From an uncultured cyanobacterium (GTDB lineage: Bacteria; Cyanobacteriota; Cyanobacteriia; Cyanobacteriales; Cyanobacteriaceae): a stretch of 64,000 nucleotides of DNA. Below, piece by piece: positions 1 to 64,000 of this stretch. Where the stretch lies: positions 1 to 64,000 of the forward strand of contig CAVQBA010000005.1 in assembly GCA_963710605.1 (NCBI GenBank), given 5' to 3'. How positions within the stretch are numbered: position 1 is the first letter of the stretch; every line of letters begins with the position of its first letter. The notes beneath the pieces were generated by a model that was not told the origin of the DNA, did not search any database, and was given only the letters and a program-made list of their open reading frames with translations. The position numbers and the translations under genes were made by a program.

Positions 1-2218
1 ATTCTCTTGAGCCTGTAAAAGCGATTAAATGAATATCAGGATGTTTGACTAAATAATCTCCCACTACCGAGCCTTTACCAGGAATATATTGAAAAACACC
101 TGCGGGGATACCTGCCTCTACCAATATTTCCGCTATTTTCGCCCCGATGACGGTACTAGTCGCCGCTGGTTTGAGTAAGGCACAATTACCTGCCACAAGG
201 GCGGCTACGGTCATTCCTGTAGCGATGGCAAAAGGAAAATTCCAAGGGGAAATAATGAAAGAAATTCCACGAGGTTGATAGAAATAACGATCGTTTTCTC
301 CTGCTACATCATAATTATAACCTTGGTCTAATCTTTCCATTTCCGAGGCATAATAAAGACAAAAATCGATCGCTTCGGATATTTCTGGATCGCCTTCTTT
401 GAGGATTTTACCAACTTCCAAACACATCCACGCATTCAACTCGTGTCTTCTTTGTTGCATAATTTCAGCGGCTTTACGTAAAACACCAGCCCTTACTCTA
501 ACCGGAGTTTTGCTCCAAGTTTTGAATGCTTGTTTGGCTGATTCCATAACCTCGTCTGCTTGAGCGATCGAAATTAAACCAATTTTACCTACCACTTGAC
601 TAGGGTTAGAAGGATTGACTGAATCAATATAATTATCTGTCTGGACATACTCACCGTTAATTAATGGTAAATATGTTTTACCCACTTGATTATTTACTTT
701 AGTTAGGGCTTGTTGTGCTGACAGTAATTCTTCTTCTTGAGCATAATCAGTATCAGCTACGCCAACAAATTTTGACGTTTCTAAGCCCCCCTTCCGAAGG
801 GGGGTTGGGGGGATATCTTCCTCTTGCGAAGTAGAGCTAGAAGGGATCTGTGTTTGAGGAGATGCGACTAATTCAACGATCGGTTTTTCTTCCATATTTT
901 GTCTTAAAAAGGAGCTATTCGCTGTATTTTCAAGTAAACGACGAATAAGATAAGCCATACCCGGTAATAGTCTGCCATAAGGTGCATATACTCTGACTCT
1001 GTATCCTTTTTTAACGATCGCTTTAGCTAAAGTTTCACCCATCCCATAGAGAATTTGACATTCAAAACGACGACGAGGAATTTGTAACTCTTCCACGATA
1101 GCTAGTGCATGGGCTTGGGTACGGACATTATGAGAAGCGATCGCCCCATATAAATACTCGTGATTTTCTAACAACATACGAGTTAATTGCTCGTAATTAA
1201 CATCGGTTTCGGGTTTGTCGTTAAATACTGGTTGTTGCCAGTGATTTTGCATCGCTTTGATTGTTTCTTGATCCCAATATGCACCTTTAACTAATCTAAC
1301 GGTGATCGGATTACCTCTTTTTTTCGCCCAATTAATCCAACTTTGTAAATCTGATTGCGAATCTCTTAAATAACCTTGAATGGTAACACCAATATCGGTA
1401 CGATTAACAAATTCTTCCTCCATTAACAATTCTTGCAAAATAGTAATGGTAATATTTTTGTAATCATATTGTTCCATATCAAAATGGACTGCCGCATCTT
1501 TTTCTTGAGCGTGTCTGAGTAAAGTACGGATACGATCGCATACTTGAATTTTACTTCCTTGAGGGTCGATCGGATCAAACTGAGAATAAAAAGCAGTTAG
1601 TTTAACCGATACTTGTACTTTAGGTAACTCCTCACCATCGGCGATATCAATCTCAGGTATCGTTGACCATTTTTGGGCTTGTTGAGATAGTTGAGTAATT
1701 AATTCGAGATAGCTTTGTAAATATGATTCGGCTTCTATTTCGGTGATAACTGCTTCTCCTAATAAATCGATCGTAAAGCCCATTTTTTCTTTACGCATTC
1801 TTTCGACTGCTTTAATTACCTCTTTAATAGTTTCACCAGAAATATATTTATAAGCAAGGGTTTCGACTGCTTTAGTAATTGTGGCTGAAGCGATTTGTGC
1901 AGGAGGGGTATTTGGTTGAGTAAAATTAAGAAGTCCTTTAAGGGCATCGGGTAATTCTACTTCCTCAGTGGTCAGATATTGTTGTAGATGACGGGCTATT
2001 TCAGGTTTACTTTGAAGGGCGGGTAAAGCATCAATGAAGCGAAATAGTTGCACTCTCAAACCGGGGTTAGCCATTGCCCAGTCCATTAGTTTATCATCGA
2101 ACTGCATTTGTTCTTTGAGTTTACTGAAGATATTGCCTTTTTTTCTGGTGGCTTTAATTAACTCTTCTGCTATTACTTGAGTTTTGGTTTCATAATTGTT
2201 AGTGGTAGAAACAACCAT
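1..2218 (-). CDS. putA: Bifunctional proline dehydrogenase / P5C dehydrogenase (3' end runs off the window)
   Basis: Not in the ORF track. ATG at 2218 with AGAGGA upstream; hand translation gives LRVQLFRFIDA, VRLVKGAYWD, YLIRRLLENTANSSF and ISPWNFPFAI (PRODH followed by ALDH). Confidence 0.93.
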   Translation of the reverse strand, partial: MVVSTTNNYETKTQVIAEELIKATRKKGNIFSKLKEQMQFDDKLMDWAMANPGLRVQLFRFIDALPALQSKPEIARHLQQYLTTEEVELPDALKGLLNFTQPNTPPAQIASATITKAVETLAYKYISGETIKEVIKAVERMRKEKMGFTIDLLGEAVITEIEAESYLQSYLELITQLSQQAQKWSTIPEIDIADGEELPKVQVSVKLTAFYSQFDPIDPQGSKIQVCDRIRTLLRHAQEKDAAVHFDMEQYDYKNITITILQELLMEEEFVNRTDIGVTIQGYLRDSQSDLQSWINWAKKRGNPITVRLVKGAYWDQETIKAMQNHWQQPVFNDKPETDVNYEQLTRMLLENHEYLYGAIASHNVRTQAHALAIVEELQIPRRRFECQILYGMGETLAKAIVKKGYRVRVYAPYGRLLPGMAYLIRRLLENTANSSFLRQNMEEKPIVELVASPQTQIPSSSTSQEEDIPPTPLRKGGLETSKFVGVADTDYAQEEELLSAQQALTKVNNQVGKTYLPLINGEYVQTDNYIDSVNPSNPSQVVGKIGLISIAQADEVMESAKQAFKTWSKTPVRVRAGVLRKAAEIMQQRRHELNAWMCLEVGKILKEGDPEISEAIDFCLYYASEMERLDQGYNYDVAGENDRYFYQPRGISFIISPWNFPFAIATGMTVAALVAGNCALLKPAATSTVIGAKIAEILVEAGIPAGVFQYIPGKGSVVGDYLVKHPDIHLIAFTGSRE
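783..814. repeat. Short dispersed CCCCCTT-n-AAGGGGG hairpin repeat, in frame inside putA
   Basis: AAGCCCCCCTTCCGAAGGGGGGTTGGGGGGAT; near-identical intergenic copies at 51216-51247 (reverse), 55210-55241 and 53766-53796. Confidence 0.85.
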
Positions 2219-2646
2219 CTTTATTTTCCTCTAATTTTATTTATATTTGTATTTATAGCGATCGAAATATACGATCGTAATCAAACTTAAGTTAGATCGT
2301 CAAAACAATTGACAAACCTATTATCAAAAAATATTTTCTTTTTTCTCGAATGTTAATTTTTAAAGATATAACTTGACAAATAGGGTTGAATAATATTCAA
2401 CCCCTACCAATATCGATCACGATCGTTAATTAATAATTGTCGGTATTTACTTTCAAACCAAATTTTTCTCTTTGAAAAGTATCAAATTGTGAATATAAGA
2501 ACAAACAAAGGAAAATATACAGAGGTAATAACCACTCATTAGCTTTAACTATTATTAAAATCCAAAACGCTTTAAAAGATGAGACGTAATACCCTTTATT
2601 TCTTGATAATTCTCTATTCTCCATTCTCAATTCTCCATTAATTTAC

Positions 2647-3234
2647 CTACCATGCAAGGTAAGGTAATTTTTCGCTTGTAGCTTGAATCTCGGCATTATT
2701 TTTGGTGAGTAAACTACAAGTATCCCACTTTCCAGAAACTAGCATATTTCTCGCTCCAGAATCGATTTTAACCGCACTACTATAACGTCCACATCTGACT
2801 TTTAAATCTTCTAAATCCAATATCATTGCAATTTGTGGATTTTCTTGAATCAAATTTTGAATACTTTTGATATTACTAGAAGAGGTAGTAACACAGGGAA
2901 TACCCATTGCTAAACAATTACCAAAAAAGATTTCAGCAAAACTTTCGCCGATGATAGCATCAATACCCCAACGGGCGATCGCTTGTGGTGCATGCTCTCT
3001 ACTCGAACCACAACCAAAATTATCATTAACAACTAAAATATTGGCGTTTTGATATTTTGGTAAATCAAAAGGATGTTTTCCTTCTAATCCTTTTCGATCG
3101 TCAGCGAACACTTGTTCTCCTAAACCGTCAAAAGTAACGCAACGTAAAAAACGAGCAGGAATAACTCGATCGGTGTCTATATCATTACCAACTAGAGGGA
3201 TGCCAGTTCCCTTGATAACCTTTCTTTCACTCAT
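2647..3234 (-). CDS. leuD: 3-isopropylmalate dehydratase small subunit
   Basis: DIDTDRVIPARFL and NFGCGSSREHA motifs. Confidence 0.96.
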   Translation of the reverse strand: MSERKVIKGTGIPLVGNDIDTDRVIPARFLRCVTFDGLGEQVFADDRKGLEGKHPFDLPKYQNANILVVNDNFGCGSSREHAPQAIARWGIDAIIGESFAEIFFGNCLAMGIPCVTTSSSNIKSIQNLIQENPQIAMILDLEDLKVRCGRYSSAVKIDSGARNMLVSGKWDTCSLLTKNNAEIQATSEKLPYLAW

Positions 3235-3471
3235 ATATAATCAACAAATTTTTTACCGACTAATCTTGTAATTATAGAGCATTTTTTACCAAATAATTAT
3301 AGATAACAAATAACAGTGCCAAGAGTGCCAAGAGTGAACAATTACTAATGACGATTGGTTGATTGACGATCGTGATCAGGGAAAAAATCTTGAAAATGTA
3401 TTAAATGTAAGTAAAACAAAACAAAAGCCTCAGCTATACTAAAAAAGACGCTATATATAAAAATAATATTT

Positions 3472-5046
3472 ATGAAAACACAGCTAATAGAAAGACAAAA
3501 ACAAATCTTGAATTTAAAACAAGAAGAATTTGACTGTCTCATAATTGGCGGTGGTGCGACAGGTAGTGGTTCGGCCCTAGAAGCCACTCGAAGAGGTTTA
3601 AAAACAGCTTTAGTAGAACGTTTTGATTTTGCTCAAGGAACTAGTAGTCGTAGTACCAAATTACTTCATGGTGGAGTACGCTATCTTGAATTGGCTTTTA
3701 AACAATTAGATTTAGGTCAATTAAATTTAGTTAAGGATGCTTTATCAGAAAGAAAAAATGTCATTGAAATGGCACCTCATCTAGCTAAACCGATGCCGTT
3801 GATTATTCCTTTATATCAATTTTGGCAAATGCCATATTACTTTGCCGGTTTATTTCTTTACGATTTACTTTCGGGTAAACAAAGTTTAGGTAAAAGCAAA
3901 GTATTAAGTCTTAAAAAAACTCTTGAGTTATTTCCTTCTTTAAATACTGAAGGCATGATTGGTAGCGTCATGTATTATGATGGACAATTTGATGATGCTC
4001 GTTTGAATGTAGAAGTAGCTATGTTGGCGATCGATAATGGTGCTTCGATTGCTAATTACATTGAAGTTGTCGATATCATTAAAGAAAACGGTATTTGTCG
4101 TGGTGCTAAGGTTAAAGACGCTCTAACTAATGATGAATTTGTCATCAAAAGTAAAGTAGTGATTAATGCCACAGGACCTTATACTGATTCTATCCGTAAA
4201 ATGGACGCTCAAGAAGCTAACAAAATTCTTAAAGTAAGTTCAGGCGCACATATTGTGATTGATAAATCTTTTGCCCCTGGGGATGGAGCGTTATTAATTC
4301 CTAAAACAGAAGATGGTAGAGTTATTTTTATTGTGCCTTGGCGTGAATTTACTTTAGTTGGTACAACAGACGAAGCGGCAGAAGTTACAGATAATCCTCA
4401 AGCAACTGAAGCCGATATTGAATATTTACTGAAATATGCCAATTTATATCTTGAAGACTCAGTTACTCGTCAAGATGTGTTATCGGCATGGAGTGGCTTA
4501 CGCCCGTTAGTTTCTCCTGCTCATGCTGATTCGACTGCTAAATTGTCTCGTGATCATACGATTATCACCTCAGCATCCAAATTAATTACCATCACAGGGG
4601 GTAAATGGACTACTTTCCGTAAAATGGCGAAAGATGCTGTTAATGAGGTGATGAAACAATTGTCTAAACCTACTTCTCCTGCTTTACCTGTAACACCTGT
4701 AGCTGGAGGGCAAGACTATAATCTAGAAAAATTAAATTCTTCATTATCAGAAACGATCGAAGCTGAAGATATTAAAAAGCATTTAATTGATTATTATGGC
4801 TCTCGTAGTTTGGTAATTCAAGAAATAATGAAAGACAAAGGTATTGAGCGTTTAGACTCTAAATATCCTTTCACCACCGCCGAGGTAATTTATACTTGTC
4901 GGTACGAAATGGTAATCAATGCTGATGATGTTTTGTCTCGCCGTTTTAGATTGAGCTTTATTGATGCTAATACTAGTCAGAAAGTCAAAGCAAAAGTTTT
5001 ACAATTAGTAACCGAAGAACGAAAAAGCTTCGATTTAGTTAGTTAA
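3472..5046 (+). CDS. glpD: FAD-dependent glycerol-3-phosphate dehydrogenase
   Basis: IIGGGATG, GTSSRSTKLLHGGVRYL, YYDGQFDDARL, GGKWTTFRKMA. Confidence 0.93.
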   Translation: MKTQLIERQKQILNLKQEEFDCLIIGGGATGSGSALEATRRGLKTALVERFDFAQGTSSRSTKLLHGGVRYLELAFKQLDLGQLNLVKDALSERKNVIEMAPHLAKPMPLIIPLYQFWQMPYYFAGLFLYDLLSGKQSLGKSKVLSLKKTLELFPSLNTEGMIGSVMYYDGQFDDARLNVEVAMLAIDNGASIANYIEVVDIIKENGICRGAKVKDALTNDEFVIKSKVVINATGPYTDSIRKMDAQEANKILKVSSGAHIVIDKSFAPGDGALLIPKTEDGRVIFIVPWREFTLVGTTDEAAEVTDNPQATEADIEYLLKYANLYLEDSVTRQDVLSAWSGLRPLVSPAHADSTAKLSRDHTIITSASKLITITGGKWTTFRKMAKDAVNEVMKQLSKPTSPALPVTPVAGGQDYNLEKLNSSLSETIEAEDIKKHLIDYYGSRSLVIQEIMKDKGIERLDSKYPFTTAEVIYTCRYEMVINADDVLSRRFRLSFIDANTSQKVKAKVLQLVTEERKSFDLVS

Positions 5047-5138
5047 GTATTTGTGCAAAGTGATTTATGTAGTAGGTTGAGAAAAATTTTCTTTCCCTAC
5101 TATTAAGTATCTAAAACTATTTAACAAATTGTTTTGTT

Positions 5139-6131
5139 TTAATCTCGAACTACCAAAACTAAATCTTCTATATCTATGTAATACTGACCTGCGGGAACTT
5201 TATCATTAGGTATAGCACACATTAAAGTATCAGATGGGCCATAGACAAAGACTAAATCTTGATTTACATCGCAACGTACTTGAGTTAGTTGATAATTTTT
5301 AAATAGCTCATCTCCCGGAGCATTTTGTTCAATCTCTTGGTAGTTAGTAAACTTACTATAAGAATCATAAGTATTAGTTTGCTGACGAATAACTCTAATT
5401 GTCGGATTAATAATAAAACTACCCCAAAAACCGCCGCCCCAATATTTCTGGTTAGGAGACCAACGACGACCGCCATACCATCTCCAATTGCGTCTTTGAC
5501 TTATGTAAGGATAGTTAATTCGTCGATAAGCACTACGGCGATTAATTTTTTTTCTGGTATAGTTTGAATTAGGGTTTGTGTGTCGTTTGTATTGATTACC
5601 ACGACGGATAATTGTGGGATTTATTGATCTTCTTCTACCTCCACTTCTATGTAAAACAGGTCGATTACGGTTGTTTGTTTTTTGCTCGATCGTTAAATTA
5701 TTTTGTTCAAGATGTTGTTGTCTATTAATATGCGATCGTCTAAGATTATTTTGTTCAAGATGCTGTTGTCTATTAATATGCGATCGTCTAAGGTTATTAT
5801 TATTAGGTGAAGTAACTCTTTTTCGATTACGAATACTGCGATTATTAGTCGGTATAATAGCTCTTGATGGATTATGATCTCTGTCTTGCAGAAGTTGTCT
5901 TTGTCTTTGTCTTTGTTGTTGTTGATGAATAGGAGTCAATTGACCAGAACGCCTTCCACGATAGATCCATGTATCATTAGAATTAGGACTATTTGTTCTC
6001 AAACTGCCTTTTCTTCTTTGAGCTATCAAATTGTTAGAAGAAGATTCAGTCAAAACTTCAGAAGCTTTCATTGCAGAAGCGAAAGGAAATAGAAAATAAA
6101 GAATAATACTCAGAGAAATAAATTTTCTCAT
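5139..6131 (-). CDS. Putative secreted Arg/Asn/Gln-rich hypothetical protein
   Basis: 330-aa ORF with a signal-peptide-like N-terminus, basic low-complexity middle and Cys-containing C-terminal region; GGAGG upstream. Confidence 0.75.
   Translation of the reverse strand: MRKFISLSIILYFLFPFASAMKASEVLTESSSNNLIAQRRKGSLRTNSPNSNDTWIYRGRRSGQLTPIHQQQQRQRQRQLLQDRDHNPSRAIIPTNNRSIRNRKRVTSPNNNNLRRSHINRQQHLEQNNLRRSHINRQQHLEQNNLTIEQKTNNRNRPVLHRSGGRRRSINPTIIRRGNQYKRHTNPNSNYTRKKINRRSAYRRINYPYISQRRNWRWYGGRRWSPNQKYWGGGFWGSFIINPTIRVIRQQTNTYDSYSKFTNYQEIEQNAPGDELFKNYQLTQVRCDVNQDLVFVYGPSDTLMCAIPNDKVPAGQYYIDIEDLVLVVRD
5697..5792. repeat. 48-bp tandem duplication (2 copies, 1 mismatch) inside the ORF
   Basis: ATTATTTTGTTCAAGATG(T/C)TGTTGTCTATTAATATGCGATCGTCTAAG twice; encodes LRRSHINRQQHLEQNN twice. 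Confidence 0.95.
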
Positions 6132-6420
6132 TTTAAAACAGCCTCCGAACAGTTAAAGTTATCAGTGAATGATGTCAATTGATCAATGAATATAAGATCT
6201 AATTAGTGAAAATACACGACATCAAGGTGAGAATATATTAGATGATACGCCATGGATAAATTACGAATTAACAGCATCCAGAAATTATTTAGCCAACGCA
6301 ATCCATTTTTTACTATCATATCATTTTCAATTAAAGCGATCGTTCACCAATAGAGAATTTGATTTTTCCGTTATCCATCAACCATTTTGTACTTTTTAAT
6401 ACAATTTGCTTTAAGATTAG

Positions 6421-6448
6421 TGCAAAAGATTATCAATAGTGTTACAAT
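6421..6448 (+). promoter_or_regulatory. Candidate Fur box and extended -10 upstream of the iron-binding protein gene
   Basis: TGCAAAAGATTATCA resembles TGATAATnATTATCA; followed by TGTTACAAT; the downstream gene is a Fe3+ binding protein. Confidence 0.45.
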
Positions 6449-6488
6449 ACTTTCTCAGTAATCAAATATTTTAGGAGCGAAATTGATC

Positions 6489-7586
6489 ATGAGAAAAATT
6501 AACAGAAGAATATTTTTTGGATTGAGTGTAGGTGCAGTAGCATTCGGAGTAATAGCTTGTGATCAACAAACAGCAACACAAAATACTTCTAATCAAACCG
6601 AAATTGAAACCGAAAATAATGATACTCAAATTGGTGGTGAAATAAATCTATATTCTTCTCGTCACTACAACACAGATAATCGACTTTATGAAGATTTTGA
6701 AAAACAAACAGGAGTTAAAGTCAATTTAGTTGAAGGTAAAGGAGAGCAATTATTAGAAAGAATTATTAGTGAAGGAGAAAATTCACAAGCGGACATATTT
6801 TTAACTGCTGATGCTGGTAATTTATGGAAGGCACAACAAGCAGGTGTTTTTATGCCCGTTAACTCACAAGTTTTAACTAAACAAATACCTGACTATTTTA
6901 GAGATCCTAACAATGAATGGTTTGGTTTTAGTAAACGTTTACGGGTAATTATGTATAACAAGGATAAAGTTGATCCTAGTCAATTATCTACTTATGAAGA
7001 TTTAGCCTCACCTAAATGGCAAGATAAAATTGCAATTCGATCTTCAAGTAATATTTATAATCAATCATTAGCTTCATGGCTTATTAATAAAGATGGGCAA
7101 CAAGCAACAGAAGAATGGGCTAAAGGTATCGTTAATAACATGGCACGTGAGCCTCAAGGAGGCGATCGAGATCAAATAAAAGCTGTTGCCTCAGGTGTTG
7201 CTGATATAGCTGTAGCAAACACATATTATTTAGCGGGATATGCAGATTCAGATAACCCAGAAGAAAAAGCGATTTTTGAAAAAATAGGTGTCTTCTTCCC
7301 GAATCAAGATGGTGATGGCGCACACGTTAATATTAGTGGTGGTGGTGTACTTAAAAACGCTCCTAACACAGAAGCCGCCATCAAATTTTTAGAATATCTA
7401 GTTAGCCCTAGCGCTCAAGAGTTTTTTGCTAACGGTAATAATGAATATCCTGTAGTTGAAGGAATAGAAATTTCTCCTACTTTACAAAGTTTTGGTGAGT
7501 ACAAAGAAGATGCTGATGGAGTAGCAAATTATGGTGCTAATTTAGCTGAAGCGGTACAAGTAATGGATAGAGCGGGTTGGAAATAA
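6489..7586 (+). CDS. futA: Fe(III) ABC transporter substrate-binding lipoprotein (FutA/IdiA family)
   Basis: Twin-Arg NRRIFF, lipobox VIAC, NLYSSRHY, VANTYYL, HVNISGGG, NNEYP. Confidence 0.9.
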   Translation: MRKINRRIFFGLSVGAVAFGVIACDQQTATQNTSNQTEIETENNDTQIGGEINLYSSRHYNTDNRLYEDFEKQTGVKVNLVEGKGEQLLERIISEGENSQADIFLTADAGNLWKAQQAGVFMPVNSQVLTKQIPDYFRDPNNEWFGFSKRLRVIMYNKDKVDPSQLSTYEDLASPKWQDKIAIRSSSNIYNQSLASWLINKDGQQATEEWAKGIVNNMAREPQGGDRDQIKAVASGVADIAVANTYYLAGYADSDNPEEKAIFEKIGVFFPNQDGDGAHVNISGGGVLKNAPNTEAAIKFLEYLVSPSAQEFFANGNNEYPVVEGIEISPTLQSFGEYKEDADGVANYGANLAEAVQVMDRAGWK

Positions 7587-7669
7587 TTAATAATTAATAA
7601 CAGAGTGTTTTTTCTGTAGGGGTGTAAGGCTTACACCCTAATGTATTTGTTATTGTTATATCTTCTAAC

Positions 7670-9187
7670 TTAAGAATGTCTTAGAAATAATTTATAAGCA
7701 TGATTATCACTTTCATCCCAATATAGATAACCAAGGCTATCTAAAAAAGTTTGCCATTGTTCCATTTCGTCAGGTGGTACTTGAATTCCGACAACAATAC
7801 GTCCATAATCTGAACCATTATTACGATAATGAAAAACGCTAATATTCCAATCTGGACTCATAGAATTAACAAATTTCATTAAAGCACCAGGGCGTTCGGG
7901 AAATTCAAAACGATAAAATAATTCATGGTTGGCTAAATGCGATCGACCTCCCACCATATGACGTAGATGTACTTTAGTTAATTCATCATCTGTTAAATCA
8001 ATAGTTTTGAAACCACAGTTTTCCCACTGTTGTGCTATTTTAATCGCATCACCTCGATCGCTAATTTGTACCCCAATAAAAATATGAGCTTGAGAGTCAT
8101 CAGCAATACGATAACTAAATTAGGTGAGATTACGTTTACCCAAACATTCACAAAAACGTCTTAAACTCCCTGCTTCTTCAGGAATTGTTACCGCAAAAAT
8201 TGCTTCTCTACCTTCTCCTAATTCTGCTCTTTCAGCCACAAAACGCAAACGATCGAAATTCATATTCGCACCACAAGCCACCGCTACTAAAGTTTCATCT
8301 TTTATTTGCTCCCTTTTTATATAAGCCTTCGCACCAGCGATCGCTAAAGCCCCAGCAGGTTCTAAAATCGATCGTGTATCCTCAAACACATCCTTAATTG
8401 CCGCACAAGTATCATCGGTACTAACTAAAATAATCTCATCAACATATTCTTGGCACAAACGAAAAGTTTCTTCTCCTACTTGTTTAACCGCTACACCATC
8501 AGCAAATAAACCCACTTGCGATAAAGTAACTCTATGCCCTGCCTGAAGAGACTGAGACATCGCATCCGAATCTACAGGCTCAACCCCAATAATCTTAATT
8601 TCTGGTCTTAATCTCTTGATATAAGCTGAGATACCAGCAATTAAACCACCACCACCAATAGCGACAAAAATAGCATGAATCGGTTGTTGATATTGACGCA
8701 TAATCTCCATACCGATCGTACCTTGCCCTGCGATAACATAAGGGTCGTCAAAAGGATGAATAAATGTCAAGCCTTTTTCCTTTTCTAGTTGACGGGCATA
8801 AATACAAGCATCATCATAACTATCACCGTACAAAACAACTTGACCACCTCTAGCTATTACCGCATCAATTTTTACTTGTGGCGTGGTGACGGGCATAACG
8901 ATAATCGCTTGAGTACCCAACATTTTAGCACCAAGAGCAACTCCTTGGGCATGATTACCCGCTGAGGCGGCTATGACTCCTTTTTTTAACAAATCAGGAG
9001 AAAGTTGAGCCATTTTGTTGTACGCTCCTCTCAATTTAAAAGAGAATACAGATTGCATATCTTCTCTTTTTAAAAGTAATTTATTATTTAGTCTGGCAGA
9101 TAAGTTAGGAGCGACTTCTAATGGTGTTTCTTGAGCTACATCGTAAACACGGGCGGTAAGAATTTGTACTAAGTAGTCGCAAAGCAT
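7670..9187 (-). pseudogene. ilvA: Biosynthetic threonine dehydratase with an in-frame stop at 8120-8122
   Basis: KREDMQSVFSFKLRGA, SAGNHAQG; reads GKRNLT-TAA-FSYRIADDSQAHIF and continues in frame into ORF 7670-7957 (FPERPGAL, FHYRN). Confidence 0.88.
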
Positions 9188-9488
9188 TAAGTTTAGAGAT
9201 TTTTTGTTGAGGGTTTTACCTTTTATAAAAATACCAAGAAATCACCCCTATTTTTTAACTTCGTGATCGAAATAGTGGATTCGTAGTGAATATTTGCAGA
9301 TCGATCGTTATCAATGTTGTTTAAGTCGATATAGCGTTCCTTATCTTTGTAAGGTACAGTTTAGATTTACAAGTCCCCTAGAAACAAAAGCGAAGCATCC
9401 TTAAATTTCCCCCTTACGAAGGGGGCAAGGGGGATGGGGATTTAGGGGGATTGAGAATGTACGTCATAATACTAATATAATTAACTAA

Positions 9489-10097
9489 TTAACAATTATC
9501 GTTTCTGATGCTTCCATCGGGCATAATAGTATTACAAAAAATAAGGTCTATCATTCCGACTCCAGAATAGTCGTCGATCTTAGCTCCTCTGAGGCAACAA
9601 TTGGTCAAATTAGCTTTAGAAAAAATAGTAGCACTACTACTAAGACGAGTCAGGTTAGCTCCAGTCAGATTAACTTGAAACATAGAGGCACTATTGATAC
9701 CAACCCTAGACAAATCAGCACCGCTAAAATCAGTACCATCAAAAGCTCCAGCACACATTTTAGCTCTTTTAAAATTAGCCCTTCGAAAAATAGCATTGGT
9801 CATACAAGCATAATCCAAAGTAGTATTCCTAAAATCCGCATCAGTTCCAATAACATTGTCCATTTTGGCTTTCAGCATAAAAGCAAACCGCAAATTTCCA
9901 TTGGTAAAATTAGTACCCCGCAAATTAGCACACATCAAACGGGCTTTGGACAAGTCAGCTCCAGTGAGGTTACTACCACTCAAATTGATCCGTTTCAAGT
10001 CAGCTTCCCGCAAATCAATTCCACTCAAATCCAGTCCCGAAAAGTCTCTTTCCCCAGTATTGTATCTTCTGAGTAATTCTTCAGCAGTCATGTCCAT
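9489..10097 (-). CDS. Pentapeptide repeat protein
   Basis: Repeated A(D/N)LXX units; N-terminal ELLRRYNTGERDF and C-terminal NTIMPDG. Confidence 0.9.
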   Translation of the reverse strand: MDMTAEELLRRYNTGERDFSGLDLSGIDLREADLKRINLSGSNLTGADLSKARLMCANLRGTNFTNGNLRFAFMLKAKMDNVIGTDADFRNTTLDYACMTNAIFRRANFKRAKMCAGAFDGTDFSGADLSRVGINSASMFQVNLTGANLTRLSSSATIFSKANLTNCCLRGAKIDDYSGVGMIDLIFCNTIMPDGSIRNDNC

Positions 10098-10157
10098 GAT
10101 ACAAACTCCAAATTATTATTAATTAACTAAATAATAGAGTATAGTCGTTCAAGTTAA

Positions 10158-10414
10158 GTAGGAGTGTAATGTTGTTGCCACTGGTGTCAACTTAAGCTTA
10201 AGCCCCACCCTGAATTAGCATTCAGGGCTAATATGTAGTCCGTTTAATAAATTAAACTCAAGATTTTTTACCCAATTTACTCAACCTTGAGTTCATGAAT
10301 AATGAACAAATTTTATTAGCCTTGCACGACAGTTCAAGGCAGGGCTTAAACTATCGTCAGACCGATAATAATTGTGTCTTCATTTGACACGAGTGAAATG
10401 TGCTACGCCCCTAC
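10158..10414. mobile_element. Nested small repeats: GTAG-type REP-like palindrome split by a MITE-like element (10179-10395)
   Basis: Inverted ends CACTGGTGTCAA / TTGACACGAGTG; outer halves GTAGGAGTGTA and TGCTACGCCCCTAC match the intact palindrome at 52086-52114. Confidence 0.65.
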
Positions 10415-10449
10415 AAGGGTATAATGACAATAAAAATTAGTTATCTTAT

Positions 10450-11327
10450 TTATATTTCTTCCCAACCACTCACACCAGAAGACATCATGTAACTAGTTAC
10501 ACTCGCTTCAAAAAAGTTAGCTTTGGTATTACCTTCTTTTTTGGTGTCAGAAAATTTTTCTAGATGAGTATAAGGACTTTTCGCATAAATAGCGTCTTTG
10601 TATAAAGGCTCTAAACCGATCGCTCTTAAACGAATATTCGCCATATATTTGGTATAACGTTCTGTACTAGAAGAGGTAATCCCTAATATATTGTTACCGA
10701 CAATGTGGTCAGTCCAACGACATTCGTGTTCTACGGCGGTGGCAAACATTTCATAAATACGATCGATCGAGTAATCAAAAGTTTTCATCGCTTCAGGAAT
10801 CAATTTTTGATACAAACGGACGTGAGATAATTCATCACGATTGATCATTTTGAAAATATCAGCCGAACCTGGCATGAGCATTCTAGCGGCAAGATTATAG
10901 AAGAAAATAAACCCGTTATAAAAGTAAATTCCCTCTAAAAGATAGTCACCCATTAAAGCCGTGAAATAGTTTTCTTGAGTAGGTTCGTCGATATACTTTT
11001 GATACATACTCGCAATATACTCACAACGCTCTTTTAAAACCTCATCAGTACGCCAAAATTCATAAACTTTGTCACGTCGATCGCTTGGTATAATTGTTTC
11101 GATCATGTATTGATAAGCGTGGTTGTGCATTCCCTCTTGAGAAATCTGTTCTGCCATACACAAGCTAATTTCTGGAGCAGTGATTGAACTTTTAAGATGA
11201 GGAATATTACATGTTTGTACCGAGTCTAAAAAAGTTAGGTATGATAAAATACCTTCAAATGCTCGACGTTCAGCAGTGGTTAAATTCCAATAATCGGTTA
11301 CATCTTGAGTTATGTCTAGTTTTTGCG
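10450..11327 (-). CDS. nrdB: Class I ribonucleotide reductase beta subunit, exon 2
   Basis: (P)QKLDITQD, LTFLDSVQ, QEGMHNHAY, LEGIYFYNGF, RDELSH, NFFE; in frame with exon 1 after intron removal. Confidence 0.92.
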
Positions 11328-13840
11328 GTTAACCTAAGCTCGAACCTCACGGCTTGAACTCGGCTTCAAAACGGTACGTGACACTTTCATGTCATACCGC
11401 TCCTCTCGATAATAGCTACACATTTACTTGTGCAACATCTTAGTGTATTCTTTGATGACAGTGTTTATGGACTAATACTAGATTGTCCTTTTTATTACTG
11501 CCTCCATCTTGGACTGGAGTTACGTGATGAATATCGGTGGAGTCGTCCCACATTATTCTAGTATCACATACTTTACAATTGAACTTTTGTTCTTTATATA
11601 GCTTAGATTTTAATGTGTCTTTGCCATATAAGATACGTAAATTTCTTTCATTCCAGTATTTTTCATCTCCATCATAAGGGCTTTTATTTCCTTTGATTTT
11701 GACGTGTTTATCACCAGCTTTGAATTTATCATGAGTTTTAAGGAGTTCGTTTTCTCCTTTAAATTCCCACTTTCTACCATTAATGGTTGTCCAGTATTTC
11801 TTAACTACCCAGTCTGTACCTTTATTCCTGTGTCTTCTAACTGCCCATCTGAGCAGTCTTTGCCATAGTATATGGTTTAATTTACTGAAGGTTTGTTTGG
11901 AGTTAGAATATCGGTAATAGTTACACCATCGGGTAATCTTTCTTTGTAATGAATTAATCAAATAGTCTTGGTTAATTCCATTCCCTTTAGTAATTAATTG
12001 AGCTAGGCTCTCGTAGTGTTCTTTGATTGCCTCTTTGGAAGGTTGAATATATGTTTTATATCCTAATTTCGTTGTTAAGACTCCATTAGAACAGGAATTG
12101 CTGTGCTTTTTCCCTTTTTCATATTGTCTGATGTTAAATCCTAAAAAGTCTAGCCCTGGTTGATTTCCATTGTACTCATAACGAGTATGTATTATTTTGG
12201 TATTGCTTTGTTTTAGGTTTAATCCCCATTCTTTTAGCCAGTCACCAATTAATTCCTTGCATTTTTCGACTATTTTGATGTCTTCGCAAAGTATCACAAA
12301 GTCATCGGCATATCTAATCAATGTAGGTTTTGATATTTTATAACCATAATTACGTTTGGACATACTAATATATCCTTCTTTGGTGGCTGGAAAATGGTGT
12401 TTTATTAATTCTTCCATTCCATGTAAGGCTATGTTGGCTAATAAAGGCGATATTACTCCTCCTTGTGGTGTACCTTTATTCGGTTTTAATTCACCTCCAT
12501 TTTCGAGTATTCCGCTTTTTAACCATGCCTTAATTTGTCTTCGGAACATGGGTATCTGTGTTACCTTCTTGACCAATTTTTCGTGATCAATTTGGTCAAA
12601 GCACTTTCCAATATCTGCATCTAATACATATTTAGGTTTGTATGTGATGTTTTTTTTGATTGCTTCAATCGCATCCCATGCTCCTCTGTGAGGTCTAAAT
12701 CCATACGAGTTAGGTTCAAACCTAGCTTCCCATTCTGGTTCTAATGCCATTTTCATTAATGCTTGTTTGGCTCTGTCTCTCATTGTGGGAATACCTAGTC
12801 CTCGATTCTCACCGTTTTTCTTAGGAATCCAAACTCTACGTATTTTGTCAGCCTTAGAATCGATATTTAGTTCTTGTACTAATTCGGTTCTTTGGGTGGG
12901 TGTTAGAAGTTTAATCCCATCTACCCCTGCTATTTTTTTTCCCTTGTTGTCTTGAGAGACTTTCCTTACAGCTATTAATTTAGCTGACATCGATTTAGTT
13001 AATAATTTCTGGAGTTTTCTAGCTAATACCAAGTTTCTACTTTGAGATGCTCTATATATCCTACGTTGCAACTTCAAGACTACCGACTGGGCTTTTTGCC
13101 AATCGGTTTGTCTCCATTCAAACTTTGATGTGATTTCCATACTTGTCATGTTGATTGCTTTTTGTAGTTTATAGACTATTTTCAAGTGAGTCTTTGGGCA
13201 TATTCTCACCATTACAATGAGACGTTCGCTTTAAACTCAATCCTTCACCCAATGGGCTTACGCTAGTTACTTCTCTTTTATAAAGAGAGCCATCTTGGGT
13301 TTCACTCGTTCCTATATTTCTTTGTCTGTAACCTTAGAATCTATCTCTCTGCCGAGGACTTTTTATTTGAATCTCGATATAGGGGATACATCCTACATCA
13401 CATTGTCCTGTGGTCATATTTCGACCCTAGTGTCTCAAATTCTTTCACTAGTCAACTTTGACGACAGTTGTCATGATAGTTCGCTTTCGCTATTCATAGT
13501 TACCTACCAAATTCACACTTTTGATTAAATTTATCTTGTAGTGTAATTTTAAATCCCGCTTTACCATTAAAAATTACTAGCTCCTAATGATAGGGAAGTG
13601 GTTTTCACTCCGAGATTGGGAGGAGAGGATTTTAACCTCTAAGAAATATAAGTTGTCAAGGTTCGGTTTTTACTACCTTATTTTTGCGGTAATCCGCATT
13701 AGGTTGTGTAAAAAATTCTTTTTAATACACCTTCTGATCGGTAATTATTATCGAGTACCTTGCTAGGGTTTAGCTACTCTTAAGTATAAGGCTTCTAGCC
13801 TTATACAATAAGAATAGTTCCTACCCTAAACGAGTCGCAC
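11328..13840 (-). mobile_element. Group II intron inserted in nrdB (2513 nt)
   Basis: 5' GTGCGACTCG; domain V GAGCGGTATGACATGAAAGTGTCACGTACCGTTTT; domain VI ending GGTTAAC; removal gives FWI-P-QKL. Confidence 0.95.
11440..13149 (-). CDS. ltrA: Intact intron-encoded RT/maturase/HNH endonuclease (start 13149 preferred over 13212)
   Basis: GIPTMRDR, FEPNSYGFRP, GTPQGGVISPLLANI, RYADD, domain X, CKVC and HHVTP..GGSN..NL..H..CH. Confidence 0.93.
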   Translation of the reverse strand: MTSMEITSKFEWRQTDWQKAQSVVLKLQRRIYRASQSRNLVLARKLQKLLTKSMSAKLIAVRKVSQDNKGKKIAGVDGIKLLTPTQRTELVQELNIDSKADKIRRVWIPKKNGENRGLGIPTMRDRAKQALMKMALEPEWEARFEPNSYGFRPHRGAWDAIEAIKKNITYKPKYVLDADIGKCFDQIDHEKLVKKVTQIPMFRRQIKAWLKSGILENGGELKPNKGTPQGGVISPLLANIALHGMEELIKHHFPATKEGYISMSKRNYGYKISKPTLIRYADDFVILCEDIKIVEKCKELIGDWLKEWGLNLKQSNTKIIHTRYEYNGNQPGLDFLGFNIRQYEKGKKHSNSCSNGVLTTKLGYKTYIQPSKEAIKEHYESLAQLITKGNGINQDYLINSLQRKITRWCNYYRYSNSKQTFSKLNHILWQRLLRWAVRRHRNKGTDWVVKKYWTTINGRKWEFKGENELLKTHDKFKAGDKHVKIKGNKSPYDGDEKYWNERNLRILYGKDTLKSKLYKEQKFNCKVCDTRIMWDDSTDIHHVTPVQDGGSNKKDNLVLVHKHCHQRIH

Positions 13841-14030
13841 GAATCCAGAAATTCTCCCGCATTTGTTGATACAAACCGATCGCCCAAGAATAACGGACAT
13901 CATTTAGTTGCATTAAGTTTGTTGTATTACCAAACCAAACACTTCTATTTTCGATCGCGTCGTCTCCACTGGGATTAAAAATAGGAGTCAAAGGCATTCT
14001 TTCTTCGATTCCTTTTGTTGTGGATACCAT
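13841..14030 (-). CDS. nrdB: Ribonucleotide reductase beta subunit, exon 1
   Basis: GNTTNLMQLNDVRYSWAIGLYQQMRENFWI, then one nucleotide before the intron GTGCG. Confidence 0.9.
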
Positions 14031-15144
14031 AGAATAAATAAGTAAAAAAAATTGCTATACAAATAAAGATTATACCCAATATTCTCTATTTTATTTACTG
14101 TCCAAAAAATTAAATAATTAATTTGCTTTTTAATTACTTTTTGTGCTATGCAATCTATTTATATAATCAAATTGAAGTTAGGAGATATTTTAATTTAGAT
14201 TAGACTAATTCGTCAAATTTATAATCAACAAATCTTTCTTTAGTATTAGATTGAAAAATATTATTTTATAACTAATGTAGCAACGAATACAATCACTTAA
14301 TTAAAAAGAAGGTTATAGTAAGAAAGTAAATAGACAGTTTATCAATCAAAATAACCTACGAATTGATACATCAACCTATAGACCCTAAATACGATTAATA
14401 AACTGCGGGATAAGCGATACAAGTATAATATATTTATCAGAAAATAGTCAGGATAACATCTATTACTCTTAAATTATTACTCACGATCGTTACTTACTAA
14501 GTAAAATCATCTCTCTTCAAGTTAACAATTTGATAAGTAAGCCAACTGATTCAATAATAAGTTTATCTAAAAGATAAAAAGGTTATTTTTTTTACAAGCT
14601 TAATATAATTAGTTAAATAAAACAAGTAATAAAAAGTATTAATTATTAATTAATATTTACTTCAAGTATAAATAAAGATAAAACAGTATTTAAATTATTC
14701 AATTTCAGGATTTATCATTATTATATTTAACTATATTACTAGTCTAAAAAAGATAAGATTTTTTCTGATATTTATATTAACTTTTTATGAAGATACGATT
14801 AATTGAGCAAATTAGATAATAAATGGTATTAATAGATAAAACTAAATACTTAGTTATTTGATTTGCAACCGATAGAGAGATAAATAGAGTTGATAATCGT
14901 AGCAATAAAAACTTACTCGTTATAATTAGCAAGGTCGATAAATTATCACAGCCAATAAAGTTAAGACGGACTTTAATCTTAGCAGGATATTAACAGAAAA
15001 TATCTAAAAACAAGTCTTGAATTGAGTCATTAAATTTTGTCAGTAATCGTTATACCAGTAAATGATATAATTTGCTCTGGACGTTAAGACGATCGGCACT
15101 TGTCGGTACTGCTTGAGCGAGAGTAAAATTCATCAGACAAAAAA

Positions 15145-16155
15145 ATGACTAAAAAGCGTGTATTATCAGGAGTACAACCTACAGGAAATTTACATATAGG
15201 TAACTATTTAGGTGCTATTCGTAACTGGGTAGAAATACAACCTAATTATGACAACTTCTTCTGTGTGGTTGACTTACACGCTATTACAGTACCTCACGAT
15301 CGTAAAACCTTAGCTGATGATACCTACACGATGGCGGCGTTATATTTAGCTTGTGGTATCGATTTAAATCATTCAACAATTTTTATTCAATCTCATGTCA
15401 GTGCTCACGCAGAATTGACATGGTTACTTAACTGTATTACACCTCTTAACTGGTTAGAAAGAATGATTCAGTTTAAAGAAAAAGCAGTTAAACAAGGCGA
15501 AAATGTTAGCGTGGGTTTGTTGGATTATCCTGTTTTGATGGCGGCCGATATTTTATTATATGATGCTGATCAAGTACCTGTAGGCGAAGATCAAAAACAG
15601 CATTTAGAACTAACTCGTGATATTGCGACTAGAGTTAATGATAAATTTGGAACAGAGAAAAAACCGATTTTTAAAGTCCCTGAGCCTTTAATCAGGAAAG
15701 AAGGGGCAAGGGTGATGAGTTTAGCTGATGGTACGAAAAAAATGTCTAAGTCTGACCCCTCGCAATTAAGTAGGATTAATTTATTAGATACTCCTGCTGA
15801 AATCAAAAAGAAAATTAAAAAATGTAAAACAGATACGATTATGGGTTTGAGTTTTGCTGACGATCGTCCTGAGTGTAGTAATTTATTAGGATTATACGCT
15901 ATTTTTAGTAATCAAACAAAAGAAGCAGTAGCCGCTGAATGTGCTGATATGGGTTGGGGTAAATTTAAACCTTTGTTAACAGATTCGATCGTTTCTGCCC
16001 TTGAACCGATTCAAACCAAATATAATGAGATTATGACCGATAAAACTTATTTGGATTCTGTTTTAACTCAAGGTAAAGAAAAAGCTGAGGTAGTCGCAAA
16101 TCAAACTTTACAAAGAGTTAAAGATGATTTGGGATACCTATCAATTAATAATTGA
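15145..16155 (+). CDS. trpS: Tryptophanyl-tRNA synthetase
   Basis: SGVQPTGNLHIGNYLG, VPVGEDQKQH, KMSKS. Confidence 0.97.
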   Translation: MTKKRVLSGVQPTGNLHIGNYLGAIRNWVEIQPNYDNFFCVVDLHAITVPHDRKTLADDTYTMAALYLACGIDLNHSTIFIQSHVSAHAELTWLLNCITPLNWLERMIQFKEKAVKQGENVSVGLLDYPVLMAADILLYDADQVPVGEDQKQHLELTRDIATRVNDKFGTEKKPIFKVPEPLIRKEGARVMSLADGTKKMSKSDPSQLSRINLLDTPAEIKKKIKKCKTDTIMGLSFADDRPECSNLLGLYAIFSNQTKEAVAAECADMGWGKFKPLLTDSIVSALEPIQTKYNEIMTDKTYLDSVLTQGKEKAEVVANQTLQRVKDDLGYLSINN

Positions 16156-16215
16156 TAATTATGCTATATTTATTTTGATCGCTTTTCGGTAGTTGTTATA
16201 TAACAGAGATTAAAA

Positions 16216-17361
16216 ATGAAAATAGCTTATATCACAAAACACAATCCCCATGAAGTGCATTCTTGGTCTGGAACTAACTACAATATGTTTAATTCTTTAG
16301 TTAAGCAGGGTTTAGATGTTACCCATGTGGGAAAATCTTTATGGCATTGGAGCAAACGATTACCTCAACCTCTACGAAAACTTACGAGTTTGTTCTCTCC
16401 AAAAAATCAAAATAATCAAGATCAAGATTTGATTGAATTATCTCGTTATTCAGCAAAACTAATCGAAACAGAATTAAAAACAAAACCTTACGACATTATA
16501 TTTACTCCCGTTTCTTCAAAAGAATGTGCATTGCTAAATATTGACTTACCAATCGTCTATCTATCTGATGCGACTTCTCGCCTTTTAAAAAACTATTATC
16601 CAAATAGAACTTCACAACCAGAAAAAGTCGCAAAACAAAGAGATTTTTTAGAAAGTCAAATAATAGAAAAAGCAAATGCTTTAATTTATTCATCTAAATG
16701 GGCGGCTGATTCAGCTGTTACCGATTATCATGTATCTAAAAATAAAGTTAACGTAATTCCTTTTGGTGCAAATATTCAAAAAATCGATGATTTGGATGAT
16801 ATTCTTAAATATCGCCGACTAGACACAGAAATTAAATTATTGTTTATAGGTAGTGATTGGATACGTAAAGGTGGTGAAATCGCCTTCAACACAGTCAAAC
16901 AATTGAATGAAATGGGTATTAAAGCTCGTTTAATAGTTTGTGGTGCAACCCCACCAGAAAAGTGTCAAACAGAGTATGTTACTGTTAAGGGATATTTGAG
17001 GAAGAATCAGTCAAAAGAATTTGAAGAGTTAATCAGTTTGTTTCGTTCTTGTCATTTTATGTTTGTGCCTTCTAGAGCTGATTGTACTCCGATTGTTTTT
17101 TGTGAAGCTAGTGCTTATGGCTTACCTGTTATTTCTACACAAACTGGTGGTATTTCTAGCGTTGTTTTTGAAGCAGAAAATGGCTATTTACTACCACTTG
17201 AAGCTAAAGCAGAAAAATACGCTAATTTAATCGCTACAATTTTTCAAGACCAAGAAAAATATATGGAATTGGTATTATCATCAAGAAAAGTTTACGAAGA
17301 ACGTTTGAATTGGAAGCAATGGGCAAAAAAAGTTAGTTCTGTTTTAGAATCCTTAGTTTAA
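16216..17361 (+). CDS. GT4-family glycosyltransferase
   Basis: RKGG, PSRADCTPIVFCEASAYGLPVISTQTGGI. Confidence 0.88.
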   Translation: MKIAYITKHNPHEVHSWSGTNYNMFNSLVKQGLDVTHVGKSLWHWSKRLPQPLRKLTSLFSPKNQNNQDQDLIELSRYSAKLIETELKTKPYDIIFTPVSSKECALLNIDLPIVYLSDATSRLLKNYYPNRTSQPEKVAKQRDFLESQIIEKANALIYSSKWAADSAVTDYHVSKNKVNVIPFGANIQKIDDLDDILKYRRLDTEIKLLFIGSDWIRKGGEIAFNTVKQLNEMGIKARLIVCGATPPEKCQTEYVTVKGYLRKNQSKEFEELISLFRSCHFMFVPSRADCTPIVFCEASAYGLPVISTQTGGISSVVFEAENGYLLPLEAKAEKYANLIATIFQDQEKYMELVLSSRKVYEERLNWKQWAKKVSSVLESLV

Positions 17362-17544
17362 AATCAAAAATCAAAATTATCAAATTATCGAAACAGGTAA
17401 TTCTTTATCAGCAAAAATATTTTTAAGTTAATAAAATAAAAAAAATAGCGATTAGAAAAAATGCAAGAATTAAAAAGCAAATTCTTTCAATACCTTAAAA
17501 GCTTAGAGTAATCTAAGATTTTTTTTAATCAAGCCTGAGGTAAT

Positions 17545-19991
17545 ATTAAACTAAGCATAGGAGTCGCCTCCTACACTCGTCTTCAAAACCGTGCTTGAAA
17601 GTTTCCCTTCACACGGCTTTTCTGATAATAAACTCCTTTTCATGGATACGAGTCTTTTTAAACTTCCATCTCTGGTAGTCTTGATGTCATGGCAATGTCT
17701 ATGAAGTACTTGTAGATTATTGTATAAGTCCTTTCCTCCTTTGGACTTAGGAATTTTGTGGTCTATTTCTAGTAAGTCTCCATCTTTAAAATTATGTTCA
17801 CAATGATTACATTTTCCTTTTTGGTTCTTGAGTAATGTTGCCATTCTTGTTGAAACTTCAGGATGTTTGCCAATTCTAGCCGTCCAGTAAATCCAATCTC
17901 CGTCATAAGGTGATTTTTCTCCTCTGACTTTAGAATGTCGTTTGATTTTGGTCTCTGAATGGCTCATTGATTTTGTGCCATTATAATTTTCATCTCTGGT
18001 TGAGAACACCCAATTTTTTAATCCGTATGTGTGCCAATAATTCTTGACTACCCATGTTTTAGATTTTATTGGGATGTCTCCTTTCACTCCATCTTTTGAG
18101 TTGTTGATAGACTATATGGTCACATTTGGAGTAAGTCTCCTTGCTACACTTTGTTCTGTAATAGTTTGCCCAACCTCTGATAATAGGATTGAGTTCTCTA
18201 ATTAGAGCTGTCTGTGGTGATGATTTGTGTTTCCTAATAGTATCCCCAATCTTCTTGATATGGAGTTTGATTTTGTCCTTTGATGGTTTTATGATAGTTT
18301 TAAATCCAAGTAGCACACTATGAGTTGATTTCCCTGTGTGTGTTTTTCCAACTTCATATTGTGGGATATCAAATCCTAAGAAGTCAAAACCTGTGCTTCC
18401 TTCATACCTATTTAGTGTATGAGAGATACGGGTTTTACTTGGTTTTAATTCTAGACCGATGTCTTTTAACCAGTTTTCCATAATACTTTTACATTGGTGG
18501 ATAACCTCTAAGTCTTTATGAAGAATCACAAAGTCATCGGCGTATCTGATGAGAGAGATGCTTCTCTCGTTATTTCTCTTGAGTACCCTTTCCATGTTCT
18601 GGCAAATTTTTTGATTTCCAATTCCATACCGTGAAGGGCTATATTAGCTAATAATGGGGAAATTACACCTCCCTGTGGTGTGCCTTCTTTGGTAGGAGAG
18701 AATTTTTGCTCGTCCATGACTCCTCTTTTTAACCATGATTTAATCTCACGTTTTAGCTGAGGATAGGTTTCAAGTTTTCCAAGTAATTTCTCATGGCTTA
18801 TTTTGTCAAAGCACTTAGCAATATCCGCATCTAACACAAACTTCGGTTGATACCTGATTGCATTAAATATCGCTTCTATTGCATCATGACACGACCTTCC
18901 TGGTCTGAATCCGTAACTATTTGGCTCGAATTTGGATTCCCATTGTGGTTCAAGTGCTAATTTGATTAACCCTTGTTTGACTCTGTCTTCCATACAGGGT
19001 ATTCCCAGTGGTCTTTTTTCTCTGTTAGGTTTTGGTATCCATACTCTGCGAGTCGGTTTGGATTTACCAGTTAGCTTCAGTTGACCTACTAATTCAAGGC
19101 GTTGCTTTGGGGTTAGAGATTTAATTCCATCCACACCAGCTGTTTTCTTTCCTTGATTATCCTGTGTAACCTTTCTAGTTGCTAAGAGTTTTCCATAATA
19201 GGATTTGATAAGTAATCGTTGTAAATTGTGAACCAATTTTGTATTGCCGTTTTGACTCGCTCGATATATTCTTTTTTGTAATCGGAACGTCTCTGTCTCA
19301 ACTTTTTTCCAGTTGATAGCATTCCAGCTTCCGAATCCAACTCCTTTACGGTATTGTGTTCCTATTCCTTCTGAGATATTCACTTTATCAATCAGCGTTG
19401 CTGTTGTCATAATTTTCGTACAAAAGTTGACTATATCTTGTTTATCACAGTGTCCACGTCTGCATATCCATTACGTTACATAATGGCTTTAGCTTTTTGG
19501 ACAATCTTACACTCCATAACCTTACGCTGGTTACTGCTCATTGATTACTCTTTGAGAGGTTATGAGGGTTTTCCCGTTCCTTACTTCCTTTTATCTGACT
19601 TTAGACTCCTTCTATCCACCGCCCTATATATTTGACTCCAGTTCAGTCACACAAAACTGCTGGTACATTAGAGATTACCTTTTGGTCTAGCCTATCAGCC
19701 TTTTGGCTAGTTAATCATAACGATGGTTCAGACGAAGATTTGTATTCCTAGTCGTGGTCAGTGTGCTAGATGGGATTCCAGTTTTAGGCTACCAGTTACC
19801 ACCATTTAATCGAGCTTCAATGTATGGTTTACCAACACCAAGTCATTATCGATTATGCTGTCACACGGTCAATCGTGGGTAGGATTTACACCTACAAGGA
19901 AAGTAAAGTTGTCAAGGTACATTGAATGTAAACCTTGCCTAGCTTCCGTTTTGGCTATTTAGCCTAGACTTTTGCTAGAACAAGATTGCAC
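17545..19991 (-). mobile_element. Group II intron inserted antisense to the host gene
   Basis: 5' GTGCAATCTTG at 19991; domain V AAGCCGTGTGAAGGGAAACTTTCAAGCACGGTTTT; 3' end GTTTAAT; removal joins GGT AAT|TAT GGA GAT. Confidence 0.9.
17551..19410 (-). pseudogene. ltrA: Intron-encoded RT/maturase/HNH broken by two frameshifts (~18580, ~18065)
   Basis: Three consecutive ORFs: RT0-4; YADD plus domain X; HNH (CNHC, IDHKIP..GG..NL..HRHCH). Confidence 0.9.
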
Positions 19992-20168
19992 TATGGAGAT
20001 GATTTGATAACTCTGGGAGCAAGATATGTTTTTGAGCGATTAAATTTTAATTTGACACAGACATTAGAAACAGCCGAATATGTTTTACTTAACGGTGGAG
20101 GAAGATTTAATAGTTTTTGGTCTGATGGTAATATTGATATTAGACGCTATCGCGAAAAAATCCCGATT

Positions 20169-20331
20169 TATAGTTATTTCAATTTAGACTGAGACATTAA
20201 TATTGAGAGAAAAAACTTAAGTATTAAACCCGCCTTGCAATTTCCTTGACAAGGCTAACAGAATCCGTTTAATAAATTAAACTAATATTTAATTCGTTAA
20301 AATTGTCTCATTGTTATTTTAAATTACTATA
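20169..20331. mobile_element. MITE-like element with TATAG..CTATA inverted ends at a TA target
   Basis: Imperfect terminal inverted repeats TATAGTTATTTCAATTTAGACTGAGACA / TGTCTCATTGTTATTTTAAATTACTATA; related copies near 34743-34853 (reverse) and 54925-55032. Confidence 0.75.
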
Positions 20332-22607
20332 CCCATTATCATGGGCCTACAAACTTATAAGTTTACCGAAGCGATCGAATCTGAATTTAGAGAAGTGTGT
20401 CAAATCAGTTCAGCACCTATTATTCTTTTTGCTCGTGAGAATATTAGCTACCAAAAATTATGTGAGATGAAATTACCGAGTAATGTAGAAATTCACCATA
20501 GTCAGGATCTCGCTTTTGAATTGGAAGGAAATTCATTTATTGAACAAGCTAAACAAAATAGCACAGATGAATATGTGTTACTTTGTTTGAGACTCGACAG
20601 AGAATCAAGTTCTTTTTTAATTAAGCAATTTTTTGAATGGCAACAAATGGTAAAGAAAAAAGAGAATTTTAATTTTGTCAAACGTGTGTTATCCAAAACT
20701 CAACGAGTTGCTCGCCCTTTAATTTGGCGTTCTACCTGTAATAACATACTAAGTAAATATGATCTGGAAGATTTACCTTATATTCATAAAGACGTTTCCT
20801 CTGAAGCTCAAAATTTTGAAGACTTTTGTCATCAAATAGAAAAAGCAGCATTTATTATGACTGAACGTGCAATTCGATTTGAGCTAAAAGCGTTACAGAG
20901 TGCACTCTGTAACGCGTGGGTTCAGCAAAAAAAGAGATCCTAAGCGCTCATCTCTTGTAACTATTTTGTTGTTTCCTAAAGGAGGAAAATTCGGGGTTAA
21001 TCAGGAAAATTCACTAGGTAAAAACCTATTGAAATACCTGCGAGAATTACGGCATTACCCTTAGCACTTAGATTATTAGATTAGTTATCAAAATGTTAAA
21101 GCAGGGTAAAAAGGGAACTGAGAGGAAATTTCAACCTCAATAGTAAACGCAAGCCAATCAACTACGACTAGCGAAAGCAAACTTCTGTCATGAACTCTCA
21201 AAACGTCAAAGTGGTGAAAAGAAATTGATACACCACGTCCAAAAGGGATAAGGAAAAAAAGTAGGGATATATTCGGGTTACCTACACCGACCTCTAAAAT
21301 TATCTTGGGAGACAGGAAGAGTCTAAGGCGGATGTACCCAACAGAATGGAACGAATTAACCCCAAACTGGTTCTAAAGGATGAAAACATCATTTAGTAGT
21401 CACAAACTTAAGGCATACACCTAGAGTGGGAATGAGATGAGGTAAAAGCCAACGCCTTACTGTAATGGTAATGGATATGCCCACGTACCCGGCAAATTTA
21501 AATAATGGAGTTTTGAGTAGTAATGAATACAGCAAAAACGAGTTTCAAGACTACGTACGCATGGAACACTATACGTGAGCGAAGGTCGAGCAATTGTACC
21601 TTTCAAGTTGCAAAAGAAAATCCATCAAGCGGTCAAATCGGGACAAAATGCGAAAGCTCGTAATCTCCAAAAGCTATTACAAAAGTCATATTTTTCAAAG
21701 CTCTTAGCGGTACGTAAGGTGTCCCAAGACAACTCAGGGAAGAAAACTGCTGGTGTTGATGGTGTTAAATCATTGACTCCTAATCAGAGGTACAAACTGG
21801 TTGATAAAATTGGTGAACATCACAAATCAAAACCGCTACGTAGGGTGCGGATACCTAAAGCTAATCGTAATGAAAAGCGTCCATTAGGAATTCCAACAAT
21901 GCGTGATAGAGCGAAACAAGCCTTGGTGAAATTAGTCTTAGAACCTTACTGGGAGGGCGATTCGTTGAAGTAAGGAGCGTCTAGAAACTAGACAGGTATG
22001 TACTTCTAGGGGATGGTGGAGAGAAAACCACAAGTACCCTAAACTGTTTGTTTGATGAGGGTGAAAGTCCCTCCCATAAAGAGAAATGTGACTCCTTACC
22101 TGCCCACAGTGACCTGACTCGGAATTTAGGAGGCTGAAGCTGGGAACTAGGACGCAATCAGAGACTAAACAGATAAGTCGCACTGGCGTTAATAGGGAGA
22201 CGACACGAGTAAACAGGTTCTATAAAAGTGTCTTAATGGTTGTCTATCCATCTGAAAACAAAAGGATAAGAACAAATCTTCTCACTCTCACCACGTGTTC
22301 CCAGGACAGTGGTATTCTCTGAGAGGAAGATAGGCAAATTGAACCACTCTAAACCGTCAAAATAATCGAACAAACGGAACGAAAAAAAACAATGAACTTG
22401 GTCTTAAGGGTCGAAACTTAAGTAGGCTAGACGAGCAGTACAACTCCAAGCATTGGGTAGGATGAGGCGTAATTGCCAAAAGGATATCAAACAATGTTCA
22501 ATTAAGTAATCTAGGAATTATGACGCAGTTAAAAAAAAACTAGCGATGATTGGCAACAAATCGAGTGGCGTAAATTACGACAAGATTTGTCAGACTACAG
22601 AAGCGAA

Positions 22608-24976
22608 GTGCGACCTGAACTGATTGACTAAATTGAGGTGTTAAACCTCTCTAGGATTTCTACCCTAGACTCACATAGAGTAATCCGTTATCAAACGGTA
22701 CGTCACATTAAGAGTAAGTAATGAAATTAATGGAGTGCAGACGCTAGAAGTAACCATAGCTGGAAGGAACTATCTGGTGAGGTGCAAGTGGGACAAGTAA
22801 AAGGAAGAACGAAAGTGAAGTTATGATTAAACTGCGTTATTGTAGAATAGGTCAAATTGTTCCTGATAGACCTAAACCAAAAAGGTAAGTGGGCGACATT
22901 TGAGGTTTCGTTTCTCAAATGTGTAGAAACAAAATTCCCACCGCAGAAAAGTAACCTTCCTAATTACTTAATAAACTTTAGTCGATACAACAGGGTAAGC
23001 CCTACAAGGTCTAAAAGGGAAATAAATAAACCAATTAGTAAGCTGATGAGTAATCGAAGCCGAATTCTTTGGAGGGTATAGGATGAGCGAAAAAGCGAAT
23101 GTCAATTTGTAATGAATTGAATAGAGGTTCAAAATTTGCCTCGGACCGAAAGGAAAGCAGAATTCGTTTAGGTCACATATGAAATTGAAAACTTTAGAAG
23201 GATTGGACTCAATGAAAAGTTGGATACATCAACCTGATGTAAATGGACAACGAGAACAATTGACTGATTGGAATCAAATTAATTGGAAGAAAGTCAGGAA
23301 AATTGTTAAATCACTACAGAGAAGAATATTTCGTGCAAGAAAGCTAGAGCAGTGGAAAAATCTACGAAGATTACAGAAGCTGTTAAATAAATCGTATGCC
23401 AACGTATTGCTAAGTGTTAGACAAGTTACACAATTGAATCATGGTAGAAATACTGCAGGGATTGACGAACAAGTAGTTTTAAATCCAGCTGAAAGAGTGA
23501 AGTTTGTCGATAACTGGCAAGAAGAAAAATCGAAACCCACGAAAAGAGTGTACATTCCCAAGTCAAATGGCAAAAGACGACCCCTTGGAATACCGACTGT
23601 AAAAGATAGAGTTGAACAGGCAATAGCTAAGAATTCACTCGAACCTGAATGGGAGGTAATATTCGAGCCTAATTCATATGGGTTCAGAAAAGGAAGAAGT
23701 TGTCAAGATGCAATAGAACAATGTTTCCTTAACTTGAAACAGGGAAGGCATAAGTGGATATTAGATGCGGATATTGAGGGCTTCTTTGATAACGTCAGAC
23801 ATGAAACAGTATTAGAACTAATTGGTTCTCATCCATCGAGAAATAAAATCGAAGGGTGGTTGAAAGCAGGATACACCGAAAATGGAAAACATTATGAGAC
23901 AACCAGAGGAACACCTCAGGGTGGAATCATAAGCCCATTATTAGCAAATATAGGACTACATGGATTAGAAAACCTAATCAGAAAAGTCAAACTGCCAAAA
24001 GACAAATGGGGAAATAGACCTAAATTAGGGTTCTGTCGTTACGCGGATGATTTTATAATCACTGCGGAAAATAAACAAAGGCTCTTGCAGATACAAATAC
24101 TGGTAAATGGTTGGTTAAAAGAAAGAGGCTTGAAATTAAGCACGGAAAAAACACGGATAATCCACATAAATGAAGGGTTTGACTTTCTAGGTTTTAATCT
24201 TCGTCATTATGACGGAAAATTGTTGATTAAACCGCAGAAAGAAAAAGTACTACAATTCTGTAAAGAATTAGGTAAAACTATAAAAACTTGTGCCTCGTGG
24301 AAACAGGAAAATCTAATCGCTAAAATCAACCCTATGTTAAGAGGGTTCGGTAACTATTATAAAGGAGTGGTTAGCAAACGAGTTTATAGCTATATAGATA
24401 GTAGGACATTCAGATATCTTTTAAGGTGGGCGAAACGTAGGCATCCGATGAAGTCTATGACATGGATAAAGAATAGATATTTTCCAAGAAAAGAAAAACA
24501 GGAATGGAACTTTGCGTGTCAGTACGAAGGTAGAAAAGGTAAAAATATAGAGAAAGTTCTGTATGATATCTCGAAAACAAAAATAGTACGTCATGTAAAA
24601 GTAAAAGGGTCTAATTCACCTTTTGACCCAGAACTGTCGGAATATTGGGAGAAACGTCGATGCAAAGAGAATAAACAAATATGGGCAAAGGGTTCATTAT
24701 ATGAAACACTAGCCAAGAATCAAAATTATAAATGCTCTTTGTGCGGTGAATTTATTATCAATGGAGAAGAGACGGAAGTTCATCATATAGTACCTGTGAG
24801 TGAAGAGGGCTTGAATCATATAAGCAACCTAGAACACTTACACAGGAGTTGTCATAAGCAGGTACATGGACGAACTAGTAATCGAGCTTGAAGTGTGGCT
24901 TGAGCCACATGAGCTGAGAGGCTCACGTGTGGTTCTTAGAGGGGTGAGGACTGGTAACAGTTTAATCCTACTCGAC
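22608..24976 (+). mobile_element. Group II intron C nested in the RT gene of intron B (innermost, apparently intact)
   Basis: 5' GTGCGACCTG; domain V GAGCCACATGAGCTGAGAGGCTCACGTGTGGTTC; 3' ACTCGAC; loop TTCGTT (22907-22912) pairs with exon AGCGAA. Confidence 0.93.
23179..24891 (+). CDS. ltrA: Intact intron C RT/maturase/HNH endonuclease
   Basis: RPLGIPTVKDR, GTPQGGIISPLLANI, RYADD, CSLC, HHIVP..NLEHLHRSCH. Confidence 0.93.
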   Translation: MKLKTLEGLDSMKSWIHQPDVNGQREQLTDWNQINWKKVRKIVKSLQRRIFRARKLEQWKNLRRLQKLLNKSYANVLLSVRQVTQLNHGRNTAGIDEQVVLNPAERVKFVDNWQEEKSKPTKRVYIPKSNGKRRPLGIPTVKDRVEQAIAKNSLEPEWEVIFEPNSYGFRKGRSCQDAIEQCFLNLKQGRHKWILDADIEGFFDNVRHETVLELIGSHPSRNKIEGWLKAGYTENGKHYETTRGTPQGGIISPLLANIGLHGLENLIRKVKLPKDKWGNRPKLGFCRYADDFIITAENKQRLLQIQILVNGWLKERGLKLSTEKTRIIHINEGFDFLGFNLRHYDGKLLIKPQKEKVLQFCKELGKTIKTCASWKQENLIAKINPMLRGFGNYYKGVVSKRVYSYIDSRTFRYLLRWAKRRHPMKSMTWIKNRYFPRKEKQEWNFACQYEGRKGKNIEKVLYDISKTKIVRHVKVKGSNSPFDPELSEYWEKRRCKENKQIWAKGSLYETLAKNQNYKCSLCGEFIINGEETEVHHIVPVSEEGLNHISNLEHLHRSCHKQVHGRTSNRA

Positions 24977-26621
24977 TTTATAAAGCGGTTCAAGTTGAAG
25001 ACATGGCGAAAGCTAAACGGCTACAAAGACTAGTCATGAACTCCTTTGGTGCAAGAATGTTAGCAATCCGACAGGTTACTCAACTAAATAAGGGCAAGAA
25101 AACAGCGGGTGTCGATGGTAAAACAGCGTTAAGCTTTGAGGAAAGATTCAACCTTGAAAAAGACCTTAAAAGCAATGCCAAACACTGGAAACATCAGGAA
25201 TTAAGAGAAGTAATTATTCCCAAAAAGAATGGTAAAACTCGTACATTGAAAATTCCTACCATCGCTGAGAGAGCATGGCAATGTTTAATTAAATTCGCAC
25301 TTGAACCAGCTCATGAAGCAACTTTCCATGAAAGAAGCTACGGTTTCAGAACTGGCAGAAGCACTCACGACGCTCAAAAGTATATATATACGAACTTGCA
25401 GAGCAATCACGGCGGTATCCAGAAGCGAGTACTCGAATTAGACATAGAAAAATGTTTTGATAGAATAAATCATGAATCAATACTTACAAGGGTAATATCA
25501 CCCACCTTCATAGTCAACGGATTACGGAGGTGTCTAAAAACAGGTATAAACCCAAAATTCCCCGAACAAGGAACGCCACAAGGAGGAGTGGTCAGTCCGC
25601 TATTAGCAAATATAGCACTAAATGGAATAGAAACCATAGGGCAAAGTGTAAGGTACGCCGATGATATGGTATTCTTCTTGAAACCAAAAGATGATGAGAA
25701 TCTGTTGTTGGAAAAAGTTAGCACATTTCTTGCAGAAAGAGGAATGAATGTCAGTAAAAGTAAGACGAAAGTGACAGCCTCGATAGATGGATTTGACTTC
25801 TTAGGATGGAGATTCTTCGTTCAAAGTAACAACGGAAAGTTTAGAAGTACTCCCTCAGAGGAGAATTTTAAGGCATTCCGAGATAAAGTGAAATTCATCG
25901 TCAATAACTCGAATTATGGAGCACAAATCAAAGCCGAAAAACTCGCATCAGTAGTAAGAGGATGGCGGAACTACCACAAATACTGTAAATTAGACGGCTC
26001 TAAGTTCGACTTATGGGCAACAAAATACAGAACTTTTAAAGTGTTCCTAAAACAAAAAACTATTAACAGGTATCAAGCCTTAAAACTAGTAAAAAAAGCA
26101 TTTCCTGAAATTGGATACAGCGAGAATAAATTTGTAAATGTCAAAGGTAAAAAATCACCATATGATGGAGACCTAACTTACTGGTCAAAAAGAAACAGTG
26201 CCTTATATGACAACGCAACTGCTAAAGCTTTGAAGAAACAAAACCATTCATGCGTCCGATGTGGATTAAAACTCATATCAGATGAAACTATACATTTACA
26301 CCATGTAGATGGAAATCATTCCAACTGGAAAACTAAAAACTTAGAGGCAATTCACCAAAGTTGCCACCAATTGGAACACATGAGCAAAAGCTGTAAAAGC
26401 TAAGATATTCGGGAGCTGTATGCCACGAAAATGGCACGTACAAATCTAACTGAGAGGGTCGGGGCATAATAGCCTCACTCGACTCAACCAGCAAAATTTG
26501 AAGGAACTAGTTATGGTTTTAGACCAGCTCATTCTGCACACGATGCTATCGAAAAGATATTCTCCTCTATCAAACAAAAGCCCAAATGGGTGTTGGATGC
26601 CGATATTGCAAAATGTTTTGA

Positions 26622-28219
26622 GTGCGATTCGTTCAGTCGAAACCTAGAGATAGGGGGATGACTGGCAAGACTACTAAGTAACCCTTGGGTTGAGTTCGCA
26701 CTTTAATCCTTAGTAGTTTAAACCTTGACAACTTCATAGTCTTATAGGTGAGTATGAGTACCCTAGAAAATACAAGTCCTATCTTTCAGACGCAGAAATG
26801 AAAACAATTTCCTTACGGTAGCGACTAGCCATCAATCCGTAAAGCAGGAAATAAAGCGGAAACAACGACTATTAGCCTAAAATGGTCAACCGTAAGTAAG
26901 TCTGTATGGATAACAAAAGTGAAGTCACTGTCAGATTTATCGTGAATTTTAGGTAGTGAAAAGGCTGATACACTACTTGAACCAAAATGGTCATAAGAAA
27001 AGGGTGAGATAAGAAATCGAATCTATATCTCAAGCATTACCCTAAAACTCGGTAAAGAGGTGACATCCTAACCAGACAAAACAAAGACAATGAGGAACGA
27101 AGTAACCACTTTATTACTCTCCTATTCTTGGTCAAAGGACAGCGTAGCACTCAGCTAAGACGTAAAATATGTAGCAATACAGGTAGTAGAGTGTGAAGAT
27201 TGGGTTAAAAGCCAAAGCCTACTGTAATAGGTAGGATATGCAGACGAACCCACGATGATATGGAATAAATAGCTGTAATTCAAGAGTACATACATTATGA
27301 CCACTGATTCAAAACAGAAGGATAAATTAAATAACTGGCGTGACATCAAATAGAAAGATGTAGAACGTCAGGTATGGAAGCTCCAAACACGGATATTTAA
27401 AGCATCTCGTTGTGGTGATGTCGTAAAGGTACATAAACTCCAAAGATTGTTGTTAAGTTCAAACAATGCGAAATTACTTGCCGTTAGAAAAGTGACTCAA
27501 GATAATTCAGGTAAAAAGACAGCAGGAGTGGATGGGGTTAAATCACTGTCCCCAGTAGCACGTCTGAGACTTGTAAAACAACTCAAATTGGGTTTGAAAG
27601 CGAGACCAACCCGTAGAGTATGGATACCCAAACCAAACGGGGAAAAAAGACCGCTCGGAATACCAATCATGAGAGATAGAGCATTACAGGCATTAGTTAA
27701 ACTAGCATTAGAACCCGAATGGGAGGCACTCTTTGAACCAAATAGTTATGGATTCAGAATTGGTCGCTCGTGTCACGATGCCATTGAAGCTATCTATTGT
27801 GCCATCAATAAGAAGTCAAAATATGTCTTAGATGCTGACATTACAAAGTATTTTGAACGTATCAATCATAAAAAATTATTGGAAAAGGTTAACACCTATC
27901 CAACAATGAGAAGACAATTAAAACAATGGCTTTGTAGTGGCGTAATGGACGGTAAGAATTTATTTTCAACAACTGAAAGAACACCGCAAGGCGGATTTAT
28001 TTCACCCCTTTTAGCAAACATAGCGTTACACGGATTAGAAGACTTAATCATGAATCTTGCTCCTAAATTCAATATGAAGGATAAAAGAGGAAGACAATTA
28101 GGTAAAAGAGATAAGTTAAAATCTATCTCACTAATTCGATATGCTGATGACTTTGTTTGTCTTCATGAGGATAAAGAAGTAATTAATTCGGTAAAAAAGG
28201 AAATAGAAATATGGTTAAA
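26622..28219 (+). mobile_element. Group II intron D (5' part) in the RT gene of intron A; RT ORF from 27297 has a TAG at 27351 and is cut off by the IS
   Basis: 5' GTGCGATTCG directly after DADIAKCF-GA; loop TCGAAT (27017-27022) pairs 5/6 with exon TTTTGA; RT0 to YADD present. Confidence 0.88.
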
Positions 28220-29379
28220 AGACATCTCCAAAATATAATATTATCAAAAAATTAGTATAATAACTTTGACTTATAAAGTAAAAAATATGAAAGATAATGA
28301 ATAATTATACTTGTAACTATATTCAAAAACATCCTCAAGAAACAAAAAGACTATTAGGTATTAATTATCAACAGTTACAAGACTTAATAAAATATCTGAA
28401 ATTACTAGAAAAACAAGAAAGAAAAAAACAAGAACAAAAGAAAATTAGGATCAATAAAGCTGGAGGTGGAAGGGATGAAAAAATAAGCGAAGAAGAACAA
28501 ATAATAATGACTTTAATTTATCTAAGACATCATCTTAATTTTCAATTATTAGGATTAATGTTTCAAGTAAGTGAAAGTACCGCCAATAATATTTTTCACA
28601 AATGGCAAAAATTATTAGAATTAGCTTTACCGTTTTCATTGTTAGAACAAGTAAAAAAGTGCGAAGAAAGCCTCGAAAAAATTCAAGAAATATTAACTGA
28701 TTATGAACTAATTGTAGATACCTCAGAGCAAGAAATAGAGAGGAGTATAGACTATGAACAACAAAAAAAGTATTATTCAGGTAAGAAAAAGATGCATACT
28801 GTAAAAAATCAGATAATTTGTCTGTCCAAAAGCAGAAGATATAGTTGATTTGGTTTCAGGAGAACGAGGATCAAAAGCCGATTTAACAATTTTTTGGCGA
28901 GAAAATATTGATAAGTTTGAGCTCAACCAGAAGTTTAGTGGGGATAAAGCTTATGTAGGCGAACGACAAATGAAAAACTCCGAAAAAGAAACCAAAAAAT
29001 CGAGAATTAACATCACAAGAAATGGAGAAAAACAAAAATATATCTTCTGAGAGAATATTTGTCGAGCATCTAATTAGAATAATCAAAATATTCAAGGTAA
29101 CAGGAGAAAAATTTAGGTTGAAAAAAGAAGAATATCAATCAGTTTTTTTAAGCGTTTGTGGATTAGTAAGATTAAGAATGGGAACTCTAATAATTAAACA
29201 TCCGAAAACGAGTGAAATTGAAAAAATAAATGATGTTAAGTTAAGCCATATTTTTTCATTAAAATTAAATTTTCTTTGATTTTTAACGAAGTAATAAGGG
29301 TTAAACAAAGCGATCGCTACGAGCGTAAAATAGTTGTAAATGCTTATAATGAAAGGTTTACAAATTTTTGGAGATGTCT
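28220..29379 (+). mobile_element. IS5-family-like insertion sequence remnant with frameshifted transposase (28297-29279)
   Basis: 14-bp inverted repeats AGACATCTCCAAAA / TTTTGGAGATGTCT; HTH (LGLMFQVSESTA), IVDTSEQ, YYSGKKKMHT, GDKAYVG and RIFVEH spread over three ORFs. Confidence 0.85.
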
Positions 29380-29413
29380 AATAATGTAGTAATGACAATA
29401 CCCATGTTATTGA

Positions 29414-29713
29414 GGAGTGGTATCACCCTTACTAGCTAATATAGCCCTTCACGGTATGGAAAACGAAATCAAAAAGTACGCCAGAACATTAAAAGGAAAT
29501 AAATCAAAAAATGAATCGTCTCTGAGTTTAATCAGATATGCTGACGATTTTGTTATCCTACATCCAAAAAAAGAAGTAATTTTTGAATGTAAACAAATAA
29601 TAGAAAGATGGCTTCAAGACAAGAAACTAATTAGAGAGGAGCGAGGTGAGGGGAAACTTTCATGCCTCGTTTTGAAGACGAGTCAGAATGGTGACGTTCT
29701 GGCTTAGTTTAAC
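29414..29713 (+). mobile_element. Remnant of a fifth group II intron E (RT4-5 fragment fused to domains V-VI)
   Basis: SPLLANIALHG..IRYADD differs from the intron D copy; domain V GAGCGAGGTGAGGGGAAACTTTCATGCCTCGTTTT; 3' end GTTTAAC. Confidence 0.75.
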
Positions 29714-30380
29714 CGTAACGTTTTGAATGGGAGTTTAGGATGGTGACATCCTATTAGGCCTCCCCTAATGTCTTCATGTCAGGCATTTTAGGCTATTTAC
29801 TGGTCAACCAGTAGTTTTAGTTCCCAATCCTCAATTATTGCCAAAGTTCGTGCAATATACGAATATAGCATGAAAGATAAAGACAATATAAATCTACATG
29901 AAATATAAATAGGATTTTGCCGATGATGTATTTGTAGATAAAATATCAGTCAACAGATTACGATAAAATAAGTACTTGTACAAAATTATTTGTAGATTTT
30001 ATTATAGAGGTATCCATGTTTGCACCCTCTATCTAGTAAAATCACATCGATATAAAAAATTTATGATGATATATAATTAATTTTATTTACCTACTTATGA
30101 GGCAAATTTTGATGATAGTTTTTGCTCATAGTTGGAAATGAGTCGATAATTTAGACATCTAGTAAAATCATTTTTAGTGTTTTGATTATTTTTCATTGTA
30201 TGATGATAATTCTATCGAGTTTTTTATAACTTGTGTCAATACAAAGTACTAGTAAGAGAATTAATCATAGTTAATCGCTAATAACGAAATATCTTAATAG
30301 CTTAAATGGTATATTAGTAATTAGTAATTGTTATAGTTTTTATTTTTAAGTCACCCTCCACCGACAATGAATTTATAATC

Positions 30381-31265
30381 ATGACGACTAAATTACAAAA
30401 AGCGATCGCAAACAAAGAATTTGTGATTACCGCTGAAGTCACACCACCAAAAGGGGGAAACCCTCAAAGGATGTTAGAAGTGGCTCAGTTACTTAAAGAT
30501 AGAGTTCATGGTATCAATATTACCGATGGTAGCAGAGCCGTGTTAAGAATGTCTTCTATTGCCGCTTGTGCCTTACTTAAACAAAATGATATTGAACCAA
30601 TTTGTCAGGTGACAGGTAGAGATAGAAATTCGATCGCATTACAAGGAGATTTAATGGGGGCTTATAGCCTCGGTATTCGTAATATTTTAGCCTTAACAGG
30701 TGATCCGATCAAAGCAGGTGATCATCATCAAGCTAAGGGGGTTTTTGAACTAGAATCTGTTCGTTTATTACAACTAATGAACAAATTAAACTCAGGTTTT
30801 GATTTGAATGATAAACCTTTATGTGATGGTCATTTGGACTTGTTTACAGGGGCGGCAGTCGATCCACAATCAAAAAGTTGGTCTGGTTTACAACGTCGAT
30901 TCGATCGTAAATTAATGGCAGGAGCAAAGTTTTTTCAAAGTCAATTAATTAGTGATTTTGATAAATTAGATCGATTTATGAATCAAATTGCTGTTGGTTG
31001 CGATCGACCTATTCTAGCAGGTATATTCTTATTAAAAAGTGCTAAAAATGCTCGTTTTTTAAATGCTAAAGTACCCGGTGTTCAAATACCAGAACATATA
31101 ATTTTGAGATTAGAAAAAGCTAATAATCCTTTAGAAGAAGGTATTAATATCGCCGCAGAGCAAGTGAAAATGGCTCAAGATATTTGTCAGGGAGTACATT
31201 TAATGGCTGTTAAAAAAGAAGAATTAATTCCGCAAATTTTAGATCAAGCTAATTTAAAACAATAG
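30381..31265 (+). CDS. metF: Methylenetetrahydrofolate reductase
   Basis: TAEVTPPKG, GRDRN, LALTGDP, GAKFFQSQ. Confidence 0.9.
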   Translation: MTTKLQKAIANKEFVITAEVTPPKGGNPQRMLEVAQLLKDRVHGINITDGSRAVLRMSSIAACALLKQNDIEPICQVTGRDRNSIALQGDLMGAYSLGIRNILALTGDPIKAGDHHQAKGVFELESVRLLQLMNKLNSGFDLNDKPLCDGHLDLFTGAAVDPQSKSWSGLQRRFDRKLMAGAKFFQSQLISDFDKLDRFMNQIAVGCDRPILAGIFLLKSAKNARFLNAKVPGVQIPEHIILRLEKANNPLEEGINIAAEQVKMAQDICQGVHLMAVKKEELIPQILDQANLKQ

Positions 31266-31804
31266 ATATTAAATAATATTTACTATTTGTTTTTGAACTA
31301 TTTTCTTATTTTTTATGTTTGTAAATCACGAGGATTTTATCGACTAATTTATCGATTATTAAACTAAGTTTATGGACAAAAGTTCAATTGTTTGGCGTAA
31401 ATTGATATTGCTGAGTTGTCTTGCCATTTTTCTTGAGTTTGTTGGCTAATCATTTGTCTCAACCTAAAAAGCTTTTAATCGCTTACTTAAGGCTTTTAAC
31501 ATTTTACCTGTTTTAATAGCAACAAAAGACTGACTGTAATGTAAATGTTGCTTCTACAAAACTAACCTTTACCCTTTGCTCTTTGCACGAGTGCCCTTTG
31601 TTGACCAACTGTATATGAAAACAAAACTCGATCGTAATTAAAAAATAGTAAAATATAAAAATAAATATTATGTATAATTACTGATAAATCTGTTGTTAAT
31701 TGTTAATTCTCAATTGATTAGTTGACCTTTGACTGATAAGATAGCAAACAATAGTAAAAATTACTAATATAAGTAAAATTTGGTTTCACATATAGAGGAA
31801 AATT

Positions 31805-32809
31805 ATGACTCAAGATAGAGTAGTAATTATTGGTGTAGCAGGAGATTCTGGTTGCGGAAAATCTACCTTTCTACGCCGTTTAGAAGATTTATTTGGTAAA
31901 GAATTTATGACAGTTATCTGTTTAGATGACTATCATAGTCTCAATCGTGTAGGAAGAAAAGAAGCTGGTGTAACCGCATTAAACCCCGAAGCTAACAACT
32001 TCGATTTAATGGCAGAGCAAATTAAAGATTTAAAAAACGGCAAAGGTATTGATAAACCTATTTATAACCATGATAATGGTAAGTTAGAAGGTCCTGAGAG
32101 AGTCGAACCTAACAAAGTAATCGTAATCGAAGGTTTACACCCTTTATATGACAAAAGAGTTAGAGATTTAGTTGATTTTAGTGTCTATCTTGATATTGGT
32201 GAAGAAGTTAAGATTCAATGGAAAATTCAACGTGATATGGCAGAGCGTGGTCATACTTACGAAGATGTACTTGCTTCAATTAATGCGAGAAAACCCGATT
32301 TTACAGCTTATATTGAAGTTCAAAAACAATATGCTGATATTGTGCTTCAAGTATTACCAACTGAATTAATTGAGGATAAAGAAGCTAAAATACTTAGAGT
32401 TCGTTTAATTGAAAAAGAAGGTATCGAACATTTTGATCCTACCTATTTATTTGACGAAGGTTCAACAATCGATTGGCGTCCTTGTGGACGTAAATTAACC
32501 TGTGCTTATCCCGGTCTAAAAATGTATTATGGACCTGATAACTACATGGGTAATGAAGTTTCCATCCTTGAAATTGATGGTCAATTTGATAACTTAGAAG
32601 AAATTATTTACGTTGAAAGTCACTTAAGTCGTACAGGTACTAAATACTACGGCGAGATGACTGAACTATTACTCAAACATAAAGATTACCCCGGTTCTAA
32701 TAACGGGACTGGTTTATTCCAAGTTTTAGTTGGTTTAAAAATGCGTGAAACATATGAAGAATTGACTGGTACACTTTCTAAGCCAAATTCTGAAATCGCT
32801 CAAGTGTAA
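31805..32809 (+). CDS. prk: Phosphoribulokinase
   Basis: GVAGDSGCGKST, ICLDDYH, KIQRDMAERGH. Confidence 0.98.
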   Translation: MTQDRVVIIGVAGDSGCGKSTFLRRLEDLFGKEFMTVICLDDYHSLNRVGRKEAGVTALNPEANNFDLMAEQIKDLKNGKGIDKPIYNHDNGKLEGPERVEPNKVIVIEGLHPLYDKRVRDLVDFSVYLDIGEEVKIQWKIQRDMAERGHTYEDVLASINARKPDFTAYIEVQKQYADIVLQVLPTELIEDKEAKILRVRLIEKEGIEHFDPTYLFDEGSTIDWRPCGRKLTCAYPGLKMYYGPDNYMGNEVSILEIDGQFDNLEEIIYVESHLSRTGTKYYGEMTELLLKHKDYPGSNNGTGLFQVLVGLKMRETYEELTGTLSKPNSEIAQV

Positions 32810-32843
32810 TTTTTTCTTATTTCCAAAAATCTTAAAAAAAAGT

Positions 32844-32886
32844 TGTGGCTAATTATTTTATGACGAGTAATTAGTCACATTTTTTA
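32844..32886 (+). terminator. Intrinsic terminator after prk
   Basis: Stem TGTGGCTAATTA / TAATTAGTCACA followed by a T tract. Confidence 0.65.
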
Positions 32887-33307
32887 TGCTATAACACTTC
32901 TACAAATACCTATATAACAATAGTTTTAGTGTTTTTATCTATCGTAACTATAATAGCGACTACTATAAAAATTATTATTGAAAATTGTTGCTATCTAATT
33001 AAAATATGTAATATTGTTGAAAATTTAAAATTATTGTTTTTAGCTTAATTTCAAATTAATCAGTTGATTCGTAGTTTAAAGGTCTGTGTTGAGTAGATTA
33101 TGGTTTATCAATTCTATTACCTATCTTCTAAACCATAAAAAAATTTAAGGTTGATAATTATTTTTATTCATTATTACTAAATATTCTCAATTATTGTTAA
33201 TTAGTTATTAATAATTAATCCTAAATTTTTATTTTATTTTTTACAATATAGATATTATTTAACTATAATTAAATAATAAATAATAAAAGCTAATTAAACA
33301 GTTATTG

Positions 33308-34222
33308 ATGTTGAGAGATAATCGTCAAAAAGTACGTCAGGTTTTGCTTATAACTTTAATACTTAATATTGTGGTATTAGCTTTAAAACTGATAGTAGGA
33401 ATTATAACTGGTTCTCTAAGTTTGCAAGCTGATGCTTTGCATAGTGTTACTGATAGTGCTAATAATATTTTAGGTTTAGTAACTAATCAACTGTCCTCTC
33501 CCGAACCAGACAAAGAACATCCTTATGGGCATCAAAAGTTTGAGGCAATTGGGGCTTTAGGTATTGCCGCTTTTTTAGGGATTGCTTGTTTTGAGATACT
33601 TTCTCATGCGATCGAGCGTATTTTTGGTGAGCCAACATCAATTACTGTTAATCCTAATGAATTATGGTTATTAGTGATTGTTTTAGGAATTAATATTTTT
33701 GTGGCTTTTTATGAGCGTCGTATTGGCACAAAGTTGGGTAGTCAAATTTTAATTGCTGATGCAACTCATACGATGAGCGATGTTTGGATTACGATCGCTG
33801 TTTTGTTCGGTTTAATTGGTATTTGGCAATCACAAATCTGGCAGATACCTCAGTTACAATCTCTTGATTTATTTTTAGCTTTTCCTGTCGCTTTTCTTGT
33901 TTTAAAAAGTGGTTGGGAAGTCTTAAAAACAAATTTACCTTGGTTAGTAGATGAAATTGCGATCGCTCCTGAGTCTATCCATCAAGTAGTCATGTCTGTA
34001 CCGGGAGTAATTAACTGTCATGATATAGCTTCAAGAGGATTAATCGGCAGACAAGTATTTATTGAAATGCACTTAATCGTTGAGAATACTGATGTTAAAA
34101 CAGCTCATGATATAACAGAAGAGGTAGAAGATAGATTAGAGGCTAAATTCTCTCCTGTAAGAGTTTTGATTCACATCGAACCAATAGAATATAGTTCAGA
34201 ACAAATATTTTTTGAAGGATAA
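33308..34222 (+). CDS. Cation diffusion facilitator family transporter
   Basis: ADALHSVTD, HPYGHQKFE, ADATHTMSD, IHIEP. Confidence 0.92.
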   Translation: MLRDNRQKVRQVLLITLILNIVVLALKLIVGIITGSLSLQADALHSVTDSANNILGLVTNQLSSPEPDKEHPYGHQKFEAIGALGIAAFLGIACFEILSHAIERIFGEPTSITVNPNELWLLVIVLGINIFVAFYERRIGTKLGSQILIADATHTMSDVWITIAVLFGLIGIWQSQIWQIPQLQSLDLFLAFPVAFLVLKSGWEVLKTNLPWLVDEIAIAPESIHQVVMSVPGVINCHDIASRGLIGRQVFIEMHLIVENTDVKTAHDITEEVEDRLEAKFSPVRVLIHIEPIEYSSEQIFFEG

Positions 34223-34384
34223 ACAATAGTTGAGAATTGAGAGTTGAGAATTGAGATGAATCCCTGCTTCGCACGTCTTCGGTGAGAATTGAGAATTACT
34301 TGATGGTCATAATAATTTTTTCGGTATTTAAAGAAAGATACGTAAAATAAAATTTGAATGTTTTCGTTTGACGATCGATCGAAA

Positions 34385-34666
34385 TTACTTTACCATAAAG
34401 ATCATCTTTTGATTGCAGACGTTTATAATTAGCGTGCCTATTTTTTCAACATCTTCTTCACTGATACCAACGATGACTATTCTTTCGTCTTGAGGTTGAA
34501 GTGGTTTTCTGGTAACAAAAGCATCATAAGCGAATAATTCGATCGGTTGTAGCAACCCTAAAAAGCGAATGAAGATAATTGTGATAGCGACAATGGGAGT
34601 GGCAATCATAACAATACGCCAACGCCAAAAAAACGATCGTATTAATGAAAATTTATTACTATCCAC
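34385..34666 (-). pseudogene. Truncated CHASE2-domain protein (N-terminal fragment)
   Basis: TM segment, then GLLQPIELFAYD and DERIVIVGISEED; stops after 93 aa. Confidence 0.7.
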
Positions 34667-34675
34667 AATTACGTA

Positions 34676-34724
34676 AGGGAATAGGGAATAGGGAATAGGG
34701 AATAGGGAATAGGGAATAGGGAAT
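34676..34724. repeat. Heptamer tandem repeat (AGGGAAT)x7, STRR-like
   Basis: Directly visible. Confidence 0.95.
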
Positions 34725-35010
34725 AGGGGATATTTTGAGTAATATAGTTAATTAAAATAAGAATGAGACAATTTAAGTATCTTTTCTTTAAGTTTAATTT
34801 ATTAAACGGTATCTATTAGCCTTGTAATTTATACCCAAGGCGGGGTTAAAATTCAAGTAGAGACAAGGCATACCTTATCTTGTACAGGGTTTTGAAACCT
34901 TAAAAATATATCAAAAATATACAATCTATTTGACATTGGTACTTACAAACTAATAGCTAACAGCTAAATGCTAAAAGCCAAAACTTAATTATTTACGATC
35001 GTTTAAATCT

Positions 35011-35418
35011 TTACTCAGTCACAAAAACAACATTATTTTCTACTTTAACTTGATATTTATCTAAATCAGTAATAGCCAAACCTTCAATCAAAGTACCATC
35101 TTGTTGAAATTTAGATTGATGACAAGGGCAAATAAACATATTTTCAGTTTTCTGCCATTCAACCAAACAACCTGCATGGGTACAAGTTGGGTTAACAGCG
35201 AGTAAGCAATCCTCTTGGGTTTGAGTGACTAAAACCTCACCAATTTCTAAATCTTCATTTAATAAAAAACCCTGAGTTTCTAACTCCTCAACTGTACCAA
35301 CCAGATAAAATTGAGCTGAGGAATCGGTTTGAGCAAAAATAGCAGATTTAGGTTTAAAAATCTTAGCTAAAAATACTCCGAAAATTCCCCAACCGATAAA
35401 ACTACGTCTTTTGATCAT
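35011..35418 (-). CDS. Small Tat-exported Rieske [2Fe-2S] protein
   Basis: KRRSFI signal; CTHAGC and CPCHQS. Confidence 0.9.
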   Translation of the reverse strand: MIKRRSFIGWGIFGVFLAKIFKPKSAIFAQTDSSAQFYLVGTVEELETQGFLLNEDLEIGEVLVTQTQEDCLLAVNPTCTHAGCLVEWQKTENMFICPCHQSKFQQDGTLIEGLAITDLDKYQVKVENNVVFVTE

Positions 35419-35433
35419 GATTATGCTAAATAC

Positions 35434-36516
35434 CTAAGAAGTCATCGCTGAGGCATTAGTTTTTGCAAAAATCATTCTTCCTGCGGAAGTTTGTAAAGCA
35501 GAAGTTACAGTAACTCGCAATTCTTTACCTACATGATCATTTGCATCCTCAACAACAACCATTGTACCATCTTCTAAATAGCCAATACCTTGAGATGCTT
35601 CTTTTCCATGCTTAAGGATTTTTAAATCAATATAATCCCCTGGTAAATAAATCGGGCGTACTGCTTGAGCTAAATCATTCACATTCAAGATGAGAATTTT
35701 TTGTAAGCTGGCGACTTTACTCAAATTAAAATCGTTAGTAATTAATGTTGCATTAATTTCGTGAGCTAGATGTAATAATCTTGCATCTACTGTTTGAATT
35801 TCTTCGTATTCAGCAGGATGAATTACTAAAGTATCGGGATATTCTTCTTGCATTTGATTCAGAATATCTAATCCTCTTCTTCCTCGTACTCTTTTTTGAT
35901 CATTTGTCGCATCAGCTAATTGTTGTAATTCGTTAAGAATAAATTGAGGGATTAAAATTTGTCCTTCAATAAATCCTGTGGCTAGAAGTTGTTGAATTCT
36001 ACCATCGATAATACAACTGGTATCAAGTATTTTAGTAGCTACAGGTGTTAATGTACCTTCTGCGACTAACATTGATTCGATACTATTAGGATTAATCAAA
36101 CGTAAAAAAGTACGTCCGTGGGTATCGGCTAAAGAAACTCCTAAAACCGTAAACATTATGCTACCTAAAATAGCAATTAACGGTTTGATGAAACTGAAGT
36201 TGTCGGGAATAGGTAAAAGAAAAATGGGGGCAAGTAACAGATTTGCTAATAACAAACCAAGTACTAAACCAATCGCTCGTGTAATAATAATTTCGATCGG
36301 TGTTTGACGAATTTGAACTTCTAAACGCCTATAAGTAGTTTGAGCAACCAAGCCACTGGCTAAACCAAGTATAGAGGCAAAACCTGCCGCTAACCATCGT
36401 AATGCCTGCATATTAGAAATTTGATCTTGAATATCTGATGGTAAGACAGAGACGATGTCAAAGCCTACTCCACCAAAAGCTAAAACAAAAATGGCAATAA
36501 TAATTATATCAATCAT
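35434..36516 (-). CDS. Membrane PIN/TRAM domain protein
   Basis: LDTSCIIDGRI, RGRRGLDIL, GYLEDGTMVVVE, QTSAGRMIFA. Confidence 0.92.
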   Translation of the reverse strand: MIDIIIIAIFVLAFGGVGFDIVSVLPSDIQDQISNMQALRWLAAGFASILGLASGLVAQTTYRRLEVQIRQTPIEIIITRAIGLVLGLLLANLLLAPIFLLPIPDNFSFIKPLIAILGSIMFTVLGVSLADTHGRTFLRLINPNSIESMLVAEGTLTPVATKILDTSCIIDGRIQQLLATGFIEGQILIPQFILNELQQLADATNDQKRVRGRRGLDILNQMQEEYPDTLVIHPAEYEEIQTVDARLLHLAHEINATLITNDFNLSKVASLQKILILNVNDLAQAVRPIYLPGDYIDLKILKHGKEASQGIGYLEDGTMVVVEDANDHVGKELRVTVTSALQTSAGRMIFAKTNASAMTS

Positions 36517-37181
36517 AAAAATCAGATCCTCAATTTAGTAGGATTGTGAGATAACTTATTATATTATTTATCTCATGATTAATTTGTTAACTAAAGTTAA
36601 CCTATAATCTATTCTAGACAATTGACAATTAATTGTTTACTTAAACAGTATCGAATCAAATTTAAAATATTGGCTAAGTACATATAAACAAAGGTTTGGC
36701 GAAATTTTTATTTAATGATTGTTAGTTAAACTTATGTGTAGTTGATTAAGTTAAAATTATCAATAGTCGGATCATAATTAACTATTAATAATCAATAATA
36801 GTCATTAACAAAACTTATATTTTCTCTTTGTTTTAATCTCATTAAAGTAAAGTATAATTCTGCCGTTTTTTCTAGCCTTAAATATTTTTATTAAAGATAG
36901 TAATTTTCTTTTCTTTCTTTGAGACAGTAATTTTTTGATTGTATTGATTAACTATTTTGACATGAAGTAAATGTTAAAACGTTATGGTTGGCTATAATTA
37001 AATATATTTGGTTCATTGGGTTGTCATCTTATTTATTGTGATTTTAGATGACAATAAATTGCCCAGTTACGATCGAGTGCTTGCCGACGTATCCTGCGAT
37101 CGTAATCAATTTATTTATAACTCTACTGATTCAGACTTTCAATATTAAAATATTTTCTGAGAATTTTTCCAATTTTAAATT

Positions 37182-38171
37182 ATGGATTTAGTTAATTTAC
37201 AAAGTACTTTAGATAATATTTCTTTTGCCGTACTTTTTATCACTATGCTTTGCTATTGGGTAAGTACTGCTTTTCCCAATTTAACTGTCTTAGCTAAATT
37301 AGGTACGACAGGTTTTATCATTGCTAATTTATCAATAGGCTCATTACTAATTGCTCGTTGGATAGAAGGAGGTTATTTCCCGATTAGTAATCTTTATGAA
37401 TCTTTATTTTTCCTCACTTGGGGTATAACAGCAGTTCATTTAATCGCCGAAAACATGACAGGTAGTCGGTTAGTTGGTGTTGTTACCAGCCCCATTGCTA
37501 TGGGTATTACTGCATTTGCGGCCTTATCTTTACCCGTAGATATGCGATATAGCGAACCATTAGTACCTGCTTTAAAATCTAATTGGTTAATGATGCACGT
37601 TAGCGTCATGATGTTTAGTTATTCAGCTTTAATGGTTGGTTCTTTAGTAGCGATCGCTTTTTTGGTTATGACTCAAGGTAAAGAAGTTCAACTCAGAGGT
37701 AGCTCAGTTGGCACAGGAGCGTACCGTAACGTTAAAAACCTTAAATTCAATTACGAAAAAGAAAGTATTCCTCAGGTAGCAAATAACGGTAATACAGCAG
37801 TTTTAACACAACCTGAGGTAGAAGAAGTAGTTACTTTGTCTCCTGAACGTTTAAATTTGGTTGATACCCTTGATAACATTAGTTATCGGATTATCGGTTT
37901 AGGTTTTCCTTTACTAACGATCGGGATTATTTCTGGTGGTGTTTGGGCAAACGAAGCATGGGGTTCGTATTGGAGTTGGGACCCTAAAGAAACATGGGCA
38001 TTTATTACTTGGTTAGTATTCGCCGCCTATTTACACGCTCGGATTACAAAAGATTGGCAAGGAAGAAAACCCGCTTTTATTGCCGCCGCTGGTTTTGTCG
38101 TCGTTTGGGTTTGTTATTTAGGAGTCAACTTATTAGGTAAAGGTTTACATTCTTACGGTTGGTTTTTCTAA
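37182..38171 (+). CDS. ccsA: Cytochrome c biogenesis protein (system II; CcsA, also annotated CcsB)
   Basis: [33 protein letters not shown]. Confidence 0.96.
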
Positions 38172-38340
38172 CAATTAAAAGTAATAGAAAATGACCAATA
38201 TATACTGTAGAGACGTTGCAGTGCAACGTCTTTTTATTTAATATCTAAGTAAAAAAGCGATCGTATTTGCTTTAAATCTAGCTTGCCTAACATTTAAAAT
38301 TTAAAACCTAAAACCTAACACTTAACATTTAATTATTACC

Positions 38341-39030
38341 GTGCAATTTGATGTAATCACCCTATTTCCTGAATTTTTCAGTTCACCTTTAAGCTGTAGT
38401 TTGCTGGGTAAAGCAATATCGAAAGGAATTGCTCAAGTTAATTTAATTAATCCGAGAGATTTTGCTAATAATAAACATCGTCAGGTAGATGATGAGCCTT
38501 ATGGCGGTGGTGCAGGTATGGTATTAAAAGCTGAACCAATTATTACTGCTGTAGAATCAGTAGCTAATCTTCAACCACGAGAAGTTATTTTACTTACTCC
38601 TCAAGGAGAAAAACTAACTCAAAGCTTATTAAAACAATTCGCAACTAACTATCAACAATTGGTTTTAATTTGTGGACATTACGAAGGAATTGACGAACGA
38701 GTCCAGAATATTGTCACTAAAGAAGTTTCTCTCGGTGATTTTGTTTTAACTTGTGGTGAAATACCTGCTTTAACTTTAATCAACGGTGTGGTTAGACTTA
38801 TACCCGGTACTGTCCGTAACGCTCAATCTTTATATGCTGATAGCTTTGAAGATGGTTTACTTGATTATCCTCATTATACTCGTCCTCGTGTTTTCCGTGA
38901 TTTAGAAGTACCGCCTGTTTTACTTTCAGGAAATCACGCTCATATTGCCAAATGGCGTTATGAACAACAATTGGCAATAACTGCCCAAAAACGCCCCGAT
39001 ATGATCGAAAAATATAATCAGGAAAATTAA
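38341..39030 (+). CDS. trmD: tRNA (guanine37-N1)-methyltransferase
   Basis: VDDEPYGGGAGM, CGHYEGIDER, DYPHYTRP. Confidence 0.96.
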   Translation: MQFDVITLFPEFFSSPLSCSLLGKAISKGIAQVNLINPRDFANNKHRQVDDEPYGGGAGMVLKAEPIITAVESVANLQPREVILLTPQGEKLTQSLLKQFATNYQQLVLICGHYEGIDERVQNIVTKEVSLGDFVLTCGEIPALTLINGVVRLIPGTVRNAQSLYADSFEDGLLDYPHYTRPRVFRDLEVPPVLLSGNHAHIAKWRYEQQLAITAQKRPDMIEKYNQEN

Positions 39031-39118
39031 TAATTAAGTTCACTTGTTTTAAGTACTTTTATTTATTACTTATTACTTATTGCTTCTTACTTGCCTTTTA
39101 CCTTTTGCATGAGTGCCT

Positions 39119-39174
39119 ATTCCCGATTCCCGATTCCCCATTCCCGATTCCCCATTCCCTATTCCCCATTCCCT
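39119..39174. repeat. Heptamer tandem repeat (ATTCCCN)x8 overlapping the thiS 3' end
   Basis: Directly visible; two units lie inside the ORF. Confidence 0.92.
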
Positions 39175-39383
39175 CCGCCGACGATGGTAACCACTTCAAG
39201 GCGATCGTTATTCTCAATAATCGTTTCTTGCCAATATTGACGATGTAAGATTTCTCCGTTATATTCAAGAGCGATTAAACGAGGATTAAAATTTAATTGT
39301 TGCAGTAGTTTAGGTAAAGAAATAGATGGAGGACAATTATGAGATTCCCCGTTAACAGTAATCTGAATTTGAGTTGCAGTCAT
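39159..39383 (-). CDS. thiS: Thiamine biosynthesis sulfur carrier
   Basis: ITVNGE, ALEYNGEI, DRLEVVTIVGGG. Confidence 0.92.
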   Translation of the reverse strand: MTATQIQITVNGESHNCPPSISLPKLLQQLNFNPRLIALEYNGEILHRQYWQETIIENNDRLEVVTIVGGGNGE

Positions 39384-39943
39384 AAAAAATAATTATTACT
39401 TATTTTGATATTTAGATTGTGTATCGATCGTTCAATTCAAAAGTTGTACCTACACTTCAAAGTTTTTATTTATTAGTAGATTTATCTTAAAATATCACAT
39501 CACCAGTCATTATTCGTACATTTATATTGTTGGTATTAAATATAAAATCAAACTTTTTAGATTTACATTTGCTTAAAAATTTTGCCCATATTATACTTAA
39601 TCTTAACATCGGGAAAAGTTTATGTTTTATTAATTTTTGAATTATAACGCTGTAATAGATGTACTTACAGACTCATTTAAGTATAGTTAATAACTTTAGT
39701 TCGGAAAAAAACTGAGAAAAGTGTGACAATTTGTTAAAAAATCTGTTAAAAATATAGAAGGTGGATAAAACAACAGTTCAATCCTCGCTTTAACTAGGGT
39801 TAGAATAACAACTAACTCATGCTATATTAAGAAAAGTTAATTGTTAACAACTAATTGTTGCTTAATGGCAGTTCAGTCTCCAATAATAAAATAAAGAGAC
39901 TTAAAAAAAGTAAAATTTGACAAGTTAAAATTAAAGAAACATT

Positions 39944-41002
39944 ATGACCATTGCAGTCGGACGTGCTCCGTCAGAAAGAGGTTTATTTGATGCTCTTGAT
40001 GACTGGCTCAAAAGAGACAGGTTTGTCTTTGTTGGTTGGTCTGGAATCTTATTATTCCCTTGTGCTTACTTAGCATTAGGTGGTTGGTTAACAGGTACTA
40101 CCTTCGTAACCTCATGGTACACTCATGGTTTAGCTAGTTCTTACTTAGAAGGTGCTAACTTTTTAACTGTAGCAGTATCAAGCCCTGCTAACGTATTCGG
40201 TCACTCCTTATTATTTTTATGGGGTCCTGAAGCACAAGGTGATTTAACTCGCTGGTTTCAAATCGGTGGTTTATGGACATTTGTCGCACTTCATGGTGCT
40301 TTTGCCTTAATCGGCTTCATGTTGCGTCAATTTGAGATTTCTCGTTTAGTCGGGATTCGTCCTTATAATGCGATCGCTTTCTCAGCTCCTATCGCTGTAT
40401 TTGTCAGTGTTTTCTTGATGTATCCTTTAGGACAATCAAGCTGGTTTTTTGCTCCTTCATTTGGAGTAGCAGGAATCTTCCGTTTCATCCTCTTTTTACA
40501 AGGTTTCCATAACTGGACACTAAATCCTTTCCATATGATGGGAGTAGCAGGAGTATTAGGTGGTGCATTATTATGTGCAATTCACGGTGCAACCGTAGAA
40601 AACACCTTATTCCAAGATGGTGAACAGGCAAACACATTCCGTGCGTTTGAACCAACACAAGCAGAAGAAACTTATTCAATGGTAACTGCTAACCGTTTCT
40701 GGTCTCAGATATTCGGTATTGCTTTCTCTAACAAACGTTGGTTACACTTCTTTATGTTGTTTGTACCCGTAACAGGTTTGTGGATGAGTGCGATCGGTAT
40801 CGTCGGTTTAGCATTTAACTTAAGAGCATATGATTTTGTATCTCAAGAGTTAAGAGCGGCAGAAGATCCAGAATTTGAAACATTTTATACTAAAAACATC
40901 CTATTAAACGAAGGGTTGCGTGCATGGATGGCACCACAAGATCAACCCCATCAAAAATTTGAATTCCCTGAGGAGGTACTTCCACGTGGTAACGCTCTCT
41001 AA
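39944..41002 (+). CDS. psbD: Photosystem II D2 protein
   Basis: [16 protein letters not shown] to [10 protein letters not shown]. Confidence 0.99.
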
Positions 41003-42353
41003 TACAGGCGGTCGTGACCTACCATCTACCGGTTTTGCTTGGTGGTCTGGTAATGCTAGACTTATCAACTTATCTGGTAAATTGTTGGGTGCTCACGTCG
41101 CTCACGCAGGTTTAATTGTCTTCTGGGCAGGAGCAATGACCTTATTTGAAACAGCCCACTTCATCCCTGAAAAACCCATGTACGAACAAGGGTTGATTCT
41201 TTTACCTCACATTGCAACCTTAGGTTGGGGTGTAGGTGCAGGTGGTGAAATAGTAGATACATTTCCTTTCTTCGTCGCTGGTGTACTTCACTTAATTTCT
41301 TCGGCGGTTTTAGGATTCGGTGGACTTTATCACGCTTTGCGTGGCCCTGATACTTTAGAATCTGATTTCTTTGGTTACGATTGGAAAGACAAAGACCAAA
41401 TGACCAACATTATTGGTTATCACCTAATTCTTTTAGGTTGTGGTGCTTTATTACTCGTATTCAAAGCGATGTTCTTTGGTGGTGTCTATGATACATGGGC
41501 TCCTGGTGGTGGAGATGTCAGACTCATTACCAACCCAACTTTAAACCCTTCAGTTATCTTTGGTTATTTACTTAAAGCACCATTTGGTGGAGAAGGTTGG
41601 TTTCTTAGTGTTAATAACATGGAAGATATCATCGGCGGTCACATTTGGGTTGGCTTAATTTGTATCGCAGGTGGTGTGTACCACATTCTAACCAAGCCTT
41701 TTGGTTGGGTTCGTCGTGCATTCATTTGGTCTGGTGAAGCTTATCTTTCTTATAGTTTAGGTGCTTTATCCTTAATGGGATTCATCGCTTCTACTATGGT
41801 TTGGTACAACAACACCGCTTATCCTAGTGAATTCTTTGGCCCTACAGGTGCAGAAGCATCTCAAGCACAAGCATTAACTTATTTAATCCGTGACCAACGC
41901 TTAGGTGCTAATGTAGGTTCTGCACAAGGTCCTACAGGTTTGGGTAAATACTTAATGCGTTCTCCTACCGGTGAAATCATCTTTGGTGGAGAAACCATGC
42001 GTTTTTGGGATTTCCGTGGTCCTTGGTTAGAGCCTTTACGTGGACCTAACGGTTTAGACTTAGACAAAGTAAGAAACGATATTCAACCTTGGCAAGTACG
42101 TCGTGCGGCTGAATACATGACTCACGCTCCTTTAGGTTCATTGAACTCTGTAGGTGGCGTTATTACTGACGTAAACTCCTTTAACTATGTATCTCCTCGT
42201 GCATGGTTAGCAACTTCTCACTTCGTATTAGGCTTCTTCTTCTTAATCGGTCATTTATGGCATGCAGGAAGAGCTCGTGCGGCAGCGGGTGGTTTTGAAA
42301 AAGGTATTGAGCGTGAAACAGAGCCAGTATTAGCAATGCCAGATTTAGACTAA
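40986..42353 (+). CDS. psbC: Photosystem II CP43 protein (GTG start overlapping psbD)
   Basis: [25 protein letters not shown]; typical GTG GTA ACG start. Confidence 0.98.
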
Positions 42354-42406
42354 TTTTAATTTAGTTTTTTACTAGTTGAAATCTTAATCTTAATCGGATA
42401 GAAAAG

Positions 42407-42438
42407 AGTCTCTACTTAAATGTAGGGGCTTTTTTTTT
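42407..42438 (+). terminator. Intrinsic terminator after psbC
   Basis: AGTCTCTAC-loop-GTAGGGGCT followed by a T tract. Confidence 0.75.
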
Positions 42439-42817
42439 GGATATGTAAACCACCCCTAACCCACGGGGCGTTGACAAGCATCTGAAATAAATTCAGATAA
42501 GGTGCCCCTCCTCCTTTAAAGCGGGGGGAAATCTATTTAACTGTTCAAAACAACTTGTTTACTGCTATGTTGACGCTTTGGACAAACACTTATAAATAAA
42601 GTTTGTAGTAATGACTTTAGTCATTGAATTATTAAGAATTAAAATAAAGTTACCATAAATTTTTTCGCTCAATACACGATAGTCAAGATTTTATTATAAG
42701 TAATTAAACGAACCGTTATATTATTTACAGTTAGTAAAATTAAAGATAATCAAGTTAAAGCAGACTATAAATAGTATTTAATAGTTAAATAAGTAAAAAA
42801 GTTGTTGTATGTAGAAG

Positions 42818-45800
42818 ATGAAGAAATATTTGTTTGTTTTGTTGATGATATTTGGAATTTGTCTGACTAATTTACTACCTATTTTTGGTCAAACTATATC
42901 TACAGATAATATTGTTCAGCCTGTTATCTTAACAAATGAGGTGGAAGAATATAATTTAGCTTTTAATTTAGAATACTTAGAAGATAAAAACAAAACATTA
43001 ACGATCGATAATATCACTTCTAATCAATCATCCTCAAAATTTATTCCCAATCAAAAATATGTCCCTAATTTAGGTGTAACTAATTCAGCTATATGGGTTC
43101 GTTTTACTGTAACTAATAATAATAGTTCAAGGCAAAAATGGCAATTAATTTTAAAAGATTCTCGTGTAGGAGAAATTGAAGTTTATATTCCTCAAAAAAA
43201 CAATCAAAATTTTACAATCAAAAAAACTGGTAGATATTTGCCTTTTAAGACTAGAGAGTATAATCATCGTTATTTTATCTTTGATTTACCTTTAGATTAT
43301 CAAGAAGAAAAAACTGTTTATTTAAGATTATATTCTCGATCGATTATGATTTTTCCTTTAATAATTACTACTCTAGATAATTTTTTATTAGGAGATCAAA
43401 TCAATCTTTTTTTGTTAGGAATGGCTCTGGGAATTTTTTTGATAGTTAGTCTTTATACTCTTTCTTTATCTATTGTTTTAAAAGAGCAAGATTATTTTGA
43501 CTATACATTACTAAATTTTATGACTTTGATGCACAAAACTTGTATCATCGGTTTTTATCAACAATATTTATTTCCTAATTCAACTAACGAATTTGAATTA
43601 CAAATTATATCAGCTTATCTAATTTTGTTAGCTCTAATAAAATTCACTAATAGTTTTTTAGAATTAAGACAAAGTAACAAACTTATTTATCGTGTAAATT
43701 CGTTTCTCATCATAATTTGTATTGTTTGTTTTATTTTAGGATTTACTATTTTTAATGATTATATTAGTATAATTATTTCGTTTTTATCTATCATTGTTTG
43801 CGGATTTGTATTATTGATTAGTCTGATTAAATTAAAACAGAAATACCTTCCTGCTAGATATTTTTTCTTAGGAATGCTTGCCCCTTTAATCGTAATAACT
43901 CTATTTAATCTAAGCATTTTACAAATTTATGAAAACAACATTTTAGCTTTAAGAGGTTATCCGATTGTTAAAATTATTTCAATGTGTTTATTTAGTTTTG
44001 CTTTAGGAGATAAAATTAAAATTATTAAAAATGAAAAACAAAAAGCGGAACAAGAAATATTAAAAAATACGCAGTTATATCAACAATCGATCGAAGAAAA
44101 AAATATTATTCTTGAGCAAAGTAAAAATCAATTGAATCAAATACTAGAATCTTTACCCGTTGCTGTTGTCGTTCATAATTTAGATGGCACGATTAAATAT
44201 ATGAATCAAACTAGTCAAAAGCTGTTAAATAAACCGATTAATCCTAATCTAAAAGCACAAAATTTATCCTATGAATATAACGTTTATATTGCGGGGACAA
44301 ATCAAATTTATCCGACATCAGATTTGCCATCAAACAAAGCATTAAAAGGAGAAAAAATTATTGTTGATAATATAGAAATTCATCGAGAAAATGATCTAAT
44401 TACCTTAGAAGTAAATGCAACTCCTATTTATAACAAAAAAAAACAAATTCAAAGTGCGATCGCTGTATTTCAAGATATTACCAAAAGAAAAGAAGCCAAA
44501 CAATTACTACAAGAATATAACCAAAAATTAACGAATGAAGTTAATAAAAGAACAGAGGAATTAGCTATTGCTAAAGAAAAAGCTGAAATAGCTAATAAAG
44601 CTAAAAGTGTTTTTTTAGCTAATATTAATCATGAATTACGAACTCCTCTTAATGCTATTTTAGGTTTTACTCAAATAATGCTCCGCTCTTCTGAATTAAT
44701 TGAGCCTGAAAAAGAATATGTCAAAATTATTAATCGTAGCGGTGATTATTTACTTAAATTAATTAATAATGTTCTCGATTTAGCCAAAATAGAAGCAGGA
44801 AAAACAACCCTCAATAACCAACCAATTAGTCTCAAAAGGCTTTTAATGGAAGTGAAAGACTTTTTTGCTCTTAAAGTCCAAGAAAAAGGTTTAGAATTTA
44901 ATTTAGAACTATCTGACGATATTCCTCAGTATATTGAGATAGATGGAATTAAGCTACGCCAGATATTGATTAATTTATTAGGTAATGCGGTTAAATTTAC
45001 TAATGAAGGTAAAATCGGCTTAAAAGTAACAGCTAACCAATCAAACTTAGAAAGTGAAAAAATAATTTTAATTTTTGAAGTTGCCGATACCGGGTTTGGT
45101 ATAGCAGAAGATGAATTAGACATAATATACGAACCTTTCACACAAGCAACAGCAGGTAAATATCATCAAAAAAGCACGGGATTAGGATTAGCAATTAGCC
45201 GTCAATATATTCAATTAATGGGAGGAGACATTAGTGTTACGAGTAAAATCGATCGAGGTACAACTTTTATTTTTAATTTACCTAGTAAGCAAGCATTACA
45301 ATCGATTGAAGAAGAATATAAACCTTCTTTATCAGTAAAAGGTTTAGCTGAAAGTCGATACAAGTATAAAATATTAATTGTTGACGATCGATTATTTAAT
45401 TCTCAGCTAATAGTTAGTTTACTTGAGCCGATCGGCTTTGAACTTAAAACTACGGAAAATAGTAAAAAAGCATTACAAATATTCTCCTCATGGCAACCTC
45501 ATTTGATTTTTGTCGATATAAGATTGCCAATTTTAGAACAATTAGAAATATTTAATTCACAATTTCAATCTTCTAATAAATACCACCGTGCAGTAATTAT
45601 TGCGATGACTCGTGATGTTTTATGGCAAAAGCAAGAGTATATTTTCCAATCAAAATGTGACGATGTTTTGTGTCAGCCAATAACCGAAGACAAAATATTT
45701 ACAGTAATAAAAAAACATCTGGGTGTTGAATATATCTATGAAACAGTTTCTGAATCTGAAAACGTCTTACTGATAAAAAAAGAATTTCCCGAACAAATGT

Positions 45801-45997
45801 TAAAGCAAATGCCATCACAGTGGCTATCTCAATTATATGAAACTTGTCTAATTTTAGATGAAAGCCAATTTCAAAAGCTAGTGGCTCAAATTCCGCCAAA
45901 ATATCAAGTATTGAGTCAATATTTAACTGAACTAGTAGATTTGATTAAGTGGGAAGAAATTATCGTCTTGATTGAGAAATATTTACAAAATAATTAA
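42818..45997 (+). CDS. Hybrid sensor histidine kinase (7TM-DISM-like input, PAS, HisKA, HATPase, receiver)
   Basis: About seven hydrophobic segments, NHELRTPLN, NLLGNAVKFT, DTGFGI, GLGLAIS, ILIVDD. Confidence 0.9.
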   Translation: MKKYLFVLLMIFGICLTNLLPIFGQTISTDNIVQPVILTNEVEEYNLAFNLEYLEDKNKTLTIDNITSNQSSSKFIPNQKYVPNLGVTNSAIWVRFTVTNNNSSRQKWQLILKDSRVGEIEVYIPQKNNQNFTIKKTGRYLPFKTREYNHRYFIFDLPLDYQEEKTVYLRLYSRSIMIFPLIITTLDNFLLGDQINLFLLGMALGIFLIVSLYTLSLSIVLKEQDYFDYTLLNFMTLMHKTCIIGFYQQYLFPNSTNEFELQIISAYLILLALIKFTNSFLELRQSNKLIYRVNSFLIIICIVCFILGFTIFNDYISIIISFLSIIVCGFVLLISLIKLKQKYLPARYFFLGMLAPLIVITLFNLSILQIYENNILALRGYPIVKIISMCLFSFALGDKIKIIKNEKQKAEQEILKNTQLYQQSIEEKNIILEQSKNQLNQILESLPVAVVVHNLDGTIKYMNQTSQKLLNKPINPNLKAQNLSYEYNVYIAGTNQIYPTSDLPSNKALKGEKIIVDNIEIHRENDLITLEVNATPIYNKKKQIQSAIAVFQDITKRKEAKQLLQEYNQKLTNEVNKRTEELAIAKEKAEIANKAKSVFLANINHELRTPLNAILGFTQIMLRSSELIEPEKEYVKIINRSGDYLLKLINNVLDLAKIEAGKTTLNNQPISLKRLLMEVKDFFALKVQEKGLEFNLELSDDIPQYIEIDGIKLRQILINLLGNAVKFTNEGKIGLKVTANQSNLESEKIILIFEVADTGFGIAEDELDIIYEPFTQATAGKYHQKSTGLGLAISRQYIQLMGGDISVTSKIDRGTTFIFNLPSKQALQSIEEEYKPSLSVKGLAESRYKYKILIVDDRLFNSQLIVSLLEPIGFELKTTENSKKALQIFSSWQPHLIFVDIRLPILEQLEIFNSQFQSSNKYHRAVIIAMTRDVLWQKQEYIFQSKCDDVLCQPITEDKIFTVIKKHLGVEYIYETVSESENVLLIKKEFPEQMLKQMPSQWLSQLYETCLILDESQFQKLVAQIPPKYQVLSQYLTELVDLIKWEEIIVLIEKYLQNN

Positions 45998-46158
45998 TAA
46001 TTGAATATTTTTATCAAAAAATCAGGGGTTTTAAACCCCGAATCTCCCCCCTTCGGTAAGCAGGGCTGTTTCGTTCTCGGAAGAAGAAAATAGCTAGAAG
46101 CTATTACTACTCGAAAGATTACTTTTTTTAACTATTTTCACTGTTATCTATTATCTGT

Positions 46159-47037
46159 TTACTCTTCACTCTCAATGACTTGTTTAAGTAGTTGAGATTC
46201 AATAGAAATATGATCGTAATTACCAAATATTTTTAATGATTTACTAAAGTCTTTTAATTGAATTAAAGCCGATTGAATTGGTTGCTCATAAGAATCCCCT
46301 TCTAAATCGATGAAAAATAAATATTCACCTAAACAATGCTTGTTTGGTCTAGATTCTATTTTAGTTAAATTAATCGATCGATCGGCAAAAATTTGTAATG
46401 GTTTAATTAATACCCCAGGCATATTTTTTTCAAAAGCTAAACCCAAAGAAACTAAATGTCCGTGATAATGTGGCTCACGAGTAACTACCCAAAAACGGGT
46501 AAAGTTGTCAGCATAATCATTAATATTTTCAACTTTAATCGGTAAATCATATAATTGTGCCGCTCTGACTGAGGAAATCGCCCCTGCGGTTGGTTCTTGA
46601 TTAAGATGATGTAAAGCCTCTGTTGTCGAATTAGTAGCAACTACAGAAGCATTAGGAAGGTTGAGAGCCAACCATTTTTGACATTGTGCTAAAGCTTGAG
46701 GATGAGAGTAAACGGTTTTGATACCTGAAAACGATCGACCACGAGACAAAAGATTATGAACAATCGGAATAGTCAAAGATTGTTGAATATGTATATTTTC
46801 TAATTCCCACAAAGTATCAAGAGTAATCATTACAGTACCTTCAATCGAATTTTCGATCGGCACAACTGCAATATCAGCTTTACCTTGAGCAACAGTTAAT
46901 AATGTTTGAGAAATACTCGTTATTGGGATTAAATCCGTATCAACATTATCCTTTTGGGCGAGAATTTGAGCATAACATAAAGTTGCCAATTCCGAATAAG
47001 TTCCTTTTGGTCCTAAATAGGCGATCGTTTTTCTCAT
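46159..47037 (-). CDS. pheA: Prephenate dehydratase
   Basis: YLGPKGTYS, PIENSIEG, SHPQALAQC, NFTRF, KIESRP. Confidence 0.96.
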   Translation of the reverse strand: MRKTIAYLGPKGTYSELATLCYAQILAQKDNVDTDLIPITSISQTLLTVAQGKADIAVVPIENSIEGTVMITLDTLWELENIHIQQSLTIPIVHNLLSRGRSFSGIKTVYSHPQALAQCQKWLALNLPNASVVATNSTTEALHHLNQEPTAGAISSVRAAQLYDLPIKVENINDYADNFTRFWVVTREPHYHGHLVSLGLAFEKNMPGVLIKPLQIFADRSINLTKIESRPNKHCLGEYLFFIDLEGDSYEQPIQSALIQLKDFSKSLKIFGNYDHISIESQLLKQVIESEE

Positions 47038-47118
47038 CTAACTCTGATCTAGATTTTCCTCAGACAATTATTATATCAATCTATTGAATAATTAACTGAC
47101 GTTACATAGTTAGGGAAT

Positions 47119-47241
47119 GAGTAATGAGTAAGGAGTAAGGAGTAAGGAGTAAGGAGTAAGGAGTAAGGAATATTAATTGTTAATTGTTAATTGTTAATTG
47201 TTCATTACTCTTAACTCTTAACTCTTAACTCTTAACTTTTA
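47119..47241. repeat. Composite heptamer array: (GAGTAAG)x6, (TTAATTG)x4, (TTAACTC)n
   Basis: Directly visible; TTAACTC arrays recur at ~60030-60063 and ~63189-63240. Confidence 0.92.
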
Positions 47242-47254
47242 AGCCCTTTGTTGA

Positions 47255-47955
47255 CTATGACTTTTGTTTTTGGGCGAGTGGATCGGCAATATAATTGAAA
47301 TTTTCATCACTATTCCAAGGGCCACGCTCGTCTTTAGCACCATTAGTAGATAAATTATAATAAATATCTACTGTTTCATCAGGTTGAACATTACCAAAGA
47401 AAGGCTCATCGAGTTTACCCAATGAATCAAGTGCTTTCATGAACATTTTGGTGTGAGAAATTTCACGAGTTAGCAAATGTACTAAAGTTTCTTTTGTTCC
47501 CTCATCAGGGGCTATTTTGATTAGTTCTTCGTAAGTTTGACGAGCACCTGCTTCAGCACCTATATTAGCTCGTAAATCCCGAACTACATCACCACCTTCG
47601 TTAAGATAACTAGCAGTCCAAGCCGAACCTTGAGAATCTAGAAAGTGTGGTCCTACACCTCTGAGGGCGAACAAAGTACTTTTAAAAGCATCTGTTTGAT
47701 CGGCATTTTTGGTATGAACTTCAATCAATTTACCGATCATTTCTAAATGACTAAATTCTTCGATCGCAATATCCTGCAACATATCTTTAATACCAGCATT
47801 TTCTACATGAAAAGACTGTACCCAATATTGTAGAGCGGCGGTAAGTTCACCAGTTGCACCACCGAATTGTTCTAATAGTAATTGAGCAAAACGAGGATCT
47901 GGCGTCTTTTGACATTTACGGGTTTAGTGATTAATTCTTTTTTATGAAAAAACAT
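47255..47955 (-). pseudogene. Manganese catalase with a frameshift near 47904-47910
   Basis: MFFHKKELI..VNV in one frame; PDPRFAQLLLEQFGGATGE, DIAIEEFSHLEM and REISH in another. Confidence 0.85.
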
Positions 47956-48389
47956 TATTTCTCTGTTTTGAAGTGTTTATTTGTAAGCTACTTATGAGCT
48001 ACTTATTTAAAATATTAATAAGTTTGTTCTTAAACACTATGGTTCAATAGTTAGATATACGTTTTTTTACTTAAGTACTTTTTAATGAAATCTAACCTGA
48101 GAAATACTTATTTTTCTAGATGACAAAATTTAAAAATTATCAGTGTTTTTGAATAAAGTAAAAAGTGTAGTTCAATAGTAATAGGGCAAATAAACTCTAG
48201 AAATTAATCCTAGTAAAGACAGCCCTTTATGAATCTAGATCTTGTCAATACAATTGTTGCAAGAGATTAAATCTCAGATTTACCAAAAAATTGACTTAAA
48301 GGCTTCCTCTTAAAAGAAGAAAAAAAGAAAAGATATTTTTTAGCTTTCAATCTTATTCTCACTTCAAAACTAAAGATAATCTTACTCTA

Positions 48390-49745
48390 TTAACTATTTA
48401 CTAAACTCATTGCTTCTCCTGTCAAGCTAAATGCTCGAACTTGAGTAATTTTAACAGGTACAACTTTGCCTTTAAGTTCATTAATATCTCCTGCAAAAAA
48501 AGTGAGTCGATTACCTGCGGTTCTACCGACTACTTGAGTGGTATTCTTAGGATTACCATCTTCAACTAATACTTGCTCGATACGTCCTAAATATCTTTGT
48601 GATCTTTCGACGGCTTTAGACGATACTAAATGATTTAGCCTTTGTAAACGATCGTTTTTATCTATTTCACTAACTTGATTTGACCAAATTGCCGCAGGAG
48701 TATTCGGGCGTGGTGAATAAGAAGCAGTATTAAGTAAATCAAAACCAATTTCCTCAACTAAACTTAAAGTCTTTTGAAATTGCTCCTCAGTTTCTCCAGG
48801 GAAACCCACAATAGCATCACCACTAATCGACGCATCGGGCATATATTCACGAATTTTAGTGATAATACTTTGATAACGCTCACGAGTATAACCCCGTTTC
48901 ATTTCCCTGAGAATGTCGTTATCTCCTGATTGAAAAGGTATATGGAAATGTTCGCAAACTTTAGGTAACTCATAACAGGCTTTAATCAAACGCTCAGTAA
49001 AATAACGAGGGTGAGAAGTAGCAAAACGAATCCTTTCAATACCCTCCACATCATGAATATAATAAAGTAAATCGGTTAAAGTATGTTTATGTCTGCCTGA
49101 AACTGTACTACCTGGTAAATCTCTACCGTAAGCATCAATATTTTGTCCGAGTAAAGTTACCTCCTTAAAACCTTGACGAGCAATTTCTTCGATTTCGGCT
49201 TTAATTACTTCTGGAGTACGAGACTGTTCAACTCCTCTTACATTAGGAACTACACAATAACTACATCTTTCATTACATCCATAAATAATATTAACCCAAG
49301 CGGAGACATCACTCTCACGACGAGGTTTAGTAATATCTTCATAAATATGAATTGGTTCGGTAGCCACTACCTGAGAGCCGTTAAAGACTTCTTCTAACAA
49401 ACTTTCTAAACGATTAGCGTGTTGGGGCCCCATAACTAAGTCTAATTCTGGTACTCTAGTTAAGAGCTTTTCTCCTTCTTGTTGAGCAACACATCCAGCC
49501 ACAATGAGGGTTAAATCAGCTTCTTTATGTTTTCTCACAGCTTGTCTGCCTAAGTAGGAATAGACTTTTTGTTCGGCGTTATCTCTGATGGTACAAGTGT
49601 TATAAACTAAAACATTAGCTTGATTAACGTCTTCGGTAAATTCAAATCCCATTGTTTCGAGGATACCTGCCATTCTCTCGGAATCGGCTTTATTCATCTG
49701 ACAGCCGAAAGTAGTTATATTATAAAAACGTTGCTTATTGGTCAT
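48390..49745 (-). CDS. miaB: tRNA-i6A37 methylthiotransferase
   Basis: [21 protein letters not shown]-terminal TRAM domain. Confidence 0.96.
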
Positions 49746-50117
49746 AATTTAAAATAAAAGTTTTTCTAGTATCAGTATTTTTTCTCTTTCTAAACTGAGT
49801 CACTATTTCTAAGTTCGAGTTATTATTGAGGTCGAAATTCAATCTTCAATCTATTATAAAGAGCATTTAATTTTTAAGAGACGATCGTTATTAAAAAAAT
49901 TTATAGTTATTATTAATAATTAAAACTTTACAATTGATAATTACTCATTGTTCACTGTTCATTGTTAATTGTTCATTGTTAAAACGGTATTTTGTTATAA
50001 CTCTTAATAAAATAGACCCTTTATAAGGGAAAGATTTTGCTAAACTGTAACATAACTCGACGTTCTAAATTAGAAAGAACTTAAGAGCAAAGAAATTTTT
50101 ATATCTACATATATACT

Positions 50118-51194
50118 ATGGTAACAACAGTTCAAAAGCCAGAATATGATGAACTTCGTCCGGGTGTAAAAGCACCAGCAAAAGAAACCATTTTAACTCC
50201 TCGTTTTTACACTACGGATTACGAGGAAATGGCGAAAATGGACATGAGCGTCAATGAAGATGAATTAAGAGCCATTATCGGTGAATTAAAAGAAGACTAT
50301 AACCGTCATCATTTTGTTCGTAATGAAGAATTTAATCAATCATGGGAACATTTTGATGCAGAAACTCGCCGTTTATTTGTCGAATTTTTAGAACGCTCTT
50401 GTACTGCCGAATTTTCTGGTTTCCTATTATATAAAGAGTTAGGCAGACGTTTAAAAGGAAAAAACCCTCTTTTAGCAGAAGGTTTTAACTTAATATCTCG
50501 TGATGAAGCACGTCATGCTGGTTTTTTAAACAAAGCATTGTCAGATTTTAATATGACTTTAGATTTAGGATTTTTAACCAAAAGTCGTAGTTATACTTTT
50601 TTCAAACCCAAATTTATTTTGTACGCTACCTATTTATCGGAAAAAATTGGTTACTGGCGTTATATTACTATTTTTCGTCATTTAGAACAAAATCCTGAAA
50701 ACACAATTTACCCAATTTTTAAATTCTTTGATAATTGGTGTCAAGATGAAAATCGTCATGGTGACTTTTTTGATGCAGTGCTAAAAGCACAACCTTTTTT
50801 CTTAGATGATTGGAAAGCAAGATTGTGGTGTCGTTTCTTTTTACTTTCTGTCTTTGCGACTATGTATCTTAATGATTTACAAAGAGCAAGTTTTTATGCC
50901 TGTCTCGGGTTAGATGCTAGAAGTTATGATAGAGAGGTAATTGAAAAAACTAATAATACCGCAGGAAGAGTATTCCCGATTATTTTAGATGTCAATCATC
51001 CTGCTTTTTACGGTAGTTTAGAAAAATGTGTTACTAACTGTGAAAAGTTAAGAGCGATCGATGCTTCTAATAGTATTGCACCTATAAAGATATTACGTAA
51101 AGCACCTCTGTTTTTATCTAACGCAACTCAATTTGTTCGTTTATATTTCCTCAAACCAATTAAAACCGAAGCAAAACAAGGTTGTGTTTGCTAA
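50118..51194 (+). CDS. acsF: Mg-protoporphyrin IX monomethyl ester oxidative cyclase
   Basis: [35 protein letters not shown]. Confidence 0.97.
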
Positions 51195-51469
51195 AAAGAT
51201 TAATTAGCTATTTCAATCCCCCCAACCCCCCTTTGTAAGGGGGGCTTACTTAATGTAAATATTACTTATGATAAATAAACATTGTGAAACCCTACCCTAA
51301 ATATTTAAGGGAGGGCTTTTTTTTGATTTAATTTTAATAAGGTGGGCGGTGCATCGCCCTACATTTGTAGTTATAAACTATCAACTTCAAATAATGAAGT
51401 TTTAATGATTAATAGCTTGAAGTAAGCTACTTTTACTTAAATTACTAAGTCTATTTTGACAGACTAAGA

Positions 51470-51949
51470 CTAATTATTTGCTTTATTTTCGGCGTTTAAC
51501 ATTTTGTCTTCTTCAGTACCTAAATTTACTTTAAATACTTTGTTTTTTGCTTCTTCTAATTTAGGTAAAGTTAAGACTAAGACACCATTATTGTAGTCTG
51601 CGTTTACTTCATTATTTCTAATAGCTACAGGTAGATTAATTGTTCTTTCAAAATGCTCGTAATTAAGCTCAGAAATATAGTAACCATTACCTTTGTCTTC
51701 GGTTTTGTTTTCAAATGTACCGACAATCTTGACATTATCACGAGTTACACTTACATCTAAATTGTCTTTGTCTATACCGGGTATTGATACTCTTAATGTT
51801 AGGTTGTCATCGTGATCAGTTAATTCTACTGCTGGTTTGAAAACTGTTGTTTGAGAATTATCCCATGTCGCCATATCTTCGAGCAAACGATTCATTTGAC
51901 GGTGTAAGCTGTTGATTTCGTATAAAGGATTAAAGCGTACAATAGCCAT
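51470..51949 (-). CDS. hspA: Small heat-shock protein (Hsp20)
   Basis: PAVEL, FERTINLP, ADYNNGVLVLTLPK. Confidence 0.9.
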   Translation of the reverse strand: MAIVRFNPLYEINSLHRQMNRLLEDMATWDNSQTTVFKPAVELTDHDDNLTLRVSIPGIDKDNLDVSVTRDNVKIVGTFENKTEDKGNGYYISELNYEHFERTINLPVAIRNNEVNADYNNGVLVLTLPKLEEAKNKVFKVNLGTEEDKMLNAENKANN

Positions 51950-52085
51950 AATTTATTTTCTCCTTGATGTTTTTTCTTAGTTGATTTATTTAACTTTCGT
52001 TGTTATTTATATATTTACATATTCATTTTTTAGCTGAGGGGAGAAAACCGATTAAAAAACGATCGAGTTTACCGTAAAAATCAAA

Positions 52086-52114
52086 GTAGGGGCGTAGCAC
52101 TGCTACGTCCCTAC
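52086..52114. repeat. GTAG..CTAC REP-like intergenic palindrome
   Basis: GTAGGGGCGTAGCACTGCTACGTCCCTAC; similar palindromes at 2381-2407, 7616-7640 and 38207-38231. Confidence 0.75.
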
Positions 52115-52141
52115 ATTATGTAAAATTAATTGCCAATTATT

Positions 52142-53632
52142 TTATAGTATTGGTGCCGATAAACGAGAGACTTTAGCAGATAACTTGAACCAAAAAGATC
52201 GTTTCCGATATTGTTTAAGATCGACTAACATTGAACAGTTGAGATCATTTTTAAACATTTTCTCGACGCTTTCGACTAAATCGTGAGATGTCGTTTGATT
52301 TTGTGAAGGTATTGTCTTGTTCGCCAGATGTGAAGAAATTGCGAACGTCATCGCCTCAAAGTTAAGAAAAAAAGAGCGATTGTCGATATTTATTGTGCCG
52401 ACACCTGCTATTTTACGATCGCATAAAATAATTTTTTGGTGCATAAAGCCCGATCGATAACGATAAATTTTGATACCTATATTTTGTAATTCGGTGTAAT
52501 AGGAAAAAGAACAAAGGTAAACTAGTAAATGATCTGGTCTGTCAGGTAAAATAATTCTAACATCAACACCTCTAAGAGCGGCTAACTTTAAAGCATTGAG
52601 AGTCGTATTATCGGGGACGAAATAAGGCGTAGCAATCCATAACCTATCTTCAGCTAAATTAATTAAATTAAGATAAAATAATGTACAAACATTTAATCTA
52701 TCCGCAGGTCCAGTTGTTAGTACAAATGCTGTTTGGTTATATCGGTGGTCGTTGACGATCGACCAAGATACATCAATAACATCTCTAGTTGCCCAATACC
52801 AATCTTTAAGGAATGTTCCCTGCAAAGACTGAACAATAGTACCCTTAGCTTCAAGATGAGTATCTCGCCAAGCACCGAAACGAGGAACTTTACCCAAATA
52901 TTCATCACCAATATTTAAACCACCGACAAAACCAATTTCTCCATCAACAATAATAATTTTACGATGGTTGCGAAAGTTTAGTTGAAAACGATTACCTCGA
53001 CCTTTAGTACTACGAAAACTCTTAACAGCTATACCATTTTTGCGTAAAGAATCGACATAACTATGGTTTAGTTTATAAGAGCCTAGTCCATCATACAGTA
53101 CATATATTCTTACTCCTTCTTTAGCTTTAGCGATTAAAGCATCTTTAAACTGATTGCCTATTTCATCGTCATGGATAATATAAGATTGTAGTAAAATATA
53201 ATTCTTAGCAAGAGCGATCGCTTTGAGCATATGAATAAAAGTTTGCTCACCATCAATTAATAGTTCGATCGCATTATTATGAGTAAAAGGAAGATCGCTT
53301 ATTTTTTTAATTAATCGATCTAAGGTTGTTAACTCTTCAGGTAATTCTGCTTTAAAATATAGTATTTGGCGATAAACATCATGTAATGTATCTTGATGCC
53401 GATAATATACTCGACGCATGGCTTCGCTATAGCCTTGAAATTGACTTCTACCAAAAATCCAATATAAGGGTACAGCTAACCAAGGAAAAGTTATCAAAGA
53501 AATCGCCCAAGCGACTGCACCTCTAGAAGAGCGAACATTCATTACCGCATGGATAGCATTAATAACACCCAAAGTATGAACCACGAATAAGACGATGCTG
53601 TAGATTGGCAAAAATTTGATTGCAGAAATCAT
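52142..53632 (-). CDS. cls: Cardiolipin synthase-like phospholipase D
   Basis: Two HKD motifs (NHRKIIIVD, MHQKIILCD) and N-terminal TM segments. Confidence 0.9.
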   Translation of the reverse strand: MISAIKFLPIYSIVLFVVHTLGVINAIHAVMNVRSSRGAVAWAISLITFPWLAVPLYWIFGRSQFQGYSEAMRRVYYRHQDTLHDVYRQILYFKAELPEELTTLDRLIKKISDLPFTHNNAIELLIDGEQTFIHMLKAIALAKNYILLQSYIIHDDEIGNQFKDALIAKAKEGVRIYVLYDGLGSYKLNHSYVDSLRKNGIAVKSFRSTKGRGNRFQLNFRNHRKIIIVDGEIGFVGGLNIGDEYLGKVPRFGAWRDTHLEAKGTIVQSLQGTFLKDWYWATRDVIDVSWSIVNDHRYNQTAFVLTTGPADRLNVCTLFYLNLINLAEDRLWIATPYFVPDNTTLNALKLAALRGVDVRIILPDRPDHLLVYLCSFSYYTELQNIGIKIYRYRSGFMHQKIILCDRKIAGVGTINIDNRSFFLNFEAMTFAISSHLANKTIPSQNQTTSHDLVESVEKMFKNDLNCSMLVDLKQYRKRSFWFKLSAKVSRLSAPIL

Positions 53633-53814
53633 TTTAGATCTTAGTTACTAGCATTAATAATATAGACCGTTATTCGAGTATAAAATGCGTTTTTTAATAA
53701 ATATATACCACTGCAACATGATTTGTTATCTATAGCAGTAAACCAGATAGGCATGGAGATTATCGATCCCCCTAACCCCCTTATAGAAGGGGGAACATTC
53801 TCCAAATAAATGTC

Positions 53815-54693
53815 CTAATTAAGTGATTCTTTACTATAGTTTTTGTTTAGGCACAATTCCACAAAAAGAGGATTATGATCTGAAGAAGAGACATTATCTA
53901 TAACTTTGGTAGTCTGTGGCTTAGGAGTTAGTCCACGATAGAAAATATAATCTAACGGTGGAGACAACAAAAAGTTTTTAATTTTTTTATTATCTTCTGC
54001 GGAAAAAGATACACAAGTTAAATTTAATCTAGCTGACATTTGTGATAACATTTGCCAACGAGATTTATTCCATGTATTGAAATCTCCTGCTAAAATAACC
54101 GCCCCCTGATGTTGATTAATTACTGACTCAATTTCTTGTAGCTGAGTGGTGAATTTATCTAAACTGACAAAATTGATTAAATGAGTATTGACAGCTAATA
54201 AACTTTCAGAGTGATGCTTTTGGCTATTATCTAAATTCTTGTCTAAAGCATATTTGGTAAATAAAGAAACTTTAGGGGTATTAATTAATGGCTCGTTATG
54301 CTTAGTAATTATCGCTTGACTAGAAATACGATCGCCTTTAGTAGCAATCAAAATTCCTGAATAATTATTTTTAGAAGTATCGATAAAGTTAGGTGCAAAA
54401 GCCCAACTCATTTGAGCTAATTCAGCAATTTCTTCAACCCCAACAGATAAAGCAACTTCTTGTAAAAAGATTTTGTCTGGTTGATATTTTTCGACAATGG
54501 CTAAAAAATCTCGACTCCAGTTGCGATCGTTATTATTTTTAGCAACATTCCAATTCAAAACTTTAATTGAAGTTAGATTTAGACTAGGGTTTGAGTAGCT
54601 ACTATGAATTATCGTTTCTGGTACTTGTTTAAATCGATCGATTAGATTCCATTGACTTAAATCAAATGATTTTTGTTCTTGTTTTTCAACCAT
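53815..54693 (-). CDS. Endonuclease/exonuclease/phosphatase family protein
   Basis: LNWNV, LQE, AGDFN, LDYIFY, SDHNP. Confidence 0.88.
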   Translation of the reverse strand: MVEKQEQKSFDLSQWNLIDRFKQVPETIIHSSYSNPSLNLTSIKVLNWNVAKNNNDRNWSRDFLAIVEKYQPDKIFLQEVALSVGVEEIAELAQMSWAFAPNFIDTSKNNYSGILIATKGDRISSQAIITKHNEPLINTPKVSLFTKYALDKNLDNSQKHHSESLLAVNTHLINFVSLDKFTTQLQEIESVINQHQGAVILAGDFNTWNKSRWQMLSQMSARLNLTCVSFSAEDNKKIKNFLLSPPLDYIFYRGLTPKPQTTKVIDNVSSSDHNPLFVELCLNKNYSKESLN

Positions 54694-55245
54694 ATCGCAA
54701 GTTCTTAACTATCTAATTTAAAAGCTAGATCTTCTAAATTTAAAGAATCTCGATCAGCCTATGGCTGCCACCCTTGGCGATCGTCTAACTATTGAATTAT
54801 ATCAAGTTTTTAATTGTCGTCAGCTAACAGAATTAGTAGTAGAAAAATTGATGATAGGTAAGGGTTAAGTTATCGTCGCTTTAATTAAAAATGAAAAAGT
54901 ATTAATAGTGGTGAAATGTGAAGATCTTAACCCGCCTTGCAATCAATTGACAAGGCTAATAGATACCGTTTAATAAATTAAACTCAAATCAAATCCTAAA
55001 AATTGTCTCACCTTTATTTTAAACGAGCATATTTGTAGGTTGGGTTAAGCCTCAAAAAATTTAATAGATCAATAATAGATCAAAAAAGCGAAACCCAACA
55101 GCCAAGGCGGAAAATATGAAAAAGGTTAATGATGGGTTACTGCACTCGTTATTAATGATTTGGTTGAAGTTAATAATTGATAAATGCTATCGCCCATCCT
55201 ACTACTAGTAAGCCCCCCTTACGCAAGGGGGTTGGGGGGATCTAT

Positions 55246-56585
55246 TTATTGTTTTAAACTGTCTATCTCAGATAAAGAACGATCGGCATAGGCTTGATAA
55301 CGATCGCGTTTACTACGTATTTTACGATCGAATTTAGGGATAATGCCAAAATTAGGAGGCATCGGTTGAAAATGCTTAGGCGAAGCCGTAGTAATAAATT
55401 CAACTAAAGCACCCATCATCGTTACAGGGGGTAATGTTATCGGAGACAAACCAAGTGCTACTCTAGCGGCATTCGTACCAGCTAACCAACCACCAGCGGC
55501 GGCGGCGGTATAACCTTCGGTACCAATTAGTTGCCCTGCGGCGAGAAGAGTATCACGGTATTTAAACTGTAAGGAAGAATTTAATAATTTCGGTGTATTG
55601 AGAAAAGTGTTTTTGTGCATTACGCCCATACGTACAAACTCAGCATTCTCTAATCCTGGAATGAGACGAAAGACTCTTTTTTGCTCTCCCCATTTTAGAT
55701 TAGTCTGAAAACCGACCATATTCCATAGTTGCCCTGCTTTATCCTCTTGTCTAAGTTGTACCACTCCATAGGGGCGTTTATCTTTATTTTCTGGTGCTTT
55801 AAAATCACCCAAACGAGCATCAAACAAACCCACAGGTTTAACAGGGCCATATCTCATGGTGTCTTCTCCCCGTTGAGCTAATTCTTCGATCGGTAAACAA
55901 CCTTCAAAAAAGTTAGAACTTTCTCTTTCAAAGTCTTTTAACTCAGCTTGTTCGGCTTTACATAACTCTTGCCAAAAATGTAGATATTGTTCTTTATTCA
56001 TCGGGCAATTCAGATAAGCGGCTTCTCCTTTGTCGTAACGAGAGGCAAGAAAAGCTATCTCTTTATTAATTGATTCGCCGACAATAATTGGACTAGCGGC
56101 ATCAAAAAAGTTAAGGTAATCCATCCCTGTTAAGTTTTGTAACGAACCCGCTAGAGTTGGGACTAGTTAATGGTACCTGTTGCCAAAACGATAATTCCAT
56201 CGGTTGGTATCTGCTTGAGTTCTTCTCTTTTAAGGGTGATTAAAGGGTGATTAGCGATCGTTTGGGTCAATTCATGAGAAAAAACACCTCGATCGACTGC
56301 CAAAGCTCCTCCTGCGGGGACACGATGTTTGTCGGCAGTGTGAATTACCAATGAATTTAAACGGCGTAATTCTTCGTGTAAAAGTCCAGCGGCTCGATCG
56401 ACTCCATCGGCACCAAAAGAGTTACTACAAACAAGTTCGGCTAATTCTTCACTATGGTGAGCAGGGCTTTTTTGGTGTGGACGCATTTCGTAGATATTGA
56501 CTTCAACACCTGCTTGAGCAATTTGCCAAGCGGCTTCAGTACCAGCTAATCCACCACCAATAACAGTCACAGAATTATGATTCAT
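55246..56585 (-). pseudogene. trmFO: Folate-dependent tRNA U54 methyltransferase with a 1-bp insertion near 56174
   Basis: [17 protein letters not shown]; deleting one base restores [21 protein letters not shown]. Confidence 0.88.
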
Positions 56586-56706
56586 TATATTTTATCTTCT
56601 TGAAAATTGCTGAATATCAAACGTTAAGAAAAACTATGATAACTTAAATTACATTTGTAATGATGACGATCGATTTCCGACTCAGAATAAATTATCAATT
56701 ATCAAT

Positions 56707-57084
56707 TTACTTACTACTACTTTTTTTGAGTAAGTATTTAATTGTTTTTAGCAATTCCATCGTTTTAAAGGGTTTAACGATATAAGCATCTGCCCCTTGT
56801 CTAGTTGCCCAGTGAACATCAAAGTCTTCACTTTTGGTCGAACAAATTATCACCGGTACATTTTCACTTCTAGGATTGCTTTTTATCCACCGACACAATT
56901 CGTAGCCGTTCATTTCTGGCATGACTACATCAGTAATAACTAGATTAAAACTTTCTTTCTCCAGAATTTTAGTCGCCTCTAACCCGTTGACAGCTTCTGT
57001 TACGCTTATTTTAAATTGCTTAAGAGCTTCGGTAATAACTTCTCTGGGAGTATGATTATCATCGACAACTAAAATTTTAATCAT
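56707..57084 (-). CDS. Single-domain CheY/PilH-like response regulator
   Basis: LVVDD, TDVVMPEMNG, YIVKP. Confidence 0.92.
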   Translation of the reverse strand: MIKILVVDDNHTPREVITEALKQFKISVTEAVNGLEATKILEKESFNLVITDVVMPEMNGYELCRWIKSNPRSENVPVIICSTKSEDFDVHWATRQGADAYIVKPFKTMELLKTIKYLLKKSSSK

Positions 57085-57176
57085 GACTGGATGAATATTT
57101 TAAAGATTAGAAGCATTGGACTAACTAATCGCTAATAATAAAATAAATAATAATATTAAACTATAAGTTAGTATAA

Positions 57177-58166
57177 CTAAAAATGCTGATAAGTTTTTTG
57201 TTGATTTAATAAAACTTTGGGTTGCTTGTTTTGTCTGTTGATAATTTGGACGGTTTTAAGTGCCTTTATTTCGCCGATAATTTGGCTATCTTTACCTAAT
57301 AATTTTAATATCTTATCAGCGATCGTGGGTGATAAACACAAGACTAGTTCAAAATCTTCTCCTCCATACAATGCCCACTCTAAGGCTGTATCTTGATTAG
57401 TAATCTGGGTTAGTTCGGTGGCGATCGTTATTTGCTCTAAATTAATCGTTGCACCGACGTTACTTTTTTGGCATATCTGTATAATTGCATCAGCTAAACC
57501 ATCACTACTATCCATCCCCGTAATTACTGCATTAGGAAAATACTCTGATATTTGTTTAATTACGTCTAAACGAGGAAGAGGATACTGATGAGCAAAAATA
57601 ACCTTTTCTTTGGTTTGACTGTTAATTTGACTATATTTATCGGGCTGAAGCAATATTTCTAACCCTGCTTTAGATAAGCCATGTTTACCTGTAATCAAAA
57701 TTAAATCGCCAACTTGAGCGGTATGACGATAAATAATCTTTTGTGGTTTTACTTCTCCTAGGGCGGTAATAGCGATTGTATTAGTTGCGGATTTAGTTAT
57801 ATCTCCACCGACAATGTTTACATTATAGGGCTTTAGGCATTGTTGCATTCCTCGATAAATTGCTTCTATCCAATCAATATCAACATCAGGAGTTAGAGAT
57901 AAACCGACTGTTATACCTAAAGGCAAACCACCCATTGCGGCTATATCCGATAAATTAGCGGTGACTGCTCGATAACCGATCGATTCTGGCGGTGTGGTAC
58001 GATGACTAAAATGGATATTTTCGACTAAAACATCAGTAGTCACAATTAATTTTTCACCTTGAGTAAGATCAAGAATTGCTCCATCATCACCATTTTTATC
58101 ACGATCGCAATATTGATTGATAATCTCTAATAATTTATGTTCGCCAATATCTTTTAATGTGACCAT
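57177..58166 (-). CDS. thiL: Thiamine-monophosphate kinase
   Basis: GDDGA, NLSDIAAMG, GGD, DSSDGL, GGEDFEL. Confidence 0.95.
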   Translation of the reverse strand: MVTLKDIGEHKLLEIINQYCDRDKNGDDGAILDLTQGEKLIVTTDVLVENIHFSHRTTPPESIGYRAVTANLSDIAAMGGLPLGITVGLSLTPDVDIDWIEAIYRGMQQCLKPYNVNIVGGDITKSATNTIAITALGEVKPQKIIYRHTAQVGDLILITGKHGLSKAGLEILLQPDKYSQINSQTKEKVIFAHQYPLPRLDVIKQISEYFPNAVITGMDSSDGLADAIIQICQKSNVGATINLEQITIATELTQITNQDTALEWALYGGEDFELVLCLSPTIADKILKLLGKDSQIIGEIKALKTVQIINRQNKQPKVLLNQQKTYQHF

Positions 58167-58238
58167 AATGAGTGTTAATTACTATTTTTCGCTTTATATT
58201 AGTTAGTGATTGATTACTATTAAAATTTTATTTTGATC

Positions 58239-59003
58239 ATGTGGAAAAAGCCACCATTACTACCCCAAGAATTTAGTTTGAATGACGAAGAAGTTAATAT
58301 TTGGTTATTAGATATTAATGCGTTTAAACATAGTTTAGATTTCTTTACTTCTATTTTATCAACAGATGAAGTTGCTAGAAGTCAACGATACAAATTTGAA
58401 AATCTACAACAAAATTTTATTATCAATAGAGGATTTTTACGCTCTATTTTATCTCGATATTTATCCTGTGATAGTCAAGATATTCAATTTGATTATAATG
58501 AGAAAGGAAAACCTTTTTTAAGTCCGCCACAACAGCAGTTTTTAAAGTTTAATTTATCCCATAAAAACCAATATACTGTTTATGGAATAAGTAAGATAGA
58601 TTTAGGTATAGACTTAGAAACGATCGATGATAATGTTCAGGTTAAAGATATAGCTAAACGTTTTTTTACTGAAGATGAATATAATAATCTTTGTCATTTA
58701 CCTATTACTGAGCAAACTGAATACTTTTTTAAATTATGGACAGCAAAAGAAGCATATTTAAAAGCGATCGGTCAAGGTATATCCGCCGGTTTAGATAGTA
58801 TAAATTTTATTAAACAAATTAATAACTTTACTTGGAAATTTGAAATTTTAAATAGTCTAAATACTGAGCAAAGTTTATGGAAAATAAATACCAAAAAAGT
58901 AATCAAAAACTATTTTTTAAGTATTGCAATTAAATCAACTAAAAATATTAAATTTAACTATTATCAAGTAGATAATTTAGATGAAATATTATCTAAAAAG
59001 TAA
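58239..59003 (+). CDS. 4'-phosphopantetheinyl transferase (Sfp/HetI type)
   Basis: GKP, FNLSH, LGIDLE, WTAKEAYLKAIG. Confidence 0.92.
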   Translation: MWKKPPLLPQEFSLNDEEVNIWLLDINAFKHSLDFFTSILSTDEVARSQRYKFENLQQNFIINRGFLRSILSRYLSCDSQDIQFDYNEKGKPFLSPPQQQFLKFNLSHKNQYTVYGISKIDLGIDLETIDDNVQVKDIAKRFFTEDEYNNLCHLPITEQTEYFFKLWTAKEAYLKAIGQGISAGLDSINFIKQINNFTWKFEILNSLNTEQSLWKINTKKVIKNYFLSIAIKSTKNIKFNYYQVDNLDEILSKK

Positions 59004-59035
59004 AAAAAACGCTTTCATTTTATTTAGCCAAACTA

Positions 59036-59602
59036 ATGAAAAATATTGAAAATACCGAACAACTACAATATTTAGTTGCTTCGGGTGCAAAAATAAAATA
59101 TATCTATTTTTGGGGACATCAACAGCCAAATAATACTGTAACTAAAGCCTGTTTTAGTCAATGGTATGAATCGCCATTCCAGATAGAAGATATTGTTTAT
59201 CCTACCGCAGAACATTACATGATGGTACAAAAGGCAGAATTATTTAATGACTCCTTTATTAAAGAAAAGATTTTGCAATCTCAGCACCCAGCAGAAGCAA
59301 AAAAATTAGGGCGTAGTGTTAAATCATTTAAGCAAGATATTTGGAAAAAAAATCGAGAAAAAATTGTCTTTGCGGGTAATATGGCTAAATTTAGTCAAAA
59401 TCCTCATCTCAAAGATTTCTTGTTAGGTACAAACGATCGTATTTTAGTAGAAGCTAGTCCGAATGATAGAATTTGGGGTATCGGTTTAGTGGCAGATAAT
59501 CCTGAAATAGAAAATCCTTGGAAATGGAAGGGGTTGAATTTACTAGGGTTTACTTTGATGCAAGTCAGAAATCAATTAAAAACTGCCTCAATTCCAACTT
59601 AG
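59036..59602 (+). CDS. NADAR (YbiA-like) family protein
   Basis: FSQWY, TAEHYMM, AKKLGR, LVEASP.DRIWGIG, GLNLLG. Confidence 0.92.
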   Translation: MKNIENTEQLQYLVASGAKIKYIYFWGHQQPNNTVTKACFSQWYESPFQIEDIVYPTAEHYMMVQKAELFNDSFIKEKILQSQHPAEAKKLGRSVKSFKQDIWKKNREKIVFAGNMAKFSQNPHLKDFLLGTNDRILVEASPNDRIWGIGLVADNPEIENPWKWKGLNLLGFTLMQVRNQLKTASIPT

Positions 59603-59741
59603 AGTTGATGTGATAAAGCGTTGAATTAATATAATGTTCAATTTTAGTTAAATAATTGGTGATAATTGAAAGATTAAACGATCGTATTCAGTTAAGATAA
59701 AATCAAGATTAAATATTTATTGAGCATCAAAAAATACTGTT

Positions 59742-60026
59742 ATGGTAAAAGCAATTTGGAATGATACCGTTTTAGCCGAAAGTGATAATTGTGAAAAAGT
59801 AGAAGGTAACTATTACTTTCCACCTGATACAATCAAATCCGAATATTTTCAAGATAGCGATACTCATACAACTTGTGGTTGGAAAGGAGTAGCAAGTTAT
59901 TACACAGTTAAAGTAGATGGGCAAGAAAACAAAGATGCCGCTTGGTATTATCCTACACCGAAAGAAAAAGCCAAAAACATAGCCAATTATGTTGCTTTTT
60001 GGCGTGGCGTAAAAATTGAATCATAA
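59742..60026 (+). CDS. DUF427 family protein
   Basis: EGNYYFP, CGWKGVASYY, AAWYYP. Confidence 0.9.
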   Translation: MVKAIWNDTVLAESDNCEKVEGNYYFPPDTIKSEYFQDSDTHTTCGWKGVASYYTVKVDGQENKDAAWYYPTPKEKAKNIANYVAFWRGVKIES

Positions 60027-60070
60027 CTTTTAACTCTTAACTCTTAACTCTTAACTCTTAACTATTTTGC

Positions 60071-61240
60071 ATGGCTTCACAAAATCGTAATTGGCTTAGT
60101 CGTTTTTCAACATGGTTTCAATCTCGGTGGGCAATTCCTGCTTATGGTGGTTGGGTATTAATAGGTATTGCGATTAGTTTTTTTGGGGCGGCAACTAATA
60201 CAATGGCAGGATGGCTTTATGTACTAAGTGGGATGTTAATTTCTTTACTTGGTCTTAATTTTATCAGTTCGATCGCTAACTTAAAAAAGATTCAAATCCA
60301 AAGATTACCCACAAGTCATATTCACGCCCAAGATGAATTAGCTTTACAATTAATTGTTAAAAATCCAACTAAAAAAAGTAAAATTTTAATACAAGTAATC
60401 GATCGTCTTCCTGCTAAATTAGGACAATCTATTACCCATACCATCGAAGAAATTCCCTCTTATGATGAAGTCAAACTAACTAAATATGTAAAGGCTGAAA
60501 CTAGAGGTATTTATCATTGGAATGATGTGGTTTTAAAAAGTGCCGCACCTTTTGGTTTGTTTTCTTGTATTCGTCATCGTCAAGTAAAAAGTAAAGTGGT
60601 TGTCTATCCTCAAATATTACCGCTTCATAATTGCCCGTTGATTGATGATATTGGTGCGGAAGAAACCCAAAGAAAATATAGTCAAAAAAACTATCAAAAC
60701 TCCACTGAAGGCATTACCAAAAGTTTGCGACAATATCGTTATGGAGATGCTATGCGGATGATTCATTGGCGTAGTAGTGCCAAATTAGGCGAATTACAAG
60801 TAAGAGAATTAGAAACTATTACAGGAGGAGAAGAAGTTGTTATTTGTTTAGATAATTCTTCGCAATGGGAAGCGGATTTATTTGAAGAAGCAGTTAAAGC
60901 TATCGCTTCGATTTATTTTTATGGTAGTCGTCAGCAGTTACCGATTAATTTGTGGATAGCGGATGTAGGATTAATTCATGGTAATCAGGTAATCTTAGAA
61001 ACACTAGCAGGAGTTAATTATGGTAATGTAATGAGCGAGAAAATTCCTGATTCTCCTGTAGTTTGGTTTTCGGCTGATACTGATAAGTTAGAAGCTTTGG
61101 TTAAAGGTAGTCGTTATTTTCTCTTTCCAACATCCACACAAAAACTATCGCCAATCGATAGTAACTCTTATCAAGGAATTGTTTATAGTAGCGAAATGTC
61201 TTTAATTAATCAATTGCAAAAACCGTTGTCTAATTTATAG
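60071..61240 (+). CDS. DUF58 family membrane protein
   Basis: RGIY, PFGLF, VYP, LRQYRYGD..RMIHWRSSAK. Confidence 0.88.
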   Translation: MASQNRNWLSRFSTWFQSRWAIPAYGGWVLIGIAISFFGAATNTMAGWLYVLSGMLISLLGLNFISSIANLKKIQIQRLPTSHIHAQDELALQLIVKNPTKKSKILIQVIDRLPAKLGQSITHTIEEIPSYDEVKLTKYVKAETRGIYHWNDVVLKSAAPFGLFSCIRHRQVKSKVVVYPQILPLHNCPLIDDIGAEETQRKYSQKNYQNSTEGITKSLRQYRYGDAMRMIHWRSSAKLGELQVRELETITGGEEVVICLDNSSQWEADLFEEAVKAIASIYFYGSRQQLPINLWIADVGLIHGNQVILETLAGVNYGNVMSEKIPDSPVVWFSADTDKLEALVKGSRYFLFPTSTQKLSPIDSNSYQGIVYSSEMSLINQLQKPLSNL

Positions 61241-61278
61241 ACAAAATAGAAGAAATTATTGATTCTTCAGTAGATACA

Positions 61279-61831
61279 TCAAGCCTTGTCAAGGGTAAAA
61301 TAAAATGTTGTTCCTTTTTTGGGTTTAGATTCTAGATAAATTGTACCTTGATGACGATCGATAATTTTTTTAACGATCGTTAATCCCGCACCCGTACCAC
61401 CATTATATTTACGTTGAGAGTGCAAACGTTTAAAAATCTTAAATATTGATTCAAAATGTCTAGGGTGAATTCCAATACCGTTATCTTTGACTTGTATCAG
61501 CACTTTTTCTTGCTCATCAGTAGATTGATTAGCCGAAATTACAACCCACTTTTGTTTGTTATCGTTATATTTAAAAGCATTACTGATAAGATTAGTAAAA
61601 ACTTCCTCAATCAAAATTCGATCGGCTTTAATTGTCGGTAAAGGTAATGGTATTTTAATTTGACAATTTTCCCAGAGTGAATCTATTTCAGATATTTTAC
61701 CTACTTCAGCGATTAATTGATTAAGATCAATTTTTTCAGGTTGCAAATCATACTTACCTAAACGAGAAAACCTTAATAAAGACTCAATTAGTTGCTCCAT
61801 TTTTTCGGTCAAAACAACCAATGTATGTTTA
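61279..61831 (-). pseudogene. C-terminal fragment of a histidine kinase (HATPase, no H-box)
   Basis: NLISNAFKY, DNGIGI, FKRLH, GTGAGL; 5' end abuts a MITE-like element. Confidence 0.75.
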
Positions 61832-61948
61832 TATAGTCGAATGAATTTGTGATTACTTATACTTTCGCCAACCCCTCGTGTTTCTCCCCTTGAAAAGAGG
61901 AGACTTTCACTAAGACAAAAAGTGCAGTTATAAATTCATTTAGCTATA
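61832..61948. mobile_element. MITE-like element with imperfect TATAG..CTATA ends
   Basis: TATAGTCGAATGAATTT / AAATTCATTTAGCTATA; internal hairpin TCTCCCCTTGAAAAGAGGAGA. Confidence 0.55.
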
Positions 61949-61993
61949 GTTAATGAAAAAGAATAACTTACTATTTAATATTTTGAGACTATT

Positions 61994-62956
61994 ATGACTA
62001 AAATTTCTTTAATCAAAGCTAATTCTTATCAACTTCAAAACCTACGTAATAGTTTAGAAGAATTATTAGCACCTTTAGGCGGTATCTCGGCATTTGTTAA
62101 AAAAGACGATTGAGTTTTGCTTAAACCGAATCTGTTAACTGGTTCAAAACCAACCAAAGAATGTACTACTCGTCCTGAAATAGTTTATTGTATTGCTCAG
62201 ATGGTAAAAGAAGTTGGTGGTAAACCTTTCTTGGGAGATAGCCCGGCTTTTGGGAGTGCCATGGGTGTGGCTAAAGCTAATGGTTATTTGAGTTTGTGTG
62301 AAGAGTTAGATTTACCCATCGTCGAATTTAGTGGTAACAAGTACACAGTAGATAATCAAAATTTTCATCATCTGAGATTATCGAAAGAAGCGATGGAAGC
62401 GGATGTCGTGATTAATCTCCCCAAAATCAAGTCTCATATACAGTTAACTATGACAATGGGGGTAAAAAACCTTTTTGGTTGTGTACCGGGTAAAATGAAG
62501 GCGTGGTGGCATTTAGAAGCAGGAAAAGATGTCGATCGTTTTGGTGAAATGTTAGTGGAAACTGCTCGTGCGATCGCTCCTAATCTCACTATTATTGATG
62601 GTATTATCGGTCATGAAGGGAATGGCCCTAGTGGTGGTGAACCTCGTGATTTAGGTCTTTTAGCCGCTTCTGATAACGTATTTGCGATCGATGTTACCAT
62701 GGCTCGTATTTTAAATGTCGAACAGCATTTAGTACCGACTTTAGTCGCTCAAAAAAAATTAGGTTTATCAATGGAAATTGAAGAGATTGATTTTCCTCTA
62801 TTACAACCGCAAGATTTAGCTATCTCAGATTGGAAACTGCCTGAAGCATTAATGCCGATCGATTTTGGTTTGCCTAGAGTATTCCGCTCTACATTCAAAC
62901 ATCTTTATATTCGTTTTATAAAAGAGCCGTTATCCAATTATGCAGTTAATAAATAA
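61994..62956 (+). pseudogene. DUF362 family protein with an in-frame TGA at 62111-62113
   Basis: MTKISLIKANSY..LGGISAFVKKDD-TGA-VLLKPN; INLPKIKSH, GVKNLFG, GNGP. Confidence 0.8.
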
Positions 62957-63237
62957 TTAGAGGAAAGAGCAAGGAGAAATGAGAAGATAAGGATTAATAT
63001 TCTCAATTCTCTTTATACCTATAGCAAAGGGCAAGGGGCAAGGGGCAAGGACGGGGCTTACAAGGTGCGGAAATAGATTCCGCACACAGCCCCTCGGCAA
63101 AGGTAGAATACTTATAGATTAATAGTTTTGGTTTTTACATTTGTCCTAACCAACTCATTCTCTGCTATATAGTTTGAATTTGTAATATTTAACTCTTAAC
63201 TCTTGACTCTTAACTCTCAACTCTTAACTCTTAACTC

Positions 63238-63471
63238 TTAACCGTTGAGCCAACCAGCACTTAAAACAACGGTTAGACTAATAAAAGTTAGACTCAAAAT
63301 CCAAGTAACACGATTGAGAGTTGCTTCAGCACTTTTAGTACTAGTGAATAATTGAGCTTGTCCACCAATTCCACCTAAACCGTCACCTTTAGGAGAATGT
63401 AATAAAACTACAAGAATTAATAATACACAGGAAACTGACCAAACAATTTGTACGATTTGATATGCTGTCAT
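63238..63471 (-). CDS. secG: Preprotein translocase subunit SecG
   Basis: LLHSPKGDGLGGIGG, KSAEATLNRVTW. Confidence 0.95.
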   Translation of the reverse strand: MTAYQIVQIVWSVSCVLLILVVLLHSPKGDGLGGIGGQAQLFTSTKSAEATLNRVTWILSLTFISLTVVLSAGWLNG

Positions 63472-63641
63472 AATTGAATAGTATTTTTTATATTAACTCA
63501 ACTATTATATCGACAAGTGCGATCGTCACAACTAGTTAAGGTAAAATAACTAATAATACTTCGGTGTAACTAATCTATAAATTTATTATTGATATTTATT
63601 ACTAATTACCTACTATTTGTTACTTTACCTAAAAGTTGTAA

Positions 63642-64000
63642 TTATAAAGAAATACTCACAGGAGTACGATTACTTTTAACTTGATAACTTTGTTTTTCGA
63701 GTAAAGAAATACCTGTCATTTCCTCAGGTTGAGCTAAGCGTAAAATTTCTAAAATAGTGGGAGCAACATCAGCTAATTTACCATCTTCTCTTAATTTAAC
63801 ATCGCCACCATGACCAACTATTTTACGCTCTTCGCCTTCAATAATAATTAAAGGTACTTGATTAGTGGTGTGTGCTGTCCATGGATTACCATTTTCATCA
63901 GCCATATATTCAGCGTTACCATGATCGGCTGTAATAATTGCTGTACCACCTGCTTGATTAATTTTGGTGATTAATTTTCCTAAACAATTATCAACGGTTT
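63642..64000 (-). CDS. gpmI: 2,3-bisphosphoglycerate-independent phosphoglycerate mutase (5' part outside the window)
   Basis: [28 protein letters not shown]. Confidence 0.94.

Follow-up and report, generated by a model that had tools for sequence, protein, structure and literature searches.

A group II intron with features of a splicing-competent, mobile element in the only nrdB gene detected in an uncultured cyanobacterium

In the stretch of DNA analyzed in the present study (64,000 nt, hereafter the window), nrdB, the gene for the R2 small subunit of class I ribonucleotide reductase (RNR), is interrupted within codon 64 (FWI/P), between its first and second bases. We consider the interruption to be a mobile, splicing-competent group II intron in the only nrdB gene of this genome, and assign a probability of approximately 85% to this reading. 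The element appears to be a complete bacterial, ORF-containing intron of the IIB/chloroplast-like kind. Its features are listed in Table 1.

Table 1. Positions of the nrdB exons and of the intron features in the window
Feature	Position	Strand	Remarks
nrdB exon 1	13841..14030	-	63 codons and base 1 of codon 64 (Pro)
nrdB exon 2	10450..11327	-	Bases 2 and 3 of codon 64 (Pro), then codons 65-355 and the stop
Group II intron	11328..13840	-	2513 nt; boundaries from exon join and relatives
5' splice-site consensus GUGCGAC	13834..13840	-	Identical in the L033 and L069 orthologous introns
Ribozyme domains I-III, 5' of ORF	13213..13840	-	Fold and conservation
Hairpin CUAGUG/CACUAG	13427..13451	-	13-nt loop; in MFE fold; conserved in orthologues
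EBS1 hairpin	13376..13399	-	8-bp stem GATGTAGG/CCTATATC, 8-nt loop; in MFE fold of the 628-nt 5' part
Intron-encoded protein (IEP) ORF	11440..13212	-	590 aa, without stops; Pfam domains
Domain V	11368..11403	-	AGC triad 11401-11399, 2-nt bulge, GAAA loop
Domain VI	11331..11365	-	15-bp helix, bulged branch-point A at 11335 (alifold prediction)

Exon 1 ends in TTC TGG ATT C (...TTCTGGATTC at 13841), and exon 2 starts at 11327 with CGCAAAAAC. A scripted join of the two exons by coordinates yielded 1068 nt, corresponding to 355 amino acids and a stop codon, with FWIPQKL at the junction. The excision originally proposed from the letters of the DNA was exact in its coordinates. A survey for intron-free alleles, which had been suggested at the same time, revealed an uninterrupted gene in 21 of 24 relatives with nrdB; the joined R2 is collinear with these genes, essentially full length, and 76-90% identical to them. 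No gap occurs around the junction in 20 of these 21 loci, and L006 is offset there by one residue. In tblastn with the computed spliced protein, residues 1-63 mapped to exon 1 and aligned with relatives. Exon 2 matched Pfam PF00268 (Ribonuc_red_sm; 3.6e-58) over profile positions 28-277 of 281, and the missing N-terminal part of the profile is encoded in exon 1. The R2 motifs D, ExxHxxxY, E, and ExxH are kept, and FLDS, QEGMHNHAY, LEGIYF, and RDELSH align with the matching motifs of the solved R2 chains 6zjk and 7ail. The di-metal ligand and radical Tyr roles of these residues are assigned after E. coli R2; on this assignment, the metal ligands and the radical Tyr motif are intact, as had been claimed.

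The exons also appear to be under selection at the protein level. The dN/dS of exon 2 against relatives was 0.03-0.06, with dS saturated in 13 of the 25 pairwise nrdB comparisons; L006 was excluded from this and from the branch-length work because of its length difference. Only three unique substitutions were found at near-invariant NrdB columns, all of which were conservative. The terminal NrdB branch of this genome was 0.25 versus a median of 0.032. Its NrdB lies a further 3-5 identity points away from other genera than these lie from one another; its NrdA shows no such excess. The long branch could reflect some relaxation of constraint.

The intron begins with GTGCGAC at 13840 and ends with ...GGTTAAC at 11328. 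These boundaries (GUGCGAC...GGUUAAC) follow the GUGYG/AY pattern, and their removal restores the host frame to the base. The 628-nt 5' part of the intron folded with an MFE of -167.8 kcal/mol (z = -6.13 vs 20 shuffles). Its distal half (intron positions 330-628) shares 75-76% identity with the Crocosphaera orthologues described below, and RNAalifold predicted 69 pairs in this distal part, 11 with compensatory changes. UAUGA (13498-13494) and CUAAG (13337-13333) are conserved in four of four sequences; this pair resembles a GAAA tetraloop receptor. The Rfam families for group II domains D1-D4, models that cover only some classes, had no match at E <= 1 over 10400-14100. Domains V and VI were matched by RF00029 with 51.0 bits (E 2.5e-8; gathering score 40), and domain V by RF04357 (D5) with 56.7 bits (gathering score 53).

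Comparison of five orthologues supported the predicted structure of both 3' domains. In domain V, five of 15 pairs were changed on both sides. The 15 pairs of the domain VI helix are maintained by compensatory changes at several pairs, and the two domains together have 30 pairs, eight of which show such changes. The bulged A precedes the 3' splice site by 7 nt, has 4 bp and 3 nt beneath it, and is invariant in all five sequences. In a manual fold and in the Rfam alignment, the bulged A had been 12 nt away from the 3' end; this placement was superseded by the five-orthologue alifold with its canonical 7-nt spacing. The Rfam scores and the covariation agree with the sequence-only reading that domains V and VI are complete. 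An intein was rejected because the insertion is out of frame and RNA domains are present. An IS element was rejected because there is no transposase, there are no terminal repeats, and the boundaries are exactly GUGCG...AC. The combined boundary, domain, and fold evidence rules out chance as the source of the split nrdB pattern.

A candidate for exon recognition is the GTATCC loop, which had been noted as closing an 8-bp stem and pairing with the exon at five of six positions. We recovered this stem in the MFE fold. In RNA form, EBS1 GUAUCC (13389-13384) pairs 5/6 with IBS1 GGAUUC, with a U-U opposition at exon position -2. The homologous loop is GUGUCC in L069 and L088, and GAAUCC in L033. 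Since the L033 loop matches 6/6, the position of EBS1 is confirmed, and we take the assignment to be right. A U stands opposite exon base -2 in three of the four orthologues examined. The ATA variant of the target would pair with EBS1 at all six positions. EBS2 is tentative. AGAAUU (13443-13438), read from the sequence, could pair 5/6 with exon AUUUCU; covariation among three orthologues and a complementarity search gave no convincing EBS2-IBS2 pairing signal.

The IEP contains RVT_N (residues 33-115), RVT_1 (129-361, with YADD present), GIIM (397-474), and HNH (546-590) domains, all above Pfam cut-offs. With all four domains and no stop codon, it bears out the earlier impression of a complete intron protein. 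The true start may be an internal Met at codon 22. The closest proteins are P0002 from a metagenome (73% identity) and P0003, which is named Cyanobacterium sp. IPPAS B-1200 (71%); the best identity among the family representatives was 54%. The loci of P0002 and P0003 were not among the matched genome or metagenome contigs or the family representatives.

The search for nrdA, a second nrdB, and nrdJ, which had been put forward as a check, was performed in the present study. Profile searches of the assembly, which is 84.9% complete, found a single PF00268 match and no second nrdB, separate nrdJ, or nrdD. The cognate large subunit is present as an intact nrdA (770 aa; contig 7:204275-206584) that ends in CTACAN, and a second nrdA copy on contig 4 is decayed (frameshifted and truncated). 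One class I large-subunit gene was found in each of the 20 family genomes (19 relatives and this genome), not counting the decayed copy here and with the gene split across contigs in G016; nrdD was found in none of the 20. Because the genome yielded no further R2 and no other class of RNR, dNTP synthesis very probably depends on splicing of the nrdB intron. This dependence had been offered as the reason why the intron is intact while its neighbors decay. However, this explanation fails because a neighboring intron (22608-~24990) is also intact: it encodes a complete 570-aa protein with RVT_N, RVT_1, GIIM, and HNH, and its domain V scores 59.5 bits. Moreover, a host need for splicing would not keep the HNH endonuclease intact.

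Orthologues of this intron, identical in their boundaries, occupy the same nrdB site in the Crocosphaera MAG loci L033 (JBFRWG010000012) and L069 (JASJEA010000037) and in the metagenome loci L088, L089, and L161. The L033 and L069 introns share the insertion point, the boundaries, the EBS1 hairpin, and the domain VI architecture with the present intron, and are 68-76% identical to it in RNA and 59-62% in IEP. However, their hosts belong to a different family. L033 carries a twintron, in which codon 51 of the outer ORF contains an inner intron, and L069 contains a further intron, located at codon 38/39. The first ~330 nt of the present intron are strongly dissimilar to the Crocosphaera orthologues, and it has an extra 57-nt hairpin. 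In the IEP tree, from which L043, L058, and L061 were omitted (longest ORF < 400 aa), all nrdB-site IEPs fell into one 12-row clade (SH-aLRT 100), which contained none of the 13 IEPs from loci showing no NrdB. Subclades mirror host families: the present IEP groups with the Cyanobacterium sp. protein, and Crocosphaera forms the sister group. This intron lineage has so far been found only at this nrdB site, in this genome and Crocosphaera. In two families of cyanobacteria, the site hosts an intron lineage of its own.

Interruption of nrdB is not limited to this lineage. Across an even sample of the order, nrdB was interrupted in approximately a quarter of the genomes with a match (24 of 105; 251 searched), mostly by group I introns at metal-ligand motifs. 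Among the group I introns found in cyanobacterial nrdB, a LAGLIDADG intron in relatives inserts only 2 nt upstream of the group II site.

The features described above suggest the following course of events. The pre-mRNA would be transcribed through the intron, and the intron RNA would fold with the aid of its own RT-maturase. EBS1, and weakly EBS2, would pair with the final 6-12 bases of the exon. The bulged A at 11335 would then attack the 5' splice site through its 2'-OH, and the freed exon 1 would attack the 3' splice site after ...GGUUAAC, yielding a ligated mRNA for the 355-aa R2 and an intron lariat. The intron may spread or persist by retrohoming into the highly conserved TGGATTC/C target. 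The anatomy, the exact exon join, the conservation, the covariation, and the gene inventory were observed directly, whereas splicing in vivo, essentiality, and current mobility are inferred.

Three other explanations need to be weighed. The most serious is that the intron splices but is fixed and vertically inherited, its protein serving as a maturase only. The intron is single copy (blastn found no other copy above ~68% identity in the genome), EBS1 is mismatched to its own site, and the IEP subclades that mirror host families would fit vertical descent. However, the HNH domain and YADD motif are intact, none of the 18 family relatives having nrdB contains the intron, and 19 of 22 relatives offer an empty, perfectly matching TGGATTCC site. 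So patchy a distribution is explained at least as well by homing into new hosts as by a large number of separate losses, and we regard an immobile intron as unlikely, though well worth keeping in view. It is quite improbable that nrdB is instead a young pseudogene inactivated by the insertion, with RNR supplied from the unassembled ~15% of the genome or by a partner organism. The incompleteness of the assembly leaves room for a second RNR, the genome contains decayed genes (the contig 4 nrdA copy among them) and many intron remnants, and the long NrdB branch and the EBS1 mismatch point in the same direction. Nevertheless, both exons are open, their join is exact, the catalytic motifs are intact, and the few unique substitutions are conservative. 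The intact nrdA partner is retained, no RNR besides class I nrdAB was found in 19 family relatives, and several Crocosphaera genomes have the same intron-in-nrdB arrangement with intact exons.

An assembly artefact, in which repeated intron sequence was wrongly joined into nrdB, is hardly credible. There are 12 RF00029 matches in the genome and a cluster of intron fragments in the window, which could favor misassembly. However, the genome holds no close copy of this intron to mislead an assembler, the exons join in frame to the exact base, and the same junctions occur in the independent assemblies L033, L069, L088, and L089. We accordingly retain a mobile, splicing-competent intron as our interpretation. 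We also entertained, as a long shot, the idea that the intron is not just a parasite that the host tolerates but throttles R2 through sub-maximal splicing caused by the mismatched EBS1-IBS1 pairing and that the FWIP codon site is a contested homing site. If so, conditions that affect ribozyme folding or the maturase level would throttle dNTP synthesis and replication, and occupancy by the group II intron would destroy the site at which the LAGLIDADG group I intron inserts, 2 nt upstream, and vice versa.

The split gene has practical consequences. In the public protein collection for the 332,074-bp contig, nrdB is present only as fragments of 235 aa (11157-10453) and 69 aa (14030-13824), the latter ORF comprising exon 1 and seven codons of the intron. 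No complete NrdB is among the public proteins, in keeping with the prediction that automated annotation would miss the full gene. Because gene callers split nrdB into these two pieces, pipelines would treat such genomes as having no complete RNR small subunit, which would mislead completeness estimates and metabolic reconstructions. The locus may also provide a clean, testable case of an essential bacterial gene that can be expressed only by way of group II splicing.

Group II introns in the nrdJ (RIR) gene of Trichodesmium erythraeum were reportedly described by Liu, Yang, and Meng in 2003. According to PMC4143802, Trichodesmium nrdJ, dnaN, and thyX carry group II introns, and those in nrdJ are spliced in vivo, as indicated by split reads (Table 2 therein). 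The premise of the sequence-only reading that bacterial group II introns mostly lie outside housekeeping genes therefore has a cyanobacterial exception. Trichodesmium nrdJ resembles the present case in being an essential cyanobacterial RNR gene with group II introns that encode maturases and have to be spliced out before the enzyme can be made. However, its product is a class II, B12-dependent single-chain enzyme and the gene also has inteins, whereas the present host gene encodes a class I small subunit and has one intron, at a site unrelated to those in nrdJ. Group I introns occur in the small-subunit RNR genes nrdB of phages T4 and RB3 and nrdF of Bacillus (IVS6) (PMC2504315, PMC1995217), and RNR genes are a recognized refuge for selfish elements. 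Those introns are likewise mobile self-splicing elements inside a conserved R2 motif; however, they are group I introns that home by a DNA endonuclease, whereas the present intron is a group II retroelement. A full-text search, which did not cover Table S8 of PMC2853384 (interrupted cyanobacterial RNR genes), found no paper on a group II intron in cyanobacterial nrdB. Trichodesmium nrdJ already provides an example of group II introns in a cyanobacterial RNR gene; new in the present study are nrdB as the host gene, an intron lineage found only at the nrdB site, and the group I introns located 2 nt away in relatives.

The sole nrdB gene of this genome contains a group II intron that is real and complete and, judging from its sequence, very probably functional. 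The window comprises bases 1–64000 of contig 5 in a cyanobacterial assembly (3.93 Mb, 7 contigs, 33% G+C, 84.9% complete) that encodes proteins with Geminocystis and Cyanobacterium as their best-named relatives. The intron (2513 nt) is inserted one codon past the Trp that is conserved in the FW motif. When the two exons were joined by coordinates with a script, a coding sequence of 1068 nt (355 aa) was obtained. In tblastn searches against nrdB loci, this product aligned as a single full-length HSP in 21 of 24 nrdB-carrying relatives (76–90% identity), and the junction window QMRENFWIPQKLDIT was free of gaps in 20 of these 21 loci, with L006 shifted by one residue. Because of the full-length alignment and the ungapped junction window, the splice junction is fixed to the base. 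Exon 2 matched Ribonuc_red_sm in Pfam (3.6e-58), and an alignment with the solved R2 chains 6zjk and 7ail showed that FLDS, QEGMHNHAY, LEGIYF, and RDELSH are retained. These correspond to the D, ExxHxxxY, E, and ExxH motifs, the roles of which are those in E. coli R2. The sequence-only reading had proposed that the exon join restores a 355-aa R2 with intact metal-ligand and radical Tyr motifs and that automated annotation misses the full gene. Both proposals were borne out; the public protein collection holds only 69-aa and 235-aa products from contig 5 for this gene. The protein cluster to which the exon-1 product belongs also includes several 62–64-aa proteins from metagenome contigs that are labelled RNR beta chain; these probably represent the first exons of further nrdB genes split at the same site.

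Coordinates of the split nrdB gene, its intron, and other features of the window (DV, domain V; IEP, intron-encoded protein)
Feature	Position	Strand	Details
nrdB exon 1	ATG 14030 to 13841	-	ORF ending ...TTC TGG ATT C, GTGCGAC directly after
EBS1 loop GTATCC	13389-13384	-	in 8-nt loop of 8-bp stem GATGTAGG/CCTATATC; stem present in MFE fold
IEP ORF, 590 aa	13212-11443	-	RVT_N, RVT_1 (YADD), GIIM, and HNH, all above Pfam cut-offs; stop-free
Domain V	11403-11368	-	AGC triad, 2-nt bulge, GAAA loop
Domain VI	11365-11331	-	bulged A at 11335, invariant in five orthologous introns
Intron 3' end	11328	-	...GCTTAGGTTAAC, then CG CAA AAA CTA GAC
nrdB exon 2	open frame after 11328 to stop at 10450	-	begins CG CAA AAA CTA GAC
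Frameshifted IEP in three ORFs	17551-19410	-	DV 17545-17621
Intact-looking group II intron	22608-~24990		5' GTGCGAC at 22608; four-domain IEP 23179-24891; DV 24900-24976
N-terminally truncated IEP, 466 aa	25003-26403		no Pfam HNH match; weak DV 26411-26488
RT fragment, 263 aa	27447-28238		
Further DV	29637-29713		
IsrR antisense RNA	41382-41568	-	Rfam 186.7 bits, full length

The earlier view that the IEP and domains V and VI are complete was also supported. In Rfam, domains V/VI scored 51.0 bits and plastid-type D5 scored 56.7 bits. None of the D1–D4 models matched in the intron. For five orthologous introns, RNAalifold predicted 30 pairs in the 3'-terminal 85 nt, 8 of which are kept through changes on both sides. 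Beneath the bulged A of domain VI, 4 bp are followed by 3 nt up to the splice site, as in the canonical branch-point geometry. The 628 nt 5' of the IEP ORF fold with an MFE of -167.8 kcal/mol (z = -6.1 against 20 shuffles), and the distal half of domain I is 75–76% identical to its orthologues, with 69 consensus pairs, 11 of them with compensatory change. The GTATCC loop (EBS1) had been seen to pair at 5/6 positions with exon GGATTC. The homologous loop is GUGUCC in L069 and L088 (a Crocosphaera MAG locus and a metagenome locus) and GAAUCC in L033 (another Crocosphaera MAG locus), a perfect complement to IBS1 GGAUUC. Since homologous loops occur in the orthologues and that of L033 is a perfect complement, the position of EBS1 is confirmed by homology. 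The unpaired position in the window intron is a U-U at exon position -2. A synonymous ATA codon would raise the pairing to 6/6, and it is rare among relatives; the 22 with an empty group II site have TGGATTCC (19), ATC (1), ATA (1), or TGGGTTGC (1). The assignment of EBS2 is tentative.

The sequence-only reading had also suggested that dNTP synthesis may depend on splicing, to be checked against nrdA, a second nrdB, and nrdJ. The split nrdB is the single PF00268 match in the genome. PF02867 matched at two loci, of which nrdA on contig 7 is intact (770 aa, C-terminal CTACAN). The other copy (contig 4: 1016275-1018507; 93% protein identity to that on contig 7) is frameshifted at residue 101/102, is without its first 23 residues and its C-terminal Cys pair (CxxC tail), and reads on in frame into a long ORF unrelated to it. 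This copy resembles a pseudogene. No nrdD was found in this 84.9% complete assembly. All 19 family relatives searched (completeness ≥90% and contamination ≤5% in 16 of them) carry a single gene for the class I large subunit, which in G016 is divided between two contigs, and lack a separate class II gene and nrdD. The nrdB exons appear constrained: their pairwise dN/dS was 0.03–0.06, although dS was saturated. Unique substitutions at near-invariant NrdB columns were limited to three (F167Y, N270D, and L292M). Conversely, the NrdB end branch is long (0.25 vs a median of 0.032), and the identity of NrdB to its counterparts in other genera is 3–5 points lower than that among those genera themselves, whereas NrdA shows no such gap. 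We read this pattern as that of a gene that is functional but evolves modestly faster, and we infer that its intron is spliced.

The nrdA-locus blast against the genome also gave side matches to a dispersed repeat of ~120 bp, present on all contigs in more than 50 copies (73–86% identity; reference copy near contig 7: 207036-207159), which looks like a miniature mobile element. In the relative G002 (contig 1: 768517-771849), nrdA is one open frame of 1114 aa that matches NrdA in two pieces (1–473 and 446–770), which suggests an in-frame intein.

Dependence on splicing had been offered as the reason why the nrdB intron is intact amid decaying neighbours. Copies and fragments of group II introns are clustered at positions 17545-29713, and three of these neighbours are truncated or frameshifted. 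However, the intron beginning at 22608 also looks intact, with an intact four-domain IEP of 570 aa and a 59.5-bit domain V; the explanation therefore fails. This second intron seems nested within an older IEP fragment (21575-21973). Elsewhere in the window, the IsrR match implies an isiA gene on the opposite strand.

A survey of relatives for intron-free alleles had been proposed; the group II intron is absent from all 18 family relatives with nrdB, and it is single copy in its own genome. When species-representative genomes were scanned with the IEP, 49 loci were obtained; the closest two are the Crocosphaera MAGs, in which an intron with identical boundaries occupies the same site in nrdB. 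Three more loci with this arrangement were among the 80 matches listed from metagenomes. In an IEP tree of 26 rows, which left out three short loci, the five nrdB-site proteins fell inside a 12-row clade (SH-aLRT 100), from which proteins of loci lacking NrdB were absent. The IEP of the window's nrdB intron groups with P0002 (metagenome) and P0003 (Cyanobacterium sp. IPPAS B-1200), with the Crocosphaera proteins as the sister group. The nrdB introns thus look like a site-specific lineage, which may have persisted either vertically or through repeated homing.

The orthologous nrdB intron of L033 (JBFRWG010000012, 1633-4004) is a twintron: codon 51 of the outer ORF is split by another group II intron, which encodes an IEP (2294-3895) and has a 64.8-bit domain V (3928-4004). 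In L069 (JASJEA010000037, 1220-3359), nrdB lies in three exons because codon 38/39 is the site of an additional group II intron, which has a separate IEP (38% identical) and a domain V of 59 bits. The metagenome locus L089 (JAAUYD010246489) has an inverted partial duplicate (1570-1896) upstream of the full copy, comprising the intron 3' end and the first 73 codons of exon 2.

Group I introns also interrupt nrdB in relatives. Four genomes of three families (G013, G015, G089, and G120) carry mutually homologous insertions of 888, 448, 792, and 288 nt, respectively, between TGGAT and ACC..., a point that precedes the group II site by 2 nt. That of G120 matched Rfam Intron_gpI above the gathering score (68.2 bits) and the others at 29–34 bits; the G013 insertion codes for a LAGLIDADG_2 endonuclease (8.5e-25). 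In an even sample of the order (251 genomes, 105 with nrdB), 24 of the 105 genes are interrupted, 5 at the FWIP-codon site and 19 at other places close to the ExxHxxxY, E, and ExxH motifs; G099 is an additional, ambiguous case. Group I matches were present in all five of the 19 that were checked (G030, G153, G164, G209, and G239), above the gathering score in G153 and G164. In this cyanobacterial order, nrdB is a group I intron hot spot (e.g., L032 of G030, L192 of G153, and L193 of G164). A gene holds up to two such introns, located at the ExxHxxxY, E, and ExxH motifs; some contain an ORF for an HNH_3 or LAGLIDADG endonuclease, and others lack one.

In full-text literature searches, no paper was found that describes a cyanobacterial nrdB with a group II intron. 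The intron reveals no new mechanism; group II introns in cyanobacterial RNR are already established for Trichodesmium nrdJ, with split reads as evidence of splicing (PMC4143802).

Follow-up and report, generated by a model that had tools for sequence, protein, structure and literature searches.

The interrupted host gene

The window analysed is a stretch of 64,000 nucleotides from an uncultured cyanobacterium. At 17462-29908 it contains a polysaccharide pyruvyl-transferase pseudogene, the pieces of which are separated by group II introns and a MITE-like repeat (Table 1). Homologues of this host gene carry PF04230 (PS_pyruv_trans) and the best of them, P0002, is 62% identical. The ORF taken as the host in an earlier note on this DNA is an internal piece only.

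Table 1 Features of the host locus, in window coordinates
Feature	Positions	Strand	Evidence
Host piece 1 (residues ~1-27), two in-frame stops	17462-17544	+	tblastn, P0002 residues 4-27 at 17473-17544
Intron F, antisense to host	17545-19991	-	RF00029, 57.6 bits at 17545-17621(-); RT ORFs 17551-19410(-)
Host piece 2 (residues ~28-85)	19992-20165	+	tblastn, P0002 residues 27-85 at 19989-20165, 47% identity
MITE-like 163-bp dispersed repeat in host gene	20166-20328		Separates host residue 85 from residue 87
Host piece 3 (residues 87-265), contains host ORF of earlier note	20329-20866	+	tblastn, P0002, 63% identity, 180 aa
A 5' part: domains I-III, RT N-terminus	20867-21954	+	RVT_N; homology to C6 intron
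B 5' part: EBS2 at 22215, EBS1 at 22299, RT N-terminus with two frameshifts	21955-22607	+	B' comparison
C, intact, 2369 nt	22608-24976	+	Rfam, Pfam, EBS/IBS pairing
B 3' part: 466-aa RT ORF 25003-26403, domains V-VI	24977-26489	+	Rfam, Pfam
A RT domain 2-3 piece (AKFEGTSYGFRP...DADIAKCF)	26490-26621	+	Reading frames, C6 comparison
D 5' part only, RT through domain 7, in-frame TAG	26622-28219	+	Pfam; comparison with relatives
IS5-type element	28220-29379	+	HTH_Tnp_4 and DDE_Tnp_4 in separate ORFs; 15-bp terminal inverted repeats
A domain IV end/RT tail, first bases of domain V 5' strand	29380-29423	+	A2 comparison
E remnant, RT domains 5-7 joined to domains V-VI	29412-29713	+	E2 identity, junctions, RF00029
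A domain V 3' strand and domain VI, end of A	29714-29769	+	C6 tail similarity; host homology restarts at 29770-29772
Host piece 4 (residues 266-311)	29770-29908	+	tblastn, 29772-29834 and 29843-29905, different frames

Five introns (A to E) run in the same direction as the host gene. The sixth, F, was inserted between the host GN and YGD codons; host homology ends at 17544 and restarts at about 19989-19992. The 5' end of F on the minus strand is GTGCAATCTTG and its RT is split into three ORFs in three frames. The 163-bp MITE has 154 blastn matches in the genome, with full-length copies 77-90% identical, and also occurs at four places in the sister genome G001. The last host piece is spread across three reading frames, with at least three frame changes. 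With its stops, frameshifts, MITE and antisense intron, the host gene is dead.

Boundaries and decay of the nested introns

Group II RT domains were found by Pfam search in the pieces of all five sense introns. Plus-strand matches to the Rfam model RF00029 (Intron_gpII, domains V-VI; cut-off 40 bits) end at 24976, 26488 and 29713 and score 59.5 bits for C, 39.9 bits for B (just below the cut-off) and 50.6 bits for E. Together with homologue comparisons, these searches confirmed what had been proposed from the sequence: at least five group II introns nested three deep, with A at 20867-29769, B at 21955-26489, C at 22608-24976, D starting at 26622 and E ending at 29713. The 5' ends of A, B and D are GTGCAATTCG, GGGCGATTCG and GTGCGATTCG, respectively. 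The GUGYG motif is kept as GTGCG in C and D; A (GTGCA) and B (GGGCG) are one base off each.

Each predicted junction was reconstructed and compared with an uninterrupted homologue, and all three comparisons agreed. Excision of C (22607/24977) leaves no gap at the junction relative to B', a B-like intron in the family genome G006 (start GTGCGATTCGTT, GTGCG) with an uninterrupted FRLQRKIYKAI; the blastn match of this intron restarts exactly at 24977. After excision of B (21954/26490), the sequence aligns without gaps across ...CTGGGA/AGCAAA... to an intact intron on contig C6. Both for C in B and for B in A, the outer element is thus colinear once the inner one is removed, and the inner one is bounded precisely. 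Excision of A joins ...FIMTE to RLHV; P0002 reads ...FIITERLHV... and pyruvyl-transferase homologues read ITERLHV. The frame TE-R/LH is restored as the earlier note had it, but nothing functional is regained because the host is a pseudogene.

The 5' part of A is 75.5% identical in nucleotides over 887 nt to the intact C6 intron, aligned from the first base. The A RT carries a frameshift near 21575 and survives in fragments only. B encodes a 466-aa protein with a partial RVT_N, RVT_1 and GIIM but no N-terminus, and the lower helix of its domain V contains two mispairs. The EBS1 of B (TCCCAG) pairs with CTGGGA (6 bp) and its EBS2 (AGGTTC) with GAACCT (6 bp).

The insertion site of D, 132 nt 3' of B as previously placed, was located by alignment of A to the intact C6 intron. 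D is cut off by the IS5-type element, retains an RT fragment and lacks domains V-VI. The inverted repeats of this element are perfect and its transposase is broken; it separates D from the 3' part of A. Its flanks are AAA and TAA, with no clean target duplication; derivatives in G001 have TAA on both sides in one of the two inspected copies. Because the two flanks are not contiguous, we infer an adjacent deletion, the mechanism of which is presumptive since a clean target duplication is absent.

The E remnant, which ends at 29713 and resembles E2 (a copy on contig C2; 94% and 97% nucleotide identity), has lost about 1266 nt at its 5' end and 812 nt internally, and lacks domains I-IV. The deletions carry the microhomologies GAGGAGTGGTAT and TTCAAGACA; positions 29412-29423 are microhomology common to A and E. 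The 3' flank of E, CGTAACGTTTTG..., aligns to the domain V 3' strand of the C6 intron, and E2 interrupts a different intron at the equivalent position of its domain V; the boundary is precise on the 3' side of E and on both sides of E2. Both copies of this type in the genome under study therefore lie in domain V, but no E-type insertion in domain V was found when 14 ends of related introns from other genomes were sampled. In the Euglena psbF twintron the inner intron lies in domain V.

Two segments around E bear on whether it entered A or D. At 29380-29423, 32 of 38 bases (~84%, counted manually) agree with the corresponding stretch of A2, an intron on contig C2 that is related to D, and 29380-29411 is nearer to A2 than to the closest relative of A, the C6 intron, with which its alignment is poor. 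This similarity would fit a topology in which E invaded D, so that 29380-29423 and the tail 29714-29769 both belonged to D. The tail, on the other hand, is unlike that of A2 and, over 29720-29769, shares 84% identity with the end of the C6 intron; moreover, host RLHV restarts immediately past 29769, and the topology would require a deletion that took away what was left of the A 3' part with nucleotide precision. We consider it very unlikely. The placement of E in A is retained: position 29769 is the 3' end of the intron in the host because the host exon resumes right there, and 29380-29411 was given to A on the basis of contiguity and of one compensatory pair, read by eye, between the 29380-29423 piece and the 3' strand at 29714-29724. 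What remains of domains V-VI of A is essentially the domain V 3' strand and domain VI.

A scan of loops against 5' exons gave no convincing EBS1 or EBS2 for A, D or E2. Since the putative EBS1 loop of A mismatches its 5' exon, A may lie at a non-cognate site or the loop may have been wrongly picked.

Intron C and its predicted target

C is the sole intact member of the nest, as had been noted; A, B, D and E are damaged. It has a GTGCG 5' end at 22608, domains V-VI at 24900-24976 and a complete IEP of 570 aa (23179-24891) with RVT_N, RVT_1, GIIM and HNH domains, all over the Pfam cut-offs. The RT is closest to the solved RT of TeI4h (6ME0_C), which it matches end to end (E value 3.8e-127). The EBS1 TTCGTTT (22907-22913), in a 7-nt hairpin loop, pairs with AAGCGAA; the EBS2 TTGTAG (22840-22845) pairs with CTACAG, directly beside IBS1. 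These 5'-exon bases lie in the B coding sequence for LQKR/IYKA. The predicted target is CTACAGAAGCGAA/TTTAT, of which 13 nt are defined by pairing (7 + 6 bp).

Seven relatives of C were scanned for the same pairing. The hairpin is kept in five; its EBS1 loop covaries with the 5' exon in four of these (L035, L036, L038 and L040) and matches at five of seven positions in the fifth (L034). The other two of the seven (L041 and L043) yielded no match. In L034 and L037, from other cyanobacteria, the C-like intron occupies the same Ile codon, LQxxI/Y, of another RT gene, and another RT gene adjoins or surrounds the intron at four of the nine examined loci of C relatives. Reuse of the same target is thus seen in both the C lineage (Ile codon) and the E lineage (domain V). 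Whether the C lineage is a specialised parasite of other group II introns, with the LQ(K/R)RIY coding motif in their RT N-terminus as its cognate homing site, and the E lineage likewise on domain V, is in our judgement evenly balanced, as is the joint landing-pad reading given below.

The best match to C elsewhere in the genome is 66% identical in nucleotides and, with no close second copy, C cannot be dated. The proposal that it is the youngest member holds relative to B and A only; given the 94-97% identity of E to its copy on contig C2, E may have arrived as late as C or later. With its complete protein, canonical termini, domains V-VI and EBS/IBS pairing all preserved, C alone could, judging from its sequence, still splice from any regional transcript and move.

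Formation of the nest and comparison with known systems

With 12 domain V-VI matches and numerous RT copies in the genome, repeated introns of this kind might have been collapsed or chimerically joined during assembly. The RTs of the five introns are, however, clearly different, as the earlier note held, at 42-62% identity across the shared N-terminal region, and C occurs only once in the genome, which leaves few repeats that an assembly could merge. All junctions coincide exactly with intron ends and, once closed, make the interrupted element colinear and in frame again, the EBS/IBS pairing fits the flanks, and two other genomes have an insertion at the same codon. The nest also lies on a 332-kb contig of a seven-contig assembly. 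An assembly artefact is on these grounds hardly credible.

The nest is very probably a decayed pile-up of mobile IIB, chloroplast-like introns, of the kind whose proteins combine reverse transcriptase, maturase and endonuclease, that were inserted serially into a dispensable host gene and into one another. The serial colonisation read from the sequence earlier is borne out by the precise boundaries and by the EBS/IBS pairing of C and B. The nesting itself dictates the order of insertion. A entered the host gene at ITE/RLHV. B entered the RT motif EPYWE/AKFE of A, D the RT motif KCF/(D/E) of A and E the 3' strand of the catalytic domain V of A; C entered the RT N-terminal motif LQKR/IYKA of B. 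Targets would have been chosen by pairing of the EBS1 and EBS2 loops with the DNA that lies 5' of the insertion site. These targets fall where other introns are most strongly conserved, so each intron copy would supply new landing sites.

All members but C later decayed: frameshifts and a stop disrupt the A, B and D RT genes, and domain V of B is mispaired. Insertion of the IS and an adjacent deletion probably removed the 3' part of D and the middle of A, and the two microhomology deletions in E also took part of the domain V of A. With these losses A is unable to splice.

The five introns share the host sense orientation, their removal restores reading frames, and a twintron of Trichodesmium is documented to splice sequentially (PMC4649490), all of which would suit a working multi-level twintron in which C, then B, D and E, and then A are spliced to give a functional host mRNA. 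Such splicing is contradicted by the loss of most of domain V in A, of domains V-VI in D and of domains I-IV in E, by the two mispairs in domain V of B with a score below the Rfam cut-off, and by the in-frame stops, frame changes, MITE and antisense intron of the host. We give this possibility almost no credence and retain the decayed pile-up. Assignment to the class of functional twintrons (complete ribozymes, intact host frame) was rejected, as the anatomy contradicts it.

The earlier note called the depth and diversity of the nest unusual. Its three levels are real, but nests of up to five group II introns are known in Methanosarcina acetivorans, according to the section on twintrons in PMC4424553 ('Twintrons', summarising Dai & Zimmerly, 2003). 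The four of nine loci of C relatives with an adjoining or surrounding RT gene also qualify that view. The nest is accordingly a bacterial case of a pattern previously described in an archaeon. Common to both, on the account in PMC4424553, are unaffected host expression and a standing homing site. The M. acetivorans arrays are described there as flanked by regions without coding ORFs, whereas the present flanks are a recognizable PF04230 pseudogene. The present nest further differs in its four or five diverged lineages (RTs 42-62% identical), in one target that is a catalytic domain V and not an ORF, and in deletions that are microhomology-associated or IS-adjacent, with homologous recombination between intron copies not indicated.

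The twintrons of Thermosynechococcus elongatus, TeI3 in TeI4 (Mohr, Ghanem & Lambowitz, 2010; PMC2882425), are likewise cyanobacterial and formed by IIB introns. As described in that paper, they have two levels, not three; their inner introns are ORF-less and mutually identical, whereas those of the present nest encode their own diverged RTs; and their inner site separates the first ATG of the outer ORF from the second, in contrast to the RT motifs and domain V targeted here. The Tery_4732 twintron of Trichodesmium erythraeum (Pfreundt & Hess, 2015; PMC4649490) also differs, being reported with two levels and its inner intron in domain I. Both of its introns are stated to splice in vivo to a functional mRNA, whereas most of the present members are dead and sit in a pseudogene. 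In the Euglena chloroplast twintrons (Copertino & Hallick, as cited in PMC4649490 and PMC4424553) the inner intron is placed in a splicing-essential part, as here; unlike the present nest, these are organellar, degenerate and ORF-less, with functional sequential splicing.

The locus provides a bacterial multi-level intron-in-intron nest that is fully resolved, with nucleotide-exact boundaries, target-pairing loops and a decay history. Outer members of such nests escape automated intron finders; one intron pipeline is described as unable to detect the outer introns of twintrons (PMC8919778). C, with its predicted 13-nt target, is a candidate for a mobility assay. It also shows that some intron lineages home, presumably by retrohoming, to sequences conserved in other introns (RT motifs and domain V). 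Because their homing sites lie in other introns, such introns can pile up in dispensable DNA without harm to the host. If the parasite reading is true, these lineages and dead host genes would together form self-renewing 'landing pads' on which introns persist cost-free. This would parallel the proposal made for M. acetivorans, but with several unrelated lineages, in several genera, and with the ribozyme core itself as a target.

Intron inventory and junctions

The assembly comprises 3.93 Mb in seven contigs and is 85% complete; a contig of 332 kb has the window as its first 64 kb. Twelve matches to the Rfam group II domain V-VI model were found in the genome, 11 of them above the cutoff of 40 bits, and reverse transcriptase (RT) genes are present in many copies. 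Three domain V-VI ends lie in the nest, that of B just below the cutoff (Table). Among the domain I-IV families none was matched in 19000-31500 (Rfam, E <= 10), where only the domain V-VI type and chance matches were returned, and the 5' boundaries therefore rest on GUGYG, homology and EBS/IBS pairing (intron loops EBS1/EBS2 with IBS1/IBS2 of the 5' exon). The 5' ends of A, B and D fit the IIB2 type, the consensus of which is given as GUGCGAUUC by Pfreundt & Hess (PMC4649490); that of C (GUGCGACCUG) does not. A complete intron-encoded protein (IEP) was found only in C (Pfam). RT identities among the nest members are only 42-62% in the common N-terminal region, so the members are not copies of one element. 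The earlier note had likewise found the RTs clearly different and had excluded tandem copies.

Table. Features of the nest and of its host gene (domain V-VI ends on the + strand from Rfam; protein domains from Pfam)
Feature	Coordinates	5' end	Domain V-VI end	Remarks
Host residues 4-27	17473-17544			two in-frame stops
Sixth group II intron, F	17545-19991			opposite strand to host; between host pieces 1 and 2
Host residues 27-85	19989-20165			
Dispersed repeat, MITE-like	20166-20328			163 bp; between host pieces 2 and 3
Host residues 87-266	20329-20868			
Intron A	20867-29769	GTGCAATTCG		in host gene; RT fragment 21575-21973
Intron B	21955-26489	GGGCGATTCG	26488 (39.9 bits)	in RT gene of A; ORF 25003-26403 without N-terminus
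Intron C	22608-24976	GTGCG	24976 (59.5 bits)	in RT gene of B; IEP 23179-24891, 570 aa, RVT_N, RVT_1, GIIM and HNH
Intron D	from 26622	GTGCGATTCG		in RT gene of A; RT fragment 27447-28238
Insertion sequence	28220-29379			15-bp perfect terminal inverted repeats
Intron E	to 29713		29713 (50.6 bits)	in domain V of A; RT fragment 29417-29707
Host residues 267-311	29772-29905			more than one frame

The junctions were compared with uninterrupted homologues, the comparison on which the earlier note had made its reading depend (insertion points are marked by a slash). For the B-in-A junction, B was cut out (21955-26489) and A aligned without a gap over the junction to the intact C6 intron, a relative of A on contig C6 encoding a 569-aa RT (75.5% nucleotide identity to the 5' part of A). 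The junction reads ...CCTTACTGGGA/AGCAAAATTTGAAGG and the relative ...CCATACTGGGAAGCACAGTTCGAGGG. The same intron shows that D is inserted in RT-3 of A, where it splits the Asp/Glu codon of KCF(D/E), and its tail is 84% identical to the terminal 50 nt of A. No close relative of B was found within its own genome. A B-like intron in the family genome G006 (protein 62-71% identical to B) starts with GTGCGATTCGTT, ends with ...CTCTACC and reads FRLQRKIYKAI, uninterrupted. Its blastn match to B resumes exactly at 24977, and after removal of C the joined B aligned to it with no gap at the junction. In the host, ...KAAFIMTE stands before A (to 20866) and RLHV...QPVVLVPNP...IYEYSMK after it (from 29770); the best homologue, the pyruvyl transferase P0002 (62% identical), reads ...KAAFIITERLHVGVLGYLLNKPVVLVPNP...IYEYSMK. 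As the window matches P0002 on both sides of A, the TE-R/LH junction proposed in the earlier note is right; the nest itself is real and had been correctly described there.

The RT of the G006 intron carries an insert of its own of ~1.3 kb (L033, G006:C1:76000-88000, reverse-strand ~6075-7411), flanked by the inverted repeats GGTACTTAGACAAAA and TTTTGTCTAAGTACC.

Elsewhere in the nest's own genome, a domain V-VI match of 48.4 bits at C1:180292-180368 (+), on a contig without any RT-query match, may represent an intron without an ORF. Two oppositely oriented intron copies lie ~9 kb apart at C6:937362-937439 (-) and C6:946374-946432 (+), with identical domain V and identical 60 nt upstream; the latter runs past the contig end, which may be a repeat-caused assembly break. 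Within the window, another group II intron that appears to be intact, at 11328-~13750 (-), encodes a 590-aa RT (RVT_N, RVT_1, GIIM, HNH; domains V-VI, 51 bits). It lies directly upstream of an ORF (10450-11163, -) that matches the ribonucleotide reductase small-chain profile at positions 84-277 only, and probably interrupts this housekeeping gene in sense orientation. A full-length match to the IsrR antisense RNA (186.7 bits) at 41382-41568 (-) implies an isiA gene on the + strand and identifies the organism as a cyanobacterium.

Host gene and decay of the nest

A word-index search with the host ORF matched only the ORF itself, and a separate search of 40 relatives gave no match. A full HMMER search gave 65 homologues, all of ~300-320 aa, the ORF corresponding to their residues ~91-265, which rules out an orphan gene. 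The top three homologues, the three of the 65 that were scanned, are polysaccharide pyruvyl transferases (PF04230). Mapping of P0002 onto the window showed the host to be a pseudogene spanning 17462-29908 and broken into four pieces (Table). The RT of intron F is broken into three ORFs, and F cannot splice from the host transcript. The 163-bp repeat has 154 blastn matches in the genome, with full-length copies 77-90% identical, and is also present in the sister genome G001. A glycosyltransferase gene (16216-17361) just upstream of the pseudogene fits a polysaccharide locus.

The insertion sequence (IS) in the 3' third of the nest is present as a single copy in this genome and encodes an HTH_Tnp_4/DDE_Tnp_4 transposase split into separate ORFs. 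To the left of 28220 lies the RT of D, which extends up to domain 7; to the right of the IS stand ~30 nt of an outer intron, from the region just 5' of domain V. The flanks of the IS (AAA versus TAA) are mutually non-contiguous. The loss of the 3' part of D and of the middle of A is inferred to stem from a deletion next to the IS or from recombination of two copies of the IS. The sister genome (67% complete) yielded neither an empty site nor a copy of the nest, only short IS-derived and MITE-like matches. Its ~386-bp elements L011 (G001:C66:6064-6449) and L012 (G001:C38:11678-12063), one with TAA on both sides, are built from both IS ends (72-79% identical) and are non-autonomous derivatives of this IS.

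The RT of A has a frameshift near its start. In B the RT carries two frameshifts 5' of the C site, one within a run of A's, the intron starts with GGGCG and the lower helix of domain V has two mispairs. The RT of D contains an in-frame TAG (IK*KD), and the ORF of E2, the relative of E on contig C2, ends at 450 aa. None of these defects was found in C, the RT of which matches the solved structure of the TeI4h RT over its entire length (6ME0_C; E 3.8e-127). The nest is mostly dead, and its functional sequential splicing is rejected on anatomy.

Introns as targets of other introns

Intron E is 94% identical to E2 over 29412-29621 and 97% over 29613-29725. The earlier note took C for the youngest member; this is unproven, C being without a close copy whereas E is this similar to E2. 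Comparison with E2 and its surroundings revealed two deletions in E at short direct repeats. The first, at GAGGAGTGGTAT, brought RT domain 5 of E next to the beginning of domain V of the outer intron, with loss of ~1266 nt of E and the remaining 5' half of the outer domain V. The second, at TTCAAGACA, removed 812 nt, and RT domain 7 now abuts the stretch immediately preceding domain V of E. The 3' flank of E, CGTAACGTTTTGAATGGGAG..., aligns to the domain V 3' strand and domain VI of the C6 intron, and E2 interrupts domain V of A2, a relative of D, at the equivalent position (...GAAAATGTCA/E2/TGCACCGTTTTGG). From these two observations it follows that the E type uses the catalytic hairpin of other introns as its insertion site; domain V of A is destroyed. 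Such targeting was seen in this genome only, with no flank of this kind at the 14 ends of related introns that were sampled from other genomes of the order.

A2 and E2 form a second nest in the same genome (G000 contig C2:3819-9649), in which E2 (7219-9598) splits domain V of A2. At ~5090-6212 the RT of A2 is interrupted by an element whose minus strand encodes a transposase-like protein in two frames. The exon flanks of A2 read ...TSQTC/PNC..., which we take to be a putative TnpB-type zinc-finger motif.

C is inserted at CTACAGAAGCGAA/TTTATAAAG. The 7-nt loop TTCGTTT (22907-22913) of a strong hairpin in C pairs with the final seven exon bases AAGCGAA, and the bases next to these, CTACAG, pair with TTGTAG at 22840. 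In a covariation scan of seven relatives, the loop co-varies with the 5' exon in four (L035, L036, L038 and L040), with 7/7 pairs each (TAGCTTT with GGAGCTA, TCTGCTT with AAGTAGA, GAACTCT with AGAGTTC). L034 keeps the loop of C and has the exon CAATCAA (5/7 pairs). In L041 and L043 the loop position is occupied by another sequence, and no pairing match was obtained. B has two such pairings at a spacing of 84 nt, of TCCCAG with CTGGGA and of AGGTTC with GAACCT. No convincing EBS sites were found for A, D, E2 or the C6 intron.

The closest relatives of C (63-69% protein identity) occur in other cyanobacteria, and nine of their loci were checked for further RT genes. The introns of L034 and L037 occupy the Ile codon used by C, LQxxI/Y, in the RT of another intron (LQQSI/YEAT and I/YRAAS). 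The L042 intron lies within the KTAGVDG motif of another RT, and that of L038 ends 19 nt ahead of the start of another RT ORF. L035 and L036, which share a site, gave no second RT match, nor was a second RT found at L040, L041 or L043.

Comparison with known nests

Two-level twintrons are described for Thermosynechococcus elongatus, together with introns targeting IS elements (PMC2882425), and for Trichodesmium, where the twintron is functional (PMC4649490). No bacterial nest of more than two levels was found in the literature searched, which is not proof of absence. For Methanosarcina acetivorans, the review section 'Twintrons' (PMC4424553) reports arrays of up to five nested introns with non-coding flanks; it also mentions deletions and repeated homing into other introns, and sees the arrays as a perpetual homing site. 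By that account the present nest has as many members as the largest archaeal arrays; unlike the arrays described there it is bacterial, mixes diverged lineages and lies in a recognizable gene, and domain V is one of its targets. The nest is richer than the earlier note described and belongs to an already known type of intron array.

Follow-up and report, generated by a model that had tools for sequence, protein, structure and literature searches.

We have found that positions 20945-29769 (+) of the window (the 64,000-nt stretch of DNA analysed, from an uncultured cyanobacterium) are occupied by a single outer group II intron relic, A, which encloses introns B, C and D, and that insertions have been received at four distinct sites within the nest, namely RT0, the EPxWE codons, RT3 and domain V. 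The nest most likely arose through a series of site-specific retrohoming events that took group II introns into each other, and then decayed, the landings of B and D being single events and the clade of C returning to RT sites; we give this reading a probability of about 0.88. A also encloses an IS and, in its domain V, part of a further intron, the fifth (E), both of which go beyond the content of the first-pass annotation of this DNA. The layout is as follows.

20945..21954 (+), 5′ piece of A (RVT_N match): domains I-IV, from which the first ~85 nt are gone, GUGCG included, plus the N-terminal part of the RT to ..LEPYW(E)
21942..21954 (+), target of B in A, codons E-P-Y-W-E: IBS2 AACCTT (21942-47) and IBS1 CTGGGA (21949-54)
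21955-26489 (+), intron B, with C nested within it, inserted in A's RT codons EPYWE
22236..22241 (+), EBS2 of B, ATGGTT: 5/6 pairs with AACCTT
22299..22304 (+), EBS1 of B, TCCCAG, in hairpin ACCAC..GTGGT: 6/6 pairs with CTGGGA, family hairpin, covariation
22595..22607 (+), target of C in B, codons L-Q-K-R-(I), RT0: IBS2 CTACAG and IBS1 AAGCGAA (22601-22607)
22608-24976 (+), intron C, inserted in B's codons LQKRI
22840..22845 (+), EBS2 of C, TTGTAG: pairs with CTACAG, covaries
22907..22913 (+), EBS1 of C, TTCGTTT, in hairpin CATTTGAG..CTCAAATG: 7/7 pairs, including one G-U, with AAGCGAA; covaries
26490..26621 (+), middle piece of A (frame, domain match and junction): RT segment AKFEGTSYGFRP..LDADIAKCF(D), which holds the target of D
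26622..28219 (+), intron D (5′ two thirds), inserted in A's codons KCFD
26946-50 (+), EBS2 of D, ATTTT: pairs with IBS2 AAAAT (26610-14)
27017-22 (+), EBS1 of D, TCGAA(T): 5/6 pairs, including one G-U, with TTTTGA (26616-21); IBS1 TTTGA at 26617-21
28220..29379 (+), IS in the RT gene of D: inverted repeats AGACATCTCCAAAA and TTTTGGAGATGTCT, HTH_Tnp_4 and DDE_Tnp_4 matches
29380-29411, 32 nt separating the IS from fragment E
29412..29713 (+), fragment E, from the fifth intron: an internal deletion has brought an RT4-6 piece up against domain V-VI (RF00029, 50.6 bits)
29714..29769 (+), 3′ piece of A: domain V 3′ strand and domain VI, end ..CCCCTAAT (matches C6:364873-364827)

The 5′ piece of A is ~75% identical to an intact intron of the same genome, G000:C6:367317-364800 (-), from position ~87 of that intron onward; A's 5′ end is missing, and of its domain V the 3′ strand alone is retained. 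Removal of B restores the frame of A (..LEPYWE^AKFEGTSYGFRP, where ^ marks a junction), with YWE^AKFEG corresponding to YWEAQFEG in the intact relative, and removal of C restores the frame of B (..FVRLQKR^IYKAVQ; compare LQKRIFKAV in the B-like L032). Restoration of the outer ORF on excision of an inner intron at its own ends, the mark of a twintron, is thus seen for B in A and for C in B; for D in A the 5′ junction alone survives for the comparison.

Intron B runs from GGGCGATTCG to a 3′ tail CGACTCAACC that agrees with the tails of the B-like L092 and L093. Its domain V-VI, at 26411-26488, scores 39.9 bits with RF00029, borderline to the cut-off of 40. A 3′ end of B at 26488, following the Rfam placement, was rejected: the frame of A and the B-like tails give 26489. 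B starts with GGGCG and so lacks the GUGYG feature, a GTGCG start being present in 27 of 29 aligned B-like relatives. The IEP of B matches RVT_N, RVT_1 and, weakly, GIIM; its N-terminus is broken, with +4 and −1 indels and three stops in comparison with L032 and L033. With the 5′ end missing in A and mutated in B, splicing of either intron is improbable, and both are probably unable to splice.

Among A, B, C and D, only C appears intact. Its 5′ end, GTGCGACC, starts with GTGCG, its domain V-VI (24900-24976) scores 59.5 bits with RF00029, and its IEP ORF (23179-24891, 570 aa) matches RVT_N, RVT_1, GIIM and HNH, all in one frame. The best PDB relative of this IEP is 6ME0_C (3.8e-127, residues 27-567), a group II intron maturase/RT and the closest solved relative, the likeness being by sequence only; 6ME0 we take to be the T.el4h retroelement bound to DNA. 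By analogy, chain C may serve as a model for how IEP and EBS loops together grip a DNA target. The insertion target of C is a defined 13 nt, in the sequence CTACAGAAGCGAA^TTTAT; with C excised at 22607/22608 and 24976/24977, the ligated junction would be expected to read ..CAGAAGCGAA^TTTATAAAG.

Intron D starts with GTGCG (5′ end GTGCGATTCG) and has lost its own domain V. Its lesions are a nonsense codon (TGG>TAG at about 27350-52, the stop visible in ‘WRDIK*K’), the IS and the 3′ truncation; the IEP is cut after the YADD region and matches RVT_N and RVT_1 only. The transposase of the IS is itself broken across three frames. Fragment E shares 94% identity with G000:C2:8485-8694 and 97% with 9498-9610, its relative there being an intron named C2b, which splits the domain V of another intron, C2a. 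As their 3′ ends show, E and C2b interrupt domain V at the homologous point in two different hosts. Both halves of the domain V of C2a fold together into a canonical D5. No domain V flank was seen among 25 other aligned C2b/E-like loci (401 genomes searched).

The order of events may be reconstructed as follows. At each step, domain I of the incoming intron RNA would have base-paired, through its EBS2 and EBS1 loops, with a DNA target of 11-13 nt; by coincidence, this target coded for a conserved RT motif belonging to a resident intron. In this way B would have entered A at the EPYWE codons, C would have entered B at the LQKRI (RT0) codons, and D would have entered A at the DADIAKCFD (RT3) codons; the fifth intron, E, would have landed in A's domain V. 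Decay would then have cost A its first ~85 nt and all that lay between RT3 and domain V, would have given B its 5′ GGGCG and the indels at the IEP start, and would have left D with the nonsense codon and the IS and without its 3′ part. Intron C, having kept a canonical 5′ end, domains V-VI and the full RT/X/HNH frame, could still be mobile.

A short RNA loop that pairs with the landing site is the known guide for the spread of such retroelements. The pairings between loop and exon that had been claimed for B, C and D are all present, with the counts listed above. Since Rfam (E<=1, 19500-33000) gave domain V families only and no model for domains I-IV, we mapped domain I by family alignments, with relatives sampled from 401 genomes of one order and from one protein-seeded scan; related genomes in this sample are not mutually independent. 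Hexamer matches by themselves would not exceed chance. Shuffling of the 5′ part of B yields a 6/6 partner of CTGGGA in 68% of cases (and the real sequence has another, at 22004), a hexamer partner for C occurs in 30% of shuffles (with a second TTCGTT at 23163), and for D there are 69 sites reaching 5/6 within the 5′ 679 nt.

The evidence that these loops are EBS1, as the first-pass annotation had proposed, comes from the families. Each candidate is part of a hairpin whose stem is conserved and whose loop varies in step with the 5′ exon across the 19-29 relatives of its family, and RNAalifold recovers the EBS1 hairpins, with the candidate as the terminal loop, in all three families. Pairing of 6/6 with the intron's own exon at the homologous column is found at 9/19 loci of the C family (versus 1.8% in cross-locus pairings), at 13/29 loci of the B family (versus 5.4%) and at 8/25 loci of the D family (versus 3.3%). 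Each family also has a second loop that covaries, EBS2, whose partner is the stretch of exon immediately upstream; the pairing is weaker in B itself. In the C family the EBS2 loop is TTGAAG with exon CTTCAA in L002 and TTGCAA with TTGCAA in L003/L094; in the B family its position covaries with exon positions -12..-8 in L037, L039, L045, L047, L049, L050 and L051. On the strength of the family hairpins, the covariation of loop and exon and the second covarying loop we accept the three loops as EBS1, and the data support EBS-IBS pairing as what accounts for each insertion site.

Another candidate for the EBS2 of B, AGGTTC (22217), was rejected, since it is conserved among the relatives and does not covary; covariation falls instead on CTTA[NNNNN]AAG, which is ATGGTT in B. 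Pairing with the flank is poor (3-4/6) at L004, L006, L007, L034, L046 and L054. The EBS1 loop of L006 mismatches its own flank, to which the loop of L004 would fit, and the 5′ parts of L007 and L004 are unmatched or replaced.

Two explanations other than retrohoming were weighed against these data. If the loops were chance complements of the exons, the insertions would have come about through recombination or non-specific retrotransposition, and the frequency of hexamer complements in shuffles (30-68% for C and B, trivially common for D) leaves room for such coincidences. The coincidences would, however, have to extend to homologous hairpins that covary with their exons in three families, far above the cross-pairing control, to the second covarying loop in each family, and to precise junctions at which the reading frame of the host is restored, which makes this explanation scarcely credible. 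It is also very improbable, if slightly less so, that the nest is an assembly artefact in which dispersed similar intron copies were collapsed or chimerically joined. The genome is indeed a 7-contig draft, 85% complete, the stretch is rich in repeats, and the part comprising D, the IS and E shows untidy joints; but the genome lacks a close second copy of B, C or D (identity of the best internal matches, 65-75%), the junctions coincide precisely with the intron ends and have matching EBS-IBS pairs, and other genomes show the same architectures in contigs that are closed or large (L091, L092 and L097). Successive retrohoming followed by decay is the reading that we retain.

The first-pass annotation had further suggested that these introns specialise in homing into conserved motifs of other introns, as parasites of parasites. 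This holds for C, whose clade occupies RT0 in four genomes with compensating EBS1 and EBS2, and is not supported for B and D, whose relatives lie mostly in non-intron targets, the outcome that the annotation had itself named as refuting it. B-like ribozymes are present in 113/401 genomes and D-like ones in 91/401; an RT ORF flanks 1/29 B-like loci and 1/26 D-like loci, and in both cases the single locus is the window's own copy. Most D-like relatives sit in tnpB or in other genes, with 8/26 loci at the DRDxNAAxN codons of tnpB; C2a of the present genome lies in a tnpB gene as well. When flank ORFs are pooled over the three families, 11/31 are TnpB, the others including DnaB, integrase, methyltransferase and epimerase. 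The B and D families retarget freely, most members being in tnpB or ordinary genes, and the entry of B and D into A is best read as single events.

The RT3 site of D and the usual tnpB target of its family share GAY-NNN-GAY at -26..-18, where G-20 is conserved in 19/26 loci and T-18 in 17/26. The RT3 site might mimic the tnpB target, a lead that was noticed post hoc.

Members of the C clade are found at RT0 in G000 (the present genome), G128 (L091), G255 (L094 and L003) and record L129. In the three further genomes, which hold the closest relatives of C, the host codons are L-Q-(K/T/Q)-(R/S), with the site occupied in frame in each: ..KLQKR^IYRAS.. in L091; ..KLQTR^ in L094; and ..LQQS^IYEA.. 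in L129, where the host RT continues. These genomes span at least three GTDB families, and EBS1 and EBS2 are altered to match the codons of each host. A sister clade occupies the RT1 site, VTQLNxG^KKTAG, in three or four genomes: G252 (L092, in frame), G333 (L093) and G143 (L096). Tree support is 89/96 for the RT0 clade and 100/100 for the RT1 clade, both lying within a 97/97 clade. The C clade, its sister clade and E/C2b have thus each occupied one site of their own recurrently in different host introns, while for B and D no such recurrence was seen among the loci sampled. Because two members of the RT0 clade (L130 and L131) sit in a pentapeptide-repeat gene, outside introns, and 11/19 C-like loci have no RT in the flank, intron targeting is, as judged from the flanks of these loci, a tendency of a subclade and not a rule of the C family.

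Equivalent unoccupied RT motifs, which had been reported in the other RT genes of the window, were found there and elsewhere in the genome. Several are near-cognate RT0 sites for C: the one at C2:7887 pairs with EBS1 at 7/7, and those at C4:1258227, C6:366528 and C2:4560 pair with EBS1 at 6/7 and with EBS2 at 6/6. If C is active, it is odd that they are vacant.

How far targeting of this kind amounts to specialisation is a separate question. It is possible, though in our opinion somewhat doubtful, that there is none: introns would retarget at random and survive mainly in harmless places, that is, in other mobile elements, and RT motifs would seem favoured merely since intron ORFs are abundant, neutral and alike, B, C and D being chance survivors. 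The many unrelated sites of the B-like and D-like relatives, the share of TnpB among the pooled flank ORFs and the two RT0-clade members in the pentapeptide-repeat gene all agree with this, as does the general habit of targeting mobile elements described in PMC4424553 and, for the part available, in Mohr 2010 (PMC2882425). Against it stand the occupation of RT0 by one clade across GTDB families with EBS1/EBS2 fitted to host codons, the occupation of RT1 by the sister clade, and the same codon phase hit repeatedly, as chance landings would not do. A stronger proposal, for and against which we see about equal grounds, is that, in cyanobacteria, some clades of group II introns with ORFs are (near-)obligate hyperparasites of other group II introns, at RT0 (LQKRI), at RT1 (VTQLNxG) and, for a third intron, at domain V DNA, with EBS1 and EBS2 tracking the synonymous codons of the hosts across families. 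If so, the sites of the hyperparasites (RT0, RT1 and domain V) would all be under selection in the host intron itself and so be kept unchanged, and nests of this type would be a fossil record of arms-length coevolution between intron parasite and host intron. The nest illustrates, at the level of sequence, how a retroelement can secure a permanent supply of harmless homing sites, by aiming at motifs that its host retroelements can ill afford to change.

Homing of group II introns into the ORFs of other introns is already described, in Methanosarcina and Thermosynechococcus (PMC4424553 and PMC2882425, as far as these sources were available), and the present nest adds a further case. According to the same two sources, up to five introns are nested in Methanosarcina acetivorans (Dai & Zimmerly 2003), with no host gene at stake, as here; that nest is archaeal, whereas the present one is cyanobacterial, uses four different sites and comes with cross-genome evidence for one RT0 clade. 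In Thermosynechococcus elongatus, TeI3 is inserted in TeI4; these are likewise cyanobacterial IIB-type introns, the inner intron takes one conserved site in the outer ORF region, and an IS disrupts one intron ORF, as in D. As given in the available part of PMC2882425, the insertion in T. elongatus falls between the first and the second ATG of the IEP, in contrast to the conserved RT motifs used here, and the inner introns are ORF-less and mutually identical, with mobility shown experimentally, whereas the inner introns described here carry ORFs, in a nest that is mostly dead and known from sequence alone. The authors regard insertion into another mobile element (IS or intron) as a proliferation strategy (PMC2882425).

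In the plastid twintrons of Porphyridium (Perrineau et al. 2015), as reported in the available text of PMC4476101, one inner intron occupies the same domain IV/IEP site in two outer introns, a pattern parallel to that of E/C2b in two hosts and of the RT0 clade. That system differs in belonging to a red-algal plastid and in having remnants as outer IEPs, and the same text does not describe the site as a conserved RT motif. Group II introns in IS605-family transposons of Anabaena/Nostoc (Kapitonov, Makarova & Koonin 2016, PMC4810608) fit the tnpB habit of the D family; the portion of that paper available to us mentions these insertions in passing, without target motifs or EBS. The literature searched on RT-motif homing and on tnpB targets in cyanobacteria yielded no RT0/RT1 clades and no domain V homing, which is no proof of their absence. 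Nested introns are also known to confound automatic intron finders and to fragment RT gene calls (PMC8919778, from the part available).

What is known of the biology of group II introns is unchanged by the nest, which is only mildly new. It does offer reagents, namely the apparently intact C with its defined 13-nt target and several natural empty near-cognate sites in the same genome. The relatives supply natural compensatory mutants of the EBS/IBS code: those at RT0 in four genomes, those at RT1 in three or four, and the retargeted pair in the pentapeptide-repeat gene.

The region is a nest of group II introns on the + strand. It was resolved by following the reading frames, by self-BLAST and by setting the outer intron, A, against an intact relative (contig C6 of the same genome, 367317 to ~364800, − strand). 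Its parts are:

20945-21954, + strand: outer intron A, piece 1; domains I-IV and RT N-terminus to LEPYW(E)
21955-26489, + strand: intron B; interrupts A within codons E-P-Y-W-E
22608-24976, + strand: intron C; interrupts the RT of B after L-Q-K-R-(I)
26490-26621, + strand: outer intron A, piece 2; RT segment AKFEGTSYGFRP...LDADIAKCF(D)
from 26622, + strand: intron D; begins within the K-C-F-D codons of A
28220-29379: IS in the RT gene of D; 14-bp inverted repeats, frameshifted DDE_Tnp_4 transposase
29412-29713: fragment E, piece of a fifth intron; 94-97% identical to intron C2b (contig C2, 7219-9598); its 3′ end adjoins the 3′ strand of A's domain V
29714-29769, + strand: outer intron A, piece 3; 3′ strand of domain V and domain VI

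With B taken out, A reads YWE/AKFEG (a slash in a peptide marks the insertion point), and the intact relative has YWEAQFEG; with C taken out, B reads FVRLQKR/IYKAV, and a B-like intron (L032) has FRLQKRIFKAV.

The 5′ piece of A is without its first ~85 nt, hence without GUGCG, and all RT sequence beyond the RT3 motif (DADIAKCFD) is gone. B begins with GGGCG, at a place where 27 of 29 aligned relatives have GTGCG; its domain V reaches 39.9 bits, just under the cut-off of 40, and +4 and −1 indels at the start of its intron-encoded protein (IEP) result in three stops when compared with L032 and L033. D carries a TGG>TAG change (WRDIK-stop-K) and the inserted IS, and its 3′ part is missing. C begins with GTGCG, and its domain V, at 59.5 bits, outscores the others of the nest. 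Its IEP is encoded in a 570-aa frame with RVT_N, RVT_1, GIIM and HNH, the nearest solved relative being the maturase/RT of PDB 6ME0 (3.8e-127). Given the lesions in A, B and D and the complete features of C, the nest is mostly fossil, with C possibly its one live tenant.

The first-pass annotation had proposed the loops TCCCAG (B), TTCGTT (C) and TCGAAT (D) as EBS1, the domain I loop that pairs with the 5′ exon. The three hexamers lie where it placed them and pair as it described. Taken singly, such matches are little proof: a 6/6 partner of the B exon arises in 68% of shuffles and of the C exon in 30%, while the 5′ part of D itself holds 69 partners of its exon at 5/6. Given this chance level, relatives of each 5′ ribozyme part were gathered for covariation. 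Of the 401 genomes covered, all belonging to the order of this one, 81 had C-like, 113 B-like and 91 D-like matches; the alignments were restricted to relatives with a placeable 5′ end (21, 30 and 28 rows for C, B and D).

In each family RNAalifold places the proposed loop at the end of a hairpin; the stem is conserved, and the loop sequence varies. For each loop we took the best-scoring duplex of 6 nt, counting G-U pairs, with the last six exon bases of its own locus; rows without six flank bases were excluded. Pairing was 6/6 at 9/19 C-like, 13/29 B-like and 8/25 D-like loci; when loops were set against the exons of other loci, the figures were 1.8, 5.4 and 3.3%. Perfect loop and exon pairs include AGGATGT with ACATCCT (L008), TAGCCT with AGGCTA (L020), GTTGAC with GTCAAC (L045), ATCCTA with TAGGAT (L049), TCGGAA with TTCCGA (L074) and TGGAAT with ATTCCA (L080); six loci (L004, L006, L007, L034, L046 and L054) pair at only 3-4/6. 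Another loop lies 60-70 nt upstream; its covariation with exon positions ~−13 to −8 identifies it as EBS2. It pairs as TTGTAG with CTACAG in C, as ATTTT with AAAAT (5/5) in D and, at only 5/6, as ATGGTT with AACCTT in B. The assignment of the three loops to EBS1 is thus borne out by conserved hairpins, covariation above the cross-pairing control and a covarying EBS2.

From these pairings it had been proposed that the introns specialise in RT motifs of other introns, as parasites of introns. The flanks of their relatives support this for C, whose relatives form clades at two RT sites, but not for B and D. The observation itself is confirmed, and its interpretation is supported in part. The flanks of 19 C-like loci were usable and were searched by tblastn with four RT proteins. 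In addition to the window's own copy, one intron is inserted after KLQKR (L002), two after VTQLNTG and VTKDNRA (L005, L006), one within domain VI of a B-like intron (L018) and one 19 nt into the 5′ end of another intron, downstream of GUGCG (L013, genome G379). L008 lies 275 nt beyond an RT gene; tnpB hosts two others and an epimerase gene one more, and the flanks of the remainder gave no RT match. Separately, L101 (G209) lies 15 nt past the 5′ GUGCG of a different intron; together with L013 it marks the extreme 5′ end of introns as a recurring landing place. In G369 (L098, C1:4004000-4013000) a complete intron, oppositely oriented, interrupts a C-like ribozyme at 344/347, and the combined element adjoins a 16S rRNA gene.

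Longer flanking sequence revealed complete twintrons (G128, G252 and others). With the inner intron removed, the hosts read ..VFKLQKR/IYRASKRGD.. (L091, G128), at the RT0 site (LQKRI), and ..QVTQLNTG/KKTAGIDG.. (L092, G252), at the RT1 site (VTQLNxG). The RT1 site is also used in G333 (L093) and G143 (L096), and in G224 (L097) a C-like intron lies within domain I of a B-like intron. The EBS loops of L094 (G255) predicted a TTGCAA.AAGAGAA site before the site, ..KLQTR/ at a contig end, was read. Three more loci came from a protein-seeded scan that covered one genome for each species. L129 is in RT0 (..LQQS/IYEA..), where the frame of the host RT runs on past the intron. L130 (Okeania sp.) and L131 (a cyanobacterial MAG), both members of the RT0 clade to which C belongs, lie within a pentapeptide-repeat gene after ..VKLQGA (AAGCTTCAAGGAGCTA). 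Their loops fit this site (EBS2 TTGGAG, EBS1 TAGCTTT), whose DNA resembles the KLQKR site of L002; judged by sequence, this looks like retargeting out of introns.

A maximum-likelihood tree of ribozyme 5′ parts recovers the RT0 introns as a clade with support of 89/96 and the RT1 introns as a second at 100/100; a larger clade (97/97) contains the two. The exons of C and L002 differ in the Leu, Gln and Arg codons (CTA CAG AAG CGA versus CTT CAA AAG AGA), and the loops compensate: EBS2 is TTGTAG versus TTGAAG, and EBS1 TTCGTTT versus TTCTTTT.

B-like and D-like introns were found in an RT ORF at 1/29 and 1/26 loci, respectively, in each case the window's own copy. Junction peptides place eight of the 26 D-like loci (L062, L064, L065, L066, L069, L084, L085 and L087) at the DRDxNAAxN codons of tnpB. 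Pfam searches of 31 flank ORFs, taken from all three families together, gave the TnpB TNB domain in 11 and RVT_N in three; DnaB, integrase, DUF2887, methyltransferase and epimerase were single cases. Irrespective of host gene, the 26 D-like 5′ exons conserve G-20 (19/26), T-18 (17), A-14 (18), A-13 (16) and A-1 (19), which hints that these positions may be read by the IEP; the RT3 site of D shares GAT at −20 to −18.

Ordinary retrohoming is the simplest account of the nest, in view of what is established for group II introns and of the structure family to which 6ME0 belongs. The excised intron RNP would recognise 11-13 nt through EBS2 and EBS1, with the protein reading a few further positions, which in D's family may include G-20 and T-18; it would then reverse-splice into DNA, and the intron would be copied by its own RT. 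Targets of this kind, motifs held constant by selection in other introns, would be renewable, harmless and carried along with the host.

Unoccupied equivalent motifs had also been noted in other RT genes of the window. The remark holds: other RT genes of this genome have such empty motifs, many of them fully complementary. The target of D recurs with identical 14 nt at C4:1258693, and its EBS1 is matched 5/5 by nine more RT3 sites; EBS1 and EBS2 of B each find a 6/6 partner at C6:366194. Since B and D are dead, empty matching sites are expected. For C, C2:7887 pairs 7/7 with EBS1, and three sites (C2:4560, C4:1258227 and C6:366528) match EBS1 at 6/7 and EBS2 at 6/6; this argues for low activity of C or extra requirements.

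The kind of system is already known, and the interest of the nest is moderate. The same targeting logic is stated for Methanosarcina (Zimmerly & Semper, PMC4424553), with as many as five introns nested through homing into related introns, and for Thermosynechococcus (Mohr et al., PMC2882425), where T. elongatus has twintrons at one IEP-proximal site with demonstrated mobility. Likewise, a single inner intron occurs in two different outer introns of Porphyridium (PMC4476101), and a brief remark in PMC4810608 notes that IS605 elements of Anabaena and Nostoc contain group II introns. The literature search found no description of clades keeping RT0 or RT1 codons across cyanobacterial families with compensating EBS changes, a weak negative; equally weak, with the original archaeal paper and supplements outside coverage, is that for homing into domain V.

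Such a site appears in a second nest, on contig C2 (3819-9648). The D-like intron C2a, from 3819, lies in a tnpB gene (..TSQTC/PNC..), its RT is cut by an IS630-like element (about 5090-6215), and C2b interrupts its domain V; the halves (7195-7218 and 9599-9609) fold into a canonical two-helix D5 with a 2-nt bulge (−16.5 kcal/mol). Fragment E ends at the homologous point in A's domain V, so one intron type entered the same ribozyme site in two unrelated hosts of one genome. No domain V flank was seen among 25 other aligned E-like loci; EBS1 covariation is evident in this family (TTTGAT with ATCAAA in L104, TTGGGA with TCCCAA in L127).

The window spans positions 1-64000 of contig C5. The genome (3.93 Mb, 33% G+C, 7 contigs) has 12 matches to RF00029, the group II intron domain V-VI model, five of them inside the window. 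At 41382-41568 (− strand) the IsrR antisense RNA is matched over its full length (186.7 bits), which marks the window as cyanobacterial; the 477-aa ORF opposite (40920-42353, + strand) is presumably isiA. Two further group II introns lie on the − strand: one at 17545-19991, 71% identical to C2b, with 5′ end GTGCAATC and an RT broken into three frameshifted ORFs, and one at 11334-13900 with a 590-aa RT ORF (11440-13212). A dispersed repeat of ~165 nt (20168-20331), present in >100 copies at 70-90% identity over all contigs, lies just upstream of the ORF abutting the truncated intron A.
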